Virus record (IMG/VR): IMGVR_UViG_3300037249_000698
Location: 31,134-95,133 of that record
Reading direction: 5' to 3' (one strand)
Length of the DNA stretch: 64,000 bases
Origin: a virus
Taxonomy: Duplodnaviria > Caudoviricetes
Shown here: piece after piece, positions 1-64,000 of the stretch
Numbering within the stretch: the first letter of the stretch is position 1
Layout: each line of letters starts with the position of its first letter
Translations under genes and position numbers: made by a program
Notes under the pieces: model-generated
Databases searched by the model: none
Seen by the model: the letters and a program-made list of their open reading frames with translations, nothing else
What the model was told of the DNA's origin: nothing

Positions 1-29
1 AAATGATCGCAAACGTTCTTTTTTGCCAT
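1..29 (-). CDS. 5' end of a leftward gene running out of the window (MAKKNVCDH...)
   Basis: Minus-strand GAGGTG SD, then ATG at 29; a consensus promoter lies upstream at 68-96. Confidence 0.6.
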
Positions 30-67
30 ATTCACCTCGATAGATATTTGTTAAATGATGTTTGAAA

Positions 68-96
68 TTATAATAGAAATAAAAGTTCATGTCAAC
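68..96 (-). promoter_or_regulatory. sigma70-type promoter TTGACA-17-TATAAT, leftward
   Basis: Reverse complement reads ttgaca tgaacttttatttctat tataat. Confidence 0.75.
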
Positions 97-140
97 AAAA
101 TTTTAATAAAATTTAATTTAACCGTAAAGAAACCCAACTG

Positions 141-292
141 CCTAAATGAACACGGCAACCGAAATGGATTTTGTGCAAAAGGGGGGGGTCAAGCCAAATG
201 AAAAGGGCAATCAGCCTAAATGGATAGTGCCGACCCACCGCCCGACCCTGCCGACCTGTGCCAAGAGCCAATGAACCGGAAACCTAGCGACC
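141..292. repeat. GC-rich boundary element: CCnAAATGRA-like x4-5, G8 run, CCGACC x3
   Basis: cctaaatgaa 141, ccgaaatgga 159, gccaaatgaa 193, cctaaatgga 215; G8 at 181-188; ccgacc at 230, 242, 251. Confidence 0.6.
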
Positions 293-387
293 TACTGGGT
301 GAATGTGACCTGCATCACTATTTTAGTCCGGCTATTTAGTAAACGGATTTTAAAAATTCATTCCTATATAGATGTATAAACCGCAAA

Positions 388-448
388 AGTGACTTATATC
401 ACAAATTTCAAACTTACTATTGACAAATAAAAACTGTTATGCAATAAT
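388..448 (+). promoter_or_regulatory. Early promoter with upstream CRP-like box
   Basis: AGTGA-N6-TCACA 388-403; TTGACA 420, AATAAT 443; second box TGTGA-N6-TCACT at 304-319. Confidence 0.7.
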
Positions 449-483
449 GACATCATGTTGATAACACATAAGGAATTAAACAA

Positions 484-894
484 ATGAATAAAACAGAATT
501 AAAAAACAGATTATCTAAAATTATTGATAGTTTTGAAAGCAGTTATGATGCGGATGATTATTATGAATTAACATCTCGATATGGGTGTGATTGTGATCCC
601 GAATGTAAAATTTATCAGTTAGAAGAATTAAACGATCTATATTGCGGTTATACAGTCTTAAATATTTTAGATGAATTAAAAGACATAGATACTGGAGATA
701 CATATTTTTGTTACACTATTTATGGTATAGAGTCTTTTACATGCTTTAGGGATATTAAGCGTCATTTAGAATATGAAAAGATTGTCGATATTATCCTAAA
801 AGATATTGATATTTTCTTAGATTGTGATTTTTATAGTTCAGAATTGACCGATCTTCAAAATGAATTATATGATGATGAAATAACAGAAGATTAA
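484..894 (+). CDS. Highly acidic early hypothetical protein (candidate DNA mimic)
   Basis: 136 aa, about one quarter D/E, AAGGA SD, own promoter. Confidence 0.8.
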   Translation: MNKTELKNRLSKIIDSFESSYDADDYYELTSRYGCDCDPECKIYQLEELNDLYCGYTVLNILDELKDIDTGDTYFCYTIYGIESFTCFRDIKRHLEYEKIVDIILKDIDIFLDCDFYSSELTDLQNELYDDEITED

Positions 895-902
895 AATTAT
901 TG

Positions 903-944
903 TTGACAATTTAAAATGATAGGTATATAATGTACCTATCTTTT
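903..944 (+). promoter_or_regulatory. Early promoter with -10-centred inverted repeat
   Basis: TTGACA 903, TATAAT 926; gataggta-TATAATG-tacctatc followed by TTTT. Confidence 0.85.
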
Positions 945-963
945 GAAAACAGGAGTTAAAGAT

Positions 964-1287
964 ATGGAAAAGAATTTAATTGCAAAGTGTGTTGATATTG
1001 TTAAACAAGGGGATATTGAAGATCGTTATCCTTTTGAAATGAGTGTGTATTTAATATACGATAACGGCACTTGTGAAAACGATGAAATGTATCAAATGTC
1101 ATGCGATGATATGGAATTTGTAACAGGTATGAAAATTGAAGAATTAAACGGATTATCTGATATTGAAATTGCTAGAATTATTGCGGAAAATTCCCATCCA
1201 TACGGCATCGGAGATGAACAGGATGTGTATGATTATTATTCTAGCGGATTACGTTATTATTCTAATACTATTGCTATTAAATTATAG
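964..1287 (+). CDS. Acidic early hypothetical protein
   Basis: ATG 964 follows AGGAG; the ORF track start at 943 is an upstream TTG. Confidence 0.8.
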   Translation: MEKNLIAKCVDIVKQGDIEDRYPFEMSVYLIYDNGTCENDEMYQMSCDDMEFVTGMKIEELNGLSDIEIARIIAENSHPYGIGDEQDVYDYYSSGLRYYSNTIAIKL

Positions 1288-1295
1288 GTGACTAT

Positions 1296-1598
1296 ATGAA
1301 CAAAATTACAGATGATATTGAAAAATTAGCTACTGAATGTACTAACAAATTACAAGATTTAACAGGCTATAACTATGTAATTAAACCATCCACAGGAGGC
1401 ACAATACAGTTAGATATTTATGAGTCTTTAGAAGATAGTGATCTCTATTTAGCAAACATCACATATAAATCAAGACATGATTTGTATGATAGATTAGTGA
1501 TATTCAAAAACAGTTTAGATATACTAAATTTGATAACTGATAATAATACTAGACAAGCTGTAGAATGTTACCTGTTTAACATTTTCAATACTTACTAA
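1296..1598 (+). CDS. Early hypothetical protein
   Basis: 100-aa ORF with AGGTG SD. Confidence 0.75.
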   Translation: MNKITDDIEKLATECTNKLQDLTGYNYVIKPSTGGTIQLDIYESLEDSDLYLANITYKSRHDLYDRLVIFKNSLDILNLITDNNTRQAVECYLFNIFNTY

Positions 1599-1669
1599 AA
1601 TTTATTGTTGACAAATGGATTTTATTATCGTAAAATATGGTTATCAATTTGGTTAAGGAGCAAACACAA

Positions 1670-2218
1670 ATGAAATTTTTTAAAAATACTGAATGTGCAT
1701 TAAAAGAAGATTTAGAAAGTCTTGTAAAAAATAGTATGAATCTAGATACTTTTATCAAATTGTATAACTATGATAATACTAATAGCATAATACCATTTTC
1801 AGAAATAGATCGCTTTATGCAGGATATTATTTTTGATTGTTACGGCAATTATGATTTAATACTCGCAAATATTAAGAAGCTAAAAGAAATCAAACAACAA
1901 TTAAAAGCGAATGATTTTGATATTTTTACAGAAGATCATGATGATCAATCGGACTTGTATTTTATTATAAACGGAAATGATATAAAGGATTATTTCTTTG
2001 CACATGAATTTGAAAATTTATATGAAGATGAATCCACAAGTAACAAGTTATTATTAGATGCTTGTGAACTTGTAATTAACAATATACTTGCAAGTTATAA
2101 AGCGTATTTATCACTTGTTGAAAGGATGAATAAAATTAATGATGTGAAAAATGATGTTACTATCAGATTAGAAAACCTGTTACGCTGTTATGATGAATTA
2201 TGCAAACTTGAAAAATAA
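1670..2218 (+). CDS. Early hypothetical protein
   Basis: ATG after AAGGAG; promoter TTGACA 1608 / TAAAAT 1631. Confidence 0.8.
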   Translation: MKFFKNTECALKEDLESLVKNSMNLDTFIKLYNYDNTNSIIPFSEIDRFMQDIIFDCYGNYDLILANIKKLKEIKQQLKANDFDIFTEDHDDQSDLYFIINGNDIKDYFFAHEFENLYEDESTSNKLLLDACELVINNILASYKAYLSLVERMNKINDVKNDVTIRLENLLRCYDELCKLEK

Positions 2219-2230
2219 TCAAAATATTTG

Positions 2231-2273
2231 TTGACAATTAAAATAAGATATAGTAATATATACTATATCTTAT
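2231..2273 (+). promoter_or_regulatory. Early promoter with perfect 13-bp inverted repeat over the -10 box
   Basis: TTGACA 2231; ataagatatagta-ATATA-tactatatcttat 2243-2273. Confidence 0.85.
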
Positions 2274-2292
2274 GAAACAGGGAGCAAACACA

Positions 2293-2706
2293 ATGGATAA
2301 TCAGATAATTAAAAAAGTATTAAATGCTATGTTTGATAACGGATTAGAAAGTTTTATTGAAAAAATGGTTTTCAGTAAAGCTAGATATAAGGATGATTAT
2401 TTTAAAAAGTATTTCAAGACTAATGATAAAATCTATTATTTAACTTATAATCAGTATTCTAATATGGTATGTAGTAATATTGAAATAGAATTACAAGAAA
2501 TTGATGAAGATTTGATCGGTTATACTCCTGTAGACTCTGAAAGAATTGTGCTTTATGATACAGTGAACGATGCTTGGGATAGTTTTAGATCTAAACATGA
2601 TGATGATAATTTAACGGATTCTGAAATGGATGCTTTATATGAAGATGAATACAAAGACATTATTTTTGAAGATGTGATAGATATTCTATCAAATTATTGT
2701 TATTAA
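2293..2706 (+). CDS. Acidic early hypothetical protein
   Basis: ATG after GGGAG; D/E-rich C-terminal half. Confidence 0.8.
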   Translation: MDNQIIKKVLNAMFDNGLESFIEKMVFSKARYKDDYFKKYFKTNDKIYYLTYNQYSNMVCSNIEIELQEIDEDLIGYTPVDSERIVLYDTVNDAWDSFRSKHDDDNLTDSEMDALYEDEYKDIIFEDVIDILSNYCY

Positions 2707-2771
2707 CTGTTGACAAAAGAAAAATTATATAGTATCATGTATAACATCAAATAACAAATGGAGTTGAACAA

Positions 2772-3290
2772 ATGAACACATCAATTATAAAACATGCTAA
2801 CGTACGTAACATTAAAGACAAAACTGTTGTTGATGTTGATTACGGATTGGAATATATAAAAGGAAATAGGGATGCATATTTCTTTATAACCGGCACTGAA
2901 TATCATGCAAATAAAAACGGTGAACGTGATGCAAGGCGTAAAGATTGTATTCAGTGCGGAGCAATAGGAGAATATATTTGTACCTTAAACAAAAATTTTG
3001 AAGATTTAAATCACTTTCATGGTAGATATGCGGATGGATCTCCATTATATCCTGTTGAAAATGGTTTGTTTTGGTTAGGTTGCACTAAATATGAAGCGTT
3101 TAATTTAAAATACGTGTGTGAACATTTTATGATAAATGAACAGGAGGCATACAGACTTAAAGATATTATTCATTCAGAAATGGATGATAATAAAAAGCGT
3201 GAAATTTTACAAAATATTATTGATACTGAATATAAAAGTAAATGGTTAGCGGAGGCAAAACGGATTCGAGATAAGTATAACTTGTGGTAA
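2772..3290 (+). CDS. Early hypothetical protein
   Basis: 172-aa ORF, GGAG SD, promoter TTGACA 2710 / TATCAT 2733. Confidence 0.8.
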   Translation: MNTSIIKHANVRNIKDKTVVDVDYGLEYIKGNRDAYFFITGTEYHANKNGERDARRKDCIQCGAIGEYICTLNKNFEDLNHFHGRYADGSPLYPVENGLFWLGCTKYEAFNLKYVCEHFMINEQEAYRLKDIIHSEMDDNKKREILQNIIDTEYKSKWLAEAKRIRDKYNLW

Positions 3291-3307
3291 AAAATTTAAA
3301 ATAACTA

Positions 3308-3349
3308 TTGACAATACAAAAAGGATAGAATATAATGTATCTATCCTTT
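3308..3349 (+). promoter_or_regulatory. Early promoter with -10-centred inverted repeat
   Basis: TTGACA 3308, TATAAT 3331; aaaggataga...tctatccttt. Confidence 0.85.
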
Positions 3350-3385
3350 AGAAACAAAGCGAGTTTAACACAAAAAGGAATTATT

Positions 3386-3703
3386 ATGGAAACTATTAAA
3401 GAAGTACGACAGGATATTAAAAACAAATTAGAAGCTATAAATCAAGATGATTACATGGTAGAAAATGACTTAAAATTAGTATTTGCTCCATCCTGTGGTA
3501 AATATCGTATCGAATTAACAGGGAGTGTAAACAAGGTATTTTTTGCACATAATCTCCGTGAATACAAGCTATGTTTATATAATTTTCACTCTTTAACTTG
3601 GATTTTGAGTAGACATTATAAGAATCCTAACACTGATGATGTTTTATCTATACAAAGTGTTATTGAACTTTTGGAGCATTGCGGATTTTATTATTATTGT
3701 TAA
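3386..3703 (+). CDS. Early hypothetical protein
   Basis: ATG after AAGGA SD. Confidence 0.75.
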   Translation: METIKEVRQDIKNKLEAINQDDYMVENDLKLVFAPSCGKYRIELTGSVNKVFFAHNLREYKLCLYNFHSLTWILSRHYKNPNTDDVLSIQSVIELLEHCGFYYYC

Positions 3704-3719
3704 ATTTTAAAAATAGTTG

Positions 3720-3760
3720 TTGACAAATAAATTAAGATAGTGTATCATAACACTATCTTA
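3720..3760 (+). promoter_or_regulatory. Early promoter with -10-centred inverted repeat
   Basis: TTGACA 3720, TATCAT 3743; taagatagtgt-ATCATA-acactatctta. Confidence 0.85.
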
Positions 3761-3789
3761 TAAAGAAAACCTAACAGGAGTACCAAAAA

Positions 3790-4488
3790 ATGGGATGGGA
3801 TGGAATTTATATCAGTGAACCGCACAAAACTGTATCTGAAAAGTTATCTGTATATTTCAAGTATCACGGATTTTGTGAAAATGAAGTTGTAAAAGCTACT
3901 ATCAAAAATGGTGTTGTTTACGGAGCAATCCGGAACTTAAAAACAAATGATGTATGGGCTATGGTTAGTTTGTTAAAATTCAGAAAGGATGGATGGCAAA
4001 CTGAAATGCTAGTAAAAAATATGAGTGAAGATATGATGCCGTATTATTTTGATTGCCCTAAAGCTATACTTGATTTATTGACAAAAACTGATAATGAACA
4101 TTCTAACGAATGGAGAAAAAGATGCTATGAACAGTTAGCAAACCAAAAGGAAAAAGCAAAAGTAAAAAAGAGTCCATATATTTTTGTAAAATCCGGTATT
4201 AGATTTAGCATGGGTTGTACTTATCATGTGTTTGAAAAAGATTCTACTATGCGAACTAAATATCATACCTTTGAAACAGGATATGGATTAAGAATCAGTC
4301 ATATAAATGATTTTGATGTGCAGTACATATCAGAAGAACAATATTTAAGATGTAAGGATGCATATTATAAGATTAGGGATGCTAAAATTTTAGTAGAGTA
4401 TGAAAAGACTAACGATCCGGAAATGATTAAATTATCACAATTAGAATTATGTGATGTATATCAAAATATTATAAATCAGACTGAATAA
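3790..4488 (+). CDS. DUF6927-like protein
   Basis: MGW start and K.MSEDM.PYYFDCP..ILDLLT....EWR.RC pattern recalled from this mobile-element family. Confidence 0.6.
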   Translation: MGWDGIYISEPHKTVSEKLSVYFKYHGFCENEVVKATIKNGVVYGAIRNLKTNDVWAMVSLLKFRKDGWQTEMLVKNMSEDMMPYYFDCPKAILDLLTKTDNEHSNEWRKRCYEQLANQKEKAKVKKSPYIFVKSGIRFSMGCTYHVFEKDSTMRTKYHTFETGYGLRISHINDFDVQYISEEQYLRCKDAYYKIRDAKILVEYEKTNDPEMIKLSQLELCDVYQNIINQTE

Positions 4489-4491
4489 TTA

Positions 4492-4534
4492 TTGACAAAT
4501 AAAACTAGATAGATTAAAATAAATCTATCTAGTT
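4492..4534 (+). promoter_or_regulatory. Early promoter with 13-bp inverted repeat
   Basis: TTGACA 4492, TAAAAT 4515; aactagatagatt-AAAATA-aatctatctagtt. Confidence 0.85.
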
Positions 4535-4551
4535 AGCAAGGGAGTTATATT

Positions 4552-4974
4552 ATGGGATATGAAGTAAGGGATGTGTTTGATATATTAGAAAAAGAATTAA
4601 CAGATTATTTTTTGTCTTTACCTGTTGAAAAGCAAGTACCATTAATAAATGAATATTATAACACTATTAAAATTATAAAATTAACAGATTGTCTATCAGA
4701 TGATCAAATGGAAAATTTTTATAAAAAAGTTGAAAATTTATATGTAGTATTTTTTGGTAAAACTACATTAGAACCGATTATTTATACAAAAACGGAATTG
4801 ATAAAACAAGACTGGTTTATACATGCCATTAAAACATTATGTTATTGTTATGATAAATTTTCTTTTGATGATATTGAAGATTCTCATATTCAAGATATTA
4901 TTATAACTATGCAAAATGTCGCAAGGGCAATAGACAAAATTAAAAATCAAAAAGTTGAAATAATTTTAAAATAA
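4552..4974 (+). CDS. Early hypothetical protein
   Basis: 140-aa ORF, GGGAG SD. Confidence 0.8.
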   Translation: MGYEVRDVFDILEKELTDYFLSLPVEKQVPLINEYYNTIKIIKLTDCLSDDQMENFYKKVENLYVVFFGKTTLEPIIYTKTELIKQDWFIHAIKTLCYCYDKFSFDDIEDSHIQDIIITMQNVARAIDKIKNQKVEIILK

Positions 4975-4977
4975 TAG

Positions 4978-5019
4978 TTGACAACAAATAAAGATAGTAT
5001 TATAATGATACTATCTTTA
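4978..5019 (+). promoter_or_regulatory. Early promoter with 12-bp inverted repeat
   Basis: TTGACA 4978, TATAAT 5001; taaagatagtat-TATAATG-atactatcttta. Confidence 0.85.
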
Positions 5020-5038
5020 ATACAGGGAGTAATAACAA

Positions 5039-5515
5039 ATGATGATAGATTTAGAAATTATTATTGAAGAATTAGATCGCTTTTATAACGTTCACTGTTT
5101 AGAAAATGATAGATTAAACAAGTTTTCAAAGTGCATTATTGAAGATGCAAAAAGAATGATAACAAATGTTATTTCAGACTATGGATTTGAAATTGAGTCT
5201 AAACAGGAATTAGCAAAACGGATTTCAAAAAACAGATATGAATATTTAGATCTCACAAAATTTGCGGAATTAATATCATCCTGTAGTATTGATGCGGAAA
5301 TTTGCACAGATACAATTTATAAAAGATATTTATCAGATAATCTGTATAATGCGTATAAGAATGAAGATCCAAGTTTTGAAGATGCTAGAAAACGTATGAT
5401 CGGATATAGACAAAATATGACTGATATTTATTTAGAGGCTAAAAGTTATGCTAAGGCATGGCAAAAAATCGAACGTATTATTGATGATATAGAAGAATTT
5501 AAACTAACACATTAA
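5039..5515 (+). CDS. Early hypothetical protein
   Basis: 158-aa ORF, GGGAG SD. Confidence 0.8.
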   Translation: MMIDLEIIIEELDRFYNVHCLENDRLNKFSKCIIEDAKRMITNVISDYGFEIESKQELAKRISKNRYEYLDLTKFAELISSCSIDAEICTDTIYKRYLSDNLYNAYKNEDPSFEDARKRMIGYRQNMTDIYLEAKSYAKAWQKIERIIDDIEEFKLTH

Positions 5516-5523
5516 AATAATTG

Positions 5524-5560
5524 TTGACAAGTTTTGTGAGTAGTAGTAAAATACTACTCA
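5524..5560 (+). promoter_or_regulatory. Early promoter with inverted repeat
   Basis: TTGACA 5524, TAAAAT 5547; tgagtagta-GTAAAA-tactactca. Confidence 0.8.
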
Positions 5561-5586
5561 TAAACCAAAAACAGGGAGTTAAAATT

Positions 5587-6120
5587 ATGAATGATTGTGA
5601 ATATATAAAAGACTTTTGGACTAATGATGATGTTAGAATTGTTTACAGTACAGACTTTTTGAAACAGGATAAGGAAAACGATTTTAAAAAAGCTATTGAA
5701 AACCTGTATGAATATATGGTAAACGGAGATTTTGAAACAGAATTTGATTTTGATGTAGAAAACGATTATTGCATCTTATGTGAAGAATATCCGGAACTTG
5801 AAACATATAATATCTTGCATCGTATGGGGGATTTAGACTCATATTGTGAAGAATTTAATATAACAATTAGTAACTTTTTGGAAAATATGGATGATAGCTT
5901 TAGTTTGTGCGATAATTATTTTTGTGATAGTAGACAATATATAAGCGGAGATAGTTTAACTAGTTTTAATATTGATTATTTAGATATTGTTAGACAAATA
6001 GCATTTTCACCGGAAAAATTACTACAATTTGAAAACGGAAAAAACATTATTTTAAAAAATTTAGATTGTGACCATTTAAAAAAGATACTTATTGATATTC
6101 TAAACTGTATTGAAAAATAA
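5587..6120 (+). CDS. Highly acidic early protein, probable distant paralog of 484..894
   Basis: ATG after GGGAG; D/E-rich; both share a D.YFC motif followed by an ES/SF-like segment. Confidence 0.75.
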   Translation: MNDCEYIKDFWTNDDVRIVYSTDFLKQDKENDFKKAIENLYEYMVNGDFETEFDFDVENDYCILCEEYPELETYNILHRMGDLDSYCEEFNITISNFLENMDDSFSLCDNYFCDSRQYISGDSLTSFNIDYLDIVRQIAFSPEKLLQFENGKNIILKNLDCDHLKKILIDILNCIEK

Positions 6121-6123
6121 ATC

Positions 6124-6166
6124 TTGACAATATTTTTAAAGTAGTATAGATAATTCTATACTACTT
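6124..6166 (+). promoter_or_regulatory. Early promoter-like module with 12-bp inverted repeat
   Basis: TTGACA 6124; aagtagtataga-TAAT-tctatactactt; -10 spacing imperfect. Confidence 0.6.
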
Positions 6167-6425
6167 AATAAAGTAAAGTTATAGATATGGAGAAAAACGG
6201 ATTGTATTATTTTTGCTTAATTATTCTTTTATCATTCCTGTTTGTTATTGATAACATTCTTTTACAGATAATGAGATGATAAACGGAATTTAAATTTTTT
6301 TAAAATAGTTATTGACAAAAGAAAAATAGTATATTATCATATATAGCATAGTAACGGAGCAATATCAAAAAGTTAAACCTGTTACTGATTAAAAAACGGA
6401 TTATAAATAAAAGGAATATAACACT

Positions 6426-7454
6426 ATGAATACTAAAATTGAAACTCTTATTAAAAAATCACTCTGTTTAAACTCTAATACCAATAAAGTTTTAGTTAGT
6501 CAAAAAGACAATATTTTGACTCTTGAAACATCAAACTTTATGGTTAAAATTCCTGTTAATAGTAATGAAACATTTGAAGGTTTTACAAGTTCTGATATTA
6601 TTAAATCTAACAGTATTGATAATATTAAATTTATCACTCGAATTGAAGATACTTCAAACGAATATAGACACGAATTTAAAACTTATTCCAAAAAGGTAGT
6701 TATTAATCCAGTAAATTTTAAAAAGTTATTATTACAGAAAACACAGAGTAATAATGCAAATATTTGTGATGCCGTATGGTTTAATTACGATAATATGTAT
6801 GAAACAAACGGACATTACATCATAGCTATAAATAACGCTTATTCAGAAAACGATTGTACTTTTGGAATAGATAAAAAGATTGTAGAACTATTAAAAAATT
6901 GTACTGAATACTTGTTTGTAAGTTATGAAAATAATGATACAGATTATCACAAATCACAAAATACCAGTATAGAATTAAATATTGACGGAATACTATTTCA
7001 TTATAATTCAGTAATTACTATTTGTGATTTTAAGTCTATGATCCATAATGCTATGAGTTTTAAATCACAAATTTTAAAGGAATACAAGTTTGACAATTTA
7101 AAGGAATTTTCAAAACTGTTAGCGAGTGCTAAAAACGATGAAAAAAGGATTGTATTAGATTTTAAAAAGGATAAATTGACCGCATATAACATCTTTAATG
7201 CAGGTACTATAAACAATTATAAAATGAGTGAGATCGGCACATGTAACAGTAATTATCATTCAGATGATGAATTAAATAGAATTGTAATTGATAGTAACTA
7301 TGCAAAAAAGATAAAAGATGCGATTAAAAATGATGCGGAAATATTATTAAAATTAGAGGGAGATAAAAGATACGGAATAAATAAAATGACCATTAGAAAT
7401 AGTAATTTGACTTTAATTATTATGGGAGTTGTGAATTGTAATTTTATTGAATAG
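6426..7454 (+). CDS. Divergent beta-sliding-clamp-like protein
   Basis: 342 aa; DAVWF...YETNGHYI resembles the clamp GV.F...ATDGHRL motif; ends LIIMGV; promoter TTGACA 6312 / TATCAT 6335. Confidence 0.5.
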   Translation: MNTKIETLIKKSLCLNSNTNKVLVSQKDNILTLETSNFMVKIPVNSNETFEGFTSSDIIKSNSIDNIKFITRIEDTSNEYRHEFKTYSKKVVINPVNFKKLLLQKTQSNNANICDAVWFNYDNMYETNGHYIIAINNAYSENDCTFGIDKKIVELLKNCTEYLFVSYENNDTDYHKSQNTSIELNIDGILFHYNSVITICDFKSMIHNAMSFKSQILKEYKFDNLKEFSKLLASAKNDEKRIVLDFKKDKLTAYNIFNAGTINNYKMSEIGTCNSNYHSDDELNRIVIDSNYAKKIKDAIKNDAEILLKLEGDKRYGINKMTIRNSNLTLIIMGVVNCNFIE

Positions 7455-7465
7455 TCATAAAAATT

Positions 7466-7493
7466 ATAGGGAGTATATATGAATACTCCCTAT
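7466..7493 (+). terminator. Strong hairpin after the clamp-like gene (terminator or processing site)
   Basis: atagggagtat-ATATGA-atactccctat; poor U-tract. Confidence 0.5.
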
Positions 7494-7607
7494 TAAATCA
7501 GTATGAAAAACGGATTAAAAATTTTTAAATTTTTTATTGACAATAAAAAGTCATTGTAGTATCATGTATTCCATACGATGAACGGATAACAAATACGGAG
7601 TAACGAT

Positions 7608-7961
7608 ATGAATACTTTAAAAGATTTAATTAAAAATTCATTCCATAATTTTAATGAAAAATTTTCTTTATTAAAAAATGATGTTTTCTATACTGTAGAG
7701 ATCCAGTATGATTTAAATGTGGAATATTCAGATCCGGAAATTGTTGTATGTATGGAGACAAAAAAGCATAAAATTGAATTTAGTTTTCATTTGAATAGTT
7801 TTTTTAATGATTATTATAATGGGGATAATTTTGAAAAACAGTATAATCATTTTCAAAATTCTGTTTTAAACTCTATTAGAAACAGATATTCATTTGTTAA
7901 ACATAATGATGATAGTTTTATTAAAAAGTGCTTTTTTGGAGGTCAATATATATATTACTAA
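7608..7961 (+). CDS. Early hypothetical protein
   Basis: GGAG SD; promoter TTGACA 7537 / TATCAT 7560. Confidence 0.8.
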   Translation: MNTLKDLIKNSFHNFNEKFSLLKNDVFYTVEIQYDLNVEYSDPEIVVCMETKKHKIEFSFHLNSFFNDYYNGDNFEKQYNHFQNSVLNSIRNRYSFVKHNDDSFIKKCFFGGQYIYY

Positions 7962-8067
7962 TAATGTGATACAGGTCATAAAACGGATTATTTTAAAATT
8001 GACCTGTTGACAATTAAAAAACAATATGCAATAATATATTCATGTTTTGAGATATGGAGTAAACAAT

Positions 8068-8307
8068 ATGACTAATAAAGAATTTAGCGAATACAGATCC
8101 GGCAAAAAATGTGCTTCAGAATATATCATGGAGCTTGTCAATATACGTGTATATAATCCGGATAGTTTAACATCAAGACAATTAAAACAGATTATTAAAG
8201 ATAAAATTGATTTATCAAATAAGTTAATTACTGATAATAATCAAGTATCATTTAATCAAGGTTATAAACATACTATGGAGGATTTTTTACACTTCATCAC
8301 AAAATAA
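8068..8307 (+). CDS. Early hypothetical protein
   Basis: ATG after GGAG; promoter TTGACA 8007 / AATAAT 8030; CRP-like box 7965-7980. Confidence 0.75.
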   Translation: MTNKEFSEYRSGKKCASEYIMELVNIRVYNPDSLTSRQLKQIIKDKIDLSNKLITDNNQVSFNQGYKHTMEDFLHFITK

Positions 8308-8319
8308 ATCAAATAGTAA

Positions 8320-8361
8320 TTGACAATTAAAAAAGATAGTATTATGATAATACTATCTTTT
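8320..8361 (+). promoter_or_regulatory. Early promoter with 14-bp inverted repeat
   Basis: TTGACA 8320, TATGAT 8343; aaaagatagtatta-TGA-taatactatctttt. Confidence 0.85.
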
Positions 8362-8380
8362 AGAAAACAGGAGCAAAAAA

Positions 8381-8707
8381 ATGACTATTAAAAGATCTGA
8401 TATTGATTTTCTTGTAAATGATATAAATGAACAGTTAAAAAATTTTTATTTATCAAATATAGATAAAATTGTCGCTAGAAAAGATCAAAAAGGATTCTGT
8501 ATTGAATATATAATTAATGGTAAACAATCAAATAGTTTTTATGCTAACCTTAGTAAAAATCAGATTTATATTTTTCTTGAAACATTAAACAGGTTATTAT
8601 ATAAAAATGTGACCATAACAGGATGCACAGATACCGAAGATCAGAAAAAAGGCAATACAGATTTAATCGTTAATTTGATTGAATTTTGGAATAAATCAAA
8701 TATATAA
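8381..8707 (+). CDS. Early hypothetical protein
   Basis: AGGAG SD. Confidence 0.8.
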   Translation: MTIKRSDIDFLVNDINEQLKNFYLSNIDKIVARKDQKGFCIEYIINGKQSNSFYANLSKNQIYIFLETLNRLLYKNVTITGCTDTEDQKKGNTDLIVNLIEFWNKSNI

Positions 8708-8814
8708 AATGTGGAAATAAATCACAAAATTTTAAAAATAGTGTTTGACAATAAAACAAAATTAGTTTAGAATGATACTCATAAATCGTTAAACACTATT
8801 TAAGGAGTACAAAA

Positions 8815-9126
8815 ATGATTATTTTAAACACTGAAAACAAATTAAAACTTGAAATTATTTACAATGTAATTAGTTCTATTATTTATGATTACAGAGTAAC
8901 TTTAAATTTAAGTGCTAGATACAGAATTGAATTTTCATGCGATAAAGGTATTGTATCCGCTGTATTCTTAGATAATGATGAAGAAGTAATTAAATGCGAT
9001 ACTTTTAAGGATATATCCTTTTATAAAATGTTTTATGGATTCGTAAACGGCATTATTATTGAATATGCTTATAACGATATAGTAATTGAACAGGAGCACA
9101 AAATTATTGCCACAATAAAAATCTAA
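8815..9126 (+). CDS. Early hypothetical protein
   Basis: AAGGAG SD; promoter TTGACA 8745 / TAGAAT 8768 enclosed by inverted repeat 8737-8800. Confidence 0.8.
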   Translation: MIILNTENKLKLEIIYNVISSIIYDYRVTLNLSARYRIEFSCDKGIVSAVFLDNDEEVIKCDTFKDISFYKMFYGFVNGIIIEYAYNDIVIEQEHKIIATIKI

Positions 9127-9223
9127 CAGGGATCACAAAATTTAATAGTGCTATTGACAACAAAATTGAATAGCACTATAATAAAAACAGTTAAACGGAT
9201 AAAACAATACAGGAGCTAAAGCT

Positions 9224-9481
9224 ATGAACAAATCATTATTAGTTAAAAGTGCGTATATTAAACTTGAAAACAATGATGCTTATATTGTAAGGCAGTATGA
9301 AGATCGATTAAGTTTAGAGTTTAGTCCGGCGGGGGATCGTGAATTTTACGAAGTGCGGATTTCTCCTGTATTGAATAGCTTTATTAAATTGATTCAATGG
9401 TATAAGGCAGTAGAAAATTACAAATTTATTCAGATTGCCTACCGTCATTCTAAGGAATTTTTAAAAGTAAAAACAATTTAG
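9224..9481 (+). CDS. Early hypothetical protein
   Basis: AGGAG SD; promoter TTGACA 9154 / TATAAT 9177 with inverted repeat atagtgctatt/aatagcactat. Confidence 0.8.
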   Translation: MNKSLLVKSAYIKLENNDAYIVRQYEDRLSLEFSPAGDREFYEVRISPVLNSFIKLIQWYKAVENYKFIQIAYRHSKEFLKVKTI

Positions 9482-9502
9482 TTGTATTGTACTCCAGTGA
9501 TT

Positions 9503-9531
9503 AAAGGGACTAATTTTTTAGTCCCTTTTTT
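9503..9531 (+). terminator. Intrinsic terminator
   Basis: aaagggacta...tagtccc followed by T6. Confidence 0.8.
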
Positions 9532-9562
9532 GTTATTCCAGAAAAAACATAAAATTTAATAC

Positions 9563-9808
9563 AGGGACTATAAATTATTTGAAACAGGATAATTAAAACC
9601 AAAAACGGATTAAAAGTTATATTATAAAAATTACCATAAAGGGATTATAAATTATTCAGATAAATATAAATAATTGTGTAAACGGATTAAATTTTAAAGG
9701 GATTTTAAAAATTAAAAGTCAAGTAAATTAAATCAAAAATTAGATAAAAGTCACAAAATATTTTGAATGATAAACGGATTATTAAATTGTGCATAAAGTC
9801 ACAAAATA
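9563..9808. repeat. Degenerate direct-repeat tract (~77-bp period)
   Basis: aggga(c/t)tataaattatt at 9563 and 9640; aaacggatta at 9603, 9680, 9773; aaagtcacaaaata twice. Confidence 0.6.
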
Positions 9809-9899
9809 AATTAAAAAGTAATTGCAATTTGAATTTAATTTAATTATAATAGAATACATAAAATGATTAAGGCATAAATCAATTTTAGGAGTACACATT

Positions 9900-10226
9900 A
9901 TGAAACAATTTATTACATTTAAAAAACTGAAGAAGTGTTATGACATCGTTGTTTGTGGTGGTAATTTTTCTGAAATTGCAAAAAGTATTGAACCTGTATA
10001 CTATCATCACGGCAAATATGGATGGGATTGCGACATTATAACCGGATTTGTAGAACACGGAGATCGGGTGTATAGCGTTGCGGTGTGTTTAGGTTATCGT
10101 TGCATTGGTATGGAATTAAAAGGCATGTATGAGTTTATGCACGCTAAAAATGAACTTGCCAAAATGCACGTATTGAATGAAGAAGAATTTTGGATAGATT
10201 TACAAAATTTTGTATTTAAAAATTAA
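9900..10226 (+). CDS. Early hypothetical protein (G.YGW.CD motif)
   Basis: AGGAG SD; promoter TTGCAA 9822 / TATAAT 9845; CRP-like box 9788-9803. Confidence 0.8.
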   Translation: MKQFITFKKLKKCYDIVVCGGNFSEIAKSIEPVYYHHGKYGWDCDIITGFVEHGDRVYSVAVCLGYRCIGMELKGMYEFMHAKNELAKMHVLNEEEFWIDLQNFVFKN

Positions 10227-10264
10227 AGCACATGGCACATCAATTACACATTAAAATCACGCTT

Positions 10265-10293
10265 AAAGACTGATAAAAATATCAGTCTTTTTT
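10265..10293 (+). terminator. Intrinsic terminator
   Basis: aaagactgata/tatcagtc followed by T6. Confidence 0.8.
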
Positions 10294-11198
10294 ATTTATC
10301 CGCCAAAATATGATAGTTAAAACAGGTAGAAAGAATTTTACTCAAATAATAGTTTGACTTATTAAGAAGATATGGCATCAATCACTAAGAATTAACGCCA
10401 TAAGATCTAATAAGTGCCGTTTTTAATTCATAGTATTATATGTTAAATTCAGATTTTATAGTAAATTGTTTGACTTTTTTAAAAGTAAGTAATAAGTTTT
10501 AATTATCTCACGATATTTTATACTTATAATTCCGCTTAAAAACAAAAAGTAATACTTTATGAAAATTTAGTCTAATAAAAAAAATTACTCATAAAATGCA
10601 CTTTTTTAACGTTTTTTAAGGGATAGAGCACGATATACACATATTGGTATATGTCTTGTCAACCATTCCTATAGCAAACACCTAAAAGCCCAAAAATCAA
10701 AAATATAAATAATATATATTTTTTAAAAATGAAATATAGATATATATATCTACATCATTATATATTAGAGTATAAATATCATGGTATAGAGTAGTATTCA
10801 GTATTTAGAAAAAACCGAAGTAAAAGCATATTAAACATAGTAATTTAGTATGATATACAGCGTGTATATTTCAGTCTGATAATGCGGAATAGTTATCTAT
10901 ATGATGTGGTTTATTAGTCTGTATAGATACGTGATTATAACTGTATAGATAGAGTGACCATATAAGCGTAAAATCTCATAGAATAAGGCTAAATTGCAAA
11001 ATATCCGCTTGTAATAGTCCGGTAATATGGTTAATAGGGAAATACGCTACAGGGCAATAAAACACAAATAAACCGCATTTTTGACGATGTGTAATATTAG
11101 TGTGATATAAGTCAAAAAATTTATTAAATAATGATTGTAAAGTGAATTATATTTTGATACAATTTAAGTATGTAAAAACCATTTAAGGAGCGTAAACT

Positions 11199-11576
11199 AT
11201 GATAAAAAATTCAAATTTAAATGAAGTATTTTACAGTACTGTAAAAATGCTATTGGATGGAGTATGGAACGGAGCACAGGTTCTTTTTTCACAAAATTTA
11301 GACAAGGAGACTAAATTTGATATAGAGTTTAATATCAAAAAAAATGCCGGATCACAAAATTCTTACTCTGTAGAATTTAATGACATCGATTTAATCGATC
11401 CTTCCAATAATGCCGATCCCGCTAAATTTACAGTCTACACTGAAACTAGACTGTTTCAAGTGATTGACATGTTATTAGAGCACTCTATGTTAGACGGCAA
11501 TGCTAAATGCCGGATCTATGACTCAGACGGAGATAGAGTGTGTGAATTTTGTTTTGTGTGGGAAAGTGATATATAA
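11199..11576 (+). CDS. Acidic hypothetical protein
   Basis: AAGGAG SD; promoter TTGTAA 11135 / TACAAT 11158; CRP-like box 11101-11116. Confidence 0.8.
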   Translation: MIKNSNLNEVFYSTVKMLLDGVWNGAQVLFSQNLDKETKFDIEFNIKKNAGSQNSYSVEFNDIDLIDPSNNADPAKFTVYTETRLFQVIDMLLEHSMLDGNAKCRIYDSDGDRVCEFCFVWESDI

Positions 11577-11615
11577 TCGATATTGTTTCATGTAAAACAT
11601 TTAAGGAGTACAAAT

Positions 11616-11963
11616 ATGACATTATATGAAGAACTTTACAAAATCGTGAAAGAAAAAAAGGTTAAAGTCTGGAATTTTGCGGGTAATACTTATGAGTTCA
11701 CCCATTTTACAGGGAATCATCATTATCAGGTTAGACTTGCTTATGTGGGTAAATATTACGATGAGTATTTGACGACAACTCATATTGTAAAATTATCTAG
11801 ACATAATTTTGATTACATTATCAAAAAACTAATGTATCAAATTATCAGAAACACTTTAAGAAATTCCGCACAAGTTCGCTTTAATGTTTATTACGCTAAA
11901 CAAAAACTTGTGCAAGTTCACAGCTCTACAGGTGATTTTTACGGATGGAAAAAACCTGAGTAA
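11616..11963 (+). CDS. Basic hypothetical protein
   Basis: ATG after AAGGAG. Confidence 0.75.
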   Translation: MTLYEELYKIVKEKKVKVWNFAGNTYEFTHFTGNHHYQVRLAYVGKYYDEYLTTTHIVKLSRHNFDYIIKKLMYQIIRNTLRNSAQVRFNVYYAKQKLVQVHSSTGDFYGWKKPE

Positions 11964-12049
11964 AGTCACAAAATAATCTTTTCATAGCTTGCAAGTAATA
12001 TGCGAGCTATGATAGAATAGTCTTACAATTTAAATATAGGAGTAACAAT

Positions 12050-12256
12050 ATGAACAGTAACAACAGTATGCCGTATAACGCTTCAGTAGAAAAAACAGGA
12101 GTGATCTTGACTCTCATCGGTATGATAGCCGGCTTTTTTATCATGCTTTACGGCTTGGCAGTAAATAACGCTTATATCGGCTTGATCGGGTTATTCCTTA
12201 GTTTAGGTGTATTCATGTTAATGCCATTATTCTACAAGTTGGCTAAAATATTGTAA
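12050..12256 (+). CDS. Two-TM membrane protein
   Basis: Two hydrophobic segments; AGGAG SD; promoter TTGCAA 11989 with inverted repeat. Confidence 0.75.
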   Translation: MNSNNSMPYNASVEKTGVILTLIGMIAGFFIMLYGLAVNNAYIGLIGLFLSLGVFMLMPLFYKLAKIL

Positions 12257-12277
12257 CAATTACAGGGAGGAAACATT

Positions 12278-12526
12278 ATGAATTTATCTTATTGTGGTTT
12301 AATGCTTAATATCATGTTTGCTTTAACTCTATCCAGTAACACCAGTAATGCCCTTGTTATGCGTGATTTGCGTACACTCGAGACAATAGTCAATAACAAG
12401 AAGTCTAGTAAGGCAATCGATGTTAATGCACTTTTAAGCGAGTTTAAACAGGTTACACACCTTAAAATCAGTCATAATGACCTGTATAATTATTTCATGT
12501 TTCATGGTGTGAAGTTTCATGTATAA
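12278..12526 (+). CDS. Hypothetical protein
   Basis: GGAGG SD. Confidence 0.7.
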   Translation: MNLSYCGLMLNIMFALTLSSNTSNALVMRDLRTLETIVNNKKSSKAIDVNALLSEFKQVTHLKISHNDLYNYFMFHGVKFHV

Positions 12527-12595
12527 AGGTATGATATGTTACTTGTAATTATTGTGGCTATTGCATGTATTTGTTATGTGTGTTAGCCTAAAATT

Positions 12596-12624
12596 TAGCC
12601 GGAGCAATATCCGGCTATTTTTTT
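12596..12624 (+). terminator. Intrinsic terminator ending the early block
   Basis: tagccgga/tccggcta followed by T7. Confidence 0.85.
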
Positions 12625-12751
12625 GCCTGTTAAATATCCCATATAGTTTTTATATGCTTGACAACAAAATTTAATCTAATATAATTATTAAGTTAGATTT
12701 ATTTTTAGGTTGTCTATCTAACATAATATCACATATAATTATTATGCTTTA

Positions 12752-13017
12752 TACTTGACATAATATCTAGTATAATTTTTATATAGTGTAATTGACCTAA
12801 ATATACAGTATAATTTTTATACATATAATTTTTATACCAGACCAAACCAGCTTTTATACGTATGATATGGCTATAATTTTTATGTGGTATGCGTCTAAAA
12901 ACTAGGCGGAGGGGGCATACTTTTTATACCCATTTTTTGCCCTCGGAATATCTAAAGTTTCCCCTCTGATATAAAAAGTTTTACAACATTCCCCTCTGAT
13001 TCAAAAAATGTTACAAT
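12752..13017. repeat. Right boundary element: TATAATTTTTAT x4, G-rich run, 30-bp tandem repeat
   Basis: tataatttttat at about 12771, 12809, 12824, 12872; ggcggaggggg 12905-12915; ttcccctctgat...ttacaa at 12959 and 12989. Confidence 0.65.
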
Positions 13018-13052
13018 GTGCAAAAGCAAGATAGGTTTAATAAGGAGAGTCC

Positions 13053-14150
13053 ATGAGATATTTGATATGGTGTGAAGTCAATCGTGCGTGGCAAGAAGCA
13101 TGTTTAGTGTGGCTGTATTCACTGTGCAGGGAGTTGTGTTTTTGTGAGCATGAGGTAAAGGTTGTGATATTTTACGATGTAGGCAAAACCTCCGCTGACA
13201 ACAATGATACCAACACAATCTCATTCAGCAACCGTGTTCAGCAGATAGGGATGAGATTTAACGTAGAGATTGAGGTTGAATTATTTAGCAGTCGAGATTT
13301 TGTATCAGACCTCCCACCGACATTTGCATCAAACAGGTGTATTGACGAGGATAGTGTAGCGATAGCAATATCTAGGGTGATGAATTACAACAAGTTATTG
13401 TCTGACAATTTAGATAGCTCTATACAACCGATGATGTTATCTGCGGATAGTCGCAACGTAATCAACTCAAATCTACGGATATGCAATCCGAACGCCCCTG
13501 ACAACACCATCGACAACGGTGTGGTTTATATCCATTGTGATATTGACGGAATGTTTTTAGAGGATAGTAATTTAGAGTTATTATTTGACGGTATTGACTC
13601 TGTGATAGCTGACAATGATTCCCCATTGTTAATCGGCGTAAACGAGTATGATGATATTGAGCCTGCCTTATCCAAGACTCATTCAGAGGAGTTTATGACT
13701 AGGTTACAAGGCGTGTATTTAAATTGTGGTTTTATTTGTTTTTACAATGTACCAACATTTGACCTTGCTGAACTGAAAGACTTTTTATCTACCGAGGACT
13801 CTTACTGTTTAGAGCAAGACTATCTCAACTTATTAGGCTGTGACAATCCCTCTCTGACTCGCATTTGTTTACAACCTCAATACAATTACACTTACAGGAA
13901 GATGCTTGTCGAAACGCCAAAACAACCTTTTACGTTGCCTGTATTCGTACATTACTACGGCTCTGACAAACCGTTTTTACCGAATCCCAAATCTACTAAC
14001 GGTATAGACTCTGACGTAACGCCTGCGATAGCTCACTATTATTTTCCTGAATATGGTCAGTTAGTATTTAAGATTCGTTGCTTATTAAGCGTAGATTTTG
14101 TGAATTTAGTACGCAAAAGATGCGTAGAAGAATATTGGACTGAGCGATAA
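13053..14150 (+). CDS. Glycosyltransferase family 8-like protein
   Basis: DxD (DIDG), LNCGF, EQDYLN and VHYYGSDKPF motifs typical of GT8. Confidence 0.7.
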   Translation: MRYLIWCEVNRAWQEACLVWLYSLCRELCFCEHEVKVVIFYDVGKTSADNNDTNTISFSNRVQQIGMRFNVEIEVELFSSRDFVSDLPPTFASNRCIDEDSVAIAISRVMNYNKLLSDNLDSSIQPMMLSADSRNVINSNLRICNPNAPDNTIDNGVVYIHCDIDGMFLEDSNLELLFDGIDSVIADNDSPLLIGVNEYDDIEPALSKTHSEEFMTRLQGVYLNCGFICFYNVPTFDLAELKDFLSTEDSYCLEQDYLNLLGCDNPSLTRICLQPQYNYTYRKMLVETPKQPFTLPVFVHYYGSDKPFLPNPKSTNGIDSDVTPAIAHYYFPEYGQLVFKIRCLLSVDFVNLVRKRCVEEYWTER

Positions 14151-14196
14151 ACTACTGGTCAGAACGATAACCCTTACCACCAACAAGGTAATTATT

Positions 14197-14412
14197 ATGA
14201 ACAAGATTAAGTTATTTTTAGCCGAAACCATCACTCACAGTCTCTTTTGCTGTTTAGGCGGAGGGTTGCTGTATCTGATTTACCCCCTGCACCCGATAAT
14301 TGTTTCGGTACTTTTTCCGACAGTGTATTTTTATGTGTTGTATTTTTGTTATGACAACGTATCAAGGTTTATAAATCGTAAGTTGAGTGTGGTAAAGATT
14401 TTGGGTAGATAA
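14197..14412 (+). CDS. Two-TM membrane protein
   Basis: Hydrophobic 71-aa ORF, AAGG SD. Confidence 0.65.
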   Translation: MNKIKLFLAETITHSLFCCLGGGLLYLIYPLHPIIVSVLFPTVYFYVLYFCYDNVSRFINRKLSVVKILGR

Positions 14413-14575
14413 TTTTGGGCAGTAATTAAAAATTAAAATTTCAAAATTTTCTATTGACAAACTCATTTCAGAGGTGTAAACTAAGACTTACTTAGTCGGA
14501 GGCGGTATTATTTACTATCACTACCGCCATAACCCCGACACTACCCTCCCTTTATACTTTATTTAAGGAGAATAA

Positions 14576-15115
14576 ATGCTACAAAAAGAAAATGAAGATG
14601 TTATCTCGCATCTCAAACAGCGTGGCTACGACATTATCAGACAGCTACAAATTATCGACAAGGAATATGACGAAAATGATTTTCCCGACCCGAAAAAAGT
14701 TATCTCAAACGATACTATTGTTAAAGACCTGCTGTTAAGAGAGCCTAGAGTTATTGATTACAAAAACCTACGGCGGTCTGAAAAAGAATATTTATTGAAA
14801 CGTGCCGACTTAGGTCAGGAAAGTATCGACTATCGGTTAAGAATTGGATGGACATTAGAGGATGCGTATATGATTCCAAAAGCGTGTAAAAGACCTGTTA
14901 CCCCTAGAGTTTACAAAAACAAACCACAAAACTCCTACAACTTAAAACAGCTTGCCAAAGTTACTGGTATTCCTGCCGAATGTATCACTGACTTTGTTGA
15001 GGAATGGCTTTTTCCTGAACCGTCTGTCGCATCTCCTATGACTTGGAATAAAGAGACTTTTCCTGAAATAAAGAAATTTGTCAGACGTTACTTGAAAAAG
15101 GAGATAACATTATGA
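14576..15115 (+). CDS. Putative DNA-binding regulator (C-terminal MerR/excisionase-like HTH)
   Basis: YNLKQLAKVTGIP...FPEP...TW pattern; promoter TTGACA 14454. Confidence 0.5.
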   Translation: MLQKENEDVISHLKQRGYDIIRQLQIIDKEYDENDFPDPKKVISNDTIVKDLLLREPRVIDYKNLRRSEKEYLLKRADLGQESIDYRLRIGWTLEDAYMIPKACKRPVTPRVYKNKPQNSYNLKQLAKVTGIPAECITDFVEEWLFPEPSVASPMTWNKETFPEIKKFVRRYLKKEITL

Positions 15116-15384
15116 TGATAAAAGAACCTGTTAGCTGTGGAGAAGATGATTCCGAATCATCATCACCATTTTGGCAATACGTATTCTTCACAGTATTTAT
15201 TTTATTAGCCATTGTTTCTGTGGTAGTGTGTGCAGTCTTATACGACACTCGCACATCCGAAACAGTTGTGATTGATAGTCCTAAAACCAATCCCATCACC
15301 ATCCACTCCTACACTATTCAATGTACTCATAACGATGAATATTACTGTTCAGAGTACAAAGTGTATAAAATTATTAGAGATTAG
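15112..15384 (+). CDS. Single-TM membrane protein
   Basis: Hydrophobic helix, AAGGAG SD. Confidence 0.65.
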   Translation: MMIKEPVSCGEDDSESSSPFWQYVFFTVFILLAIVSVVVCAVLYDTRTSETVVIDSPKTNPITIHSYTIQCTHNDEYYCSEYKVYKIIRD

Positions 15385-15433
15385 AGAGATATTATTATGC
15401 AGTTAGTTATCAAATATAATACAAGGAGTTAAA

Positions 15434-15907
15434 ATGCAGTTAGTTATTAAATACTTACATCACGAAGAACAGCTTAAAAACACAACTTTCACCCCTCACG
15501 GTCAATCCGCAGGTTACGACCTATGTGTTGCCGTGGATGAACCTGTTGTTCTGCAACCTAATGAGTCAAAGTTACTCCCTACAGGTATTTCTTTACGCAT
15601 GTATCAATTTGACTGCGGTGGATTTATCTTTCCGAGAAGTGGTCTAGGCTCAAAAGGTATCGTTCTGCGTAATACCGTAGGCGTTATCGACCCTGACTAT
15701 ACAGGCGAGATTAAGTTAGCGGTGTGGAATACAACAAACGAACCTGTGACAATCGAGCCGTTTCAGCGTGTGGCACAAATTGTATTCCTGCCTGTGATAC
15801 ATCCATCTGTGTTTTACGCAAGCTCTACTGAATATACTTTGCCTGACCAAGAATTTAAAGGTGTAGTTACTCGTGGCGACAAAGGCTTTGGCTCGACAGG
15901 TATTTAA
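15434..15907 (+). CDS. dut: Trimeric dUTPase
   Basis: AGYDL, PRSGLG, GVIDPDYTGEI, RVAQI and RGDKGFGSTG motifs. Confidence 0.97.
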   Translation: MQLVIKYLHHEEQLKNTTFTPHGQSAGYDLCVAVDEPVVLQPNESKLLPTGISLRMYQFDCGGFIFPRSGLGSKGIVLRNTVGVIDPDYTGEIKLAVWNTTNEPVTIEPFQRVAQIVFLPVIHPSVFYASSTEYTLPDQEFKGVVTRGDKGFGSTGI

Positions 15908-15943
15908 AACATTTTGATATAAACATCTTCTAAGGAGTTTGCT

Positions 15944-16207
15944 ATGATTATGCTTATTGTAATTTTATTGGTTGTAGTTTTACCATTTACAATCTTTTAT
16001 GCTTTTGCATCTTCCGACCCAAGTGCGTGTGCTTTTACTATAACAGGCGTTATTATATGCCAGTTGCTTGACTCTGCATGTGGAACAACAGTATTTTTTC
16101 TAATTGTCGGCTCTATGTTTGCTTGGTGTTTTTACGTTATCGGTCAATTTTGTTATGACGCTTACAAAAATTACAAAAAAGGCAAAAAATGGTTCGATAT
16201 TGGCTAA
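15944..16207 (+). CDS. Membrane protein
   Basis: Multi-TM 87 aa, AAGGAG SD. Confidence 0.65.
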   Translation: MIMLIVILLVVVLPFTIFYAFASSDPSACAFTITGVIICQLLDSACGTTVFFLIVGSMFAWCFYVIGQFCYDAYKNYKKGKKWFDIG

Positions 16208-16247
16208 AAATACTTGCAAAACATTTTTAATTTGTTATAATAGCTAT

Positions 16248-16328
16248 ATCAAAGTTCATATTTTGATACTCCTTATGTGAAGTTGTTTGTGTTATACCCA
16301 CGGTCGCTTTTTGGCTGTGGGTTTTTTT
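16248..16328 (+). ncRNA. Candidate antisense sRNA A (anti-AUG loop plus anti-SD)
   Basis: TTGCAA 16214 -16- TATAAT 16236 (extended -10); no sense ORF; CAT 16257 and ACTCCTTA 16268; terminator 16297-16328. Confidence 0.6.
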
Positions 16329-16352
16329 ATATTTTGACGTTATATAATTCCA

Positions 16353-16388
16353 TTTGCTACTCTAATTGCTACTCTATTTGCTACTCAA
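16353..16388. repeat. 3 x 12-bp tandem repeat with core TTGCTACTC upstream of the lysis promoter
   Basis: tttgctactcta attgctactcta tttgctactcaa. Confidence 0.8.
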
Positions 16389-16484
16389 TTTACCCTTTAA
16401 AAGCGTTTTCTTAAACATAGTGTATAATATCCGTATAAAGATGTGTTAATAGTCGATAAATTATACGTAATAAGAGGTTGAGAG

Positions 16485-16979
16485 ATGATTTTTAGTAGCA
16501 AGATTCCTGACGATGGTAAAAAAGCATTATTGCAATTACAACAACAGTTCGGATGGTCAGAAGATCAACTCGATTACCTTATTGCTTGTATGAAATTCGA
16601 GTCAAATCTTAATCCGCAAGCCGTAAATAAGGCTTCGGGTGCTGTGGGTTTGATTCAGTTTATGCCTAGTATCTGTAAAGCATACGGCACAACCGCAGAA
16701 CTTATGAAATCTCGCTCTTTTGCCGAACAGATACCTTACGTTAAAAAGCATTTTCTCCCTTATTACAAACGTACTTGCACCCTTTCCGATATGTATATGG
16801 CTATTCTTTATCCTAGCTGTATCGGTAAGCCTGACGATTATCCTATGTTCGTCAACGGCAAAAAATATGAACAGAACAAAGGTCTTGATAAAAACAAAGA
16901 TCATATAGTCACAAAAATCGAGGCTACTCTTATGGTTTTAAAGTGCTATGAGCAAGGTTTGCAAGATAGAGGACTATGA
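16485..16979 (+). CDS. Endolysin, lytic transglycosylase (SLT-like)
   Basis: FESNLNPQAVN..SGAVGLIQFMP motif. Confidence 0.9.
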   Translation: MIFSSKIPDDGKKALLQLQQQFGWSEDQLDYLIACMKFESNLNPQAVNKASGAVGLIQFMPSICKAYGTTAELMKSRSFAEQIPYVKKHFLPYYKRTCTLSDMYMAILYPSCIGKPDDYPMFVNGKKYEQNKGLDKNKDHIVTKIEATLMVLKCYEQGLQDRGL

Positions 16980-16980
16980 A

Positions 16981-17310
16981 ATGTTTGATGAACAGTTTAA
17001 AGAAATCTTGAACGGCTTGTTATTTGCCGTGATAGCAGGTGTAGGAGGTTCTGTGGCATATTTATCTTCATTGTTCGGCAACCGTAAAAAGTTCGTGCTA
17101 TTCGACTTTTTTGTTAAGGTTTTGTCAAGTGCGTTCGCAGGTCTGCTGATAGGTTGGCTTTTGAGCTACTATCAGTACCCTATTTCAGTCATTTGTTCCG
17201 TTACAGGTACAGCAGGCTATATAGGGGCAGATTTTACTATCAACCTATTAAAACGCATCATTACAAGTAAGGCAGAATTAGTCGTTGTTGACAAGGAGAA
17301 TGACAAATGA
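16981..17310 (+). CDS. Holin
   Basis: Three TM segments between endolysin and spanins; ATG after GAGGA. Confidence 0.8.
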   Translation: MFDEQFKEILNGLLFAVIAGVGGSVAYLSSLFGNRKKFVLFDFFVKVLSSAFAGLLIGWLLSYYQYPISVICSVTGTAGYIGADFTINLLKRIITSKAELVVVDKENDK

Positions 17311-17843
17311 ACTGGTTAAAAATTCTCCCACAGGCTCTACTCGGTGTTACTTGGCTCATTCTGTTCGCAACCGGATATTACATGGGGTCAGACGCTACTA
17401 ATCAGCGTAATGAACTTAAACAGAGCCAAATTACTAATGATTATCAGAATAAAATTAACGAACTTGTTGAACTTGTACGTTCACAGGAAATTGCAAATCA
17501 ACACAAAATAAACACTATTATTTCAGAACAGCTTGAAAAAGAGGAGATGATTAAAAATGACTACGAAAACATTATTGAAGATTTGCGTAATAACACACTT
17601 GTTGTTGATGGGTTGCACGAATGTAAAGACAGTTCAAACACCAAAGCAGATATGCCCCGAAATAAGCCAGTTACCGCCGAACTTGTCTGTTTTACAAAAG
17701 CCGATTTATACGGAAAAATTGAAAAAAGTTTGGCTATCACAGCCGAATGTGACAAAGTAGTTGAGAAATACAATGCTCTGCTAAAGGTCTATAACGAACA
17801 ATTTAACACATTAAACCATAAAGAGGCTTTATATGGAAAATGA
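17307..17843 (+). CDS. rz: Inner-membrane spanin (Rz-like)
   Basis: N-terminal TM, coiled coil, position in the lysis cassette. Confidence 0.8.
   Translation: MNWLKILPQALLGVTWLILFATGYYMGSDATNQRNELKQSQITNDYQNKINELVELVRSQEIANQHKINTIISEQLEKEEMIKNDYENIIEDLRNNTLVVDGLHECKDSSNTKADMPRNKPVTAELVCFTKADLYGKIEKSLAITAECDKVVEKYNALLKVYNEQFNTLNHKEALYGK
17557..17760 (+). CDS. rz1: Outer-membrane lipoprotein spanin (Rz1-like), fully embedded in rz
   Basis: GAGGAG SD, lipobox LLMGC, Pro-rich mature part, +1 frame. Confidence 0.8.
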   Translation: MTTKTLLKICVITHLLLMGCTNVKTVQTPKQICPEISQLPPNLSVLQKPIYTEKLKKVWLSQPNVTK

Positions 17844-18306
17844 TATTGTACTAAAAAACAAGGAAGTCTCTGAACGTGAGAGATTACTGTTTGATGAGTT
17901 TTTAGAGGAATATAAAAAAGATTATGACCCCGAAAGAGCCTGTTTACGTCTCGGCGTTGAGCCTGAAAGCGTAAATAGGGCATTGTTATATTTCTTTCAA
18001 TCATCGTACGTGCAACAGCAACTTGCAAAAGATGTTGTTTTGGGTAAACCTGATACACAGGAAAATGTCGATAAGGCGTTTAAATACGTTGTTAATAAAC
18101 TTCGTTGTATCGCAGATTCAGGCTCAAATAAAGAACGTTTAGAGGCTTGTAAACAGCTTGCTCTTATCTACGGTCTTAACAAGCCTATTGACATTCGTAC
18201 AAATAATTCACTTACAAATGTTATTATGTCACCTGCCCCTATTACTGATGCTGAATGGGAAGAACAGGCAAGCGTGACTATGGAGGCAAATTTTGACGGA
18301 CACTAA
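17833..18306 (+). CDS. terS: Terminase small subunit
   Basis: F.EEY..DYD..RAC.RLG HTH pattern; upstream of terL. Confidence 0.75.
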   Translation: MENDIVLKNKEVSERERLLFDEFLEEYKKDYDPERACLRLGVEPESVNRALLYFFQSSYVQQQLAKDVVLGKPDTQENVDKAFKYVVNKLRCIADSGSNKERLEACKQLALIYGLNKPIDIRTNNSLTNVIMSPAPITDAEWEEQASVTMEANFDGH

Positions 18307-18388
18307 TCTTGGTGACCTTTTGATTTTCTTTGCAATAGTTTTTATAGGAATTTTAATTATAATAAATTTAATCGACAGCATGAAATAG
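18293..18388 (+). CDS. 31-aa single-TM peptide (TTG start)
   Basis: GGAGG SD; MTDTNLGDLLIFFAIVFIGILIIINLIDSMK. Confidence 0.45.
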   Translation: MTDTNLGDLLIFFAIVFIGILIIINLIDSMK

Positions 18389-18413
18389 TCGATAGTCACA
18401 AATAAGGTGAGAA

Positions 18414-20063
18414 ATGGCTTTTAAGTTACCCGATAATATCAACGTTGTTTGGAAACCGTTAGAGGGTCGAGTTATTAACGGTAAGTATTACATGAGTTCG
18501 CAGGAACTTGTGCTGTCCTGTAATTGTGATACTATTTTTATGTCAAGTTCTCGTGCAAGCGGTAAGACAGAAGTCAGTCTTATCAAATTCTGCCTCCCTA
18601 TCGGCATGGGTTACGGTTCATATTATCGAGGTGTTTACATTGATATGCACTACAAAGACTTGAACGATGTTATTGCACGTTCAAAACGTCTTTTCCCGAT
18701 GATTTATGGTAACAAAGCACGATATTACAGTTCAAGAGGTGATGAACATTGGACTTGGGATACAGGCGAGGAATTGTGGTTTAGACAAGGTGCAACCGAT
18801 GAGGACTACAATTCTTTCCATGGTCAGGAATTTGCCGTTATATTGTATAACGAATTGTCTAAAAACCCTACTCCTGACTTTTTCGATAAAATGCGTACAA
18901 CAAACCGTACATCATTTAATCCTTATGACCATCCGTATTACATTGACGCTAAATATTATAAAGAATACGGCATCGAAAGGCGTGTAAAGCCTGAACATCC
19001 GTATGCGGTAAAGAAATTTTTACCACCACTTAGACCAAAAATAATTATAACAACCAACCCATCCGGTGCAGGCAAGCAGTGGGTCAAAGAGCGTTTTGTT
19101 GACCCCGCCCCTGCTGGCAAGATTGTGAAAACAGAGATTAAAGCCTATAATCCGCAAACTAAAAAAGATGAGATTATGGTCAAAACACAAGTTCACATAT
19201 TCAGTTCGTATAAAGAAAATACACATCTTTCACCTGAATATGTACTCGAACTTGAAAGCATTAAAGACCCTGAACTTAGAAAGGCGTGGTTATACGGTGA
19301 TTGGAACGCTAGTTACGGTGATGGTATGTTTAATGATATATTCAGAACATCAATTCACGTTGTTCCGCAATTTAAAATTCCTGATACTTGGAATATTTAT
19401 ACAGGATTCGACTGGGGTTGGTCAAAACCGTTTGCAACTTTGTGGCTTGCTGTTTCCGATGGCTCTGATATAGTTCTGCCTAGCGGTGCTAAACGCCGTA
19501 CAGTTCGTGGGGATATATTCATAATTAACGAATACTACGGTTGTGTTAAAGGCAAGGCTAATACAGGTGTTTGTATGCTTGCTAGAGATGTCGGTAGAGA
19601 AATATTAGAACGTGAAATCGGTCTTGGTTATAAGCCTAGAATTGTTGCTAGTATCGCTGATAATGCTATTTTTAGCAAGGAAGATGGTCACTGTATTGCA
19701 GATGAAATGAGAAAACCTGTTAATATAGCAGGTAAAATTATGGGTGGTAAAACTTGGATTGGTGCTGATAAACGAGCAGGTTCGAGAGCCGTTGGTTGGA
19801 ACTTAATAAAGCAACGCCTTAAAAATGCTGTTCCTGAAACTGACGTTGTAACAGGCGTTACACTACCTAGAGAAGAAAAAGGCTTGTTTGTTTGCGATAA
19901 TTGTAGAGATTTTTTAAGAACTTTCCCTAATCTTCCTAGAGATGAAAAGAAAGATGGCGATATTGATACAAGTACCGAGGATCACTTAGCGGATGCTTTA
20001 CGTTATGCGGTATCATACATCGACCACGGTGAACGTTCTGTATCTACTTACGGCATGAATTAA
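18414..20063 (+). CDS. terL: Terminase large subunit
   Basis: Walker A SRASGKT, Walker B-like ILYNEL, TTNP, FDWG nuclease motif, EDH.ADALRY. Confidence 0.95.
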   Translation: MAFKLPDNINVVWKPLEGRVINGKYYMSSQELVLSCNCDTIFMSSSRASGKTEVSLIKFCLPIGMGYGSYYRGVYIDMHYKDLNDVIARSKRLFPMIYGNKARYYSSRGDEHWTWDTGEELWFRQGATDEDYNSFHGQEFAVILYNELSKNPTPDFFDKMRTTNRTSFNPYDHPYYIDAKYYKEYGIERRVKPEHPYAVKKFLPPLRPKIIITTNPSGAGKQWVKERFVDPAPAGKIVKTEIKAYNPQTKKDEIMVKTQVHIFSSYKENTHLSPEYVLELESIKDPELRKAWLYGDWNASYGDGMFNDIFRTSIHVVPQFKIPDTWNIYTGFDWGWSKPFATLWLAVSDGSDIVLPSGAKRRTVRGDIFIINEYYGCVKGKANTGVCMLARDVGREILEREIGLGYKPRIVASIADNAIFSKEDGHCIADEMRKPVNIAGKIMGGKTWIGADKRAGSRAVGWNLIKQRLKNAVPETDVVTGVTLPREEKGLFVCDNCRDFLRTFPNLPRDEKKDGDIDTSTEDHLADALRYAVSYIDHGERSVSTYGMN

Positions 20064-20104
20064 AAATGGGGTATAATGAGTAAAAGTTTTGTGCGGAGAT
20101 TAAA

Positions 20105-21706
20105 ATGTTAGATTCTGTAAATTATGAATATCTTAATATGCTTCCTTATTGGGAAAAACTTGACGATTTGTACCGTGGGGAAGATTTTGTTAAAAAGGCA
20201 GGTGTTAAGTACCTGCCACCGTCAGCAGGTATGATTATTGACGATATGCGGTCAATAAATTCACTTGGCTTTAAAATCTATATGTCGTATATAGGCAGAG
20301 CTGATTACATCAATCATGTTAAAAATGCCGTGGATAGATATGTAGGGTTGTGCCATCAAAGTTCACCGACTATTCAACTGCCGAAAGAGATGGAATATTT
20401 GAGAGATAAGGCTACTAAAGACGGTCAATCCCTCGAAAGTCTTTTGCGTATGATTAACACCGAACAGGTTAAACTCGGTCGTTGCGGTCTGTTTGTCGAT
20501 ATTAGCACTGACGTTGCTAGAGATAATAAACCTTATCTCGCTTTTTATGATGCGTTCAGTATTACTAATTGGAATAATAGCGATAATCCGTTCGGTTATA
20601 CCGACCTTAATATGCTAGTTCTAAAAGAGACTGAACACGTTTTAAAAGACTTTTCTTGGACTGACGAAATTCGCTACAGAGTTTGTCTTTTAGGTGACGG
20701 ACACGTTGTTAGAGGTAATGATTACTACCGTCAAGGTGTGTTTAAAGATACTGCATTTAACGACAACCTGATGTTTACCCCTAGTTATCTCGGTACAAAA
20801 TTACACGAGATACCGTTCGTATTTATCAATGCTTGTGATACCGTTACTCGCCCTGATTTTCCACCGCTTGATGATTTGGCTAATTGCTCGCTTAGTGCGT
20901 ACAGATTGTCAGCCGACTATAAACAGGCATTACACATGCAAGGACAGGACACGCTCGTTATCAAGGGTAATCTGCTGAACGTTACTGAAAACGCTCCTAC
21001 CGACAACAGCAAAAATGCACAAGAACAAGGTATCAGAACAGGTGCAGGTGCGGTATTAAACGTTGCTTGTGATGGAAATGCTGAATTTATCGGCGTTAGC
21101 GGTGACGGTATTCCCGAAATGAGACAGGCTCTTGAAAACACCTATAATCGTTGTGAGGTTAAGAGTGGTAACTTGCTGACTAATGGTGCTACATTTGAAA
21201 GCGGTGAGTCATTAAAGACTCGTCTTACTGCTCAAACAGCCAACCTTAATCAGATTGCTCTTACAGGTGCGTTTGGTCTGCAAAAAGCATTACGCTTTAT
21301 CGCTCGTTGGATTGGTGCTAACGAAGATGAAGTTGTTGTTCAGCCTAATCTTGAATTTAGTGATTACCGTATCACAGGTGATGATTTGGTTAAGGTTACA
21401 ACTGCTATCAAGCTCGGTTTCCCTATGTCATTACAATCCGCATACGAATATGCACAGTCTAAGGGTTACACTAAAGAACCGTTTGAGACACAGATTGATA
21501 TGATTAAAAAGGAAAAAGAAAGCGGTTTGAGAGATTTGCTTATGCCACCTGAACAACAGTTTGCGGAAAGCAATAGCGGTCTAAATCCGCTGAACGGCAA
21601 TAATGCAGGAGGTAGCGTTTCGGCTACAAGTGTGCAAAAGAAAACTACATCGGCTAACAAAGACTTAACCGATGTGTCTAAAATTACAAACAATTCAAAT
21701 TCGTGA
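20105..21706 (+). CDS. Portal protein (DUF4055-like)
   Basis: G...VK.AG.KYLP, Y..RA, IPFVFIN and ESGES motifs; follows terL. Confidence 0.9.
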   Translation: MLDSVNYEYLNMLPYWEKLDDLYRGEDFVKKAGVKYLPPSAGMIIDDMRSINSLGFKIYMSYIGRADYINHVKNAVDRYVGLCHQSSPTIQLPKEMEYLRDKATKDGQSLESLLRMINTEQVKLGRCGLFVDISTDVARDNKPYLAFYDAFSITNWNNSDNPFGYTDLNMLVLKETEHVLKDFSWTDEIRYRVCLLGDGHVVRGNDYYRQGVFKDTAFNDNLMFTPSYLGTKLHEIPFVFINACDTVTRPDFPPLDDLANCSLSAYRLSADYKQALHMQGQDTLVIKGNLLNVTENAPTDNSKNAQEQGIRTGAGAVLNVACDGNAEFIGVSGDGIPEMRQALENTYNRCEVKSGNLLTNGATFESGESLKTRLTAQTANLNQIALTGAFGLQKALRFIARWIGANEDEVVVQPNLEFSDYRITGDDLVKVTTAIKLGFPMSLQSAYEYAQSKGYTKEPFETQIDMIKKEKESGLRDLLMPPEQQFAESNSGLNPLNGNNAGGSVSATSVQKKTTSANKDLTDVSKITNNSNS

Positions 21707-21743
21707 TAAAATTAAAGAGTTCACAAATTAGAGGTACATAATT

Positions 21744-22598
21744 ATGGCATTTAAAGATCCTAACACAAAAACTTTTCAACCTATCGTAGATTCTCTCGAT
21801 GGTGTTGATGAAAACATTAAGTCGCTTTATGCAGAGACTACTGACGGTAAGTATCAAATTCGAGCTGATATAGCATTTCAGAGCGACTTTGAACGTGTGC
21901 GTGATACTCTCACAAAAGAACGTACAAGTAATAAAGAGTTAAACGCAAAACTGAAAGAATTACAGTCTAAACTCGATGCTTACGGCGGTATCGACCCGAC
22001 AGGCGTAAAGGGTATGCAGACTGAACTCGCTAACCTTAAATCTACCGAAACTGATTTGAGCAAGATTAAGTCTAGTAAGGCAGATTTAGAGTTGCAGTTT
22101 AAAAACTTAAAAGAACAGTTTGATGAACTCTCTAAAATCAATCAGCGTTACGAAAAAGAACGTACTGAACAGCGTCTAAAAGACAGTGCTAGAAAGGCGT
22201 TTGGTGATAACGGCATTTTAGACAGTGCTATGGAAGATGGTCTGTTATGGGCAACACAGGTACTTGAAAGTGCCGAAGATGGCTCTGTAAGAGTTAAAGA
22301 CGGTACTAAATATCCTGCCGGGGTAAGCGTTGACAGTTGGGTTCAGCTTTTCAAGAAAGACAAGCCACATCTTTTCGGTGGTTCTGTCGGTGGCGGTGCA
22401 GGCGGTAGCGTAAGCAATTCAATAGAAATTGAAAACTGGACTAACACAGGTCTTGATGGTGGCATCAACATTACTAAGTTAGCACAGGCAATTAAGGAAG
22501 ATCCAAAGGCTGTAGTTGCCGTTGCAAAGGCTAAAGGACTTGAAAAGGTGTTAAGAGAACGTTACGGTTATCTCTATAATCAAATCGCTGATAAGTAA
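21744..22598 (+). CDS. Capsid scaffolding protein
   Basis: Coiled coil with a PHLF...GGGAGG tail; precedes the capsid gene. Confidence 0.8.
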   Translation: MAFKDPNTKTFQPIVDSLDGVDENIKSLYAETTDGKYQIRADIAFQSDFERVRDTLTKERTSNKELNAKLKELQSKLDAYGGIDPTGVKGMQTELANLKSTETDLSKIKSSKADLELQFKNLKEQFDELSKINQRYEKERTEQRLKDSARKAFGDNGILDSAMEDGLLWATQVLESAEDGSVRVKDGTKYPAGVSVDSWVQLFKKDKPHLFGGSVGGGAGGSVSNSIEIENWTNTGLDGGINITKLAQAIKEDPKAVVAVAKAKGLEKVLRERYGYLYNQIADK

Positions 22599-22617
22599 TT
22601 TATAATCTAATGTTTTT

Positions 22618-22645
22618 AAGCCGATACTTAGTTATCGGCTTTTTT
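22618..22645 (+). terminator. Intrinsic terminator
   Basis: aagccgata/tatcggc followed by a T-run. Confidence 0.8.
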
Positions 22646-22675
22646 GTTTATACTATTTATCGTGTATAATAAAAA

Positions 22676-22723
22676 TACTCCTTTATTTGTGACTTTTGGG
22701 GTTGAGAAATCAACCCCTTTTTT
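22676..22723 (+). ncRNA. Candidate ~47-nt anti-SD sRNA B
   Basis: TATAAT 22665 just after a terminator; transcript starts TACTCCTTTATTTGTGAC; terminator ggggttga-GAAA-tcaacccc-T6. Confidence 0.5.
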
Positions 22724-22883
22724 AACAAAAATACCGCTTTTTTCAGAAAATTTAAAAGTGTGATATTATAGTATCTGTTACGAATACGTGATGTTGAGTA
22801 GCAATCTTCGGTGCGTGATGCTAAGAATGATTTAATAAAGTTATTTTTTGTTTTAATGTTATTTTTATAGGAGATGGCTACTC

Positions 22884-23909
22884 ATGGCTACAACTCGTTT
22901 ACAAGACCTTATCGTACCCGAAGTGTACGAGGGTTATCAAACCGATGAAATTACTCGTAAGTTAAATCTTATTCAGAGTGGAACTGTTGCTCGTTCTGAA
23001 AAATTGGACTCTCTGCTTAACGGCGGTGGTGCTACCTTTAATTTCCCATTCTATAACAACCTTTCTGATAGCGGTGAAACTATTGCTACCGATAATCCTG
23101 CTGACGTTATCGTTCCTGAAAAGGCAAGTGCTAGTAACTTAGTAGTTGCTCGTTGCGTTCGTACAGCATCTTGGGAAGTAGCCGACATTGACGAAATGCT
23201 GACCGCAGACGATCCAATGGCATTTATCAGCTCTCGTACCTTAGATTTCCGTCTTGGTTGCTTGCAAAAGCAGTTCATGTCTGTTGTAAAGGGTATTTTC
23301 GCTAACAACGCCACTGCAAGCGATGATTATCATACTCAAAATGACCAACGTTGGGTTGTTTCAGGTACTACCTATTCCGCAGGTGTTACCGATTTCAACG
23401 TAAATCATCTTATTGACGCAATCTCTCTCATGGGTGATGCACAAGATGGTTTCGGTATGATTATGGTTCACCCAACTGTATTTGCTAACATGCAGAAGCA
23501 GGATATTATCGACACTCGTATTCCTAGCGGTGCATCTGCTCCTGTTCGTTACTACAACGGCTATCAGATTATTCTGAATCAGGATCTTCCTAATACTGGC
23601 GGTGTTTACTCAACCTACATCTTTGGTCGTGATCAGTTCAAGCTCGGTTTCGGTTCAGTTAAAGAACCAATCGCCTTTGAAAAACATCAGGCACAGGGTA
23701 ATGGTTACGGTGTTACTACTATGTATAACCGTTGGTGTAACGCTATTGCTCCAAAGGGTTACAGCTATATTGGTAGTGGTTTCGCTGTGGGCGGTCCTGC
23801 AAACGATACTACTAACGGTGCTTTGTCTACCGCAAGTTCATGGCGTAGAGTATGCGGAGATAAGCGTTCAGTCAAGATGGTTGAACTCGTAACTCGTGAA
23901 ACTGCATAA
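22884..23909 (+). CDS. Major capsid protein
   Basis: MATTRL.D.IVPEV start, 341 aa, position, strongly biased codon usage. Confidence 0.9.
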   Translation: MATTRLQDLIVPEVYEGYQTDEITRKLNLIQSGTVARSEKLDSLLNGGGATFNFPFYNNLSDSGETIATDNPADVIVPEKASASNLVVARCVRTASWEVADIDEMLTADDPMAFISSRTLDFRLGCLQKQFMSVVKGIFANNATASDDYHTQNDQRWVVSGTTYSAGVTDFNVNHLIDAISLMGDAQDGFGMIMVHPTVFANMQKQDIIDTRIPSGASAPVRYYNGYQIILNQDLPNTGGVYSTYIFGRDQFKLGFGSVKEPIAFEKHQAQGNGYGVTTMYNRWCNAIAPKGYSYIGSGFAVGGPANDTTNGALSTASSWRRVCGDKRSVKMVELVTRETA

Positions 23910-23937
23910 TCTCACGATAATGTGAGTTGAGAATGAT

Positions 23938-23974
23938 AAGGGCGGTTTGAGATTAATTTCTACCGCCCTTTTTT
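23938..23974 (+). terminator. Intrinsic terminator after the capsid gene
   Basis: aagggcggt/accgccc followed by T6. Confidence 0.85.
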
Positions 23975-24001
23975 GAGAAGTCATAGATAAGAGAGGCTAA
24001 A

Positions 24002-24508
24002 ATGCTGTCAATAGAAAGAGCGTATAACTGGGTTAAGACTCGCCCTGCCGAAGAATACAATGCGATGAAGAATGATTTAGATAGTGCTACCGCAACTATC
24101 AGACGAATTTTTAGGGATAATAACATTCGTAAAGAATCAGTCGAAATCATGTTCACCGCTGACGATGAGCTTGTTACCACTAAAAAGCTGATTGAAGAAG
24201 AATTAGTTAATGTTAATGAAAAGCTGTTAGCTATTGAAAACGAACGTGAAAAGCTGACTAATAAGCTGACAATGTTAAACTGCATTATCAAGGTTAATAA
24301 CGTTGTGGTTAATGACGAACGTGAACGTAGAGAACGCACTCGCATTTTACAGGCACAGGCTAAAGAGGCTCAAAAGGCATTTTTGTTAAAACAGCAGGAA
24401 CTTATTGCTAAAGAATTAGGCATAGCAAAGACCGAGGTTGAATTACCTCAAACTGAACAGAAAACAAAAAGAAAGAAGTCAATGGTAAAAGAAAATGGCT
24501 CTGATTAG
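24002..24508 (+). CDS. Coiled-coil hypothetical protein
   Basis: GAGG SD, 168 aa. Confidence 0.7.
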   Translation: MLSIERAYNWVKTRPAEEYNAMKNDLDSATATIRRIFRDNNIRKESVEIMFTADDELVTTKKLIEEELVNVNEKLLAIENEREKLTNKLTMLNCIIKVNNVVVNDERERRERTRILQAQAKEAQKAFLLKQQELIAKELGIAKTEVELPQTEQKTKRKKSMVKENGSD

Positions 24509-24890
24509 TTTTGGTCAAAGATTTTTCACTCATTGGCGTAAGTACAAAGCTAGACTGTTTAAGGTATCGGGTTGGATAAGCAATCCGTTACCGTCAGGCT
24601 CTACCGTTTTAATGCCATCGAGAGTACGCATTAAAATGACCGCTAGAGATGCGGATAGTTCTTTTACTATTCGTAGCGGTAATACTAGCATTACGTACAA
24701 TTTACATCAAGGCGAAGAATTTATTACGGTTGTAAATGCCAACAATTTCCTTGTTACGGATAATGCTGGCATGGTTGAGGTTGACTTAGGGCATCTTAGG
24801 TCAGATTGGGCAATTATCATAGGCGTAGGACACCCTATAACAGACGGTTACGGTTTATCTGCATACGGTGTAGACCCTTACGGAGAATAG
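24495..24890 (+). CDS. Virion protein, possible fibre anchor
   Basis: C-terminal GYGLSAYGVDPYG motif; directly precedes the fibre gene. Confidence 0.55.
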   Translation: MALISFGQRFFTHWRKYKARLFKVSGWISNPLPSGSTVLMPSRVRIKMTARDADSSFTIRSGNTSITYNLHQGEEFITVVNANNFLVTDNAGMVEVDLGHLRSDWAIIIGVGHPITDGYGLSAYGVDPYGE

Positions 24891-24892
24891 AA

Positions 24893-26683
24893 ATGGGAAC
24901 AACATTAGAAAACGGCGTTTATTTGCCAAGTGAGGGCGAGCGTAACTGTTATGCTGGCTTAAAGACAAATTGGGAGATTTTAGACCAAAAAGTTGCTGAT
25001 GTAACAGCATTACAACAAGCTGTCGCAGGTGCGTTACACAGAGAAATTGTCGAAAGTTTGCCGACTACTGACATTGATCCTAATACTATTTACATGGTTT
25101 TAAGTGGCACAAGTGCTACTGAAAACGTGTATAACGAGTACATGTACGTCAACAACGCATGGGAGTTAATTGGTACAAGTGCGACTGATTTAACAAACTA
25201 TTATACAAAGGGTGAGATTGATGGCAAGTTACTGTTAAAAGCTAATGATAGTGATGTTGTTCATAAGAGTGGGAATGAGACTATTAGTGGTGTTAAGAGT
25301 TTTATCAATTATTTTTTGGGAAAAGATTTATCTGGACAAACAGTAGACTTAAACGACTGTGTTGATGCTTATAGTGGTGCGATGCACTATTACTATGCTG
25401 TATCAAATTATACAAACATTTCAAACAAGCCAGAAAACAAGCCTTTTATTCTAGAAAGTAAAACAGTAAGGTATGTGTCTTCAGCAGATTACACCTATTA
25501 TCAGAAAATTTATACTGCTGATTATAATGCTACTCCGTCTATCTATACTCGGTATTATCGTTCTGGGTCTGCATCATGGTCAAATTGGATAAAAGATACT
25601 GATAAATTTGTAACAACTGATACTAATCAGACTATATCAGGAAATAAGACATTTCTTGATATACCTATTTCTTTTAAGAGCTCAACTGCTGAATTAGGTG
25701 TGACAGGTGGAAATGCAAAGGTAATTTTCACTGATAAAAATCTGTTAAATTTAGCTGGTATAACTTTTGGAAATTATGAAAGTTCAAAATTATCATATTG
25801 TAGATTCCATATCTATGACAAAGATTCAAATAATCAGGAAGTTGAAAATTTTATTGAATTTTCTTATGTGAACAATAATCAGGTTGCCTACCTTAGACCA
25901 AATAAATCAAATTTTGCTACTTTGGGTACAGTTAATAATAGGTGGTCTAAAGTATATGCAAATGAATATTATTATGGTTCAAACAATGTAGAATTTAGCA
26001 CTAAATTTGTCACTACTGATACTGATCAAACAATAAACGGTGTTAAGAGTTTTAGTGATAATATCAGTACAAAGAAAATAATATCTAATGTTGCACAATT
26101 ACAGATAAATGCAAAGTCTAGTGCTGATAGTGTTGCTATAATAGCAGGGGCTGATGCTTCTGAGGGTGGTGGTTTTTGGTGTTATGGTAAGAACTCTGGA
26201 AATGGCTCTGATTGTCGTATGCAGATATACAACACATCCAAATCACGCTATGAGAGTATTGATTTAGTAGGTTCTCAATTTTTGCCTAACCCATCAGGTG
26301 AATTAGACTGTGGTGGAACATCAAACAAATGGAAAACATTTAACGGCTTAAATCCAGGTTGTTTATCTTTACCCGATTTTTCTAATGCAATAGATATAAG
26401 CTCATATATTACCGTTACAGGCGGGTCAATAATTAGTAATTCATACACACCTCCAACTGATGGTTATATTTCTGTAAACTTAGGTCGTTCAAGTGGTGCT
26501 ATAGGATTGGTTTTAAGTAATGGCAAAATTGAAGTGTGTGTAAGAGAAAATACTTTTCCTGATAATCATAGGGAATGCGGAGGATTTATACCAGTTCAAA
26601 AGAATGATACTGTTGTAATCATAAGCTGTTTAGCTGATTCTACTATTTGGGCGTACTTTATACCATGCTTAGGAAATGTTTAA
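24893..26683 (+). CDS. Fibre protein (head or tail fibre)
   Basis: ATG after GGAG; shaft repeats VVHKSGNETISG / FVTTDTNQTISG / FVTTDTDQTING; WSNW motif; C-terminal YT.PTDGYI tip. Confidence 0.8.
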   Translation: MGTTLENGVYLPSEGERNCYAGLKTNWEILDQKVADVTALQQAVAGALHREIVESLPTTDIDPNTIYMVLSGTSATENVYNEYMYVNNAWELIGTSATDLTNYYTKGEIDGKLLLKANDSDVVHKSGNETISGVKSFINYFLGKDLSGQTVDLNDCVDAYSGAMHYYYAVSNYTNISNKPENKPFILESKTVRYVSSADYTYYQKIYTADYNATPSIYTRYYRSGSASWSNWIKDTDKFVTTDTNQTISGNKTFLDIPISFKSSTAELGVTGGNAKVIFTDKNLLNLAGITFGNYESSKLSYCRFHIYDKDSNNQEVENFIEFSYVNNNQVAYLRPNKSNFATLGTVNNRWSKVYANEYYYGSNNVEFSTKFVTTDTDQTINGVKSFSDNISTKKIISNVAQLQINAKSSADSVAIIAGADASEGGGFWCYGKNSGNGSDCRMQIYNTSKSRYESIDLVGSQFLPNPSGELDCGGTSNKWKTFNGLNPGCLSLPDFSNAIDISSYITVTGGSIISNSYTPPTDGYISVNLGRSSGAIGLVLSNGKIEVCVRENTFPDNHRECGGFIPVQKNDTVVIISCLADSTIWAYFIPCLGNV

Positions 26684-26692
26684 GAGGTTTAT

Positions 26693-26878
26693 ATGTCAGA
26701 ATTAGAAGAAGATATAAAACACTGTGAAGAAGTCCTTGCTGATTGGCATGGATGCGATGAATGTAAGGCAGACCACGAAAGGCTTTTATCGTATATGAAA
26801 GAATTACTAGAGTATAGAAAAGCAAAGGACAGCATTATGACAGATAATACAGATATTGAATTTTCTTCCCATGCTTAG
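26693..26878 (+). CDS. Small hypothetical protein (CxxC...H)
   Basis: GAGG SD; GCDECKADHERL. Confidence 0.65.
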   Translation: MSELEEDIKHCEEVLADWHGCDECKADHERLLSYMKELLEYRKAKDSIMTDNTDIEFSSHA

Positions 26879-26898
26879 AAAACGTATAAGGAATTATT

Positions 26899-27018
26899 AT
26901 GAGTGATGAATTAGAAAATATTGAAAATGTAGAGCAATCTACAGGTGAAGTAAGTGGTGAAGTAAGTGGTGAAGTACCTGAAGATAATTCTAATTCTGAT
27001 AAAAGTTTATTTAACTGA
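26899..27018 (+). pseudogene. Truncated N-terminus of a second fibre-assembly gene
   Basis: AAGGA SD; MSDELENIENVEQ resembles MSDENNENVE of 27319; 12-bp repeat ggtgaagtaagt; stops after 39 codons. Confidence 0.5.
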
Positions 27019-27140
27019 TGAAATCGCATACAATGCGAAAATTTTAACGATAGTGCTAATCTATTGATTTTCTCGATAGATTACACTATCAAATAACTAC
27101 AATCGAATATAACGCAATCTAGCGAGGTTTTACGAGGTTT

Positions 27141-27236
27141 ATGAAGTGGTTTAATGATTGGCAGTTTGTCGAGCTTGTCTTTATGGTCATTGTCCTTTCA
27201 ATGTTGCTTTCTTGCAGATTGCTCGGCTTTATGTAA
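27141..27236 (+). CDS. 31-aa hydrophobic peptide
   Basis: GAGG SD; MKWFNDWQFVELVFMVIVLSMLLSCRLLGFM. Confidence 0.5.
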   Translation: MKWFNDWQFVELVFMVIVLSMLLSCRLLGFM

Positions 27237-27318
27237 TAAAACCTAAAAATTCATACTTTTTATTTTTATGCTATAATTATTTTTGCCGTTCCGAGTAATC
27301 AGAACGTAAGGATTTAAA

Positions 27319-27993
27319 ATGTCAGATGAAAATAACGAAAATGTAGAGTTAGAGGTAGAAAAACCTACTGACGAATTACCACCTACTACCGATGAAAACA
27401 AGGTCGTTGAGGATTTTGAAGAACCTGTAGAATCTGAACCTATCGAACAGGCTTTCGGTGTCTATTATTACGACAAAATCTTCGATGATGGTCGCTTAGG
27501 TCAGTTCACCGAAAGCACTCAACTTGCATATCAACTCGGTTGGCAGGATAACGTTATTCAGCAAGCAGATACCGAAAAAGATTGGCGTGGCTATACCTAC
27601 GTTAAAGGATATGCACAGGCTAAATCCCTTGAAGTCGCTAAACAGCAAAAACTCTCTCAACTCAAACAAGAGTCTGAAAAGTATTCTGCTTATGAGTGCG
27701 AAACTATGTTCGTTGTTTCTTCTCTCGGTTTTAAAATTAACGCAGACCATAAATCACAGGATAATATCCGAGGTCTTATCGCTCTCAATGCCCCGACAGC
27801 GTTTAAAGACTTTGATAATCAGTTCCACCAAGTCTCGGTTGATGATTTGAATACTTTGCTTGACGAATGTTACGCAAACGGTGCAAATCTTTATCAGCAG
27901 AAATTCAAAATGGAACTCGAAATATCACAACTACAAAATGTAGAGGAAATAGATAACTATCCTATTGTATTTACTATGGCTGATTTTTCTTAA
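27319..27993 (+). CDS. Fibre assembly protein (DUF4376-like)
   Basis: INAD..SQDNI.GL...FKD.DN.F..V...L pattern; follows the fibre gene. Confidence 0.7.
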   Translation: MSDENNENVELEVEKPTDELPPTTDENKVVEDFEEPVESEPIEQAFGVYYYDKIFDDGRLGQFTESTQLAYQLGWQDNVIQQADTEKDWRGYTYVKGYAQAKSLEVAKQQKLSQLKQESEKYSAYECETMFVVSSLGFKINADHKSQDNIRGLIALNAPTAFKDFDNQFHQVSVDDLNTLLDECYANGANLYQQKFKMELEISQLQNVEEIDNYPIVFTMADFS

Positions 27994-28001
27994 TCACCTA
28001 T

Positions 28002-28033
28002 ACCCTCTTTTCTATAAAGAGGGTTTATTTTTA
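28002..28033 (+). terminator. Intrinsic terminator
   Basis: accctcttt/aaagagggt followed by a T-rich tail. Confidence 0.7.
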
Positions 28034-28048
28034 TAAGGCAGACAACTT

Positions 28049-28315
28049 ATGTCTAATAACTATAACGCTCTTGTGGTGGCTCTCGCACAATTCGGTTATG
28101 TCACCGTTTCAGATAACTATAACATTGAACTAACTATCGACTATGCCCATTTCAATTCAGACGAACAATCTATTATCAATACTATTAAATCTGTTTTCGA
28201 GGAAAATAATTTTGAGCCTATTATAGAAAATCTGCCTTATTACTCTAGTTACGACCTCGCTATTACCTCTACTGATTTTAGCAAGCCGTTTGTCGTTTCA
28301 GTAATATACGCATAG
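28049..28315 (+). CDS. Hypothetical protein (possibly frameshifted)
   Basis: 88-aa ORF; an open +1 frame continues to about 28436. Confidence 0.6.
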   Translation: MSNNYNALVVALAQFGYVTVSDNYNIELTIDYAHFNSDEQSIINTIKSVFEENNFEPIIENLPYYSSYDLAITSTDFSKPFVVSVIYA

Positions 28316-28482
28316 CAGTTCCGAACTTATTGACCAAAAGGGTATGCAAATCTACATGGGTAATACGTCTACTCAAAACATTGTCGATGTTTGTTCAGCG
28401 TTAATTACTTATAAGGTATTGCATAATAAATCTTAATCTGCTATAATCGTCTCAACATGTTTGACAATTCATTGGAGTTATT

Positions 28483-28944
28483 ATGAAACTTGATATAAAT
28501 TTAGACTTGCTTGACGAGTTAAAAGAACCATTACCTAAAGGTACTTACGTTCTTGAATATGTTAGAGACGATTTTAGTAATTCAAACACTATTATTGACA
28601 TTTATTGCAAAGTTCTTTCTAGTCCTGACCATCCTGAAAAAGTCGGAACCAAATGTAAGATACAGACTTGTTATAGTTCTAACAATAAGCAAATTGTTGC
28701 AGTCGGCAACTCAATTCGTAATCAAATATTTAAGGCTTGTATCGGTAAAGATTTGTTTGACGCTGAAAGTAAAAAAGGCGGACTGAATACGTCTAAGCTC
28801 TATGGTCTTAAATTTCAGTGTTTTGTCGATATTAAGGAAACCACCTACGGTTTTAATACTAGCAAAAACACTTTCAAAACTTTTAAATGTGTTTATAACG
28901 ATGAAGATTTATTGCAGATTGCAAAAGAAAGATTTTTAGACTAA
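28483..28944 (+). CDS. DUF669-like (OB-fold/ssDNA-binding-like) protein
   Basis: EPLPKGTY N-terminal motif; GGAG SD; own extended -10. Confidence 0.45.
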   Translation: MKLDINLDLLDELKEPLPKGTYVLEYVRDDFSNSNTIIDIYCKVLSSPDHPEKVGTKCKIQTCYSSNNKQIVAVGNSIRNQIFKACIGKDLFDAESKKGGLNTSKLYGLKFQCFVDIKETTYGFNTSKNTFKTFKCVYNDEDLLQIAKERFLD

Positions 28945-29024
28945 TTTATACTTTCCCACTCTTTTAAAGCCATTTCAAAATTAAGGTATAATATCATGTG
29001 TGTGATATTATATGAGGTTTTGTC

Positions 29025-29585
29025 ATGGCTTTTATTGTTGAAAATGGTACTAATGTTCCTAATGCCAATGCTTACGTTACCGTAGAATTTGCCGATAGCT
29101 ATTTCGAGGACAAAGGCAATTCTTTTTGGGAAACTCTTACTACCGAACAAAAACAACAACGCATTGTCGTTGCTACTCAATACATTGATTCTCGATGGTA
29201 CGGTCAATTCAAGGGTAATATGTTTTATGAAAAACAATCCCTTGAATTTCCTAGAACTGTTTGGGTTGAGGAAGAACCCGATCCACTAGACCCTGAACAG
29301 ACTGTCGAAGTTCCGTTTATGCCTCTCGCATTGTTAAGAGCGTGTTCTGAATACGCTATCAATGTTGACGAGGAATCAATGTCTCTTGCCGTTAATTTTG
29401 AAACGTCTGAAACAGGCAGTGCTATTAAGCGTAAGAAAGAACAGGTCGGTACTCTGCAAACTGATACCGAATACTTTTCTAATGGCACTGAACTCGGCTC
29501 ATTATGGGAAAAGTACACCCTCGCAGATAGCCTTATGGCATCTCTGTTAAAGCAGAATTTAGTATGGAGATGTTATAGAGCATGA
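29025..29585 (+). CDS. Head-tail adaptor (DnaT-like virion protein)
   Basis: MAF.VE.GT....AN.Y.TVE.AD.YF and Q.LEFPR motifs. Confidence 0.85.
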   Translation: MAFIVENGTNVPNANAYVTVEFADSYFEDKGNSFWETLTTEQKQQRIVVATQYIDSRWYGQFKGNMFYEKQSLEFPRTVWVEEEPDPLDPEQTVEVPFMPLALLRACSEYAINVDEESMSLAVNFETSETGSAIKRKKEQVGTLQTDTEYFSNGTELGSLWEKYTLADSLMASLLKQNLVWRCYRA

Positions 29586-30019
29586 GTAAGAAAGAATCAT
29601 ACATCAAGTATAAAAAACTTGCTGAAAAACTTTTAAATAAATATGGTACTGAAAAGGTTAACATTACACTTGCTATGAATATCGGTGATGATGATGTTCC
29701 TTTTCAAGTTAATCCACAAAAAGTTGTTGAATATAATACGGTAGGCGTTATTATGCCTCCTGTTCGTGGTTTGTACTTTCAGGGTACACGTTTCGGTTTT
29801 CATACAGAATACGATAAAGGCGATTATGAGGATAAAATGTCCTGCATGGTTCTCCCTATCTATGACGATGAGGGCAAGGTTATTGATTTAACAAAAGCTA
29901 CTCACATCACTATTAAAAATGTCGATGGCTCTGCCGATGAACGCTATCGAGTGTTTTTCTGCGATGTCATGAAACCTGCCGATGTTGTTATCCTGTTTTC
30001 ATTCGGTCTTGGTAGATAA
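29582..30019 (+). CDS. Head-tail joining/closure protein
   Basis: Synteny; LAEKLL.KYG start. Confidence 0.65.
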   Translation: MSKKESYIKYKKLAEKLLNKYGTEKVNITLAMNIGDDDVPFQVNPQKVVEYNTVGVIMPPVRGLYFQGTRFGFHTEYDKGDYEDKMSCMVLPIYDDEGKVIDLTKATHITIKNVDGSADERYRVFFCDVMKPADVVILFSFGLGR

Positions 30020-30028
30020 GGTGAAATT

Positions 30029-30445
30029 ATGCAAGTTAAAGATGCCGTTTTTTACATGAAAAAACTATTCACCGATTATTGGTGCAAAGAACTTAAATAC
30101 AAGTGTATCTTTCAGAACATCCTCGGTGATACTCCTATTGACAACGTTCCGTTCGCTAAAATGGACTTGGTTCACTCTTATGCGGATAGGGCAACTTTAA
30201 TGGGTATGAATAAAACCAAATATCGCAATCGTGGTCTGATTTATATTCAGTTATTCGTACCTAGTAACACAGGCATGGATAATGCGTATGAATTAGCACA
30301 GTCTATTATGAATATTTATCGTAGACCACCACATGATTGTCAGATAAATTTTCACGGTTTTAGATTTGAAGAAAGCACACTCCGATACAAAGACTTTTTT
30401 AAAGTCACAGTTATCGTTGGCTTTGATTATGACTATCATTTCTAG
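30029..30445 (+). CDS. Tail terminator protein
   Basis: G.IYIQLFVP...G motif; precedes the tail tube. Confidence 0.75.
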   Translation: MQVKDAVFYMKKLFTDYWCKELKYKCIFQNILGDTPIDNVPFAKMDLVHSYADRATLMGMNKTKYRNRGLIYIQLFVPSNTGMDNAYELAQSIMNIYRRPPHDCQINFHGFRFEESTLRYKDFFKVTVIVGFDYDYHF

Positions 30446-30515
30446 GTTTTATGATTTTAGTGTATAATATCACTACCTATTTGTTTTCTTTCTTTTAGCT
30501 AAAGGATTAAATAAT

Positions 30516-32054
30516 ATGACTAAAGCGTTAAAAATTGACTCATCTGCCGTAGGGTTGTATATGGCTAAGGAACAGTCTATCAATGTTCTGCCTACTACAC
30601 CTGTTTGGCAACAACTTGAACCATCTGAAATTGGCGATATTGGTGGCGAAACCACTCAAACCTCTCGTACAATTATCAGACCTGATAGACAGAACAACCG
30701 TGGTGCTATTACCGATTTGAGTGCTAGTGCTGACTTTACACAGGAACTTTCTCAAAACAATTCAAACGAGTTGTTTCAAGGTTTCTGCTTTGCAAAGGCT
30801 CACGAACAGTTTACTACTAAGCCTCTGAATGTCGGTGATCCTACTACCACCGTTTCGTGTTCTACTGACACCTACACTCTTACCGATACTACTTTTGATA
30901 CTTCCTCTATCAAGGCTGGTACTCTTATTAAGGCTAGTGGTTTTACAGTTGCATCTAATAACGGTTTAAAGGTTGTTGATAGCGTTGCCGATAACGTAAT
31001 CACCATTACAAGTGCAGGCGGTGTTACTACCGAAGATGCCGGTGACGGTGTTCTCGAAGTCGTTGGTAAGACTGTTTCAGCTACTATTACCGTAACAGGT
31101 AAGGTTAAACTCGGCTTTACTGATGCTGACGATTTAGGACTTGAAATCGGTCAGTGGGTATTCGTTGGCGGTGATACTAACAAGTTCGCTAATAACGACC
31201 CATTCTACGCTCGTATCGGTGCTATTGAAAGCGATGGTTTAGTTCTTGACTTTACCACTAATGCTACCGAACTTACCGCTGAATCAGAAACCACTATCGA
31301 CCTGTTCTATGGCATGACAATCCATAACGAAAAGGATATTGATAAGATTAAGAGAACCACATATACAATCGAGGAACGTCTTGGCTTTGCGGATCAGGAA
31401 AACACTATCCCACAAGCATCTTACGTTTCAGGTTGTGTTCCTAGTGAAATTACAATCAATATCGAAAACTCTGCTCTGTCTGCTATTCAGTACACCTTTA
31501 CAGGTTGCCGTTTCTACACTAAGAAAGGTACTCTCGCTACTGGTACTCGTTTAGATCCGTGGGATGAAAAGGGTTATAACAATGCAAACGAAGTTTACCT
31601 CGCTTGTCTCTCTACCGTTTCAAACGACCCTACCAAGACAGCACCTAACGAACTCTTTGCATTTATGAGTTCAGGTAATATCAGTATCAACAACAATACC
31701 TCTGAAAACAAGGCTGTTGGTTGTCTCGGAGCTTTCGATATTTCTGTCGGAAAGTTCGATGTTACAGCAAATCCTAGTGTATATTTTGTCGATGTTGACG
31801 TTATCAAGTCTCTGAAAGAGAACGTTGACGTAGGTATGCAGGTGATTTTAGCACGTAACAACGAGGGTATTATCTTTGATATTCCTATGATGGGTATGGG
31901 TGCTAGTATTCCGTCTGTAAGTGATGGTGAACCGCTGACTATGGACTTGACTGCAAACGGTGCTAAGTCTAAGTATGGTTATACTTTCGCATATCAGAAC
32001 TTTAAGTATCTGCCTGACGTAGCTATGGCTAGTGATATGACTGGTTTTGATTAA
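30516..32054 (+). CDS. Major tail tube protein
   Basis: KIDS...GL..A.E, W..LEP and R...G..TDL.AS motifs; 512 aa; synteny. Confidence 0.88.
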   Translation: MTKALKIDSSAVGLYMAKEQSINVLPTTPVWQQLEPSEIGDIGGETTQTSRTIIRPDRQNNRGAITDLSASADFTQELSQNNSNELFQGFCFAKAHEQFTTKPLNVGDPTTTVSCSTDTYTLTDTTFDTSSIKAGTLIKASGFTVASNNGLKVVDSVADNVITITSAGGVTTEDAGDGVLEVVGKTVSATITVTGKVKLGFTDADDLGLEIGQWVFVGGDTNKFANNDPFYARIGAIESDGLVLDFTTNATELTAESETTIDLFYGMTIHNEKDIDKIKRTTYTIEERLGFADQENTIPQASYVSGCVPSEITINIENSALSAIQYTFTGCRFYTKKGTLATGTRLDPWDEKGYNNANEVYLACLSTVSNDPTKTAPNELFAFMSSGNISINNNTSENKAVGCLGAFDISVGKFDVTANPSVYFVDVDVIKSLKENVDVGMQVILARNNEGIIFDIPMMGMGASIPSVSDGEPLTMDLTANGAKSKYGYTFAYQNFKYLPDVAMASDMTGFD

Positions 32055-32070
32055 CAGTAGATAACTAAGT

Positions 32071-32100
32071 AAAAGGCTAGGGTAAAACCTAGCCTTTTTT
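32071..32100 (+). terminator. Intrinsic terminator
   Basis: aaaaggctagg/cctagcc followed by T6. Confidence 0.85.
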
Positions 32101-32158
32101 ATTTTGTGTTATAATCTTAATACTATAATTTTTTATTCACAAATTTACGGAGATTGTT

Positions 32159-32653
32159 ATGGGTGGTTTATTAGGAAAGTTTTTAACCGATAAGCAGGCT
32201 GAAAATCAGGGCGTTTGGGTGGCTTATGAAGATGCTGTAAACGATGATGGTACTTACCCTGAATTTTGTATCAAGCGTATCAGCACAAACAATACCTCTT
32301 ATCAGGCTAAAGTAAATCCTTTGTTACGCCAGTTAGACGCTTTATCAAGAAAAGAAAACGCTAACTACAACGAATACAAGAAAGTCAATGAAAAACTTGC
32401 TTATCTGTATATTGACGAAATTCTTGTCGATTGGCGTAACGTAAAGCATGAGGCGGTCATTGACCAAGAGGGTAATGTTGTCGTTGATGAAAACGGCGTT
32501 GCTATCTGCGAGGAAATCCCATTCTCAAAGGAAAAGGCTAGAGAAATTTTGGGTGATCCTGATTTTATCGAAGTCCTTAACTGGTTAATGAAACAGAGTA
32601 CCGATGTTAGTAATTTCCTCGTTTCAAACCGTAATAAAGATTTAAAATTCTAA
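32159..32653 (+). CDS. Tail assembly chaperone (G-like)
   Basis: F.TD...E..GVW motif; slippery T TTA AAA at 32641-32647. Confidence 0.85.
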   Translation: MGGLLGKFLTDKQAENQGVWVAYEDAVNDDGTYPEFCIKRISTNNTSYQAKVNPLLRQLDALSRKENANYNEYKKVNEKLAYLYIDEILVDWRNVKHEAVIDQEGNVVVDENGVAICEEIPFSKEKAREILGDPDFIEVLNWLMKQSTDVSNFLVSNRNKDLKF

Positions 32654-33042
32654 TCGAGTTTTTTGACTATTGTTATAAAAACAGTTCTCAAAAACATAAA
32701 AACCTCGAACGTGCTGTTGAAATGGCAAAAAGGTTCGGTCGTAAAGTTAGTAATACTGTTGAGGAAAAGCTAAATACTGCCGAACCTGTTTTACCCGATT
32801 ATTTAGTCCTGTTCTTTCAGGCTTTTAAAAATCTCGACAGACAACGCTCATCAGGATTTGGCGTTGGCTACATTCCGTATTTAGACATAGTTCAATATGC
32901 GAGAATGTACGATATGTCACAAGAGGTTGAAGAAGATTTAATTTTCTTTGTCACAGGACTTGACGATCATTATATCAAGATGGTAAATAATGATATGAAA
33001 ACCAAGCAGGAACAGTCAAGGAACTCGAATAAAAAACACTGA
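32641..33042 (+). CDS. Tail chaperone C-terminal part (GT-like), reached by -1 frameshift
   Basis: The -1 frame is open from 32641 into ORF 32722..33042. Confidence 0.8.
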   Translation, partial: FKILIEFFDYCYKNSSQKHKNLERAVEMAKRFGRKVSNTVEEKLNTAEPVLPDYLVLFFQAFKNLDRQRSSGFGVGYIPYLDIVQYARMYDMSQEVEEDLIFFVTGLDDHYIKMVNNDMKTKQEQSRNSNKKH

Positions 33043-33043
33043 T

Positions 33044-33070
33044 AAAGGACTTAGTAATAAGTCCTTTTTT
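33044..33070 (+). terminator. Intrinsic terminator
   Basis: aaaggactta/taagtcc followed by T6. Confidence 0.8.
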
Positions 33071-33080
33071 ATTTTAAGGA

Positions 33081-33770
33081 ATGAATATGATTGATATAGT
33101 TTTGCATATCGACTTTGATGCCGATACATACCTTAGAGAGATACAAGGATTTAGCGATACTTACAACCGTCTTTTAAGTTTGTCTGATACAAGACGTACA
33201 AAGATTGGCGGTAGAAAGAACGTATCAAAAGGCTATGTGCGAGAGTTTAAAAAACTGCTAGGAGAAGAATTGTCTGTAATCGGCTTAAATATTGTAAACG
33301 ACCTTATTGACGGCACAGGCGGTACAACAGGTAACATGGCTAGTGCATGGACTTTGAGTTTTGATGGTGGTGCAGATGCCGAGTATGGGTATTTGAGTAA
33401 CAATCCTAGAAAATATCTTGATATATGGCGAGCAACACACCTGACATTTGACGCAGAGCCTTTTGTAAACTACGGTAGAAATATTGCCAGCAATAACGTA
33501 AACACTGGCGAATTGACTTCATCCTCCCTCTCCGATTATACTATACATATATGCAATTATGCAAGAGTTAATACTAAAACTTTTAATAATTTCACAATCG
33601 GTACAGATGAGTTTTATGCTCAACAAGCTATAAGAGGTGGATTAGGTATGGTCGAAACAACCATAGACGATCCGTATGCGTATGCCGAACAAGAGTTTAA
33701 AAGACAGTTTAATAATGCGGTTAAAAGAATTAAATATGCGTTAAGCAAGCGTAGATTCAAGGTGGTTTAA
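33081..33770 (+). CDS. Virion morphogenesis / tail completion protein (HK97 gp10-like)
   Basis: TG....AW..S motif and I.I.N; synteny. Confidence 0.55.
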   Translation: MNMIDIVLHIDFDADTYLREIQGFSDTYNRLLSLSDTRRTKIGGRKNVSKGYVREFKKLLGEELSVIGLNIVNDLIDGTGGTTGNMASAWTLSFDGGADAEYGYLSNNPRKYLDIWRATHLTFDAEPFVNYGRNIASNNVNTGELTSSSLSDYTIHICNYARVNTKTFNNFTIGTDEFYAQQAIRGGLGMVETTIDDPYAYAEQEFKRQFNNAVKRIKYALSKRRFKVV

Positions 33771-33771
33771 A

Positions 33772-36700
33772 ATGGCTGACGTAGTTGATACTAAAGTTAA
33801 GATTTCTGCAAAAGTCGAGGGTGAAAAGGCAATAAACACCCTTGCGACAAAATTAAAAAAATTCAAAGATGATTATTCAGATGTAAAAGTAAAAATCTCA
33901 ATCTCAACTCCTAGAGATTTAAAAGGCTTGAAAGACAAGCTATCATCTTTAAAAGATACTATCGGAATTTTTACTAGGAATCTCAATCCTAAATCTGCTA
34001 GTTTAAAGACTTTTGCAAGTGGCGTAAGTGCTATGGCTAAGTCTTTAGAACTCTTAAAAGGTACTGCTAGTAATATTGCCAGTATCACAAATGTTTTTGG
34101 CGATTTGAGAAGTACGTTATCAAAGGTTGATTTTGTTACTATAAGTAACGAGTTGAAAAAAATGGCTGACGCTACACAACCGTTACGTCAATTCAACACT
34201 ACTTTAAACACTTTCGCAAGAATATCAAAAGATATTACAAAAGGCAATATAAACGTTGGCACAACTTTATCTCAACTTGCTAATGCTTTACAAAGTATTC
34301 CTAGTGATATAGGAACTAAAAGCACTCAATTAGAGACTTTAAGCAAGGCTATAAAATCTTTAGGTGCTAGTGTAAAAGGTATCAGTAACGGAAAGGTTGA
34401 AACTGCTATTAGAAGTTTAGATAGTGCGTTAGATACTCTTGACCAAACCTTTAGCAGTTTTGGCAGAAATTTCGGTAATACTCTTACCAATTTAAACCAG
34501 TTCTCTACCGCTATTGTTAATATGGCAGATGCCTTTAGACAGATTAAAGGTACGTCAGGTAAATTAAGCAAGTTTATTGACGCTTTAAATAAGGTTAATT
34601 TTAAACCTAGTACATACAAGGCGTTAGGTAATGCTTTTAAACATATTGCCGATTCTGTGCGTAATTTAAGTGCGTATAGAGATGTACTTGCAAACTTAGC
34701 AGTCATTGTTCCGAGATTAAATGCGTTACAAAGGACAGTCGCCTCACGTATCAGAGAAGTAGGCAGTTCTGCTAGACAGGCATCGCAAGAAACTAACTCT
34801 TATTTACAAAGTATCAAGAATTTAATGACCGATACTCGTAGATTAGGTGCGTTCATCTTTATTGTGATAAATGCGTTCAGAACGCTAAAAGAGTTTTCAG
34901 AACAGCTTGATAGAATGACTGTTGTTCGCAACAAGATACGTTCTCTTTATGATGATGAAAAGCAAGTTACCGAAATAACCGATGAGATATACCGTTCAGC
35001 ACAAGACGCTAGAACATCTATGGATAGCTTTGCTACAACATTCTTAAAGGTTCAGTTGTCAACCGAACGTTACGGCTTATCAGCAGAACAAGCTATTCAA
35101 ATTACCAATACGTTGGCTAAAGCGATGGTCGTAGGTGGTGCAACCGCATCAGAAACAGCATCCGTAATGTTACAGTTCTCACAGGCATTGTCAAAGGGTA
35201 AACTCGATGGCGATGAATTTAGGTCTGTAATGGAAAACTCTCCTGTACTTATGAGAGCGTTAGCTAGAGAGGCAGGCAAGGTTATGGGCGTAGCCAACGC
35301 AGGTCAGAAAGAACTTATGCAATGGTCACGTAAAGGTCAGTTGACCATTGACATTCTGTTACAAGCCTTGTTAAACGCCGAGGGTGAAATTGGTGAACGC
35401 TTTAATAGAACTAGCGAAACTATTGACCAATCCTTTACAAAGCTGTCAAATACATGGTCTATCTTTATTGATCAGGTATCTAAAGAAAGTGGTTTAAGCG
35501 ATACCATTCACAAGATATTAGGTGGTTTAAACTCATTCTTTTCTACTATGGGTAATATGGTAGCAAATGTTGTGGGTCAGACTATCACTTGGGCAAAATG
35601 GGGGTTAAAAGTTTGGTATGCGTACAAATTAAGTCAGGCAATCGTATTTAAAATATCAAAAACTTATGACGCTATCAATATAAAGCGTAAAACAGGTGCA
35701 ACAATTTTAAGTACAACTCTTGGGTTAGAACGTGCTAACAACAAGTTAAAGCAGGATGATTTAATCTTACAAGGTCAGATAAACAATTCTGATAAATTAC
35801 GTGAAGAATTGCTTAGTAGACAGGCGATGATTCAACGTCAAATGGATAATAGACATTTGTATTCAATAGATCAGCAAAATAAATTGTTATTAGAACAAGC
35901 GTTTATACAAAGACTTATTAACAAAGCTGGTGCTAAAGGTACTGTTATAAACGAAAAAAACATGGAAAGCATTTCAGAGTCGCTAGGTAAACAGTTTGGT
36001 GTAACAGGTACATCTACTACTTTTGGTACAATGGCTTTAAAAGGTCTTTGGGAAATTTTGAAAAAGATTACCGTTGTGTTGAGTAGGCTTTTAATCGGTT
36101 TTATGGTATTTAAGTCTGTTACCGCAATATTCAGCAATTTATTTAGTGTTGCTAAATTATCAGGCGAGGCTTTAAAAGGCAACGTAGATGCAATAAATCA
36201 ATTAAAAGACGAAGATGTAAATCGTTGGCAACGTCTTGCTGACAGCATTTATAATATGACTGGCGTTGATTTTGGCAATATTAAGCAATTACGTAACGAA
36301 GTTGATAAAGCATTTGCTGTTCAGGTTGGCGGTTACACCGATAGCTATGCACAAGAGGAAGTACATTGGCTTAAAGAAATTTTTAACGCCGTAAATAATT
36401 TGGCAGATAATCTTGGGTATGGTATCGCAAAAACTTTAGAGACTATACTAAATCCATTTTTAGGCAAATCAGCTAGTGAACGCTCTGCGACACTAACAGG
36501 TACTATTTTACCTAAAGGAGAAGAATATCTTAGTAAAACCATAAAGACAACACAAGCATTAGGCAATAACGAAATACGTCAAGAGCATGGCGAGGGTTTG
36601 TTACGTGCCTCAATAATGCAGTTTAACGAAATTGAAAAGCAGTTAAGACAACTCGGTTTTAATAAAATGGCTGAACGTTATCGGTCATTATCCATTCAAT

Positions 36701-39453
36701 TAGAAAGTTTACGCAAATCAGATTTACTCGGTTCTGCATTTGAAAAAGGTAACAAGGTTGGTGAAAGCATTGTTAACGAAATGCGAGACTTAGAAAAAAC
36801 AATTTCTGATTGGTGTAGGCTTACAAAAGGCAAATACGGTGGTAGCGTGGTCAGTGCGTACGGCGAGGTTACTAACGCAAGTTCTGACGAAATCAATGAA
36901 TTAAAACTGTTTATGAGGGAGGGTGTTAGTTCAAACACTTTGTTGGCTCAAAAACAACAGATTGATAAACTTAACAAAGATGTCTTTGAACCGTTGGATA
37001 AATTGCGTGGCGATTACAAAAACGCTATGCAAGAACAAATCGGACAACTTAATCAACAAAAGCGTTTGCTCGATTATGCCATTGACAGTTATAAAAATAT
37101 TCCGTCAGAAATAGACAAAATTACCAAAGAACTTCAAACGACTGAAAACAAAATATCTGATGCTAAAACAGCAGGGCGTATTGGTTCAGCTTTTGGAATA
37201 TCTGTTAATTCCGAATCTGATATTAAAGTCCTTGAACAACGTATTCAATATTTAAACGAAGAACGTGAAAAATTAGAGCTTTTGCAAAAAGATGAAACCA
37301 CATACAATAAAGCGTTAGAGCAACGTAAAGAAATAGAGAAACAGTTAAAGTTCGCACAAGACGAATATAACGAAACTTTGTACGGTTTTTCATCAATGCT
37401 TAAAAATGTTGCTACTGGTAAAGAATTGACATCTCAACAAGAATGGCAAAAAACACTTGCCGAAACAACTGTTAATGTTCCACTATCCGTTGAGGGTGCT
37501 AAACAAAAATCGCAAGAGGAATTTGTAAAAACTCTTAAAGGAACTGCTAACACTTTTGAAAAGAACATGAAATATAACACGTATGCGTTAGAGGCTATGC
37601 GTAAGTACGGCTTTAAGATAGAAGTGGTTCTTGATAATGCTGGCGGTGGTAAAGTTGTTATGACCAACGGTAAAGACAATCCTATTGTTCTTAACGAAAA
37701 CGAACTTGCTAATCCTGAACTGGGAGTTGTTAGTGCTACTAAGAGATACGAAGAACAAAATCCTGAAAAAGATAAAACAAAAGTTGGTAGAAAAGGTGGC
37801 GGTGGCGGTCGCAGAAAAGAGTTTGAGATTGATTGGCTCGATATGCGTCTGTTAGGTGATAACTTGTATAACTCTAAAAAGCCTAAAGAAATTTTAGATA
37901 CTTTTGAGAAAATGCAGGGTGCTAACAGAAACTTATTAGGTATCGACACTCAAAAAACTAAGTGGTACGCTGAACAGCAGAAATTGTTAGAAAAGGCATC
38001 CGAGGCTAATCACAAAATTAGCGAAGAAGACATGAAGCAATATGAATTGCTGTGGTTTAAGCGTCAGCATTTAGAAGATGTGTTGAATAAGCAACTCGAT
38101 ATTACCGAAAGCCTTGAAAAAGAAAAGAATGATTACAATCTTACTAAAGAGGCTTTAGAAAAGAATATCGAACAGTCTAAAGCTATGGGTGTATCTGCAC
38201 AAGCGTATCAGGAACTTTTAGAAAAGCATCGTGATCCTTTAGAACAGATAAACTATGAACGTGAGAAAGAACTTAAAAACTTAACGCTTTCTGACGAACA
38301 GCTTAAAATTCAAGAGGAATACGAAAAGCGTTTAGAGGCATTACGCAAGAAAGCAGGTAAAGACGAAATTACCAATACCATGAAAATGGCAGAGATGTTA
38401 AGAGCTAAACTCAATCTGCGTAAAGAACTTGTACTGACCGCCAAGAAAGAAGCTGAATACGGTGAGTTTGGTAGAAAGTCTATCGGTATGAAACAAATTG
38501 CTGAAAACGAGGGTTGGGCAGAGGCTTTTAAGGAGGGTAACGTATCTAAAGAGGGATATGCACAACACATGTCAGAAAACCTTGATACGTTTATGAAATA
38601 CTACTCTCAATTCGGTAAGACCGCACAAGGCGATAGTTTCCTTAGATCTATGGGTCTTAATGCCGAAGATTGGGATGCTTGGAGTCTCGCAGGTTTAAAT
38701 GCTATCGGCAAATTAACCGAGGGATTTAACGGACTTGCTTATTCATTGTCTGATACATTAGGTAATGCCTTAACAACATTTACCGATGGTTTTGCAGACA
38801 GTGTCGCAAATGCTATTGTGAAAGGCGATGATTTTGCTGAAAGCATGAGAAATGTTGCTCAAACTATTGCCGTAGATTTGATAAGTTCTATTATCAAGAT
38901 GGGTATTCAGTGGGTGGCAACTCAAATAATGATGGCAACCGTAGGTAAGGCTATGGAGGCACAAGCCATGACAACCACAGCAATAACCGCAGGTGCGTAT
39001 GGTTTGATGTGGGCGTTACCTGCTACTTACGCAAGCGTTGCAACACAAGGCGAAGCCGTTGCAGTCGGTCAAACAGCTTTAGAGGGTGCGGTAATTGCAA
39101 ATCAAGCACAAGCCTTAATGCAACTCTACACAGGTGGTTACACAGGCGATGGTGGTAAATATGAACCTGCTGGTATTGTGCATAAAGGTGAATACGTGTT
39201 TAATCAAGACGATGTAAACCGTATCGGTCTAAGCAACTTAGAGGCTATGCACAACGGCACTATGGGCGTGACTAATAATTACAGCAACGTTTACACCACT
39301 AGCGAAAGCGGTGGAAATAATGTCAGCATTGTTAATGTTGTTGACCCAAGTCTTGTTAAGGCTTATCTGAATACTAGCGAGGGGCAGACGGTAATTCTTA
39401 ATACCATTAAGAACAATCCTAAGACCTTGAAACAGATAGTCGCAACGGCATAA
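33772..39453 (+). CDS. Tape measure protein
   Basis: 1893 aa; QFSQALSKGKLDGDEFRSVMEN and C-terminal GGYTGDGGKYEPAGIVHKGEYV. Confidence 0.95.
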   Translation: MADVVDTKVKISAKVEGEKAINTLATKLKKFKDDYSDVKVKISISTPRDLKGLKDKLSSLKDTIGIFTRNLNPKSASLKTFASGVSAMAKSLELLKGTASNIASITNVFGDLRSTLSKVDFVTISNELKKMADATQPLRQFNTTLNTFARISKDITKGNINVGTTLSQLANALQSIPSDIGTKSTQLETLSKAIKSLGASVKGISNGKVETAIRSLDSALDTLDQTFSSFGRNFGNTLTNLNQFSTAIVNMADAFRQIKGTSGKLSKFIDALNKVNFKPSTYKALGNAFKHIADSVRNLSAYRDVLANLAVIVPRLNALQRTVASRIREVGSSARQASQETNSYLQSIKNLMTDTRRLGAFIFIVINAFRTLKEFSEQLDRMTVVRNKIRSLYDDEKQVTEITDEIYRSAQDARTSMDSFATTFLKVQLSTERYGLSAEQAIQITNTLAKAMVVGGATASETASVMLQFSQALSKGKLDGDEFRSVMENSPVLMRALAREAGKVMGVANAGQKELMQWSRKGQLTIDILLQALLNAEGEIGERFNRTSETIDQSFTKLSNTWSIFIDQVSKESGLSDTIHKILGGLNSFFSTMGNMVANVVGQTITWAKWGLKVWYAYKLSQAIVFKISKTYDAINIKRKTGATILSTTLGLERANNKLKQDDLILQGQINNSDKLREELLSRQAMIQRQMDNRHLYSIDQQNKLLLEQAFIQRLINKAGAKGTVINEKNMESISESLGKQFGVTGTSTTFGTMALKGLWEILKKITVVLSRLLIGFMVFKSVTAIFSNLFSVAKLSGEALKGNVDAINQLKDEDVNRWQRLADSIYNMTGVDFGNIKQLRNEVDKAFAVQVGGYTDSYAQEEVHWLKEIFNAVNNLADNLGYGIAKTLETILNPFLGKSASERSATLTGTILPKGEEYLSKTIKTTQALGNNEIRQEHGEGLLRASIMQFNEIEKQLRQLGFNKMAERYRSLSIQLESLRKSDLLGSAFEKGNKVGESIVNEMRDLEKTISDWCRLTKGKYGGSVVSAYGEVTNASSDEINELKLFMREGVSSNTLLAQKQQIDKLNKDVFEPLDKLRGDYKNAMQEQIGQLNQQKRLLDYAIDSYKNIPSEIDKITKELQTTENKISDAKTAGRIGSAFGISVNSESDIKVLEQRIQYLNEEREKLELLQKDETTYNKALEQRKEIEKQLKFAQDEYNETLYGFSSMLKNVATGKELTSQQEWQKTLAETTVNVPLSVEGAKQKSQEEFVKTLKGTANTFEKNMKYNTYALEAMRKYGFKIEVVLDNAGGGKVVMTNGKDNPIVLNENELANPELGVVSATKRYEEQNPEKDKTKVGRKGGGGGRRKEFEIDWLDMRLLGDNLYNSKKPKEILDTFEKMQGANRNLLGIDTQKTKWYAEQQKLLEKASEANHKISEEDMKQYELLWFKRQHLEDVLNKQLDITESLEKEKNDYNLTKEALEKNIEQSKAMGVSAQAYQELLEKHRDPLEQINYEREKELKNLTLSDEQLKIQEEYEKRLEALRKKAGKDEITNTMKMAEMLRAKLNLRKELVLTAKKEAEYGEFGRKSIGMKQIAENEGWAEAFKEGNVSKEGYAQHMSENLDTFMKYYSQFGKTAQGDSFLRSMGLNAEDWDAWSLAGLNAIGKLTEGFNGLAYSLSDTLGNALTTFTDGFADSVANAIVKGDDFAESMRNVAQTIAVDLISSIIKMGIQWVATQIMMATVGKAMEAQAMTTTAITAGAYGLMWALPATYASVATQGEAVAVGQTALEGAVIANQAQALMQLYTGGYTGDGGKYEPAGIVHKGEYVFNQDDVNRIGLSNLEAMHNGTMGVTNNYSNVYTTSESGGNNVSIVNVVDPSLVKAYLNTSEGQTVILNTIKNNPKTLKQIVATA

Positions 39454-39468
39454 TCTGACAAACTTATC

Positions 39469-39498
39469 AAAGGGTGACTCTAGTAGTTGCCCTTTTTT
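39469..39498 (+). terminator. Intrinsic terminator
   Basis: aaagggtgact/agttgccc followed by T6. Confidence 0.8.
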
Positions 39499-39551
39499 AT
39501 TGCCTTTTGTTGTATGGTATAATTACTAGAGTTTATGTAAAGGTGATTGAC

Positions 39552-42500
39552 ATGAGTATAAATTTATTTTTGCGACCATTGGCAAGTGCTAATATAGAGT
39601 ACGAATACAAAACCAACGTATTAAGTACCTATAATAATTTAGAAGATAGAATTGCACAGAGAGATGTGCCTAGAATTACTTTTAATTATTCGTATATGCT
39701 GAATGATTACGGTATGACTAATGAATTGCAGAACGCTTTACAAAACAATGGCTCTGTAAATTCCTTTTGGTTGCCTGACTGGTTTGCTTTTGTTGAGGTT
39801 GAGAATATTGTTGCAGGCACAAATACTGTTGACATTGATTATTATAACAGCCTTACAAAAGGCGAGTATGTGTTAGTGTATGCCGATGCAAATAATTATG
39901 AAGTTACGCAAATTGATAGCGTTGACCGTAATAGCACAACTTGTACCATAAGTTTTGATACTACAAAAGACTTTGCTCATGCCTGCATAATGCCGTTGTT
40001 TGAATGTAACAGTGTTGCCGATAACAAGACTACCTACATAAACTCTCTTACTAATACTTTCGGTGTTAGCATGATGGCTAAACAACCGCCATTCCCTAAC
40101 ATCTTAGACCATGATGTAACATTCTTAGGTCACGATGTTTTCTGTGATAATTTCAAGGTTCTTGCAGAGGATAGTGAGGGTCTAGAAGTTAACGCAGGTC
40201 AGCAAATTCAAGAGAACGACTATGAAATCGGTATTCGTGATAGATTTACGTTCTTTGATAGAATGTATAACACTTTCGGTCTAAACCTTTGTGTTAAACA
40301 GAACGAACTTGAATATGTAAGAAATTTCCTTAACAGACGTTGGGGAATGACTTATGCCTGCTTTATTCCTAGTGGTTCATGCGACTTTACTAAGGTTGCT
40401 CAAACAGGCAGTATCGACAATGTGTTGAACGTAAAACATTCTACCTTTGATTTTACTCATAGACCGTACATAGCAATCCGTCATGGTAATAAAGTTACGT
40501 ATGCGAAAGTGCTGAATGTTGTTACAGAAGATAATGTTGACAGCTTAACCCTTGATACTGATACTATGTTAGAAGTTGTGTTAAATACAGACGAACAATG
40601 CGTATCAAAATCGCTTGTAACTGCTCTGAATTGTACGACATTCGACATTGACAGTATTCAGGTACTCTACTTTGCCCGACTTAATTCAGACGCTTTCTCG
40701 TTTGAATTTGTCGGCAATTCTGATGATAACAAATGCGTGTATAAGATAGAACTGTCTTTTATCGAAACAGAGTTCTATGACAGCAGTCTTATCGACTACA
40801 ATAATTATGACGGCATCGACACAGACGAACGTACTTTGTTTGAAGTCAAAGCAACTACCGATGATTGGCATAATATCATCAACGATAATAAAAAATCTCA
40901 TTTTGCCTCAACACAGTCAACAGGTGGTATTGCACCTAACTTAATACAAGGTAAATATGACGGTACTTATGCCTTTGCTAATATGTCAATCGTTGATACC
41001 GAACCGTACATACCGCCTACATCAACCTCAAGCGACCATTGGTCAGACTTGTGGATGATAAACAGGGATGATGATTTCTGTCTGCAAGTTGAGGGAATGT
41101 TTGTAACACCTACCGTTACTCCTCCCGAAAATCAGCAGGTTTCTAACTGCTCGCTGATGTTGTCTATCGGAGACAAAAATGAGTATTACGGTATTTGTAT
41201 AAAACTCGCATGGGTGTTCGATAGATACTACATAACAGTCAGCTTTGACTTAGACACCCAAACGTCTAGTGGTAATGCCGATGTAGATGCCATTGTTCTT
41301 GATAAATATGACGGTGATTTATTCGACACTTTCCATGAGATTGCTATTCAACGTACCAATGGCGTTTCATACGTTTATTGTGACGGTCATTTATGCGGTT
41401 CTACTATGACTGCTAAAAATACTAGACTGTTCAGAGCGTATGCAAAAAGAGGTTGGGGTAAGTATTTTTATTTAAACCTCGGTAGAACCCTAACATCTTA
41501 TTCTGCAACTTATAACTCTTACACCGCATCATACGTTCAGCAGGCTAGAGTTACCATTAAGCGTAAAGTCTACACTCATACCGAAATGGGTAAAATGAAC
41601 AGACAGTACAGGCTTAATGATTACACTCTTACGCCTACTGTTCCTATGGACTCTGCAACAGTTCTGTATGAAAAGTTTTTGGAAAACGCTGTTTATTATC
41701 GTTGGGTGTTATATAACGGTAATTATTATTCTCCTGACAATGTCAATACTGGCGGTTGTAATCATGCTGTGCATCCGTATGCTCGTTATCAGAGAACCAT
41801 GGTTGATAATGCTGATGATGATTGGCGTTCATGGGTAAGAGAGTTACACCCATCTGACAGTGCTTACAGATTGTCACAAGGTCACGATTTAAGTAGACAT
41901 GCTTACTATCCTATCAACTTTAAACTTAAAATGCCTAGAATGTGGCATAAAGATTTTTGGATTGATTTTTCAATGTCAAAAATTGGTAATATTACTAACG
42001 GCATGACGCTCTTAAATCAAGATGGTATCTTCTTGAAAGTTTGGGTAAATTCTACTCAAACTAAGTGGATGGTTACAGCATTTTATGAACAAGAGCCTAC
42101 CGAGGAAGTTGTCAACATTTTTGGTAAACATTGTGATAATGGCGAGATTATGAACGTGGCTATCGCATTAGACAGTCAGAATAATGCGTTAAGAACTTTC
42201 ATGGATGGTATGGAAGTTAGCGTACTAAATCTCACTTATTACATGGAAGAATTTAACGAACGTGCTTGCATTTCTTTATATCCACTTTACATTGACCAAT
42301 GCAATATAAAGTTGCACACATTCAGAATTGTTGACGCTTGTCTTGCTCATGCAAGTTATACCGTTTCAGACTTGGATAAATTAGGTTTTTATACAACCTA
42401 TTTTGACATTGAGTTCGGTCAGAGAGAGGAAGATAAATATCCTTGCTTACGTGTAAAGGATATAGAGGAAATCTATCCGCTTGCTGATATTTACGGTGTG

Positions 42501-43859
42501 ATAAAGAATACAGAACGTGTTAAAAATTATGCTATCACTTGGTCTGATGGTACTAAAGGTGCTACCGTTGTAAATCCAACAGGTAATACTCTTTACACCT
42601 GCGTTGTCACCGACTTGTCAACAGGTCAAAAAGGTTACGGTTGGTATTATGTACCTAGTGGTTTTACAGGTAAAATCTGTGAGACAGACTTTTCATATTC
42701 TTTATCGGTAGATTCTAACGGTGATACAGTTAAGACAGACCATTTCAGTGCAAAGAGATATAACTTTTTAACTCGTGCATGGGAAAATTATACAGTCGGT
42801 AAATACGGTTCTCCGTATATAGATAACACTGAAACAAACGGTAAAGGTAAGTTCTACCTCAAAAGGAATGGGGGCTACGATTATTTCATAGACGTTTTGA
42901 CAAATGAAACGCTTAGACAGGCAGGTAGTAGTTCTAATAACGACTGGTACGCTTATCACCGTTTTTATGTAGACCATTACATTAAACAGATTGAATTTGT
43001 TGTTATCGGTGATTATGACATTCCTACTTATATTCACAACAATATGTGTTACGAATACATTGAAAATCTGTTCACATGTCAGTCAGAAATGTGCGATGAT
43101 TATGATGAGGCTACACAACGCTATTATTGGCATCGCTACACTGATTACTATAACGGTAGCGGTTCTACACCTGTGTATGCACAACATCAATCTGTAAGTC
43201 GCAGATGGTATTCAAGTTCAAACTTAAAAACTAGCATAACATCTCGATACGAAAGCAAGTATAAACAAGGAATTAAATACTACGGCATGCACTTATCTTG
43301 TGTATCAAGTTCTGTATTATCAGGTTATTATCCCGATGTTGAAAACGAGCAATATTATCCGTTAATGTTTACGAACTCGCCTAAGCCTATACATGTAGTG
43401 CTAGAGGTTGAACCTATGATTGTTGGTGGTGGTGCTAGTGGTTGGGACATACGTTGTAATATTACGAGTTTTATACGAAACTTTTGGATTAACGGTAAGA
43501 TGTATGATGGTTGCAAATTACTGAAAAACCTTGATTGTACTAATATGACTAACGTTCATTATAACAAGTTACCGCAAAATCCCAAAGATTTTAGAATGTA
43601 CCCTGACGGTTATAACGACCTCATCAGATTCTTGTGTATGGATTATTATCCTCATGCGGTTGACATGTCGGGTGGTACAGAATTTTTTAACAATACTTTA
43701 GGTGCTATTGCAGGTCGTTTCGGTGATTACGCAAATAATAATAGTCCTGACGGTGTTACGGATATAAAGTTGTATAATTTCCGTAAGTACACAAAAGACT
43801 TTGATGCTAGTAAGCTACTCAAAGGAACTGGCAGTAGACCTATGACATGGAGGATATAA
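39552..43859 (+). CDS. Distal-tail-type virion protein extended with LamG/ConA-like domains
   Basis: ATG after AGGTG; N-terminal EY.T.V.....EDRIA.R..PR; FHEIAIQRTNG..YVYCDG and NVAIALD....R.FMDG motifs. Confidence 0.7.
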   Translation: MSINLFLRPLASANIEYEYKTNVLSTYNNLEDRIAQRDVPRITFNYSYMLNDYGMTNELQNALQNNGSVNSFWLPDWFAFVEVENIVAGTNTVDIDYYNSLTKGEYVLVYADANNYEVTQIDSVDRNSTTCTISFDTTKDFAHACIMPLFECNSVADNKTTYINSLTNTFGVSMMAKQPPFPNILDHDVTFLGHDVFCDNFKVLAEDSEGLEVNAGQQIQENDYEIGIRDRFTFFDRMYNTFGLNLCVKQNELEYVRNFLNRRWGMTYACFIPSGSCDFTKVAQTGSIDNVLNVKHSTFDFTHRPYIAIRHGNKVTYAKVLNVVTEDNVDSLTLDTDTMLEVVLNTDEQCVSKSLVTALNCTTFDIDSIQVLYFARLNSDAFSFEFVGNSDDNKCVYKIELSFIETEFYDSSLIDYNNYDGIDTDERTLFEVKATTDDWHNIINDNKKSHFASTQSTGGIAPNLIQGKYDGTYAFANMSIVDTEPYIPPTSTSSDHWSDLWMINRDDDFCLQVEGMFVTPTVTPPENQQVSNCSLMLSIGDKNEYYGICIKLAWVFDRYYITVSFDLDTQTSSGNADVDAIVLDKYDGDLFDTFHEIAIQRTNGVSYVYCDGHLCGSTMTAKNTRLFRAYAKRGWGKYFYLNLGRTLTSYSATYNSYTASYVQQARVTIKRKVYTHTEMGKMNRQYRLNDYTLTPTVPMDSATVLYEKFLENAVYYRWVLYNGNYYSPDNVNTGGCNHAVHPYARYQRTMVDNADDDWRSWVRELHPSDSAYRLSQGHDLSRHAYYPINFKLKMPRMWHKDFWIDFSMSKIGNITNGMTLLNQDGIFLKVWVNSTQTKWMVTAFYEQEPTEEVVNIFGKHCDNGEIMNVAIALDSQNNALRTFMDGMEVSVLNLTYYMEEFNERACISLYPLYIDQCNIKLHTFRIVDACLAHASYTVSDLDKLGFYTTYFDIEFGQREEDKYPCLRVKDIEEIYPLADIYGVIKNTERVKNYAITWSDGTKGATVVNPTGNTLYTCVVTDLSTGQKGYGWYYVPSGFTGKICETDFSYSLSVDSNGDTVKTDHFSAKRYNFLTRAWENYTVGKYGSPYIDNTETNGKGKFYLKRNGGYDYFIDVLTNETLRQAGSSSNNDWYAYHRFYVDHYIKQIEFVVIGDYDIPTYIHNNMCYEYIENLFTCQSEMCDDYDEATQRYYWHRYTDYYNGSGSTPVYAQHQSVSRRWYSSSNLKTSITSRYESKYKQGIKYYGMHLSCVSSSVLSGYYPDVENEQYYPLMFTNSPKPIHVVLEVEPMIVGGGASGWDIRCNITSFIRNFWINGKMYDGCKLLKNLDCTNMTNVHYNKLPQNPKDFRMYPDGYNDLIRFLCMDYYPHAVDMSGGTEFFNNTLGAIAGRFGDYANNNSPDGVTDIKLYNFRKYTKDFDASKLLKGTGSRPMTWRI

Positions 43860-44713
43860 TGTTTGCGAGAGTAGTATTTTTATATTTAATTGAATACGGA
43901 ACTGAACAATACTATTACACTAACGGCAATAGAGATGTGCTGTTTAACGGCAATACCTACAAAGCAGTTCCTATTAAACATGGTGACTTGGAAAATAATG
44001 GTGATGAAATTACTAAGTCTAAGTGTGAACTCACTATCACTAATCAATGTGCATTTATCGAAAAAATGTTACAGCAGTACGATGCTTTTCTCACAACAAT
44101 TAAAGTTATGAGATACTATCTTAGTACAGGTGATGTTGAAAGTGAATTTATCGGAACTCTATCTACAATAGAATTTTCCGTTAAAGACGCTAGTTTGTCA
44201 TTCGTAAACATTTTGTACGAAACACAACGCATGGCTATGAGACTTGTTTATCAGAGACAATGCCCTTATGCTTTATACGGAAGTCAATGTCGTGCTATAA
44301 AACAGGATCACGAAATTTCAACTTTCGCATCTCATTGGACTAGAATTGATAATTATCGTCTGCAATACTCACAGACTTTGCCCGATAATATAACAGGAGG
44401 TATCGCTAAACTGCCTAATGGTGCGGTTAATTTTATCCGTGGGGTTGATGCTGAAAACCGTATCATTACGTTGTCTCAACCTGTTTATGAGTCCTCATTA
44501 AACGTAGAAAACAATCGGTTTTTAACTTTGTATCATGGGTGTGATAGAAGTATCGAGATGTGTCAAAACCGTTTTAACAATTCTGATAATTACGGCGGTT
44601 TTGTTTTATTACCTCTCGATAATCCAACCACCAAAAACCCTGCTGGCGGTTCTAATGATACAATATCAGCTAACGATTTGAAAAATTATTTAAACGAACA
44701 GTTAGGAGATTAA
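43859..44713 (+). CDS. Tail tip protein (DUF2163/BR0599, gpL-like Fe-S)
   Basis: QRQCPYALY...C and GCDRS...C..RF.N..NYGGF motifs. Confidence 0.85.
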   Translation: MFARVVFLYLIEYGTEQYYYTNGNRDVLFNGNTYKAVPIKHGDLENNGDEITKSKCELTITNQCAFIEKMLQQYDAFLTTIKVMRYYLSTGDVESEFIGTLSTIEFSVKDASLSFVNILYETQRMAMRLVYQRQCPYALYGSQCRAIKQDHEISTFASHWTRIDNYRLQYSQTLPDNITGGIAKLPNGAVNFIRGVDAENRIITLSQPVYESSLNVENNRFLTLYHGCDRSIEMCQNRFNNSDNYGGFVLLPLDNPTTKNPAGGSNDTISANDLKNYLNEQLGD

Positions 44714-44932
44714 ATGGGTGCAAGTATTGTAATGGCTATCATAGCCTTAGTTGTGGCAATCGTAGCTATGTGTATTGCCATGAATCAAAAAGTCAGTAGT
44801 GATAGTTCTGCCGAGAGTTCACAACCTAGCTCCGAAGAGGGTAGAAAGGTCGCTATTGTTCGTGGTACGGCTTGGGTGAAATCTACCCAAATTACTGTTT
44901 GGACTGATACTTATACCACAGGCGGTTCATAA
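44714..44932 (+). CDS. Small tail tip assembly protein
   Basis: N-terminal TM, EEG..V..V.GT.W; YuA/KL1-type synteny. Confidence 0.65.
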   Translation: MGASIVMAIIALVVAIVAMCIAMNQKVSSDSSAESSQPSSEEGRKVAIVRGTAWVKSTQITVWTDTYTTGGS

Positions 44933-44983
44933 AAAGTGGTTAATAAAAACGGTTAAAACAGTTTAATAAAGAAAGAGGATAAC

Positions 44984-45181
44984 ATGATTATTTATTTGGA
45001 TGATTGCTTAAAGGTTGGCTATTGTACTAGCGGTGTTGTGAATTATCTGAAAAAACATGATAAAGACATTCAGGATTTTTTCGCTAACGGTATTGACAGT
45101 TCAGAGCTACCCGATGATATGCTCGTAAGAAAGGTTATAAAGTTTAAAGATAAACAATCTAATAAGACGGAGAATAAATAA
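44984..45181 (+). CDS. Small tail assembly protein
   Basis: GYC..G...F...GID motif. Confidence 0.65.
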   Translation: MIIYLDDCLKVGYCTSGVVNYLKKHDKDIQDFFANGIDSSELPDDMLVRKVIKFKDKQSNKTENK

Positions 45182-48100
45182 TGGGTCATAGAAAACAGCG
45201 TGAAGCAGAACCAGTCAAATATTATGCGACTATGGAACAGGTGATTTGTATGTCACCTGTTGACGCTATTGTTGAAATTGAGATAAACAGCGAAAAGGCG
45301 TACACTAGACCTATTACTCAAAACGGTGGATTTTACATTGATAAACCCGAATTGTTTGGCGGTAAAAATTCTGAGGGTGGTGTGCAAGGTTGGTGTGAAG
45401 CAAGGTTCGGTCAACCGTGGCAGAACAAAAGTTCGTATCTAGCCGAAAAGGTCAATCATGTTTTAAGTGCTACAAGAGGCGTATTATCTGTTGTGGCTAA
45501 AAACTTTTATCTTGGCAATAATCCGTATGCAAAAGCGTGGAATTTCCGTATAAAGTCAACGTTGAAAAACTATGACTACTCTGATATGTGGTATAAGGAA
45601 AAGGCTACTATTGCTTACGGTTATAGTGGTGTTAAGTTTTCTGTTCTAAAAAAAGAAGATAACTCTAGTGGAAAGTATTGGCACATTACATCAAACCGAA
45701 ACAATGATGTTTTATTCGGTTTTCAAACTCATGCAAGTGTAACACCATTAACTTTATACTTTTCTGAATCTGCCGAATGTTATGATTATCGAGCAAGTAA
45801 TTTTAGCGTAAATGATACTCGTAAAATTACAAATCAAAAAATGATTTATGAAGTTGTTGGTGGTTATCCTCATCCCGATAATACGCCTGCTAAGATTATA
45901 TTCCCTATATCAAGCTCACAATACTATGACCGCAATAAATATGTTTCCGATAATTATCTTAACGATTTGACTAAACACGCTACAAACAGCTTTTCAATTC
46001 CGTTAGGTGGCTGTCCGTGGGCGAGTTATAACAACGGCAAGTGGATTGTAAAAGTTCCTACATCTGCAACAAACATTTCATACGTGTTCAATGCAGGTGT
46101 TCGTAGGATTGAGAGAGGCGGTCATTATGGCTCTAACGTTATCTATATACCTATTGACGGAACTATCGCAACTGAAAGCTCTAATTATCGCATGGTGTTT
46201 ACAGACGGTATTGTTGTCTACACAGGTAAACGGACTGATACTAACAACTTTGTTATCGAGGGTTATACCGTTCCCGACAACAGTACAACCAAACAAAATA
46301 CTCATGGTCATACCTTAACGACAGGCAGAAGTTTCTTTGCTACTACTGATACTATCTATGCTTTTGGCTGTGATAGTGAATACGCTCGTACCTACATCTT
46401 AATCAAAGACGAAAATAACAAATACAAGATACGTATCATTGATAGTGATACTTTTGGAATTATCGAAACGATTAACATTCACCCACTAGATACTTTTGTT
46501 CAAGACGATTGTTATTTCCTTTTAACTAAAACCTACATGGTTTGTGTTTGCGGTACTGATATAATCTCTATGAAACGCCACATTGAGATTAGGGGTAATT
46601 ATGACGATTCACAGTTAGACTACAATCCTGCTCACGCAATCCGTGAAGCAATCACAAGTAAAGTATGGGGTTTAGGTAAAGACGAAAGCGTTATTGACGA
46701 TGATAATTTTAAAGCGGTGGCTGATACTCTATACGAGGAAAAACTTGGCATATCATTTGTATTTGAAAGCTCTGATAAGGTCACTGATTTTATTCAGGAA
46801 GTTTTAAAAACAATCAACGGCGTTCTTAGAATTGACAGAGCAACAGGCAAGGTTCAGATTAAACTTTTACGTGCTGACTACGACCCTGCGGATTTACTGA
46901 CATTTGATACTACAAACGTTTTAGAAATCTCTAACGTTAAACGTACTGCTTTGAGTGAATGTATCAATCAAGTAACTTGTAAATACGTAAACTACAAAAC
47001 AGGTGAGCAAGCATCCCTCGTTTTACAAGACTTGGCTCTTATGCAAGCACAAGGCGAGACAATCAACGCAGACTTTGATTATAAATACGTATATTGGGCA
47101 GATACCGCAAATAAGTTAGCACAGAGAGATTTGTATGAAGCAAGTTCACAGTTCTTTAGCTGTAAATTACAAATCGGTTTAGTCGGTAGATTCTTAAATT
47201 TAGGCGATTGTATCAAGCTGAATTTCCCACATTTAGGTATAGAGAATTTAGTGTTCCGTGTACTGAAAATAACTTACGGTGGTTCTTCAAGTAACGAGAT
47301 TACTATCGACTTAATGCAAGATAAATTTTACATGCCGAATACTTTAGGTTATACACAATCCCAATCTGACATTCCTAGTCCGACTGCTACAACAGGCATC
47401 ACGTACTCAAATATCATAGAAATGCCGTATTATCTTTTGCATAAGTTCGGTGTTGACGTTGATTCTATGCTGACTAATACTAACGGCAACGGTGGCAAGG
47501 CAGGTTTCCTTATCAGTTCATGGGACACGCTTAAAATTGACGGTGTTATTCAGTTCTACGGTGGTGACAGCGGATGGACTAACATCGGCGATATGAGCAA
47601 GAATGATTTTGTAAGTACATGTGTATTAGCAAACAATGTTGATATTCTCGATGGAACTCTGCAATACATTCGTGCTAGTCAGTTATCGAAAGTCAACAGT
47701 TCTTACATCGGTTTCCTTGATGATGAGATTATCGGTATCGGTGAAATTGACAATGTAAACAGCGAAATTTATATTGCTCGTGGTTTATTTGATACTGTAC
47801 CGACAACTCATACCGCAGGTAGCGTTATTTATCTTGTTGCTATGACTGATACTGGTATTATAAATGCTAATACTATGTTAAACGTTCCTCACGAGTTCAG
47901 ATTACCTTATACTAAAGGTAACGAAACGCAGGACTTAAACGAAACATCTGTTCAGAGCATAACTTTTGATAGAAGATGTTATAGACCTTATCCAGTGGCT
48001 TGTTTAAAATGCTATAATGAGTTCTTTCCACCGTTTAAGAAATACGACATGTATTACAATAGTTCATTGACTTGGAAAGCACGTAACAGACTTACACAGC

Positions 48101-48531
48101 TTACAGATACATACTTACCGTGGATTAGCGATGATAATGTTACGGCTGAAAGTGGTATTTACTACGAGATTGTAATGACTAACGAAAGCGAGACAATTCA
48201 ATACACCTACGCTACACAGGACTTATCTACAACACAGGCAATTCCTTGTGACATTGAACAGTACGCAAAAATTAAAATGCGTACATACAGATATGAAAAC
48301 GGTCGCTACGTGTATAGTCAGCAGGCAGTAGTTATGGAGGGTGCATTACAGGATATTGTTCTTGAATTTGGTATAAATTCATACGCAACCCTTACATTAA
48401 AAAAGAACAGTAATTATCCTATCAGTGCTAGTATTGTTGATGGCGAGTTGGTTATTGAACTCAATGACAGTTTCCATACCACTTTTGAGGTTGATGAAGA
48501 TAACAATTTGTATAGAGTAATTGAACGATAG
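45181..48531 (+). CDS. Central tail hub / tail tip protein
   Basis: IDKPELFGG...EGGV.G, NPAH.IRE..T...WGLG and RGLFDT.P..H..G motifs. Confidence 0.88.
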   Translation: MGHRKQREAEPVKYYATMEQVICMSPVDAIVEIEINSEKAYTRPITQNGGFYIDKPELFGGKNSEGGVQGWCEARFGQPWQNKSSYLAEKVNHVLSATRGVLSVVAKNFYLGNNPYAKAWNFRIKSTLKNYDYSDMWYKEKATIAYGYSGVKFSVLKKEDNSSGKYWHITSNRNNDVLFGFQTHASVTPLTLYFSESAECYDYRASNFSVNDTRKITNQKMIYEVVGGYPHPDNTPAKIIFPISSSQYYDRNKYVSDNYLNDLTKHATNSFSIPLGGCPWASYNNGKWIVKVPTSATNISYVFNAGVRRIERGGHYGSNVIYIPIDGTIATESSNYRMVFTDGIVVYTGKRTDTNNFVIEGYTVPDNSTTKQNTHGHTLTTGRSFFATTDTIYAFGCDSEYARTYILIKDENNKYKIRIIDSDTFGIIETINIHPLDTFVQDDCYFLLTKTYMVCVCGTDIISMKRHIEIRGNYDDSQLDYNPAHAIREAITSKVWGLGKDESVIDDDNFKAVADTLYEEKLGISFVFESSDKVTDFIQEVLKTINGVLRIDRATGKVQIKLLRADYDPADLLTFDTTNVLEISNVKRTALSECINQVTCKYVNYKTGEQASLVLQDLALMQAQGETINADFDYKYVYWADTANKLAQRDLYEASSQFFSCKLQIGLVGRFLNLGDCIKLNFPHLGIENLVFRVLKITYGGSSSNEITIDLMQDKFYMPNTLGYTQSQSDIPSPTATTGITYSNIIEMPYYLLHKFGVDVDSMLTNTNGNGGKAGFLISSWDTLKIDGVIQFYGGDSGWTNIGDMSKNDFVSTCVLANNVDILDGTLQYIRASQLSKVNSSYIGFLDDEIIGIGEIDNVNSEIYIARGLFDTVPTTHTAGSVIYLVAMTDTGIINANTMLNVPHEFRLPYTKGNETQDLNETSVQSITFDRRCYRPYPVACLKCYNEFFPPFKKYDMYYNSSLTWKARNRLTQLTDTYLPWISDDNVTAESGIYYEIVMTNESETIQYTYATQDLSTTQAIPCDIEQYAKIKMRTYRYENGRYVYSQQAVVMEGALQDIVLEFGINSYATLTLKKNSNYPISASIVDGELVIELNDSFHTTFEVDEDNNLYRVIER

Positions 48532-48564
48532 AACAATGATTTATATAGAATAATGATTTATATA
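48531..48564. repeat. 17-bp tandem duplication
   Basis: gaacaatgatttatata gaataatgatttatata, upstream of GGTATAAT. Confidence 0.7.
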
Positions 48565-48577
48565 GAGTAGGTATAAT

Positions 48578-48964
48578 ATGACACAAATAAGAATACAAAT
48601 GCCGTGGCAGTTGGCATATAAAGGTGAGTGGAGTAATAATACCGCTTATCAACCGTTAGAGTATTGTACGTATCATAATGCTTTTTATGTGGCTAAAATT
48701 GCTAATAGCGGTTATCCACCTGACGTTGCCCCTACACAAGATACGTCATATCGACAGAATGACCAGTGGGGTTTGCAGGGTTGCTACATAAGACCGCTAC
48801 GTGACGATGCTACCGCTAGTTATATGAGTGTAATGCAACTGATAACTTATTGTGGGATGAGTCGTTATTCTATTGCTTACGGTTGGTATAGATTAAGTAA
48901 AACAGATTTTTTTAATAATTCTTATTTCAAAGACTTTTTCGGTGATATAACAAAGGGATATTAG
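48578..48964 (+). CDS. Virion/fibre-associated protein (carbohydrate-binding-type repeat)
   Basis: YKGEWSNNTAY.....Y motif. Confidence 0.6.
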   Translation: MTQIRIQMPWQLAYKGEWSNNTAYQPLEYCTYHNAFYVAKIANSGYPPDVAPTQDTSYRQNDQWGLQGCYIRPLRDDATASYMSVMQLITYCGMSRYSIAYGWYRLSKTDFFNNSYFKDFFGDITKGY

Positions 48965-48966
48965 AC

Positions 48967-50109
48967 ATGGCAAATACAAATACCATTACTATCGGCAAAA
49001 TAGGTTTTAACACTTACATTTATTCGTCAAGTGCTACATACGGCAAAAACGATGTTGTGCTTTATAACAACAGCATTTATCTGTGTATTCAAGATAATAG
49101 TCCTGCGTCAGATATTGACGATACTACTAAGTTTGTGCAGGCTATAAAAGGCATTACTCCTAAAGGTGCTTATGATAGTTCTGCTACATACGGCTTGAAC
49201 GATATAGTTATTTACAATGATAGTGCGTACATCTGTAAGACTGACGGTGTGACTGAATTACCTACTGATACAACTAAGTGGATGCAATTAGCAACGCCAT
49301 CGCTTAACTGCGGTTTCGGTATAAACAATCGTTATGCTTTATCTGCACCTGACAGTGACTTGTTAGCCTTGTGGAATTTGTTTCATAATGGCAGTATGGA
49401 TGGCGAACAGACTTTGTACGGAATGACGTTGGTAGACAATGATAAGGCTGTGCCTGTACTTGCTAATCCTGCACCTTATCACGATAGCTTAATTAAATAT
49501 CAGTTGTCAGCACAACCTAACAACACAGGTAAGTGCAACGATAGCGGTATTCACGTAAACATACCGAGCTTTGTAATGAACACCGTAGGCGATGAGAGAA
49601 CGTTCAGATTTTTAGTCTATTTTTCAAAATCGGGTACAAATGAATATTACATCCGCTTTGCAAGTCCTAGTAGATTATCTGCTGATTTCCCCGACACTAA
49701 CAGTTATGCGTTGCAATTTGGGGTAGGAGGTTATTATTATTGGATAACCTTACGTGGGGCAGATAGCGGTTATGATATTGTTGATAGTTCTTCAACTGTA
49801 GGTGTTCAATATTGGTACAATCTGATACGTGAAAACAACGTAAACGAATTTGTGTTTACTTTAAAACGTACATCTAACGGATATGACTATCAAGTATTTA
49901 TAAACGGTACAAAACAAAATTCAGGTTCATCAGGTTCAGGTACGAATAATAATGCTACAATCAGCGATATTTATTTAGGTACTTGTGCTAATAATTATTA
50001 CGAAAAAACATGGGATAGAGGTTTAATTCAGTTAGAGGTGTATAACGGCATCAAGTACACCGCAGACTACACACCTGAATTTAAGTTATTAAGCGAGCCT
50101 ACACCATGA
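48967..50109 (+). CDS. Receptor-binding/side-fibre protein with two N-terminal repeats and a LamG-like C-terminus
   Basis: Y.SSATYG.ND.V.YN.S.Y.C twice; YQVFING. Confidence 0.65.
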   Translation: MANTNTITIGKIGFNTYIYSSSATYGKNDVVLYNNSIYLCIQDNSPASDIDDTTKFVQAIKGITPKGAYDSSATYGLNDIVIYNDSAYICKTDGVTELPTDTTKWMQLATPSLNCGFGINNRYALSAPDSDLLALWNLFHNGSMDGEQTLYGMTLVDNDKAVPVLANPAPYHDSLIKYQLSAQPNNTGKCNDSGIHVNIPSFVMNTVGDERTFRFLVYFSKSGTNEYYIRFASPSRLSADFPDTNSYALQFGVGGYYYWITLRGADSGYDIVDSSSTVGVQYWYNLIRENNVNEFVFTLKRTSNGYDYQVFINGTKQNSGSSGSGTNNNATISDIYLGTCANNYYEKTWDRGLIQLEVYNGIKYTADYTPEFKLLSEPTP

Positions 50110-50282
50110 GTAGACAATTTATAATTTACGTTATTCGGTGGATTATAAGTGGATTTGTGATGTTGCCCTTTATGTTACTGTTTGAGTATTTAGGTATAAC
50201 CTTATCAGCAAACATTATCTTAGGGCAACTTATAGGTGCTTGTATCTTCTACAAAATTGACTCTTGGATTTTTAAATCATAA
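50106..50282 (+). CDS. 58-aa two-TM membrane protein
   Basis: MSRQFIIYVIRWIISG...GQLIGACIFYKIDSWIFKS; ATGA overlap with the upstream stop; below the ORF track cutoff. Confidence 0.65.
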   Translation: MSRQFIIYVIRWIISGFVMLPFMLLFEYLGITLSANIILGQLIGACIFYKIDSWIFKS

Positions 50283-51889
50283 GGTCGTTCAGTCGCAGGC
50301 ACAATCTTATCTAATAAGTTTTGTGCCTCATTTACATAATACTCGTAATCAATATTGTCTGTAATCGCTTGTAGTGGCTCAAAATCGCTCGCTATTGCAC
50401 AACAATCTCCTTTAGGTACTTTTCTACCATTGGCAAATCGCAGAGGGTTTAAATCGTAATCCTTTGCCCGATAAAAACGAATTACCTCATTTGTAGCAGT
50501 ACAATTAGCAATATTTAAGTAATCACATGGTAAACACTCCTTTAAATAATCTTTCGGCTCACCACCATGCTTTAATACGTTTAACACCATTTTATTTATT
50601 GCTAAACTGTTATTACTGCCACCCATGTCACGGTTCATACTGTAACTACCGATAGCCTTTATCTTGCCGTTGTTCTTAAACGTCATATAATTGTTTACGT
50701 CTTTTCCGTAATACTTTTCGTACACAGACTCCTCTAAAGTCAAGCCTGTTATGCTTTCCATGTGACGAGCTATTAGTGTACTGAAATTGTTATTATCGTC
50801 TATAAGGGTAAAGCCATCAGTGTTTATCGACAATACAGGCAATCCGTATTTCTCGCACATCTCTAGTATCATCAGAAGATAAAGCTGTCCTGTTAAGGTT
50901 ATCTGAATGAATACTTGCGGATTGTATAGGCGTGAATATGCGAACCCAGTTTTACCAAATGCAGAATTTAAAATAAGTTTTAAACCTTTTGCAAGCGTAG
51001 GATTTACATGTTTCATGGATAGTCTGTATTCACGCAATTTGTTATACATCGTTACAAAATGCTCGCCTAACAAACGCCTTAGACATTGGTCAGTACAAAT
51101 CAGACTAGGATAATATGAACCAAAATCCCAATCCTTTAAAATTGCATCTGCTGTAGAATGACCGTTTATACGAACATTAAATCCATGAATACCGCCTACA
51201 CCTATCGTTACTTCTGTGCCGTTTACGACAAATTTTTTAGGTAACGCCTTGTGAGTGACGCTACCGTTCTTAACGATAAAAGGCTCTGATAATATCTCAT
51301 CGAGAATAGCGTTCATTTGTGGTGTTTCAAACTTTAACGCTAGTGGCGGTTCATACTTGAATACCATTGTGGGTTGATTGTATGCAGTCTCTAAATTCGG
51401 TATAGTTTCAATTATTTCACTCGCAGGAGTATTGAGATAGTCCGTTCTGTATTCACGACTCAAATCTATCATCATGTTTACATCTTCGGTGAGATAATCG
51501 GTGTAAATTTTTAAAAGGTTTTGTGCCTCTAACGCACAGTTGTTCTTAATATTTCCTTTTAAGCTAACCTGCTCTATGCCTGCTCTGTAACAGGCAATCT
51601 TATACGATGCTTTCTGACCGTTCTGTTTTTTAACAAGATTAGTCATTCGCATGTTTATCGGCATTATCCCGAACGCTTTTTTACACCATACTGCTAAGTT
51701 CTTTTCCCATGATAATGCAATACATTTGTGATTAACAAAACTGCTTAATAAATGATAACTCTCAATATCTTGATTTAAAACAAAAAACTCTCTGTTAGTG
51801 TTGATTGCAAACAACATTGAATTGTCGCTTGTAACAGCACAACACCATTTTTCAAACTCTAAAAATTCACGTTCTAATTTGTAAATCAT
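50249..51889 (-). CDS. DNA polymerase, family B-like
   Basis: DFGSYYPS (motif A), K..LNS.FGK (motif B), NTDG (motif C), DVNNY. Confidence 0.88.
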   Translation of the reverse strand: MIYKLEREFLEFEKWCCAVTSDNSMLFAINTNREFFVLNQDIESYHLLSSFVNHKCIALSWEKNLAVWCKKAFGIMPINMRMTNLVKKQNGQKASYKIACYRAGIEQVSLKGNIKNNCALEAQNLLKIYTDYLTEDVNMMIDLSREYRTDYLNTPASEIIETIPNLETAYNQPTMVFKYEPPLALKFETPQMNAILDEILSEPFIVKNGSVTHKALPKKFVVNGTEVTIGVGGIHGFNVRINGHSTADAILKDWDFGSYYPSLICTDQCLRRLLGEHFVTMYNKLREYRLSMKHVNPTLAKGLKLILNSAFGKTGFAYSRLYNPQVFIQITLTGQLYLLMILEMCEKYGLPVLSINTDGFTLIDDNNNFSTLIARHMESITGLTLEESVYEKYYGKDVNNYMTFKNNGKIKAIGSYSMNRDMGGSNNSLAINKMVLNVLKHGGEPKDYLKECLPCDYLNIANCTATNEVIRFYRAKDYDLNPLRFANGRKVPKGDCCAIASDFEPLQAITDNIDYEYYVNEAQNLLDKIVPATERPYDLKIQESIL

Positions 51890-51896
51890 AAAACAC

Positions 51897-52115
51897 CTAT
51901 TTTGTGTAGCGGTAACTTAAATAACGATAGTGCCATTCTAAGAACAGCAGATATGATTTATAAGTTCTTTCACAATTAGGAAAATACGTTTTATAAAATA
52001 ATTCCTCCCATTCGTGGAACGAACGTACTATTTTCTTGTCACTAAAAACATCATCATTACAAACATAATAATCTTCTGCGGTATCATATTCAAATTCTAA
52101 TTCATCATTTATCAT
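51897..52115 (-). CDS. Hypothetical protein
   Basis: 72-aa ORF, GAGAG SD. Confidence 0.6.
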   Translation of the reverse strand: MINDELEFEYDTAEDYYVCNDDVFSDKKIVRSFHEWEELFYKTYFPNCERTYKSYLLFLEWHYRYLSYRYTK

Positions 52116-52130
52116 TTTGGCTCTCTAAAA

Positions 52131-52160
52131 TAAAAAAGGTATTTGTTTCCAAATACCTTT
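52131..52160 (-). terminator. Intrinsic terminator
   Basis: Minus strand aaaggtatttg-GAAA-caaatacc followed by T6. Confidence 0.7.
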
Positions 52161-52175
52161 AATATACCAAAAAAA

Positions 52176-52283
52176 TTATAATCTGTATAGTAAATCATAT
52201 TCGTTCTCGGACTTGTAAGAGAAAAAATATGCTTTAGTCACAGGTTTATAATCACCCGAATGTTTTAACAATTTAAAAAACAT
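52176..52283 (-). CDS. 35-aa small protein
   Basis: GAGGT SD, upstream TGTTATACT, downstream terminator; MFFKLLKHSGDYKP... Confidence 0.45.
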   Translation of the reverse strand: MFFKLLKHSGDYKPVTKAYFFSYKSENEYDLLYRL

Positions 52284-52337
52284 GATATACCTCACAAAAT
52301 TCTAACATTCTTAGTATAACACATTTTTAACAAAGTG

Positions 52338-52688
52338 TTAAATCATCTCATTTTGTTTTGAAAATCTTTGCGTTAATTCAGATACCATACTGGTATCTTC
52401 GATGATAAACTGTTTCCACAATTCAAATTGACTTTTGTACTTGTTTGCAATACGTATCAAAGTAACTAACGCTATTTCATCATGATCCTCTAACACTGTG
52501 TTATACAAGTCTAATACACTTTCTAATGCTAAATCTATAGCGTTTATATGACTGTTTATTTCATCTAATCTGCGTGATATATCTCTCGATAAAATGTCGG
52601 TCAATTTCTTAAACCGTTCTAATTTTTCTTCTTCGGTTAAATTCTCTGTATCAGTATCTAAAATCTTGTTGCTATCCATGTTCACCAC
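52338..52688 (-). CDS. Helical hypothetical protein
   Basis: GAGGTG SD; TTGACC-17-TATCAT promoter overlapping the divergent epimerase promoter. Confidence 0.7.
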   Translation of the reverse strand: MVNMDSNKILDTDTENLTEEEKLERFKKLTDILSRDISRRLDEINSHINAIDLALESVLDLYNTVLEDHDEIALVTLIRIANKYKSQFELWKQFIIEDTSMVSELTQRFSKQNEMI

Positions 52689-52767
52689 CTCTTGAAAAAA
52701 TAATAGTTTGATGATACACTATCAAAATATTGTGGTCAACAAATAAATATTATTTAAGGTGAACTTT

Positions 52768-53916
52768 ATGAAATTTGTCGTGGTAACAGGATTTCTCGGT
52801 TATATAGGTTTTAATCTTACTACTACTTTATTACGTTTAGGTTATAACGTCTTGGGTGTAGACAAGCGTAGAGAAAGCGGTGAACTCAAACGTTTTAATG
52901 ATAGAGTCGGCGGTTGTGAAAACGGCAACTTTATCGAGTTTACTTGTGACCTTACTCGACTTGATGAGGTTGAGGATTTGCTTAAATTCTGTAGAAAACA
53001 ACGTATCAAAAGTGATTGTTTTATTAACTTAGCATCTATGACTTCCGTTGCAGAAAGCATTAACAACCCTGCTCTCACAGTTGGCAATAACGTTCTTTTA
53101 CAATACCACGCTTTACGTATCGCCACACATTTAGGTTGCAATAGATTTATTCAGGCAGGTAGTATCATGGAATACGGTAGCTTTACAAACTTTACCGATA
53201 TTGATACTAGAGCATGGTCACCTTACGCATGGTCAAAGTCTTTACAAGAGGATATAATACGCTCATTCAATATGCTAGATTCGTTCGATACTCGTACAAT
53301 CATTATTTCTAATCCTGTCGGCTCTCTACCTGCCGTTGACCCTAGCGGAAATATGCTAGAAAGAAATATCTCAAAAGTGTTAAAATATGGCGGAGAGCTT
53401 GAATTGGCTGTTCAGAAAAATGGTAGGCGTGACTTAGTTTACACTCGTAATTTTATCAGTATGTATGAACTGATGGGTGTGTTTATAAATGCTATAACAA
53501 GTTGCGATTGTAAACAACGTAATGAAACAATGTTTGCTGTTGTGCCTAATCCGTATGATGATTGTATTGCATTACATTCTGTCGTATTATTCGGAGAGTT
53601 TTGCAATAGATATAACCGTAACAAACACTCATTTAAATACGTTAAACCGCAACAAGGTACATACAGTACAGCAGAACAGCCTTGCTTATTAACGCTAGAT
53701 AGACAGGCTTATCAGATGTATTTGAATGACATTCCTGACTTCTTGTTTGATGTGCCTAAATACTACAAGACATCCGAGCGTAAATATGCGATAGTCAGGG
53801 AAAAACTTAACACTATAAAAGAGACTTTAACAAAGTATGGCGATACCTGCGGTCAGGATAAAGCTAGGTTTGACCTGCTTTTAAACGCCATAAGAATTAA
53901 CTTAGGGAACAAATGA
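52768..53916 (+). CDS. NAD-dependent sugar epimerase/dehydratase (GalE-like SDR)
   Basis: VTGFLGYIG, NLASMTSVAESI..P, SPYAWSK (YxxxK). Confidence 0.85.
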   Translation: MKFVVVTGFLGYIGFNLTTTLLRLGYNVLGVDKRRESGELKRFNDRVGGCENGNFIEFTCDLTRLDEVEDLLKFCRKQRIKSDCFINLASMTSVAESINNPALTVGNNVLLQYHALRIATHLGCNRFIQAGSIMEYGSFTNFTDIDTRAWSPYAWSKSLQEDIIRSFNMLDSFDTRTIIISNPVGSLPAVDPSGNMLERNISKVLKYGGELELAVQKNGRRDLVYTRNFISMYELMGVFINAITSCDCKQRNETMFAVVPNPYDDCIALHSVVLFGEFCNRYNRNKHSFKYVKPQQGTYSTAEQPCLLTLDRQAYQMYLNDIPDFLFDVPKYYKTSERKYAIVREKLNTIKETLTKYGDTCGQDKARFDLLLNAIRINLGNK

Positions 53917-54386
53917 TGGATTATCAAATACCTTTTTCAAATGTTATTGATGATTTTTTACAGAATAAAGAATGTTTAGAAACGTTTTTAGATTGCCTTG
54001 ATATATCAGAATTAAAAGGCTTAACCGACCTCCGAGGCGAGATTTTTGATTGGGATGAATTTGCTAGACTTGCACAATCCGACAAATACATTGACGGTTT
54101 TGTTATCAAAAATAATGATGTGAGAATTTACGTTATCAATCCTAGCAAACAGTATATAAAGTTTTGGGGGCATCGTAATTTCTTTACATGGCGGTTAGCT
54201 CAAAGACAAAACTATAAGCGTGACGGAACTATTAAATACGTTCTAAACTTTATCTTTAAAAATGAGTTTAACAAAATTGAACATTTTGATACCATAGACA
54301 ATTTCTATGTGATAAACTTCTACATGAACAATGCTAATGAAAATGTTAAGAATTGGCTTAATGCTATTTATAATTTTGAGTCATAA
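53913..54386 (+). CDS. Hypothetical protein
   Basis: 157-aa ORF coupled to the epimerase. Confidence 0.7.
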   Translation: MMDYQIPFSNVIDDFLQNKECLETFLDCLDISELKGLTDLRGEIFDWDEFARLAQSDKYIDGFVIKNNDVRIYVINPSKQYIKFWGHRNFFTWRLAQRQNYKRDGTIKYVLNFIFKNEFNKIEHFDTIDNFYVINFYMNNANENVKNWLNAIYNFES

Positions 54387-54401
54387 AATAAAGGATATGT
54401 T

Positions 54402-55532
54402 ATGAAATTAAAAGAACTTAATTCAGTTTTACAAGACTATTATTCTAAAGTTATCGGTGCGGTAGGCAAAGAGGGTATTCCAAAGAATATCAAGATTACC
54501 GTTGCCGATGGCAAAGTCAGTTTTCAGTGTACCGATGTTGAAATCAGTCTTACTGTTACCGAGCCAATCCATGATAATGCTATCGACAGTTGCGAAGATG
54601 GTATCGTGTGTATTGACGGAAAAACTTTCGGTGATATTCTGAAAAAACTGCCAAAAGAAAATTATGTCACAATCAAATCAAATGATAACGACAAGGTTAC
54701 AATCTCTAGCGGTAAGTTCCGTAACAGTATCAAGTCAGTCGATAGTAGCTTATATCCTGCTATCGAACTTTCTCAAAATCAGCCGTATAATACTGCCGTT
54801 GTTAATGCCAAAAAGTTATCAGTATTACTGGATAAACAGAAATTCTGTATTGCTTCTGATAGCTATCGCATATTCCTAAGAGGTGCGTTTTTTAATTTTG
54901 ATGGTAAGCAAATGAGGTTATCTACCGCAGACGGTCACTTATTGTCTAACTCTACAATCCCTTGTGAGACTGCAAACGAGTTTAGTTTTATTCTCCCTAA
55001 AAAGTCAGTAGACAATCTTGTTCAGCTACTTAATAACACAAATTCAGAAGATGTTACAATCAACGTTGCTCAAAACGGCATCAGAGTGATACAAGATAAC
55101 ATCGAGTTCTTATCCGTTCTGATAGACGCTAATTACCCTGATGTTACCACACTGTTTAATTTTACAAAGGATAAATCTATTACTGTAAACTGTAAAGAAT
55201 TTACCGATGTGATTAAGAGAGCGTTGATTACTACAAACAATCTTAATAAAGCAATTCAGCTAAAATCTTCCGGTGAAACATTGACTATTTCAAGTCGTAA
55301 CACATCAGGCGAACAGTCGGAGGAAACAATTAGTGTTATTCCTAACGGTAAAGATTTTGACATAGCGTTTAACGGTGAATATCTAATCAATATCATTAGC
55401 AAGATAGATACAGAGGATTGTGAGTTGATAGGTGGTAATTCAAACAATGTTATTGTTAAACCTTGCAACGCTAGTGAAGATACAAACTTTACAGACAATA
55501 TCAACTTTGTGATAAGCCGTGTTGTAATTTAA
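54402..55532 (+). CDS. dnaN: DNA polymerase III beta sliding clamp
   Basis: 376 aa; TDVEISL, TADGHLL, ILPKK, LIDANYPD, IAFNGEYL. Confidence 0.92.
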   Translation: MKLKELNSVLQDYYSKVIGAVGKEGIPKNIKITVADGKVSFQCTDVEISLTVTEPIHDNAIDSCEDGIVCIDGKTFGDILKKLPKENYVTIKSNDNDKVTISSGKFRNSIKSVDSSLYPAIELSQNQPYNTAVVNAKKLSVLLDKQKFCIASDSYRIFLRGAFFNFDGKQMRLSTADGHLLSNSTIPCETANEFSFILPKKSVDNLVQLLNNTNSEDVTINVAQNGIRVIQDNIEFLSVLIDANYPDVTTLFNFTKDKSITVNCKEFTDVIKRALITTNNLNKAIQLKSSGETLTISSRNTSGEQSEETISVIPNGKDFDIAFNGEYLINIISKIDTEDCELIGGNSNNVIVKPCNASEDTNFTDNINFVISRVVI

Positions 55533-55549
55533 TTAAATCTGAATAATAA

Positions 55550-55592
55550 AAACCCTCTCGCATTAAACATGTTTGAGAGGGTTTATTTTTTT
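55550..55592 (+). terminator. Intrinsic (probably bidirectional) terminator
   Basis: aaaccctctc/gagagggttt flanked by A- and T-runs. Confidence 0.8.
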
Positions 55593-55634
55593 GCACATCT
55601 ATGTAAGGTCATTATATCACGTATTCATCAAAAC

Positions 55635-55706
55635 AAAAAAGGCGAGTACGCCAATACTCACCTTTAACACTTTAGGAATATATATGTCTAATTTAACTGA
55701 TTTACA
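55635..55706 (-). ncRNA. Candidate antisense sRNA C
   Basis: Minus strand TTGCAT-16-TATAAT (55740-55713, extended -10); body antisense to TAGGAATATATATGTCTAATTTA; terminator ggtgagta/tactcgcc-T6. Confidence 0.6.
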
Positions 55707-55742
55707 GATAGTATTATAACACAAAATTTTATAAATGCAAAT

Positions 55743-56726
55743 CTAGCAATGTTTAACTCTCTTACTAAACTCGTCTAATTTCCCTTTGTTTACAGGTCGG
55801 CTGTTAATCTCTCCGAGGTAACCACATATTCTCCGCAGAGCGTGTAATTTAGCAGGGTCGCTTGTGCCACATTTAGGACAGGTGAACTTTCCATCCTTGA
55901 ACACACTCTCACCCAAAAAACCACAAGTGCAACTATCTATCGGTGAGTTTATCGCAAAGTACGGAACTTTGTCATACGCATAATCCCATAGAGTTTCTAA
56001 TGCCGATAGGTTATGTGACAAGTTAGGTGTTTCAACATAACTGATAAATCCACCGTTCGCCCACTTCGGATATGGAGACTCAAAATCAATCTTTTGGAAT
56101 GGATTGACCTTTACTCGCACATCTAAATGGAATGAGTTTGTATAATACTCTTTATCAGTCACACCTGCAACAATACCAAACTCTTTTCTATCCTTATCTT
56201 CAAAAGTATGCGACAATGATTCGCTCGGTGTTGAATACAGTGAGTACCCCATATTCTCTGCCTTTTTCCATTCCTTACACTTGTTTGACAAGAACTCAAC
56301 AACTCTTTCTGCAAAAGTCTGCATATCTCTGTTATCGGTTAGAGCATCGTCAGATAAGAACGTTTGATGTACTGCTTCATTCACACCTACATATCCTAAA
56401 CTGATACTTGCTCTACCACCGAACAGATACGGATAAATGTAATCATCAGGTTGTAATCTCAACAATGCTCCATATTGCCAACAGATAGGTGCTTGTTTTG
56501 CCTGCACTGATTTAAGTCGTTTCAGTCTCATCTGTAAGCCTTTGTGAGCCAATTCGCACACCTTATCGAGTTCTTTAAAATATTCCTCAATTCTGCTATT
56601 AACATCAGTTGCTTTTAATTTTAGTGCTATTCTAGGCAGATTAACACTCACCACGCCTGCGTTAAATCTTCCCGAATATTGCTTTTCACCTTTTTCGTTA
56701 GTCCATTCACCTAAGAAACTTCTACA
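55743..56726 (-). CDS. nrdD: Anaerobic ribonucleotide reductase NrdD, exon 2
   Basis: Starts CRSFL; GRFN.GVVS.NLP, YSTPSESL, YYTNSFH, glycyl-radical RICGYLG. Confidence 0.95.
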   Translation of the reverse strand, partial: CRSFLGEWTNEKGEKQYSGRFNAGVVSVNLPRIALKLKATDVNSRIEEYFKELDKVCELAHKGLQMRLKRLKSVQAKQAPICWQYGALLRLQPDDYIYPYLFGGRASISLGYVGVNEAVHQTFLSDDALTDNRDMQTFAERVVEFLSNKCKEWKKAENMGYSLYSTPSESLSHTFEDKDRKEFGIVAGVTDKEYYTNSFHLDVRVKVNPFQKIDFESPYPKWANGGFISYVETPNLSHNLSALETLWDYAYDKVPYFAINSPIDSCTCGFLGESVFKDGKFTCPKCGTSDPAKLHALRRICGYLGEINSRPVNKGKLDEFSKRVKHC

Positions 56727-57463
56727 CATTTTGTTCAACATAAGTCGCAACCTTATATCCGTTCTTTACGAACCGCTGTATGTCACCATACAGTTCAGAC
56801 TATATCTTCACTATTTCTAGTGCCTACCATTTCGAGTGCCATTTGCTTGCACCCTACATCGCTACATTCATCACGATTAGTCGTTAGACATTAGATAAGA
56901 AAATTCATAATCATAATTGTTATTGCGTTCTTTCTTCAACACCATCGTAAGGCATTTTCTATTATACCCAAGCTGTTCTGCACATTGTCTAATGCTTTTA
57001 AACACAAGCACCTCTTTTGTGATTTTGTGAACAGCCTGAACCTTATGACAGCGTTCTCTAAACTTATAACAACCATGCTTATAACCGTCAGCGGTGTTCT
57101 GCTGATTTGTACCCCAAGTCAAATTTTCAGCACGACAATCGGTTTTTACATCGTTTTTGTGCATAACCTGTGGCAGATTGTTTGGATTAGGCACAAAGGC
57201 TTCTGCAACCAAACGATGAACATAATGTTCGTAACGCTTGTTGTTTTTATGTAAACCAACCTTGTAATACCCAGTAGTACCTAACCACTGGCAGATTTTA
57301 ATGGTTTTGTTTTTCCTAACAGAAAACACTTCACCGTTTTCGTTTACATAATATCTTTCATATCCAACAATCTTTTTTAACATTTTCTTATCCTTAGTAC
57401 GGTATTGTCTCAATGAGAGTTCCACCGTTTAGATAGGTTTTATATGAGCAGTTTTTAAAGTTT
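56727..57463 (-). mobile_element. Group I self-splicing intron in nrdD (737 nt)
   Basis: Exon ends ...ATGGGU pairing with GCUCAU (P1, U-G); R-like AACGACUA; S element AAGAUAUAGUCU; terminal G; splicing restores ASMG-CRSFL. Confidence 0.92.
56877..57383 (-). CDS. Intron-encoded HNH homing endonuclease (NUMOD4-HNH type)
   Basis: GYERYYV...G.V.S, VHRLVAEAFVPNP.NLPQV.HKN..K.D....NL.W; ATG after AAGGA. Confidence 0.92.
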   Translation of the reverse strand: MLKKIVGYERYYVNENGEVFSVRKNKTIKICQWLGTTGYYKVGLHKNNKRYEHYVHRLVAEAFVPNPNNLPQVMHKNDVKTDCRAENLTWGTNQQNTADGYKHGCYKFRERCHKVQAVHKITKEVLVFKSIRQCAEQLGYNRKCLTMVLKKERNNNYDYEFSYLMSND

Positions 57464-58621
57464 ACCCATGCTCGCTTTAAAACCACCAGTGACCTTAACC
57501 ACTTGATCGTAGTTGAGAACATCGGGGTACATTCTCTTTGAACTACATTCTAAAGCTAACTCTTTTATATCATAGTTCGGGTCTTGTGGCTTTAAATTCA
57601 ATCCACGCTTTAATGTGAATAACAGTTTAGGGAAAATTGCTGTCTTGCGTTCTTTACCCAATCCTTTAATACGTGTTTTCAAAATCCACTTCTGAATTAA
57701 CTTGCTCCATTTGCTTTCACCTAATCCAAAACCTAATGTCACGAATGGAACTTGGGCGTGTGAATTATGTGAACAGTTGATGGAGTACTCCAACTGTTGA
57801 AACGCATCTTCACACTCTTTTTCTGTTTTATCCCATGCAAGTCTATTGAGAATATTCTCATCTAAGTCAAATATACCTGCGTGTTCAAAATCTTTTTTAG
57901 TATTTTCTAGGTATCTGTTATAAGACTTTTCAACGTATGGTGCTAAAACCTCGTCAACCCTATCAACAGTAGTACCGCCGTAATTTTGTGATGATACCGC
58001 TGTGATAATCTGTGACATAACATTTGTAGCCACACGAATTGAGTTAGGTGTAGTAATGTGAGCAGTACCCATTACAAAGCCGTTTTCGAGCATGTCCTTG
58101 ATATTAACAAGGCAACAATTTATGTAGCCACCAGCAGGAGAAAAACCTAGATCATGGAAATAAATATCACCTCGGATATGAGCATCAGCTAATTCTTTAG
58201 GAAGATACTGACTTAACGCCCATTGTTTACAGACTTCACTAGCAATAAAGTCTCTACTAGCACAGTTTGTATTACCGTCAATATTTGCGTTTTCATTCAA
58301 TATCTTAGAACTGTGTTTAGAGTAAATGTCACTGATAATAGATTTAAGACTTCTAGCTGAATTTCGTTTCTCACGGTAATGAGCAAAATTACGCAAGGTA
58401 TAAACACAACCGCACTTACCGAGAGATTGTTCAACCATGTCTTGTATTTCCTCAACGGAATACACAGCAACATCTTCGTTCTTAAATGTATTGCAAAGGC
58501 GTACAACCTGTTCGATAGCCATTTCAACAGGCTCATCGTTTACTTGTGCTTTCTTAATAGCACTCTTAATTTTTTCAGCGTCAAAGTCAACCTTTGAGCC
58601 ATCTCTTTTAATCACTTTCAT
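57464..58621 (-). CDS. nrdD: Anaerobic ribonucleotide reductase NrdD, exon 1 (with ATP cone)
   Basis: VIKRDG ATP cone, ENAN, IYFHDL, NCCL, S.NYGG, IFPKL, RMYPD. Confidence 0.95.
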
Positions 58622-58759
58622 TATTTACCTCACAAAGACAATTAAACCGACCACTTAGGATCGGTTTTGGATAAAGTGTGTAATTAAATATATTACCACA
58701 AATTTATACTATGTAAATATTATTTGCAAATTCAATCATACGATTATCTCACTCCTTGT

Positions 58760-59299
58760 TCATTCTGTGATCTCTACGCCAAATGGAATCCACCTACCAT
58801 CATCGCTTAATAATTCAAAATTTTTAAATAGGTGTTTTGGACTACCTGCTATATTATGACCAAAAAATAAACATCCCTCTCCCGATTCTTCATAGTTTTC
58901 ATCTTCTTCAAGAGCATAACCTAGATACTTTGCTTTATAAAACAAAGTTTTTTCAACATTACATAATAAACATCTAACACAAATAAAATCGTCATTCCTT
59001 GTTGCAAGCATTTCTTCAAATTCTTTAATAGAAAATGGTCTGTATTTATTTTTTACCCATTCATCAGGTAAGAAATAAGATGATTTACCCTCAAAATCAT
59101 CAGTAAATGCTACGACTCTTTGATTATCAATTTCTTTTAAAGTCGCATATTTTAATTGATAGTCAGTGGATTCTAAATCCTGAAATGCACAAAGATAATT
59201 AGCAAAATATCCTTTCTGTCCGATATACTTCTTTGCTATATCAACATCTAAGCAATCTAAAGGTTTTTTACCTTTAATGATTCTCTTATCAAGTTCCAT
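58760..59299 (-). CDS. Hypothetical protein, MELDKRI family (paralog of 62364..62807)
   Basis: Shared N-terminus MELDKRI....PL.C.D...AK...G. Confidence 0.75.
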   Translation of the reverse strand: MELDKRIIKGKKPLDCLDVDIAKKYIGQKGYFANYLCAFQDLESTDYQLKYATLKEIDNQRVVAFTDDFEGKSSYFLPDEWVKNKYRPFSIKEFEEMLATRNDDFICVRCLLCNVEKTLFYKAKYLGYALEEDENYEESGEGCLFFGHNIAGSPKHLFKNFELLSDDGRWIPFGVEITE

Positions 59300-59316
59300 T
59301 CTTGTCTCCAATTACT

Positions 59317-59700
59317 TTATACTATTATTTCGCTACCTGTAATTGTTCTAATAGCACAATCGAAATTCACTCGCTTGATGTAATGTAATGTCTCACCATC
59401 AACAAGTGTAACCCATTCGTGATTTATATACATAACACAAACACCTTTCTTAGAATATGCTTTAAAACGCTCCTGAACATCCCACCGTACTTCTTTAAGT
59501 TTTTGATATGGGTATTTGTCAAAAATCTCTTTGAATGAGTCTATATCAAATAAGCATCGTAACTCTGCTGATTTTAATTCTCTTACATAAGTTTCAGGAA
59601 AGAATATAAACCCATTAACAACAAGTTTTTCATCCTCATACAAGTTTAATAATTCGCCAACTGTGAGATTGTAAAAATCTACATAACTTTCATTTTTCAT
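59317..59700 (-). CDS. Hypothetical protein
   Basis: ORF in a packed minus-strand operon. Confidence 0.65.
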   Translation of the reverse strand: MKNESYVDFYNLTVGELLNLYEDEKLVVNGFIFFPETYVRELKSAELRCLFDIDSFKEIFDKYPYQKLKEVRWDVQERFKAYSKKGVCVMYINHEWVTLVDGETLHYIKRVNFDCAIRTITGSEIIV

Positions 59701-59715
59701 CTTTATTCCATCCAA

Positions 59716-60144
59716 CTATTCTGCTACACTGTTTTTCCATCTTATCTCATAAACAGGCTGTGACGGAAAACACAGTTCATAAGTGTCAACAATCTCATAT
59801 TCGTTATCTTGACAAACGTCTATGAAGAACATATCACTGTCACTTAGCATACCACTACGGAAACTAATTTTATGAGCTATATGGTTATCAACCATAACAT
59901 AGACCCAACCACGATAACCATTATTCAGTAAGTATTCGATAAAGTCCTTAAATGTATCAACACGACGCTTAGTTTGCCTATCAACAAAGGCTTTAAAGAA
60001 TTTCTGAAACTCAATATCTTTGAGAATTGTTATCGGTTCTGCATCTTTAATGTATTTTTTAAATTCGTTGAAATGCAAGAAAAAGTCACGTTCATCAATC
60101 ATATTTCCATTTTTCCCATAAGAACCCAAACAATAAATCCGCAA
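59716..60144 (-). CDS. Hypothetical protein
   Basis: ORF in a packed operon; true start possibly at 60102 (MIDERD). Confidence 0.65.
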   Translation of the reverse strand: MRIYCLGSYGKNGNMIDERDFFLHFNEFKKYIKDAEPITILKDIEFQKFFKAFVDRQTKRRVDTFKDFIEYLLNNGYRGWVYVMVDNHIAHKISFRSGMLSDSDMFFIDVCQDNEYEIVDTYELCFPSQPVYEIRWKNSVAE

Positions 60145-60515
60145 GCTATCATTGTAATCGCACCTATCCCTAACATAATAAGGATTAAATCTGTCTTAAC
60201 ATTATTGATATAGTTAGCCAGTTCGTTACGATATTGTTCTGTCTTTTCTTCAAATTCATCACGGCAACCCTCGTATTTCAAACGTAATTCGTCTAACGCA
60301 GGTGTAGAACAGTTTTGTCTAGCAACGCTTGATACCATTACAACTATTACAATTCGATTATCATCGACTGAAAAATAATCGCCTATAACGTGTTTGCCAT
60401 AAGAATCATCGGTAAGATGATTGCCGTACAGATTGTTATAACCGCTTTCTCGAATACGGACAGGGAATTTATTTTTATACTGTTTTAATCTCACCTCATA
60501 TTCACAGAACAACAT
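60099..60515 (-). CDS. Hypothetical protein with C-terminal TM anchor
   Basis: AAGGAG SD; hydrophobic C-terminus. Confidence 0.7.
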   Translation of the reverse strand: MLFCEYEVRLKQYKNKFPVRIRESGYNNLYGNHLTDDSYGKHVIGDYFSVDDNRIVIVVMVSSVARQNCSTPALDELRLKYEGCRDEFEEKTEQYRNELANYINNVKTDLILIMLGIGAITMIACGFIVWVLMGKMEI

Positions 60516-60525
60516 AATTTTCTCC

Positions 60526-60816
60526 TTATGTTAATGTTAAATCGGTTGACGGTAACGGATGTTCCATAAGCAGTTTTGTTAAAGCAGGCAAATTAGGATA
60601 TGGCTCATCATCGTATTTGCTTAATAATACGACAATCTTTTGTGCGTCTTTGTCAAGAACATACTTATCGAACGATGCAAAATAATCTTTTACAACATAC
60701 AAATCGTAAAATTCATTTTTGATAAAATACCACATCTTTTGATTATAGACAACAAAAACTTTGTTTGTATCTAATCCTATTTTCTGCAATAATTCAACAT
60801 ATTCACGGAATGTCAT
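60526..60816 (-). CDS. Hypothetical protein
   Basis: 96-aa ORF after thyA. Confidence 0.65.
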   Translation of the reverse strand: MTFREYVELLQKIGLDTNKVFVVYNQKMWYFIKNEFYDLYVVKDYFASFDKYVLDKDAQKIVVLLSKYDDEPYPNLPALTKLLMEHPLPSTDLTLT

Positions 60817-60817
60817 A

Positions 60818-61759
60818 TCACACCGCCATTACACCTTTTATAATGCCATCATGCTCATAATTTAACAACTTAAAATCACTTGTCTTTACAGATTTTAAGA
60901 ATGAGTCTATGCTACTATAATCAGCGTTCGCTGGCAACTCTAATTGTGGTAATTTGTGAGGTGTACGACTTAATTGTTCTTTTACTTGGTCAATGTGATT
61001 TTTGTAAATATGGCAATCACCCAAACTTGCAATTAGTTCGTGAGGAACTTTACCTGTAATCTTTGCCACAATATGTAACAGCAGAGCGTAACTAGCAATA
61101 TTGAACGGACAACCGAGGAATAAATCATTCGACCGCATGTTATACATCAGGCTTAATTTATCGCCATCCACATCAAACTGATACGAGAAATGACAAGGTG
61201 CTAATGACATTGTTGGCAAGTCCGCAGGATTCCAAGCCGATACCAATAAACGTCTTGAAACAGGATTGTGCTTAATCTGTTCAATAACATTCTTAACTTG
61301 GTCTATCTCAACAGTCTGATAATAAACATTGCACCCATGAATAGAGCCATCTTGATTATACATTGGGTCTTTTATCTCTTTAACGCCTCTAAAACTTCTG
61401 AATTGACAGCCATAAATTCTCCCAAGTTCACCATCTTTATAGCCAAGCTGAACCCCTTGTGCATTGAAATTTGCAGTCCAAATTGTTCTACGTTCCTTTT
61501 CAGTAAGTTCTGCATAAGGCTTGTTATCGTTCTTAATCTCGGCTAAACGATGTTCATTTGTAGAACCCTCTAAGAACCATAGCAATTCTGATACGACACT
61601 ACGCCATGCGAGAGCCTTAGTAGTTACCGCAGGAAAACCATCAGCCATGTTAAATCGTAACTGTCTGCCAAATACGGAGATTGTTCCTACACCTGTTCTA
61701 TCATCACGAACTGTACCATTGTCTAAAACATCTTGTAATAAATCTAAATACTGTCTCAT
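60818..61759 (-). CDS. thyA: Thymidylate synthase
   Basis: DRTGVGT, ELLWFL.G, SRR..VSAWNP, LAPCH, RS.D.FLG.PFNIASY, HIY.NH. Confidence 0.97.
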   Translation of the reverse strand: MRQYLDLLQDVLDNGTVRDDRTGVGTISVFGRQLRFNMADGFPAVTTKALAWRSVVSELLWFLEGSTNEHRLAEIKNDNKPYAELTEKERRTIWTANFNAQGVQLGYKDGELGRIYGCQFRSFRGVKEIKDPMYNQDGSIHGCNVYYQTVEIDQVKNVIEQIKHNPVSRRLLVSAWNPADLPTMSLAPCHFSYQFDVDGDKLSLMYNMRSNDLFLGCPFNIASYALLLHIVAKITGKVPHELIASLGDCHIYKNHIDQVKEQLSRTPHKLPQLELPANADYSSIDSFLKSVKTSDFKLLNYEHDGIIKGVMAV

Positions 61760-62133
61760 TTTAACTTTAATTCCTTTCTGTTATCTCGTAAAAATCTATC
61801 TTCAACAATGTAAAACCCTACATCATTAGCACTATCAACGTAAGCATCATAATAGATTACTCGCATCTTCATGTAACGTTGCAACTGTTTCCGACTAGGC
61901 TTTATATCATTAACGTGATTATAATCGTTATCATCACTTCTATAAACTATATCAAACTCACCCAATCTTCTTCTAGGAATTGTATGCTTAAAATAAGCCT
62001 CTCGAACATATCTAAGAAAATTCTTTTTAATATCAGGTGTGAATTGTAAGACTATAATGTCAGTATCTTTTGTGTTAATTTTAAGACGTTTTATCGCTTG
62101 TCTAAGTGTTTCAAAACCTTTACTATAATCCAT
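61756..62133 (-). CDS. Hypothetical protein
   Basis: AAGGAG SD. Confidence 0.7.
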   Translation of the reverse strand: MDYSKGFETLRQAIKRLKINTKDTDIIVLQFTPDIKKNFLRYVREAYFKHTIPRRRLGEFDIVYRSDDNDYNHVNDIKPSRKQLQRYMKMRVIYYDAYVDSANDVGFYIVEDRFLRDNRKELKLK

Positions 62134-62135
62134 GA

Positions 62136-62363
62136 TTACTCCTTATAATCTGTCTCGATTTTAACGTTTGCCACGGTATAATTGCGACCGTACTTTTTCT
62201 CTATTTCAACCTCAACAGACCATGACAAGATATTTGCGTTTAACTGTTTTTCAGTGTAGTCATTAGTGTAATTCCCCGAATCGAGTTTCCCATTAACACT
62301 AAAGACTACAATAACACCGTAACAGTTAGCCTCATTAAATTTTTCTAACATGTTACGTAACAT
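62136..62363 (-). CDS. Hypothetical protein
   Basis: 75-aa ORF, AGGTG SD. Confidence 0.65.
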   Translation of the reverse strand: MLRNMLEKFNEANCYGVIVVFSVNGKLDSGNYTNDYTEKQLNANILSWSVEVEIEKKYGRNYTVANVKIETDYKE

Positions 62364-62807
62364 TTATTCACCTAAATTTTCATTAAGCCATTTTTCTAAA
62401 CCTTTGATAAAATCATCAACCTCTTTTTCATAAGCCTTTTTGCTATCGCAATCATCTTTTGTGTTTTCTTTTCGTACTTCAATTCCGTTAAAACGTTCGA
62501 TAATCTTTTCCTGTTCAGCAACCTTTTGACGTAATTCTGTGATTGTCTTTTTCAGAGTTTCAACATCGTTAGGATCTTCTACCCATTCGCAAGGTATAGC
62601 AAAACAAAAGTGCTTATCACCACTCGTAAACGGAGTAGGATAATCCTCAACTGATGTTAATTTTACCTTTGCACATTTATTAAGATTTTCAAACTGCTCC
62701 ATTGCAAAAGAAACATAACACCATTTCCCTACAAACTCTTTTGCCTTTTTAATATCAAAGCAGGTAAGTGGCATTTTGTTAGGTTTGATTCTTTTATCTA
62801 ATTCCAT
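62364..62807 (-). CDS. Hypothetical protein, MELDKRI family
   Basis: Paralogous N-terminus to 58760..59299; coiled-coil C-terminus. Confidence 0.75.
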   Translation of the reverse strand: MELDKRIKPNKMPLTCFDIKKAKEFVGKWCYVSFAMEQFENLNKCAKVKLTSVEDYPTPFTSGDKHFCFAIPCEWVEDPNDVETLKKTITELRQKVAEQEKIIERFNGIEVRKENTKDDCDSKKAYEKEVDDFIKGLEKWLNENLGE

Positions 62808-62809
62808 GA

Positions 62810-63679
62810 TTATTCCTTTAATGTAAATAATTTTTCAACACTATCTGCTACCTTTGTAGCTGACATAAAACTTTTGTGCTTTTTAGACCATACCTCTACA
62901 AATTCGGGTGGCATTGAATATTCAGATACAAATAAATTCTTTTTACCTTTGCACCATTCGTAAAATTTATCATAATCGAACTCATTGTGACAGTATTTCT
63001 TTGTGTTTTTGTACGGAATATCACAATACACTACCGAGTTCGGCTTTATATCAACTTCGTCATAACTTTGATTAGTGCAACTTATATCTTTCAATCCTTT
63101 AATTGCGTATAAACGTTCCAATCCTTCCAAACTCTGTAAAATATTTCTAGGATTATCGGAATCACAATTACAATAATTTTTGATTTTGTTTATATAAGGT
63201 TTTAAAAATCTTTGAAATTCCAATCTCTTTATATGTAAGTCATCAGAAGAAAATACACAATCGTCTATGGGTACAAATTGTTCTATTTCAGTTTTGTTAT
63301 TAAAGAATAAAAAATTATGTACTGCTCGTTTAAAACGCTCTTTATCCTTTGAATAGCAATAAGTCTTTAAATCGTTACCAAATGAAAAACAAATAGCAAC
63401 GTAAGGATCTATTCCTTTTAACTTTTCAAAATCATCTCGGCTAATCCACCTATTCTCATTTTCAAATTCACCATTTACCGCCATTTTAACCCCTTTAAAT
63501 ACCAAAGGGTCTATCTCGTTATAATGAACGTATTTGTACTTACCTGATAGCACCGCACAATGACTTATCGCACCGCCACCACCGAATAAATCATAAAAGT
63601 GTTCAGCAGGAGGCATTTGTTCGATTATGTCTTTTGCTAGTTTGTTTTTACTGCCTTGATACGGCATCCCGAAATTCAT
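62810..63679 (-). CDS. DNA adenine methyltransferase (Dam/D12-class-like)
   Basis: PYQGSK, DLFGGGG (SAM binding), VVYCDIPY (DPPY-like), FVSEY. Confidence 0.85.
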   Translation of the reverse strand: MNFGMPYQGSKNKLAKDIIEQMPPAEHFYDLFGGGGAISHCAVLSGKYKYVHYNEIDPLVFKGVKMAVNGEFENENRWISRDDFEKLKGIDPYVAICFSFGNDLKTYCYSKDKERFKRAVHNFLFFNNKTEIEQFVPIDDCVFSSDDLHIKRLEFQRFLKPYINKIKNYCNCDSDNPRNILQSLEGLERLYAIKGLKDISCTNQSYDEVDIKPNSVVYCDIPYKNTKKYCHNEFDYDKFYEWCKGKKNLFVSEYSMPPEFVEVWSKKHKSFMSATKVADSVEKLFTLKE

Positions 63680-63969
63680 TACTTGTCCTTACTAGGTTTA
63701 AACCATTCTAGTCTATTCGTTTCATAATTAAATCTGATAAACGGCGAATTGCGTTGCGTTAGTCCTGTGCCAAAATAATACTCATCCCTAACATCTTCAC
63801 AAAGCGGATATAGAATATCGTGTATCTGATTTACTAAATCTGCGGTTAATTTCTTTTTACGAAAATCTGTTTGTAGCAACTCCTCTAACTGTATTCTGAA
63901 AACGGTTAAACCTAAATGATAACCGTTCTTAAAATCAGGAGATGCAAATCGTAGTGGATTATCCTGCAT
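63679..63969 (-). CDS. Hypothetical protein
   Basis: GAGGTGG SD. Confidence 0.7.
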   Translation of the reverse strand: MQDNPLRFASPDFKNGYHLGLTVFRIQLEELLQTDFRKKKLTADLVNQIHDILYPLCEDVRDEYYFGTGLTQRNSPFIRFNYETNRLEWFKPSKDK

Positions 63970-64000
63970 CTTTTATTACCACCTCAAATGCTTTATAATT

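Follow-up and report, generated by a model that had tools for sequence, protein, structure and literature searches.

The window analysed here, a stretch of 64,000 nucleotides of a phage genome, contains an early-gene array at positions 420–9481 with 18 small ORFs and 17 promoters, on a single strand (+) throughout. The GC content of the array is 23–29%, versus 35–40% elsewhere in the phage. Between 420 and 9250 we found 17 intergenic σ70-type consensus promoters on the + strand (TTGACA, 17 bp, TAxxxT), each followed by a GGAG-type SD and then ATG. A perfect TTGACA with a 17-bp spacer and TAxxxT starts at 420, 903, 1608, 2231, 2710, 3308, 3720, 4492, 4978, 5524, 6312, 7537, 8007, 8320, 8745 and 9154. 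The uniform promoter module proposed in a preliminary description of this DNA thus holds at 16 promoters but not at 6124, where the −35 is identical to that of the other array promoters and the −10 (TAGATA) is poor for this genome. The modules are paralogous over ~80 nt, with a common AT-rich tract, −35 and GAAAACAGGAG leader. The array genes are presumably transcribed early, by a host σ70-type polymerase and from the start positions predicted at these promoters. Among the array products, DUF6927 in the product of 3790–4488 is the sole Pfam match above the curated cut-off. Many array products are strongly acidic.

Nine array promoters carry a perfect inverted repeat with arms of 8–14 bp, centred 24.5–28.5 nt from the start of the −35, which is on the −10. 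All nine had been listed before, and all were recovered here on the + strand. Module 1 (903–945; −35 903–908, −10 926–931) has its repeat at 918–940, with 8-bp arms and the 7-nt loop TATAATG; the repeat lengthens to 913–945 if one T·T is allowed. It is followed by module 2 (2231–2273; −10 2254–2259, repeat 2243–2273, arms 13 bp, loop 5 nt), module 3 (3308–3349; −10 3331–3336, repeat 3320–3349, arms 10 bp, loop 10 nt), module 4 (3720–3760; −10 3743–3748, repeat 3733–3760, arms 11 bp, loop 6 nt), module 5 (4492–4534; −10 4515–4520, repeat 4503–4534, arms 13 bp, loop 6 nt) and module 6 (4978–5019; −10 5001–5006, repeat 4989–5019, arms 12 bp, loop 7 nt). Modules 7 (5524–5564; −10 5547–5552, perfect repeat 5537–5560, arms 9 bp, loop 6 nt) and 8 (6124–6166; repeat 6139–6166, arms 12 bp, loop 4 nt) are of the AGTAG type, and module 8, with its poor −10, drives a 30-codon ORF only. 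The last is module 9 (8320–8361; −10 8343–8348, repeat 8331–8361, arms 14 bp, loop 3 nt). The −10 had been placed in the hairpin loop; this is correct for some copies, but in the modules at 2231, 3720, 4492 and 8320 its first bases belong to the stem and the hexamer is not wholly in the loop.

The reported range of 10–16 nt for the spacing of the core (GATAG/CTATC) exists, but seven of the nine copies have 12 or 13, and the extremes of 10 and 16 are the two AGTAG-type copies. In CTATC the TA stands 7 nt downstream of the −10, and the core may simply be a preferred pyrimidine–purine start site plus its complement. Repeats with arms of at least 10 bp occur nine times in 401–9300, against a mean of 0.51 and a maximum of 3 in 100 dinucleotide shuffles. 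GATAG-N10–16-CTATC occurs nine times in the window (0.25 expected), and six of these lie inside −10-hairpin promoters. The cassette array with its promoter-embedded repeats is thus real and far above chance.

Four further promoters have a repeat that encloses or overlaps the −35, again on the + strand. Those near 8737, 9145 and 11983 were already known from the preliminary description, and the fourth lies at 9807–9842. The whole of promoter P8745 is enclosed by a long-range inverted repeat at 8736–8801 (17 nt, 88%; TCACAAAAT at 8722), which is kept in relatives. The −35 of P9154 is enclosed by the repeat at 9145–9179 (arms 11 bp, loop 13 nt; TCACAAAAT at 9133), which in the relative L100 shows a G·U variant and a lengthened stem. 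The repeat at 9807–9842 (arms 9 bp, loop 18 nt; TCACAAAAT at 9799) encloses the −35 (TTGCAA) in the promoter of gene 9900–10226, and that at 11982–12012 (12 nt, 92%; TCACAAAAT at 11966) encloses the −35 (TTGCAA at 11990) in the promoter of gene 12050–12256. The array ends in a hairpin that resembles a canonical intrinsic terminator and has a T6 run (9503–9528, + strand).

The remaining promoters, also on the + strand, have no embedded hairpin. The first (420–448; TTGACA-17-AATAAT, TG-extended) has neither a hairpin nor a gene upstream on its strand, which fits a role of the hairpins on read-through RNA. The promoter at 1608–1636 is without a strong hairpin, and that at 2710–2738 is without a −10 hairpin, with an 8-bp long-range pairing found by eye (2695–2702/2750–2757) that has wobble variants in relatives. 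The promoter at 6312–6340 has no hairpin and a long 5′ leader. Upstream of the promoter at 7537–7565, and directly 3′ of gene 6426–7454, lies a separate + strand hairpin with 11-bp arms (7466–7493), and just upstream of the promoter at 8007–8035 is a 7-bp repeat, also found by eye (7971–7977/7999–8005).

We compared the modules with those in about 20 related contigs, which are close relatives. Arm sequences differ between copies and stay complementary, as previously described. With paralogs and orthologs aligned in register, 96.8% of cells were paired and 8 of 13 pairs were altered on both sides; for this first spacing class, 0 of 500 shuffles reached the observed pairing and slid alignments gave 33–58%. 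In the second spacing class 90.6% of cells were paired, with 5 of 12 pairs altered on both sides. Among the available relatives, all of them close, several stems do not vary: the arms of module 2 show no change in any relative having the module, and those of module 4 are unchanged in six lineages, with one transversion in L118. This invariance, together with the clear paralogy of the modules over their whole length including the leader, would suit functionless hairpins that came along passively when promoter modules were duplicated and whose perfect pairing is maintained by quasi-palindrome correction (intrastrand template switching). We regard this as highly improbable, as conservation is higher in the stems than in the flanking spacer and the loops: variable columns among orthologs amount to 7% in the stem, 23% in the loop, 16% in the unpaired spacer and 29% in the upstream AT-rich tract. 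Moreover, there are many distinct stem sequences and every one pairs. In the module 8 orthologs of L100 and L102, a compensatory double change from A-U to G-C accompanies an expansion of the loop to 9 and 20 nt, versus 4 nt here. The strand-specific G·U bias described below would also be unexpected from template switching.

The palindromes might instead be operators: a dimeric repressor, from phage or host, would bind over the −10 and switch off the early promoters. Their placement is ideal for repression, and a core spaced 12–13 nt in most copies would suit a sequence-specific reader. Such operators are nevertheless very improbable, as departures from the consensus are mirrored in the opposite arm, the mark of covarying base pairs rather than of independent half-sites. 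The two AGTAG copies with their deviant spacings also argue against a common reader, as do the loop lengths, which vary between orthologs not only in module 8 but also in the 4492-type stem, found with a 6-nt and with a 9-nt loop. With core centres ~18 bp apart, the half-sites would face different sides of the helix, and domain searches of the products detected no DNA-binding domain in the early ORFs. In L112, −10-centred hairpins at 5124 and 9027 have unrelated stems at the same position, so there is no common operator sequence. From the covariation of the aligned modules and the conserved pairing in relatives, we conclude that selection acts on pairing and not on a fixed operator sequence, in agreement with the preliminary description.

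The stem variants carry a strand signature. Read on the + strand, the non-Watson-Crick cells in the stems comprise 12 G·U and 0 A·C. Parsimony gives ~7 independent stem transitions, all creating G·U; that the G·U-only pattern comes from ~7 events in closely related genomes counts against the reading favoured below. Orthologs of module 1 have G·U variants, and U·G variants occur in module 6 of the L105 and L114 groups and in module 9 of L102. Module 7 has a longer, 13-bp stem (5533–5545/5552–5564) with one G·U; its orthologs have A-U or G·U at that pair, L100 has a second U·G, and a change in the L114 group lengthens the stem.

These variants bear on the cruciform model of the preliminary description, in which the repeat on supercoiled or entering DNA folds out into a cruciform or single-strand hairpin that governs how the −10 is melted or recognised. 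The long, perfect, AT-rich arms and short loops would favour such gating, as would the nine promoters whose repeat centres lie no more than ~2 nt from the −10, and DNA hairpin energies of −4.8 to −9.5 kcal/mol. However, a natural G·T in the + strand is A·C in the other strand and would weaken both cruciform arms, yet it is tolerated. The 20-nt loop of the L102 module 8 hairpin shifts its centre ~10 nt downstream of the −10, other modules carry the repeat around or upstream of the −35, and the first promoter has none. This makes gating at the DNA level very improbable. Taken together, the pairing, the G·U-only pattern, the loop growth and the unrelated stems of L112 point to a hairpin that acts in read-through RNA, rather than as an operator or a DNA cruciform.

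We therefore favour, with a probability of roughly 0.6, the reading that the array consists of composite regulatory cassettes of the PeSL (promoter-early stem-loop) type, each combining an early gene with its own promoter and a built-in read-through stem-loop. Each small early gene would have its own σ70-type promoter, and the stem-loop would fill the free positions of that promoter, with the 5′ arm in the spacer, the −10 as loop and stem top, and the 3′ arm over the discriminator and start site. Because the gene's own mRNA would start inside the 3′ arm, the hairpin could form only in RNA reading through from upstream. Its most likely role there would be that of a weak intrinsic terminator or attenuator that also provides a 3′-end structure; this would insulate the cassettes and limit transcription pile-up over 17 tandem strong promoters. 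That 6 of the 17 promoters have no embedded hairpin counts against this reading.

The hairpin RNA stabilities (−10 to −14.5 kcal/mol) are at the level of the canonical terminators of this phage. T-runs after the hairpins, mentioned in the preliminary description, are present but only 2–4 T long. In most tails 2–4 U stand directly after the last G-C pair, and modules 5524 and 9154 are practically without a U-tract. The tails are slightly U-enriched (median score −3.29 vs. a background mean of −2.33), and at −1.95 to −4.08 they fall well short of the canonical terminators, which score −4.4 to −5.9. As the U-tracts are short, termination at the hairpins is probably only partial. The short or missing U-tracts, notably those of 5524 and 9154, would better suit an RNA hairpin that does not terminate and instead serves as a 3′-end stabiliser or processing barrier against 3′–5′ exonucleases; early mRNAs, read-through or processed, would end at it, and each monocistronic message would have a stable end of its own. 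The pairing, G·U and covariation evidence applies equally to this reading, and the hairpins lie ~20–25 nt downstream of the upstream genes' stop codons. We consider it possible but doubtful, as a cloned PeSL stem-loop, from an analogous system, terminated in a reporter (PMC2839356), most tails do begin with U residues, and the 3′ ends would still need a source. Of the earlier models, the one that assigns the structure to read-through RNA, as a terminator or RNase III site, is the best supported, with wobble that is all G·U on the + strand; RNase III processing of 8–14 bp stems is unlikely.

Differences in gene content between relatives fall at module boundaries. L100 is without module 3 and gene 7 (about 3315–3697), with the junction in the AT-rich/−35 part, and L114-type phages are without promoter 2710 and gene 6, with the crossover exactly at the common −35. 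In L102 a replacement spans the gene at 8381–8707 from its ATG to its stop, and in L108/L112 the module 5 stem stands upstream of gene 2 with a 9-nt loop, a module swap. One of the gene-content differences is an ordinary deletion by 4-nt microhomology. As the modules are paralogous in their AT-rich tract, −35 and leader, they could serve as substrates for homologous recombination at which relatives gain, lose and swap single genes. These sequence comparisons support single-gene shuffling as an evolutionary consequence of the modules. Recombination handles had been suggested before, and the breakpoints do lie within modules, but in the −35/AT-rich part and outside the hairpin arms. Overall, the earlier observation is confirmed and its interpretation is partly supported.

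Several known systems resemble the array in part. N4 virion-RNA-polymerase promoters also place a DNA inverted repeat within an early promoter; they have 5–7 bp stems and 3-nt loops without σ70 hexamers, and the phage polymerase reads extruded hairpins. In contrast, the array hexamers are perfect σ70 consensus and the natural variants show RNA-type wobble. Horwitz and Loeb in 1988 reportedly engineered a DNA-level switch, a synthetic cruciform-regulated promoter with an inverted repeat across a σ70 −10; the natural variation here (G·T tolerated, loop growth) speaks against such a role. The SPO1 host-takeover module, named already in the preliminary description, likewise packs small early genes densely and equips them with very strong host-type promoters and ribosome-binding sites, and to our knowledge promoter-embedded inverted repeats are not a defining feature of it. 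Rho-independent terminators and attenuators with paired A- and U-tracts share the order of A-run, stem, loop, stem and T-run as well as the RNA stability, but here each stem has 2–4 G-C pairs followed by 2–4 U, the element lies inside the next promoter, and efficiency is probably partial. Lambdoid morons (promoter-gene-terminator units, PMC2839356) are also autonomous single-gene transcription units that are gained or lost; unlike the array cassettes, they occur dispersed, mostly as antisense or late-region insertions, and lack conserved flanking modules for exchange.

The closest parallel is the PeSLs of the T4-type phages RB49/phi1, PST/T4-like and nt-1/KVP40-like (Arbiol et al. 2010, PMC2839356; Comeau et al. 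2014, PMC4122927), in which a strong σ70-like promoter is combined with a stem-loop (PMC2839356, PMC4122927). The terminator activity of a cloned PeSL stem-loop roughly matched that of rrnB T1 (PMC2839356). In both systems an upstream stop in an AT-rich tract is followed by σ70-like −35/−10 hexamers, an embedded stem-loop, SD and ATG, and the modules flank single small ORFans within a plastic early region, with indels between close relatives whose junctions lie within modules. Both systems have stem-loops over the −10, over the −35 and upstream of the latter, the hairpin at 7466–7493 corresponding to the last subclass. T runs are short in PeSLs too, with consensus forms such as A3-4 G3-loop-C3 T3-4 (PMC2839356, PMC4122927). 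The −10-in-loop geometry had been thought undescribed; PeSL stem-loops, however, mostly sit in the −35/−10 spacer or extend over the −10 (Arbiol et al. 2010, PMC2839356, Fig. 2 legend and text), so it is among their commonest arrangements, and in the phage phi1 sequence we found a PeSL stem-loop with 7-bp arms and the −10 in its loop. Unlike those of PeSLs, which are short G/C tracts in T4-like myoviruses, the stems here are perfect, AT-rich and 8–14 bp long with a GATAG core, the −10-centred subclass dominates, the promoter and terminator roles are predicted from sequence alone, and the modules belong to an uncultured, unrelated 95-kb tailed phage of siphovirus type from gut or rumen metagenomes. 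The array thus adds a new example to a design established in T4-like phages and does not amount to a new mechanism.

The window covers bases 31134–95133 of a single contig of 95,133 bp. Identical sequence is found at both contig ends (contig positions 28–54 and 95034–95060, the latter being window positions 63901–63927), a sign of either a circular assembly or terminal redundancy. As the contig ends repeat each other, the contig holds all or nearly all of the phage genome. Encoded in the window are a terminase, a portal, a major head protein, a 1893-aa tape-measure protein, tail proteins and a DNA polymerase, and the portal is nearest to those of Seurat/PaMx25-like siphoviruses, with an identity of at most 45%. 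The early region (420–9481) contains 18 small ORFs, all on the + strand, and has a G+C content of 23–29%, compared with 35–40% in the remainder.

In front of nearly all early ORFs, a perfect TTGACA is separated by a 17-bp spacer from a TAxxxT hexamer. On the + strand, the −35 boxes of these consensus promoters start at 420, 903, 1608, 2231, 2710, 3308, 3720, 4492, 4978, 5524, 6312, 7537, 8007, 8320, 8745 and 9154, positions by which we refer to the promoters and their modules. Sixteen promoters with a 17-bp spacer score 10–12 out of 12 against the consensus, and P6124 has the same −35 as the others and a poor −10. The stop codon of the upstream gene lies inside the AT-rich tract 5′ of each −35 (e.g., the stop at 892–894 and the −35 at 903), and a GGAG or GGGAG SD is located 6–10 nt upstream of the ATG in the modules. 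Nine promoters contain a perfect inverted repeat with arms of 8–14 bp and a loop of 3–10 nt. Measured from the start of the −35, its centre is at 24.5–28.5 nt and so coincides with the −10 hexamer, which spans +23 to +28 from the same point. Repeats with arms of at least 10 occur nine times in 401–9300, against 0.51 expected and a maximum of three in 100 dinucleotide shuffles, and GATAG-N10–16-CTATC occurs nine times in the whole window against 0.25 expected. In a whole-genome list, the −10-centred class is confined to the early region, and the other long perfect repeats are ordinary terminators. Apart from small corrections, this bears out the preliminary description of inverted repeats centred on the −10 of early promoters, at nine promoters and beyond shuffle expectation. 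Three of the GATAG...CTATC pairs are outside the early region (17148–17173, 24080–24100 and 54741–54764); they too exceed the 0.25 expected for the whole window, but do not resemble promoter modules.

With regard to placement, nine stem-loops overlap the −10, four enclose the −35 or the whole promoter (8736–8801, 9145–9179, 9807–9842 and 11982–12012) and one lies upstream. The motif TCACAAAAT is enriched (16 copies versus 2.3 expected), with sites at 8722, 9133, 9799 and 11966 (also 8297 and 9751). It is positioned 13–25 nt 5′ of the −35 in exactly the promoters that have a −35-enclosing repeat (8745, 9154, 9822 and 11990), and the promoters marked in this way may form a second class with its own regulator site. 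A further motif, AACGGATT, has 15 copies in the window versus 2.85 expected; 13 of them are on the + strand in or beside the early region (342–9780), often in leaders or just past genes.

Several stretches bordering the promoter array stand out as well. A G+C-richer spacer (120–340) separates a divergent leftward promoter (95–67, minus strand) from the first rightward promoter at 420. Several GCC-A/T-AAATG-A/G-A-like repeats and a G8 run are found in this spacer, which might accommodate an origin, iterons or sites for regulators. On either side of the gene at 9900–10226 are ORF-poor, AT-rich stretches (9482–9899 and 10227–11198) with overlapping TATATA palindromes at 10699–10767 and canonical terminators at 9503–9528 and 10265–10290, which may be a replication origin or a non-coding RNA region. 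Finally, a tandem cluster of consensus promoters, three or four in number and including those at 12658 and 12755, occupies 12658–12850, 5′ of the gene at 13053–14150, together with a repeated TATAATTTTTATA-like unit.

To investigate selection on the inverted repeats, we used about 20 contigs of related phages, retrieved from ENA and Logan assemblies by exact-protein look-up. These share the same divergent early region and represent at least six lineages, with 77–99% identity in gene 1, of which about 90 near-identical variants are on record. One MAFFT alignment of all modules followed promoter position instead of pairing register and was replaced by two class-specific alignments. Because the core spacing is 12 or 13 nt, the register-true alignments are two in number (12-class and 13-class). 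In the 13-class, which comprises 12 distinct sequences from this phage and its relatives, 96.8% of the cells were paired, compared with 77% in shuffles and 33–58% with slid partners. Covariation, proposed earlier as a check, was found in both alignments: both sides had changed in 8 of the 13 pairs of the 13-class, a number reached by none of 500 shuffles, and in 5 of the 12 pairs of the 12-class, where 90.6% of the cells were paired. Arm positions within and beyond the GATAG core vary between copies, and this variation is always mirrored. The hairpins are retained in orthologous modules of the relatives. Across orthologs, 7% of the stem columns are variable, compared with 23% in the loop, 16% in the unpaired spacer and 29% in the AT-rich upstream tract, while the −35 is invariant. 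Moreover, one relative (L112) has −10-centred hairpins at 5124 and 9027 with unrelated stems, of neither the GATAG nor the AGTAG type. The mirrored arms, these unrelated stems and the pairing conserved in relatives confirm the suggestion that structure is selected, rather than a fixed operator sequence. A palindrome that is passive is a highly improbable reading.

The same observations bear on whether the palindromes are the operator of a dimeric DNA-binding repressor. Such operators have a common half-site sequence, a fixed spacing and half-sites that vary independently. Here, the arms vary in a mirrored fashion, unlike independent half-sites, relatives have unrelated stems, core spacings range from 10 to 16 and loop lengths change. 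In addition, Pfam revealed no DNA-binding regulator among 20 early ORFs. We therefore regard a repressor operator as barely credible.

The orthologs also contain approximately seven independent stem transitions: two in module 903 (one in L102, one in the L105 group), two in 5524 and one each in 4978, 8320 and 9154. All of these create G.U on the + strand, and none gives A.C in a credible stem. Among the non-Watson–Crick stem cells, 12 are G.U and none is A.C; by our own binomial estimate, a G.U-only outcome would occur about once in 100 under a 1:1 expectation with roughly symmetric mutation. Module 6124 in L100 and L102 has a double change from A-U to G-C, and its loop has grown from 4 to 9 and 20 nt, which moves the hairpin off the −10 with pairing kept. 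The 4492-type stem was likewise found with 6-nt and 9-nt loops. Judged from sequence, the variation among orthologs favours a + strand RNA hairpin over a sequence-specific operator or a cruciform. A cruciform that gates the −10 would depend on supercoiling and on Watson–Crick pairing in both DNA strands, yet the stem mismatches are G.T-only. Natural variation, including the displaced 6124 hairpin, thus argues against the earlier model of a cruciform or ssDNA hairpin gating the −10, which we consider very unlikely.

Next, we considered in which RNA the hairpin would form. Initiation is expected about 7 nt past the −10, within the 3′ arm. A promoter's own mRNA would therefore lack the 5′ arm, and the hairpin would form only in read-through RNA from the upstream cassette. 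Promoter 420, which has neither a hairpin nor a same-strand upstream gene, is consistent with a hairpin that acts on read-through RNA. The RNA stem energies (−10 to −14.5 kcal/mol) equal those of the canonical terminators of this phage. In a canonical intrinsic terminator, a G+C-rich stem is directly followed by at least 5–6 U. The module hairpins depart from this: the stems are followed by 2–4 U, and their d'Aubenton-Carafa-type tail scores are weaker (−1.95 to −4.08 versus −4.4 to −5.9 for the canonical terminators, with a background mean of −2.33). As the U-tracts are so short, the hairpins can be attenuators at best, or 3′-end stabilisers; that they are purely 3′-end stabilisers seems rather unlikely to us. 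Two other roles were rejected. The stems of 8–14 bp are short for RNase III, which speaks against processing by this enzyme as the main role, and the right arms end upstream of the SD of the next gene, which would not be hidden in read-through RNA.

We favour, with a probability of roughly 0.6, a cassette system with an RNA-level stem of the type known as PeSL (promoter-early stem-loop, a composite cassette of T4-type phages). That the stem-loops specifically cause termination is less certain. Each cassette would be ordered as promoter, leader, gene and hairpin, with the hairpin of one cassette folded into the promoter of the next. In that promoter, the only positions free of sequence constraint are the spacer's 3′ half and the discriminator/start region; the hairpin would occupy these, and the hexamer would form its loop. 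This would explain the stereotyped centring without a DNA-level function. The conserved CTATC may be a favoured pyrimidine–purine start site, with GATAG as its complement. The hairpin would attenuate or end read-through RNA and supply a structured 3′ end, and paralogous modules would allow single genes to be added, lost or exchanged while their neighbours stay undisturbed. It is improbable, in our estimation, that the −10 in the loop goes beyond compaction, by coupling termination of one cassette to the next start or by tuning −10 melting. With coupling, a read-through polymerase that has kept or regained sigma70 might pause at the −10, which would make even a weak U-tract sufficient, and on release it would pass straight to the following promoter. 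In the second case, the formation of a hairpin or cruciform could modulate how the −10 melts. If either were true, the array would be a self-insulating relay and not a string of independent units.

Gene content varies among close relatives. Gene 7 and its module (window ~3315–3697) are absent from L100, with the junction in the AT-rich/−35 part common to modules 3308 and 3720. Seven L114-type contigs lack gene 6 and promoter 2710 (~2716–3313), with the crossover exactly at the shared −35. In L102, an unrelated gene stands in place of the gene at 8381–8707, the exchanged segment running from the ATG to a point immediately after the stop. Modules have also been swapped: a 4492-type module precedes gene 2 in L108 and L112, instead of the 903-type, and the gene 16 homologue in L100 lies behind an 8745-type module. 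These cassette indels, the replacement and the swaps mean that the modules behave as recombination substrates, as PeSLs do. The preliminary description had proposed recombination handles as one of three models and suggested examining whether gene gain and loss break inside the modules. The changes at genes 6 and 7, the replacement and the module swap agree with this, but the crossovers lie in the conserved −35/AT-rich part and not in the hairpin. Furthermore, the loss of genes 2–3 in L100 was not mediated by modules: it occurred via a 4-nt microhomology (gtta) between coding sequence and 5′ leader, and left the gene 4 leader joined to a 5′ remnant of gene 2 (L100 6939–6999). In L102 (13207–13275; also L116 11525), an extra promoter (TTGACA-17-TAAATT) with TCACAAAAT in its spacer lies 40 nt 5′ of the 8320-type module, resulting in tandem promoters.

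Only one of the 20 early ORFs reached the curated Pfam cut-off, with a DUF, and BLASTP detected no paralogy among the early proteins. The products of 484–894, 964–1287, 1670–2218, 2293–2706 and 5587–6120 have no Pfam match and a net charge of −14 to −25; such acidic proteins are candidate DNA-mimic, anti-defence or host-takeover proteins. The cassettes also single out about 20 uncharacterised early proteins, many of them very acidic, which are candidates for roles in host takeover or anti-defence. The early region had no megablast match in GenBank phages, and Rfam had none in window 1–13200. An IMG/VR scan for TTGACA-N11–13-GATAG-N12–13-CTATC yielded 90 matches, all of them isolated and scattered, and no further array, and among all retrieved loci arrays were present only in true relatives. 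IMG/VR searches started from flanking proteins did not lead to a usable early region, metagenome scans by protein and by exact module pattern gave no matches, and the neighbouring 240-aa protein had distant homologues in unrelated contexts (L109 and L110).

Hairpin promoters are also known from phage N4. These lack sigma70 hexamers, have a short stem with a 3-nt loop and are read by a phage-encoded virion RNA polymerase. In contrast, the sigma70 hexamers found here are perfect, and the largest ORFs in the window, which lies past the first 31 kb of the genome, encode tail proteins. PeSLs in RB49 and phi1 contain a strong sigma70-like promoter; on its 5′ side is an AT-rich tract that includes the stop codon of the upstream gene, and on its 3′ side are an SD and ATG (PMC2839356). 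The stem-loop of a PeSL is found in one of five positions, i.e., in the spacer, over the −10, over the −35, upstream or downstream (Arbiol et al. 2010, PMC2839356), and one that was cloned lowered lacZ expression to about the extent seen with rrnB T1 (PMC2839356). PeSLs were extended to PST and nt-1 by Comeau et al. 2014 (PMC4122927), with consensus stems such as A3–4G3-loop-C3T3–4 and again short T runs (PMC4122927). When we inspected the phi1 ORFan region, one promoter had 7-bp arms (GGGAGTA/TACTCCC) around its −10 (TAAGAT), placing the −10 in the loop, and others had the stem-loop in the spacer. The −10-in-loop geometry, initially taken to be undescribed, is thus a known PeSL subclass (Arbiol et al. 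2010, PMC2839356).

As in PeSLs, the stems found here are followed by short U-tracts and the modules flank small ORFans in a hyperplastic region. In the literature surveyed, papers on PeSLs in phages describe them only from T4-like phages. Whereas PeSLs are known from T4-type myoviruses, the tape measure and portal described here are those of a siphovirus-type phage. The term PeSL denotes a functional class rather than a family defined by homology. The feature is real and well supported, and the PeSL-type system to which it is assigned is already known. Natural variation makes a cleaner computational case for a stem acting in RNA than the original PeSLs had: wobble is limited to G.U, a compensatory change occurs, loops grow, and the same site can carry unrelated stems. 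The PeSL-type mobile regulatory cassettes of T4-like myoviruses gain a counterpart in an unrelated phage lineage, which is of siphovirus type and comes from metagenomes of animal gut or rumen. This supports the idea that modules combining a promoter with a hairpin are a convergent solution of general use, by which virulent phages keep single accessory genes insulated, expressed and open to shuffling.

Follow-up and report, generated by a model that had tools for sequence, protein, structure and literature searches.

A candidate small-RNA cassette 5′ of the lysis genes of an uncultured phage from rumen-type metagenomes

What does a short intergenic segment do that lies directly upstream of the lysis genes of a tailed phage and consists of a promoter, an antisense copy of a translation-initiation region, and a terminator? 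A preliminary description of this segment, here called cassette A, proposed that it encodes a small RNA (sRNA) that blocks ribosome-binding sites in trans. To our knowledge, hardly any work has dealt with the regulatory RNAs of virulent and uncultured phages. The phage sRNAs that have been characterised are mostly from prophages of enteric bacteria (PMC12197685). We find that cassette A is probably an accessory phage gene for a trans-acting sRNA, a reading that we hold with middling confidence. Comparative data by themselves make a small number of sRNA genes credible in this lineage of rumen phages, with a defined seed and a testable target class.

Cassette A and its setting

The window analysed here is a stretch of 64,000 nt, bases 31134–95133 of a virus record that is complete at 95,133 bp and has direct terminal repeats. 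The phage is siphovirus-like and uncultured, and rumen-type metagenomes are its only source. A DNA search of 50,697 phage records gave no match; its TerL is ~45% identical to the TerL of Vibrio, Acinetobacter, and Stenotrophomonas siphoviruses. The spanin and nrdD/nrdG genes point to a Gram-negative and anaerobic host. No match to the Hfq or ProQ families is encoded in the phage genome. The + strand opens with a very AT-rich early block of ~22 small genes (484–12526), and the late region follows. Between the two, at 12721–12837 and 12959–13016, is a repeat cluster with three copies of TATAATTTTTATA-type units at a 37-nt period, plus 1.9 copies of a 30-nt repeat. These repeats might mark an origin, a packaging site, or a group of promoters.

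The features of cassette A, its neighbours, and two further units are collected in Table 1. The promoter, the non-coding body, and the strong terminator of the preliminary description were all found, at 16214–16328 on the + strand.

Table 1. Coordinates of cassette A, of the flanking features, and of units B and C (window positions).
Feature	Position	Strand	Basis or remark
dUTPase gene	15434–15907	+	upstream of cassette A
87-aa membrane protein gene	15944–16207	+	followed by cassette A
−35 hexamer TTGCAA, sRNA A promoter	16214–16219	+	promoter scan
Extended −10 TGTTATAAT, 16-nt spacer after the −35	16233–16241	+	promoter scan
Predicted sRNA A transcript, ~82 nt	16248–16329	+	start placed 7 nt past the −10, end in the T-run
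5′ hairpin TATCAAA/TTTGATA, loop GTTCATAT with anti-AUG	16247–16268	+	folding
Seed AUACUCCUUAUGUG (anti-Shine-Dalgarno UACUCCUUA), unpaired in both low-energy folds	16266–16279	+	folding
GU-rich linker AAGUUGUUUGUGUUAU 5′ of the terminator	16280–16295	+	partly kept in L002 (AGUUGUU.GUGUG)
Intrinsic terminator: 11-pair stem 16296–16322, T7 16322–16328	16296–16328	+	terminator scan
12-nt triple repeat	16352–16391		3′ of cassette A
Conserved promoter, GTGTATAAT	16420–16428	+	3′ of cassette A
Genes for SLT endolysin, LydA-type holin, Rz-like spanin, TerS, TerL, portal, scaffold, major head protein			3′ of the conserved promoter
Unit B: −10 GTGTATAAT, seed CUCCUUUAUUUGUGA (22678–22692), U-rich linker, 8-pair terminator + T6	22662–22723	+	
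Unit C: TTGCAT-16-TGTTATAAT, ~72-nt body, terminator	55635–55741	−	after nrdD
Unit C promoter	55741–55713	−	
Unit C terminator	55665–55638	−	

The cassette A promoter matches the consensus at 10 of 12 positions, has the additional TG, and is among the two best in 5 kb. Promoter-like hexamer pairs as such are no commoner than in shuffled DNA (17 found vs. 17.1 expected), and thus the weight rests on conservation in relatives. The body segment 16249–16281 is the exact reverse complement of CACATAAGGAGTATCAAAATATGAACTTTGATA, which bears out the claim that it copies a Shine-Dalgarno-spacer-ATG region in antisense. No conserved ORF covers sRNA A on either strand. The + strand frames over the body are without a ribosome-binding site and are closed in the sister phage L002.

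The predicted 82-nt RNA A folds better than all of 200 shuffles (z = −4.1). With the TATCAAA/TTTGATA hairpin enforced, its energy is −22.6 kcal/mol; an alternative fold, which places the anti-Shine-Dalgarno (anti-SD) tract in a 13-nt loop, is nearly isoenergetic at −23.3. That is, the 5′ hairpin described earlier as displaying an anti-AUG can form, and the anti-SD tract is unpaired in either fold, but the hairpin has a close rival. Its anti-AUG, present in the loop of the window hairpin, is missing in the L008 homologue. The U7 tail after the 11-pair stem and the GU-rich linker before it fit the terminator expected of a base-pairing sRNA with Hfq-type architecture. The same terminator also closes the upstream operon, 13053–16207. 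A search of the window against Rfam, the C4, Spot 42, and phage RNA families included, gave no match at gathering thresholds; the best sub-threshold scores are 15.7–28.1 bits, against thresholds of 49.5–80.

Sister phages and sister units

Relatives were sought among sister contigs from IMG/VR and metagenomes by endolysin and TerL protein searches. One of them, L022, hardly differs from the window. In L002/L015, DNA identity to the window is 91–97% for the flanking genes and 77%, with indels, for the cassette body, and the promoter spacer agrees at 3 of 16 positions. Despite the scrambled spacer, both promoter hexamers (TTGCAA and TATAAT) are kept in L002 at all 12 positions. The 5′ hairpin is also kept there and, despite a loop indel, is extended to 11 pairs; so are the CUCCUUAUGU tract and the terminator pairing, in which one G·U has become A-U.

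More distant phages have a unit at the same spot. L008/L017 (TerL 84%) have an extended −10, TGCTATAAT, a different terminator, and a body that is diverged yet recognisably related (AAAGUUC..UUGA.CUCCUCCUAAG), with the tract ACUCCUCCUAAG. L011/L100 (TerL 76%) have TTGAAA-17-TAATAT, and ACCUCCUU lies within a 16-nt terminator loop. The terminator stems of L008 and L011 are quite unlike the window's, although their location is the same. A CUCCU core is common to the four lineages. Where the unit is present, it keeps three parts, as follows: a promoter, an exposed anti-SD tract, and a terminator. The unit is absent from L003/L026, L018/L028, L019/L020, and the GC-richer lineages (the terminator runs straight to the late promoter), so cassette A is an optional, or accessory, insert. 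Only three to four lineages carry a unit at this site, and the covariation statistics are therefore thin.

Two of the pairs of phages that do without cassette A, L018/L028 and L019/L020, have a hairpin in the last ~90 nt before the endolysin ATG. Its 5′ arm is in the promoter spacer and its 3′ arm is at or beside the endolysin Shine-Dalgarno sequence. The arms covary, being CTCCCGA/TCGGGGG in one case and CCCTCTG/GCGGAGGG in the other. By analogy, this looks like the masking of read-through transcripts known from T4 gene e.

Unit B lies between the scaffold gene's own terminator and the promoter of the capsid gene. Its predicted RNA is ~47 nt long. The 15-nt seed is invariant in window/L007, L008, and L006 (scaffold identity to the window 63–64%) and follows a conserved TATAAT by 7–9 nt, from which it follows that the seed forms the 5′ end of the RNA. 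Of the eight terminator pairs, five change compensatorily across lineages, all as Watson-Crick pairs, when counted from individual folds for each lineage. The terminator is preceded by a U-rich stretch that reads CUUUU, AUUUUUU, or CUGUUUU in three lineages. These features are the textbook signature of a base-pairing sRNA. Judged by its sequence, unit B is the best supported of the units and the strongest sign that such units function in this phage group. An IMG/VR pattern search for further homologues of B returned the known relatives only, plus two chance matches inside genes.

In unit C, the 5′ part, CUGUAAAUCAGU, is kept in L183 (NrdD 81% identity) and the anti-ribosome-binding-site part is not. 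Another relative has an unrelated promoter-body-terminator unit at the C site. The earlier proposal that the design of cassette A recurs at 22665 and 55635 is thus true in part. At 22665, the promoter-seed-terminator architecture is there, but with only a −10 and no anti-AUG. At 55635, the unit is real, but it is on the minus strand and the part that matters for the comparison is unconserved in L183. Nor do the three form one family: the architecture is common to them, and the sequences are not similar outside the promoters. Paralogy was also considered for A, B, C, and the tail of a tRNA operon and was rejected, as no significant sequence similarity was found outside the promoters.

The tRNA operon just mentioned is 17 kb before the window (genome 13895–14275, minus strand, L180) and encodes four tRNAs (Ser, Ser, Tyr, Gln). 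Its 350-nt tail contains a 40-aa membrane-like ORF, three anti-SD/anti-AUG elements of the UACUCC or CUCCUU type (AUAUACUCCUAC, CAUUGUUUUCUCCUUAG, and GUUAUACUCCAUU), and then a strong terminator. Only seven intergenic copies of TACTCC lie on the strand that is transcribed locally, and five of them are in A, in B, in the tRNA tail (two), and in a 3′ UTR just before a terminator. In this 3′ UTR, the UACUCC tract is 16 nt 5′ of the terminator at 9506 (window 9485–9531). In several of the anti-SD elements, CAU is found 4–11 nt 5′ of the CU-rich tract.

A different element occupies the 5′ leader of the major capsid gene (window 22775–22835). It is a conserved structured element, ..CGUGAUG..GCAAUCUUCGGUGCGUGAUGCUAAGAAUGAUU, without a match in Rfam. 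It is kept in six lineages, also in those without sRNA B, and 8 of its 18 predicted pairs are compensatory (other copies at L008:10344–10404, L006:10385–10447, L010:4448–4512, L009:10140–10200, and L011:10595–10655).

Readings of the locus

The trans-acting sRNA reading of cassette A would work as follows. A host sigma70-type RNA polymerase would start near 16248 and stop at the intrinsic terminator. The product of ~82 nt would have a 5′ hairpin, an exposed pyrimidine-rich seed, UACUCCUUAUGUG, a GU-rich linker, the terminator hairpin, and a U7 tail. The seed may be viewed as a copy of the 16S rRNA tail sequence lengthened by phage-specific bases. By pairing in trans with the Shine-Dalgarno and start region of mRNAs, RNA A would lower their translation. 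The terminator would in addition shield the late promoter, of the activator type, that serves the lysis and packaging genes. From the anatomy of the unit and the way it is conserved, from its missing coding potential, and from the class-specific complementarity described below, we infer that RNA A is made, that it acts by pairing, and which messages it may meet. It counts against this reading, among other points, that the terminator is needed anyway for the upstream operon and that promoter-like hexamers are common in this AT-rich DNA. The kept promoter hexamers, together with the independence of unit B from the upstream terminator, favour a separately transcribed RNA. The earlier view of a stand-alone, non-coding unit running from promoter to terminator is supported. 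To call it an undescribed system was too strong, as phage RNAs that block ribosome-binding sites are a known kind.

The alternative that survives best, though we think it unlikely, is that the segment acts in cis. The terminator would be the end of the 13053–16207 operon, the anti-SD tract would be an element of its 3′ UTR, and the promoter would be secondary or incidental. The tract would pair intramolecularly with ribosome-binding sites in its own mRNA, or would cover the endolysin site when transcription reads through, as happens in T4 gene e. Several observations fit. No other terminator is found between 16207 and 16296, and ACUCCUUA is the exact 8-nt complement of TAAGGAGU of the adjacent upstream gene at 15944. 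The L008 tract complements that phage's own endolysin site, UUAGGAGGA, over 9 nt, and the L011 tract does so over 7 nt. Relatives without the cassette mask the endolysin Shine-Dalgarno sequence with the covarying hairpin, and the UACUCC before the terminator at 9506 is also within a 3′ UTR. However, both promoter hexamers are kept across a scrambled spacer and each lineage has a −10 of its own. Unit B keeps its own −10 and seed although the gene upstream of it has a separate terminator. The window's tract matches the endolysin site imperfectly (AUAAGAGGU vs. AUAAGGAGU), and the seed is kept in L002 although the upstream gene differs.

The position of cassette A, directly 5′ of the endolysin, holin, spanin, TerS, TerL, portal, and scaffold genes, is exactly that of the lambdoid PR′-tR′ (6S RNA; StxS), where a promoter and a terminator likewise give a short RNA immediately 5′ of the lysis genes. 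It might therefore be a gate on the lysis/packaging operon, making a short terminated RNA until a phage antiterminator permits read-through. The late region has several more terminators that a processive antiterminator would need to pass. We consider such a gate improbable. The Q families PF03589 and PF06530 are without a match in the complete 95-kb genome, whereas control genomes were matched; an antiterminator of another family is conceivable. A separate, strongly conserved promoter, CGTTTTCTTAAACATAGTGTATAAT, stands between the terminator and the endolysin gene, and sister phages without the cassette run the same operon with this promoter present, so that the unit is dispensable there. The conserved anti-SD tract would also be left unexplained.

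The lysis-operon promoter CGTTTTCTTAAACATAGTGTATAAT recurs before the tail gene at 30460. In the window, 3.3 copies of a 12-nt unit, ATTTGCTACTCT, lie directly 5′ of it (repeat and promoter together, 16352–16428), and in L030 another triple repeat takes this place. These triple repeats are probably binding sites of a lineage-specific late activator.

It is rather more doubtful still that cassette A is a non-functional recombination scar, in which a chance promoter stands before a needed terminator. The 87-aa gene and the 24 nt after the terminator are present in the window and absent in L002, which places the cassette at a mosaic joint. It is more diverged than its flanks, and promoter-like sites are common in this DNA. 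Against a scar, the functional elements have been selectively kept amid a scrambled spacer and scrambled loops, units analogous in all three parts occur in independent lineages, and the B seed is invariant and accompanied by compensatory stem changes.

Least credible of all is that the RNA is the antisense partner of a minus-strand micro-ORF (a type I toxin-antitoxin or sar-like arrangement), or that the segment is the stump of a lost gene: the minus strand does have AAGGAG, a 9-nt spacer, and ATG (16260–16258), L002 has a frame of 40 codons with a hydrophobic start, MNYLILTIIIKIFII, and the CAU beside the CU-rich tracts would fit, but the window peptide (MNFDIAIITN*) has 10 residues and is neither hydrophobic nor long. 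A frame-breaking indel separates the window frame from that of L002, which is open merely as antisense through an AT-rich promoter and the end of the dUTPase gene. L008 has the Shine-Dalgarno-like complement and, like unit B, is without the start codon. To the right of cassette A (16330–17800), the minus strand has no promoter-like site, and every neighbouring gene is on the + strand. The frame is thus not conserved among the window, L002, and L008, which makes a peptide, a type I toxin, or a gene stump unlikely. This agrees with the earlier remark that the frame dies after 10 codons with no evident promoter. The findings named there as fatal to an sRNA, a translated 10-aa peptide or the stump of a minus-strand gene, are not borne out by the sequences: the frame is unconserved, the relatives have no intact minus-strand gene, and no minus-strand promoter is evident.

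Complementarity to start regions and known systems

If cassette A is a trans-acting sRNA gene, its best-matching class of start regions is the phage's own early block (484–12526), where they read (U)AAGGAGUA-N6-AUGA. Median seed-duplex energies are −15.2 kcal/mol for the early block, −11.4 for the late genes, and −10.4 for the minus-strand block (Mann-Whitney p = 6e-5). Lengthened by 2 nt (UA-CUCC), the anti-SD matches GGAGTA, a sequence found in 8 of 22 early start regions, 0 of 40 late ones, and 11 of 71 in the minus-strand block. In both respects the seed fits early-gene starts better than late ones. The partial complements that the preliminary description listed also exist. Exact complements are short: they span 10 nt at the first early gene (484), which has CACATAAGGA 14 nt ahead of it, and 9 nt at each of 8815, 11606, and 12051. 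No single target of A stands out, the matches being of 8–10 nt plus interrupted pairing. Full-length duplex energies were left out, since long AU-rich imperfect duplexes inflate the values.

Any anti-SD RNA scores against strong Shine-Dalgarno sites. The other three anti-SD elements tested also show a weaker preference for the early block (p = 0.007–0.03), so part of the effect comes from the early genes' strong Shine-Dalgarno sites. As the early block is the best-matching class, the most likely role of RNA A would be the damping or shut-off of early-gene translation. Host mRNAs are possible targets too; the earlier suggestion of host defence genes found no support, as nothing points there.

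A more ambitious version, which we put forward tentatively and regard as rather unlikely, is a multi-RNA, class-specific translation switch, in which A, B, and the tRNA-operon tail all display AUACUCC. This would be a mimic of the 16S tail extended to the GGAGUA(U) flavour of early start regions. The switch would silence early and host-takeover messages and spare the late genes, whose 40 start regions are without GGAGUA. An early-targeting model predicts that start regions track the seeds, being GGAGCA-rich in L002 (seed UGCUCC) and UUAGGAGG-rich in L008. When seeds were compared with local start regions, own-lineage matches were slightly better, in four lineages only, which are too few to conclude from.

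If the early preference is true, phages could time expression with antisense copies of their own ribosome-binding sites, which would account for the anti-SD tracts beside phage terminators and would make the element a compact, portable translational repressor. If it is false, the result is still a useful annotation of unrecognised non-coding genes.

Among known systems, the Hfq-type sRNAs of Gram-negative bacteria and prophages come close to A. They too have a promoter of their own (a predicted one in A), a seed that is short and unstructured, U-rich bases, and a terminator that ends in a long U tail. Like them, A is presumed to pair at ribosome-binding sites and is an optional "RNA moron" of the phage that carries it. 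One example is DicF of the Qin prophage, which blocks the site of ftsZ. A has no sequence or Rfam kinship with these RNAs; the best match, Spot 42, is at 21 bits vs. a gathering score of 80. Unlike the prophage sRNAs (reviewed in PMC12197685), A is in a virulent-looking 95-kb phage with terminal repeats.

The c4 RNA of P1/P7 and the sar RNA of P22 are likewise small phage RNAs whose exposed bases complement a Shine-Dalgarno and start region. They are directed at one defined neighbouring gene, ant, whereas A is complementary to a class of start regions and has no cognate target gene on the opposite strand or beside it. Moreover, unlike A, c4 is cut from its target's own transcript, and sar is a genuine cis-antisense RNA; the window has no match to Rfam C4. 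By analogy, the design of the units appears closest to the Hfq-type sRNAs and to c4 and sar, the phage RNAs that cover ribosome-binding sites (PMC12197685).

If the early preference is real, there is also a likeness to T4, in that early messages would be silenced as a class via the Shine-Dalgarno sequence. The T4 RegB endoribonuclease cuts GGAG in the Shine-Dalgarno sites of early mRNAs. RegB, which is discussed in PMC9409239, is a protein nuclease, whereas A is an RNA proposed to act by pairing, and the likeness is functional only. The multi-RNA switch, if true, would be the RNA counterpart of RegB.

Single matches were followed up for A and B. A 12-nt match between the linker of A and the leader of the DUF7173 gene is lost in the L002/L182 pair and is probably due to chance. 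TerL was rejected as a conserved target of B. Its site matches B over 12 nt in the window and L007 but differs in L008 and L006, where the seed is unchanged. Ungapped matches to the B target with at most three mismatches are not enriched (4 found vs. 3.4 expected).

Unit B has a perfect 15-nt complement in the leader of the DUF7173 gene that adjoins nrdG. This leader (genome 2212–2260, minus strand, L180; L182:1420–1500) consists of a 19-nt unit, NACAnAAAnAAAGGUUU, in tandem; there are two copies here and four in the 99%-identical L182, and the first copy complements sRNA B. The leader is a possible target or sponge of sRNA B.

The sequence AGTCACAAA, complementary to the 3′ half of the B seed, has seven copies in the genome vs. 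~1.1 expected, among them those at window 9749, 9797, 11964, 16907, and 18394 and at genome 2254. Most copies are on the transcribed strand, just past stop codons or in leaders. A perfect palindrome, AGGGAGTATATATGAATACTCCCT, lies between two early genes (window 7468–7491), and in it a Shine-Dalgarno sequence and an ATG are paired with their own complement.

Follow-up and report, generated by a model that had tools for sequence, protein, structure and literature searches.

The window analysed here is a stretch of 64,000 nucleotides from a complete virus record of 95,133 bp that has direct terminal repeats and a GC content of 34.6%. Its minus strand carries the C-terminal half of nrdD, which holds the glycyl-radical domain (55743-56750; PHROG 487 and 4218; Pfam NRDD and Gly_radical) and ends with the stop codon TAG at 55745-55743. 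The two halves of nrdD are split by an HNH endonuclease ORF (56877-57425), and a sub-threshold match to a group I intron adjoins this ORF. Converging on nrdD from the plus strand is the gene for a sliding clamp of the DNA polymerase III beta type (54402-55532; Pfam DNA_pol3_beta domains 1-3; PHROG 947). The spacer between these convergent genes, about 207-210 nt in length, contains a small transcription unit that begins directly after the nrdD stop codon. The best bacterial matches to NrdD come from Gammaproteobacteria (48-50%), and the nearest cultured relatives of the capsid protein, at 40% identity, are siphoviruses of Pseudomonas, Salmonella and E. coli. These relationships make a Gram-negative rumen host plausible for this phage. 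The clamp protein failed as a guide to the host, as no relatives of it were found outside phages.

The promoter predicted for the unit consists of a -35 hexamer, TTGCAT (55735-55740, minus strand), which starts 2 nt past the nrdD stop codon, and, after a spacer of 16 nt, an extended -10 element of the TRTGnTATAAT type, TGTTATAAT (55713-55721, minus strand). A first-pass annotation of this DNA had described the nrdD stop, TTGCAT-16-TGTTATAAT, an ORF-less body of about 72 nt and a terminator in this order, and we found each of these parts on the minus strand as described. By sequence, the promoter has what is expected of a sigma-70-type element: a TG in front of a TATAAT-like -10 hexamer and a -35 hexamer within a spacing of 16-18 nt. 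Such elements are over-represented in this phage. The pattern TTGCAW-N15-18-TATAAT occurs five times in the window against an expectation of 0.53, and TGnTATAAT occurs 17 times in the genome, with 8 of the 17 copies in intergenic DNA, which makes up 9% of the genome. This intergenic enrichment suggests that the TGnTATAAT class of promoters is probably functional. Moreover, the combination of a strong promoter, no ORF and a terminator within the next 100 nt is seen at only two places in the whole 95-kb genome, the small-RNA unit after nrdD and a second element that had been called cassette A (16214-16330, plus strand; the nrdD unit being cassette C). We therefore consider it unlikely, on the basis of these counts, that the promoter after nrdD is a chance occurrence.

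Transcription from this promoter is predicted to start at G55705 or U55706 and to yield an RNA of about 71-72 nt without an ORF (55635-55706, minus strand), whose predicted folding energy is -16.2 kcal/mol (z = -2.8). At its 5' end lies a conserved box, CUGUAAAUCAGUUAAAUUAGACA (55685-55707), which is single-copy in the phage genome and is a candidate seed. Apart from a possible GUC/GAC mini-hairpin of 3-5 bp, the box is predicted to be unpaired; the A/U-rich, mostly unpaired conserved 5' part of the RNA can be written GUAAAUCAGU..AGACA. The box is followed by a lineage-specific middle segment (55670-55686), which contains CAU (55686-55684), AUAUAU and UUCCU (55678-55674), and then by a GUUAAAG linker, an intrinsic terminator and a U-tract (55635-55668).

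The terminator hairpin (55665-55635, minus strand) reads GGUGAGUA-UUGGCG-UACUCGCC followed by six U residues. Its stem comprises 12 pairs, including an A-U extension and two U.G pairs, and is capped by a UGGC apical loop; the UUGGCG hexaloop arises when the weak apical U.G pair stays open. The hairpin has the features of an intrinsic terminator and is the first terminator 3' of nrdD. It is also asymmetric with respect to strand. The minus-strand stem includes a U.G pair whose plus-strand counterpart is a C.A mismatch, the predicted fold is -14.7 kcal/mol on the minus strand versus -10.5 kcal/mol on the plus strand, and the long T-run is confined to the minus side. This bears out the earlier argument that a G-U pair sets the minus orientation. 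We also considered the 10-mer around the apical loop, UAUUGGCGUA, as a special element and rejected it; it tops about 14 unrelated terminators in IMG/VR, which is roughly the number expected by chance among millions. No family in Rfam 15 matched the unit at its gathering score, the best sub-threshold match being STnc390 (E = 1.3). As far as its sequence goes, the small RNA after nrdD is a new, unnamed family.

Relatives of the phage were collected by searches of metagenome contigs guided by NrdD and the clamp protein; one of these relatives comes from a Stewart-2019-style rumen assembly. A homologous unit was found directly after the nrdD stop codon in 11 distinct related contigs, in addition to three (L002, L003 and L013) whose cassettes are identical to that of the window. 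The units of L431, L432 and L433 are of the window type with few changes, and that of L418 is window-like but is missing the segment that bears UUCCU. Five members, L004, L007, L416, L417 and L419, make up what we call the L004 type. In a further member of the family, L005, the promoter and terminator are the same and the whole 5' domain is replaced by a different hairpin. In the more distant L421, whose NrdD is 59% identical, nrdD is followed by a plain terminator only. Thus, the promoter and the RNA body are an added feature of the clade. At the same place, L008/L420 and L001/L006 carry units that are not homologous but have the same layout, in which TTGACA-17-TATACT or TATCAT stands ahead of a 45-66-nt RNA and its terminator. 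A BLASTN search with the locus against 50,697 phage records gave no match, and pattern scans of IMG/VR with the 5' box and with the junction of the nrdD end and the promoter returned chance matches and a known relative only.

Within the family, the parts of the promoter are conserved to different degrees. The TG and all six positions of TATAAT are invariant in every family member, and variation is limited to the 'n' (T, G or A), the spacer and the discriminator. The hexamer TTGCAT lies in an 18-nt segment that is found only in the window-type lineage, where it is the same in L002, L003, L013 and L431-L433. The L004 type has a weak -35 (TTAAGC or TTAAAC), and in L004, L005 and L007 the -35 position overlaps the last nrdD codons. 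Extended -10 promoters tolerate a weak -35.

From the predicted +1 onwards the sequence is conserved again, beginning with the 5' box, (C)UGUAA(A/U)UCAGU(C/U)..AGACA, which is common to the window, L418, L004, L007, L416, L417 and L419 (seven variants) with 0-3 changes. After the box, the order is a lineage-specific middle, an invariant GUUAAA(G/A) and the terminator; GUUAAA is invariant in all eight aligned variants, including that of L005. A comparison of the window with L432 shows how slowly the RNA changes. The last 150 nt of nrdD differ at 20 positions, 18 of which are third codon positions (36% of these), and the whole convergent spacer of 207 nt differs at only 13. The RNA itself differs at 4 of 72 positions, where about 26 would be expected at the third-position rate, and there is no change among the 34 nt at 55703-55670 that hold CAU...UUCCU. 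The RNA body has therefore diverged about six times less than neighbouring third codon positions. Pairs within the L004 type behave similarly, with 6-12 differences in the last 60 nt of nrdD versus 0-2 in 31 single-stranded RNA positions, and the bodies of L004 and L007 are identical (76/76) within a segment that is 89% identical.

The terminator evolves in another manner. Its stem varies by lineage yet always pairs; when the window is compared with L418, four of the 12 pairs have changed on both sides in a compensatory way. The apical loop is UUGCAG in L417 and L431-L433; L419 has another loop and, indeed, an entirely different hairpin. Part of the conservation can be explained without a small RNA, because the hairpin is needed as the nrdD terminator and the A-rich stretch beside it is the U-tract of the other strand. 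Low divergence of the spacer could also partly reflect recombination rather than selection. Nevertheless, judged from these alignments, the overall pattern is the signature of a functional transcribed RNA with its own promoter and not that of a chance promoter beside a terminator.

One could argue that the unit serves transcriptional punctuation only, with the hairpin acting as the nrdD terminator and the promoter making a short RNA that has no target in trans. Variants of this explanation are that the unit could insulate the junction or keep RNA polymerase occupied, that the RNA could be antisense to convergent read-through, or that the promoter could be left over from a lost gene. The location of the unit at a convergent gene junction agrees with such a role. 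So does the situation in L416 and L417, where the unit alone fills a spacer of 98-100 nt. There the hairpin, followed by UUUAACUUUUUGUCUUUUUG when read from the opposite strand, has to stop the convergent gene as well and is a bidirectional terminator, the sole one that either gene has. In L001/L006 and in L421, a co-directional gene follows nrdD, which also speaks for punctuation.

Additional support for punctuation comes from a second promoter-terminator pair, which follows the first in the window (55619 to 55545). The clamp gene has its own terminator (55550-55592, plus strand), a hairpin with T-runs on both sides, which suggests that it is bidirectional. Between the two terminators lies a second extended -10 element, TGATATAAT (55611-55619, minus strand), which is kept in L002/L003 and in L431-L433 with one flanking change. 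A second short transcript of about 60 nt is predicted from it (55545-55604, minus strand; fold -16.3 kcal/mol, z = -3.9). Its 3' end would be the minus-strand reading of the clamp-gene terminator, and it would be antisense to the 3' end of the clamp mRNA. An analogous second unit is present in L418.

However, punctuation leaves unexplained why sequences 20-60 nt away from the hairpin, namely the 5' box and the 34 nt at 55703-55670, should be invariant. A decaying promoter would not retain TG and TATAAT across about 36% divergence at third positions, and the terminator hairpin itself is the part of the unit that changes most between lineages. We regard punctuation as a serious competitor that is nonetheless appreciably less probable than a small RNA acting in trans.

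The body of the RNA has a mirror image that invites a more specific idea. Read from the plus strand, it shows AGGAA (55674-55678) and, after a gap of six bases, ATG (55684-55686) with an 11-codon frame, MSNLTDLQIVL*. The first-pass annotation was thus accurate in stating that the body is antisense to a Shine-Dalgarno sequence, an ATG and codons for MSNLTDLQ in a frame of 11 codons. From this it had concluded that cassettes A and C are copies of one chassis carrying interchangeable antisense initiation regions, i.e. a reprogrammable silencing system, the start region mirrored by the nrdD unit being AGGAAUAUAUAUGUCUAAU. An arrangement of Shine-Dalgarno sequence, spacer and ATG is indeed found on the antisense strand of both bodies, while the base rate of such a motif opposite a random 47-nt stretch is about 2%. 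In addition, the window-type lineage shows no change in its CAU..UUCCU stretch.

Other observations do not agree with this idea. Cassettes A and C cannot be aligned outside the consensus hexamers and T-runs, so that what looks like the same design amounts to the same generic parts and not to a shared chassis. No homologue of cassette A was found in the records of two relatives, L001 and L002, although this is weak evidence because both are fragments. The proposed anti-initiation design is not conserved either. UUCCU is confined to the window-type lineage, the segment being missing in L418, L004, L007, L416, L417 and L419. GACAU, the source of the 'anti-AUG', is common to the window and L418, and the L004 type has GACAA in its place. 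In L418 the mirrored frame shrinks to five codons without a Shine-Dalgarno sequence, and in the L004 type its ATG is missing. Comparing candidate seeds across related phages, as the earlier annotation had advised, gave a divided answer: the 5' box is conserved in seven variants, but UUCCU is not. Likewise, the notion of interchangeable guides fits loosely in so far as different phages retain a frame of promoter, linker and terminator around lineage-specific middles, but we see no sign of a toolkit of A and C within this genome. We consider a reprogrammable silencing system built from these two cassettes quite improbable.

The mirrored frame could also be a gene in its own right, with the 11-codon MSNLTDLQIVL serving as a leader peptide or micropeptide. 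The SD-like AGGAA 6 nt upstream of its ATG would suit this role, but the plus strand offers no credible promoter, the best candidate being TTGCAC-16-TATATC, which lacks the final T. Together with the loss of the frame in L418 and the L004 type, this makes a plus-strand micro-gene scarcely credible. A type I toxin-antitoxin pair was rejected as well, since the opposite frame, at only 11 codons, is far too short and is not conserved in relatives.

If the RNA acts by base pairing, a partner might be recognizable in the phage or in a host. Across the complete phage genome, nothing complements the unpaired body exactly over more than 13 nt, and the 13-nt match falls within an ORF, away from starts. 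A complementary start region in the same phage, as would be expected of a cis-encoded antisense RNA directed against a ribosome binding site, was not found in the complete genome. The match TATGTCTAAT, which had been put forward as the best in the window, does exist, at 28048, but it is one of 23 ten-nucleotide matches and does not exceed the chance level. When the RNAs were paired by RNAduplex with 138 phage translation start regions, the best scores were matched or beaten by 20% of shuffled RNAs for cassette C and by 25% for cassette A. The start regions of nrdD, the HNH gene and the clamp gene rank in the lower half for pairing with the RNA, and target searches with the L004-type loci gave nothing above background.

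Host-side scans covered 185,579 prokaryote species with one genome per species and used exact matching, to which short imperfect pairings are invisible. The exact 21-mer TGTCTAATTTAACTGATTTAC had no match in these genomes. The exact 19-mer TAGGAATATATATGTCTAA had four matches, which equals the chance expectation, and none was a convincing target. In IMG/VR, the sole match to a 20-mer was the cassette itself as carried by a relative (L260, on the L002 contig). Thus, the complementary start region that the earlier annotation had expected in host or phage did not appear among exact matches in the phage, in the species genomes (19-21-mers) or in IMG/VR (20-mer). This result counts against interchangeable anti-initiation guides, is also a point against a small RNA acting in trans, and fits punctuation, which requires no target.

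We weighed two further functions for the unit. First, the RNA might be related to CRISPR, either as a decoy that mimics a repeat or as a crRNA-like guide against competing phages, with UGUAAAU as a 5' handle followed by a spacer. The layout of promoter, short RNA and terminator fits such elements, and the 5' domain of L005 and the 5' UGUAAAU presumably resemble repeats of Clostridial type I-B systems. However, when the 21-nt core of the L005 domain was searched in 401 Clostridia genomes with up to three mismatches, it gave scattered single matches at the level of a reversed-pattern control and no arrays. Outside the homologous locus, IMG/VR contained no protospacer-like 20-mer match, and the hints about the host point to Gram-negative bacteria, not to Clostridia. 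The search of Clostridia is weak as a negative, and we rate a CRISPR-related role as very improbable. Second, the short RNA might be a primer or origin transcript that opens an A/T-rich stretch for the start of DNA replication. The unit lies beside the genes of the clamp and the polymerase and beside nrdD, and its window-type body contains a ATATATAT run. This run, however, is lineage-specific. Moreover, cumulative GC skew peaks at the convergent clamp/nrdD junction, which makes the locus more terminus-like than origin-like, and a strong terminator halts the transcript at once. We accordingly give very little weight to a replication primer.

Taken together, these observations suggest that the unit after nrdD is probably a real phage small RNA. 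Its promoter, body and terminator are conserved in relatives as expected of an RNA gene, and a genuine small transcription unit is very likely. Among the possible modes of action, we lean towards a small RNA of the 3'-end type, which has its own promoter, ends at the nrdD terminator and uses its unpaired 5' and middle portions to act in trans. The exchange of the entire 5' domain in L005 speaks against this preference. We propose that a sigma-70-type extended -10 promoter (TGTTATAAT, with TTGCAT in the window lineage) fires just past the nrdD stop codon. The resulting transcript of about 71 nt would stop at the intrinsic terminator that would also end the nrdD mRNA. The RNA would then pair through its single-stranded 5' and middle region with one or more mRNAs of the host or the phage. 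In the window lineage, CAU-N6-UUCCU could cover the Shine-Dalgarno sequence and the start codon of a target. To our knowledge, few small RNAs have been described from virulent or uncultured phages, and almost none of these has comparative support. If it is expressed, this RNA would be a tractable phage small RNA tied to a module for nucleotide metabolism and replication, and its lineage-specific middle segments could reveal how phage regulatory RNAs switch targets.

A bolder extension of a trans-acting small RNA is that the 3' locus of nrdD is a conserved 'sRNA socket' in this clade of rumen phages, in which a fixed frame of extended -10 promoter, GUUAAAG and terminator receives strongly constrained, lineage-specific guides. 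Besides the CAU-N6-UUCCU of the window type, the variants seen so far would be those of L418, of the L004 type and of L005; units that are not homologous take the place in L008/L420 and L001/L006. Should the guides each silence their own start region of the host or of a rival phage, the locus would be a naturally modular, fast-evolving site of phage RNA silencing. This comes near the original toolkit idea, but locates the exchange among phages rather than within the pair of cassettes A and C. We offer it as speculation and think it unlikely, if less so than a toolkit within one genome.

Several known RNAs have parts or positions like those of the nrdD unit. DapZ and MicL of enterobacteria are 3'-end small RNAs that have their own promoter and share a terminator with an mRNA. 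The phage unit is organized in the same manner. Its predicted promoter borders or overlaps the end of the upstream gene, the RNA would end at the intrinsic terminator of that gene, and a conserved, predicted-unpaired candidate seed region is located 5' of the terminator. The lambda 6S RNA (pR'-tR') is also comparable, in that a strong promoter is followed by a terminator within at most 200 nt; the lambda RNA is short and abundant. The lambda 6S unit is a late-operon leader that is read through after Q antitermination. Downstream of the phage unit, in contrast, there is only the convergent gene and no co-directional one.

Phage antisense RNAs provide another comparison. OOP of lambda, Sar of P22 and C4 of P1/P7 are short (about 70-80 nt) and have a promoter and a terminator. 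They are cis-encoded opposite their target, or else the phage that carries them also contains a target that matches, and Sar and C4 block ribosome binding sites. The anti-ribosome-binding-site action that the first-pass annotation had proposed is the mechanism of Sar and C4. Unlike Sar, C4 and OOP, the unit after nrdD faces no gene on the opposite strand, and the complete genome of its phage yielded no matching start region. The OOP RNA is also treated in PMC5869508.

Another phage counterpart is LPR1/PreS of lambda. According to the report on it (bioRxiv 10.1101/2024.10.31.621285), LPR1 is about 68-88 nt long, is processed into LPR1-S and has as its 3' end tL2a, an operon terminator that combines a GC-rich stem with a poly-U tail. 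The same report describes LPR1 as bound by Hfq and, with RIL-seq, as regulating dnaN and other host mRNAs in trans during the lytic cycle. Like LPR1/PreS, the RNA predicted here is encoded by a phage, has a similar size and ends at the terminator of the upstream gene. The two share no sequence similarity. Our unit, known from its sequence, has a predicted promoter of its own. Finally, the way in which the unit varies between lineages resembles a modular small RNA derived from ompU in Vibrio cholerae, which, according to PMC13376802, combines a variable 5' module with a conserved 3' region. In contrast to DapZ, MicL and the ompU-derived RNA, to which it has no sequence relation, the nrdD unit belongs to a virulent-looking, uncultured phage.

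The small-RNA unit remains joined to nrdD despite one difference in neighbouring gene content. Five contigs of related phages (L431-L433, L002 and L003) carry a gene of 261 amino acids between the gene for the DNA polymerase III beta-type clamp and the bidirectional terminator; the window has no such gene (compare 55533-55550). Directly 3' of the nrdD stop codon, the L008/L420 and L001/L006 phages, whose NrdD identity is 76-77%, have units that are similar in layout but not homologous to that of the window. These consist of TTGACA-17-TATACT or TATCAT followed by a 45-66-nt RNA and a terminator. The position after the nrdD stop codon seems to attract small transcription units.

The apical loop of the small-RNA terminator (55649-55654 in the window), compared with L417 and L431-L433, exists in two versions, UUGGCG and UUGCAG. 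Because either loop is found in the window-type lineage as well as in the lineage typified by contig L004, the sequences suggest that the loop is constrained or has been exchanged by recombination.

On the minus strand at 55545-55619, between the two terminators, there is another extended -10 element, TGATATAAT, which is directed into the bidirectional terminator of the clamp gene. The RNA predicted from it, of ~60 nt, would be complementary to the clamp mRNA at its 3' end. This unit is kept in the window-type relatives, and the window-like contig L418 has an analogous one. Elsewhere in the window, TGnTATAAT elements with no recognisable -35 occur on the plus strand at 27261-27277, 32099-32115 and 39507-39523. 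All three lie in the structural gene block, just 3' of T-rich terminator tails, and they may represent a distinct class of phage promoter, perhaps middle or late. Separately, the plus strand at 12710-12900 has no ORF and contains a cluster of four or more promoter-like repeats, set close together and ending in TATAATTTTTATA, ahead of a terminator.

The nrdD gene itself is split into two minus-strand ORFs (57455-58621 and 55743-56750), and the intervening region (56776-57454) contains an HNH endonuclease ORF (56877-57425, minus strand). The Rfam model Intron_gpI gave a sub-threshold match (35.7 bits, E = 1e-6) to 56776-56959. A group I intron carrying a homing endonuclease, as in T4 nrdD, probably accounts for the interruption. 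In L417, nrdD is split alike, but the gap is 214 nt and lacks the HNH ORF. An additional insertion of ~275 nt breaks the 3' end of nrdD in L002, L003, L007 and L431, ~55-75 nt before the stop codon (equivalent to ~55800-55820 in the window); it is not present in the window, L004, L432 or L433. This insertion may be a second intron, one without an ORF.
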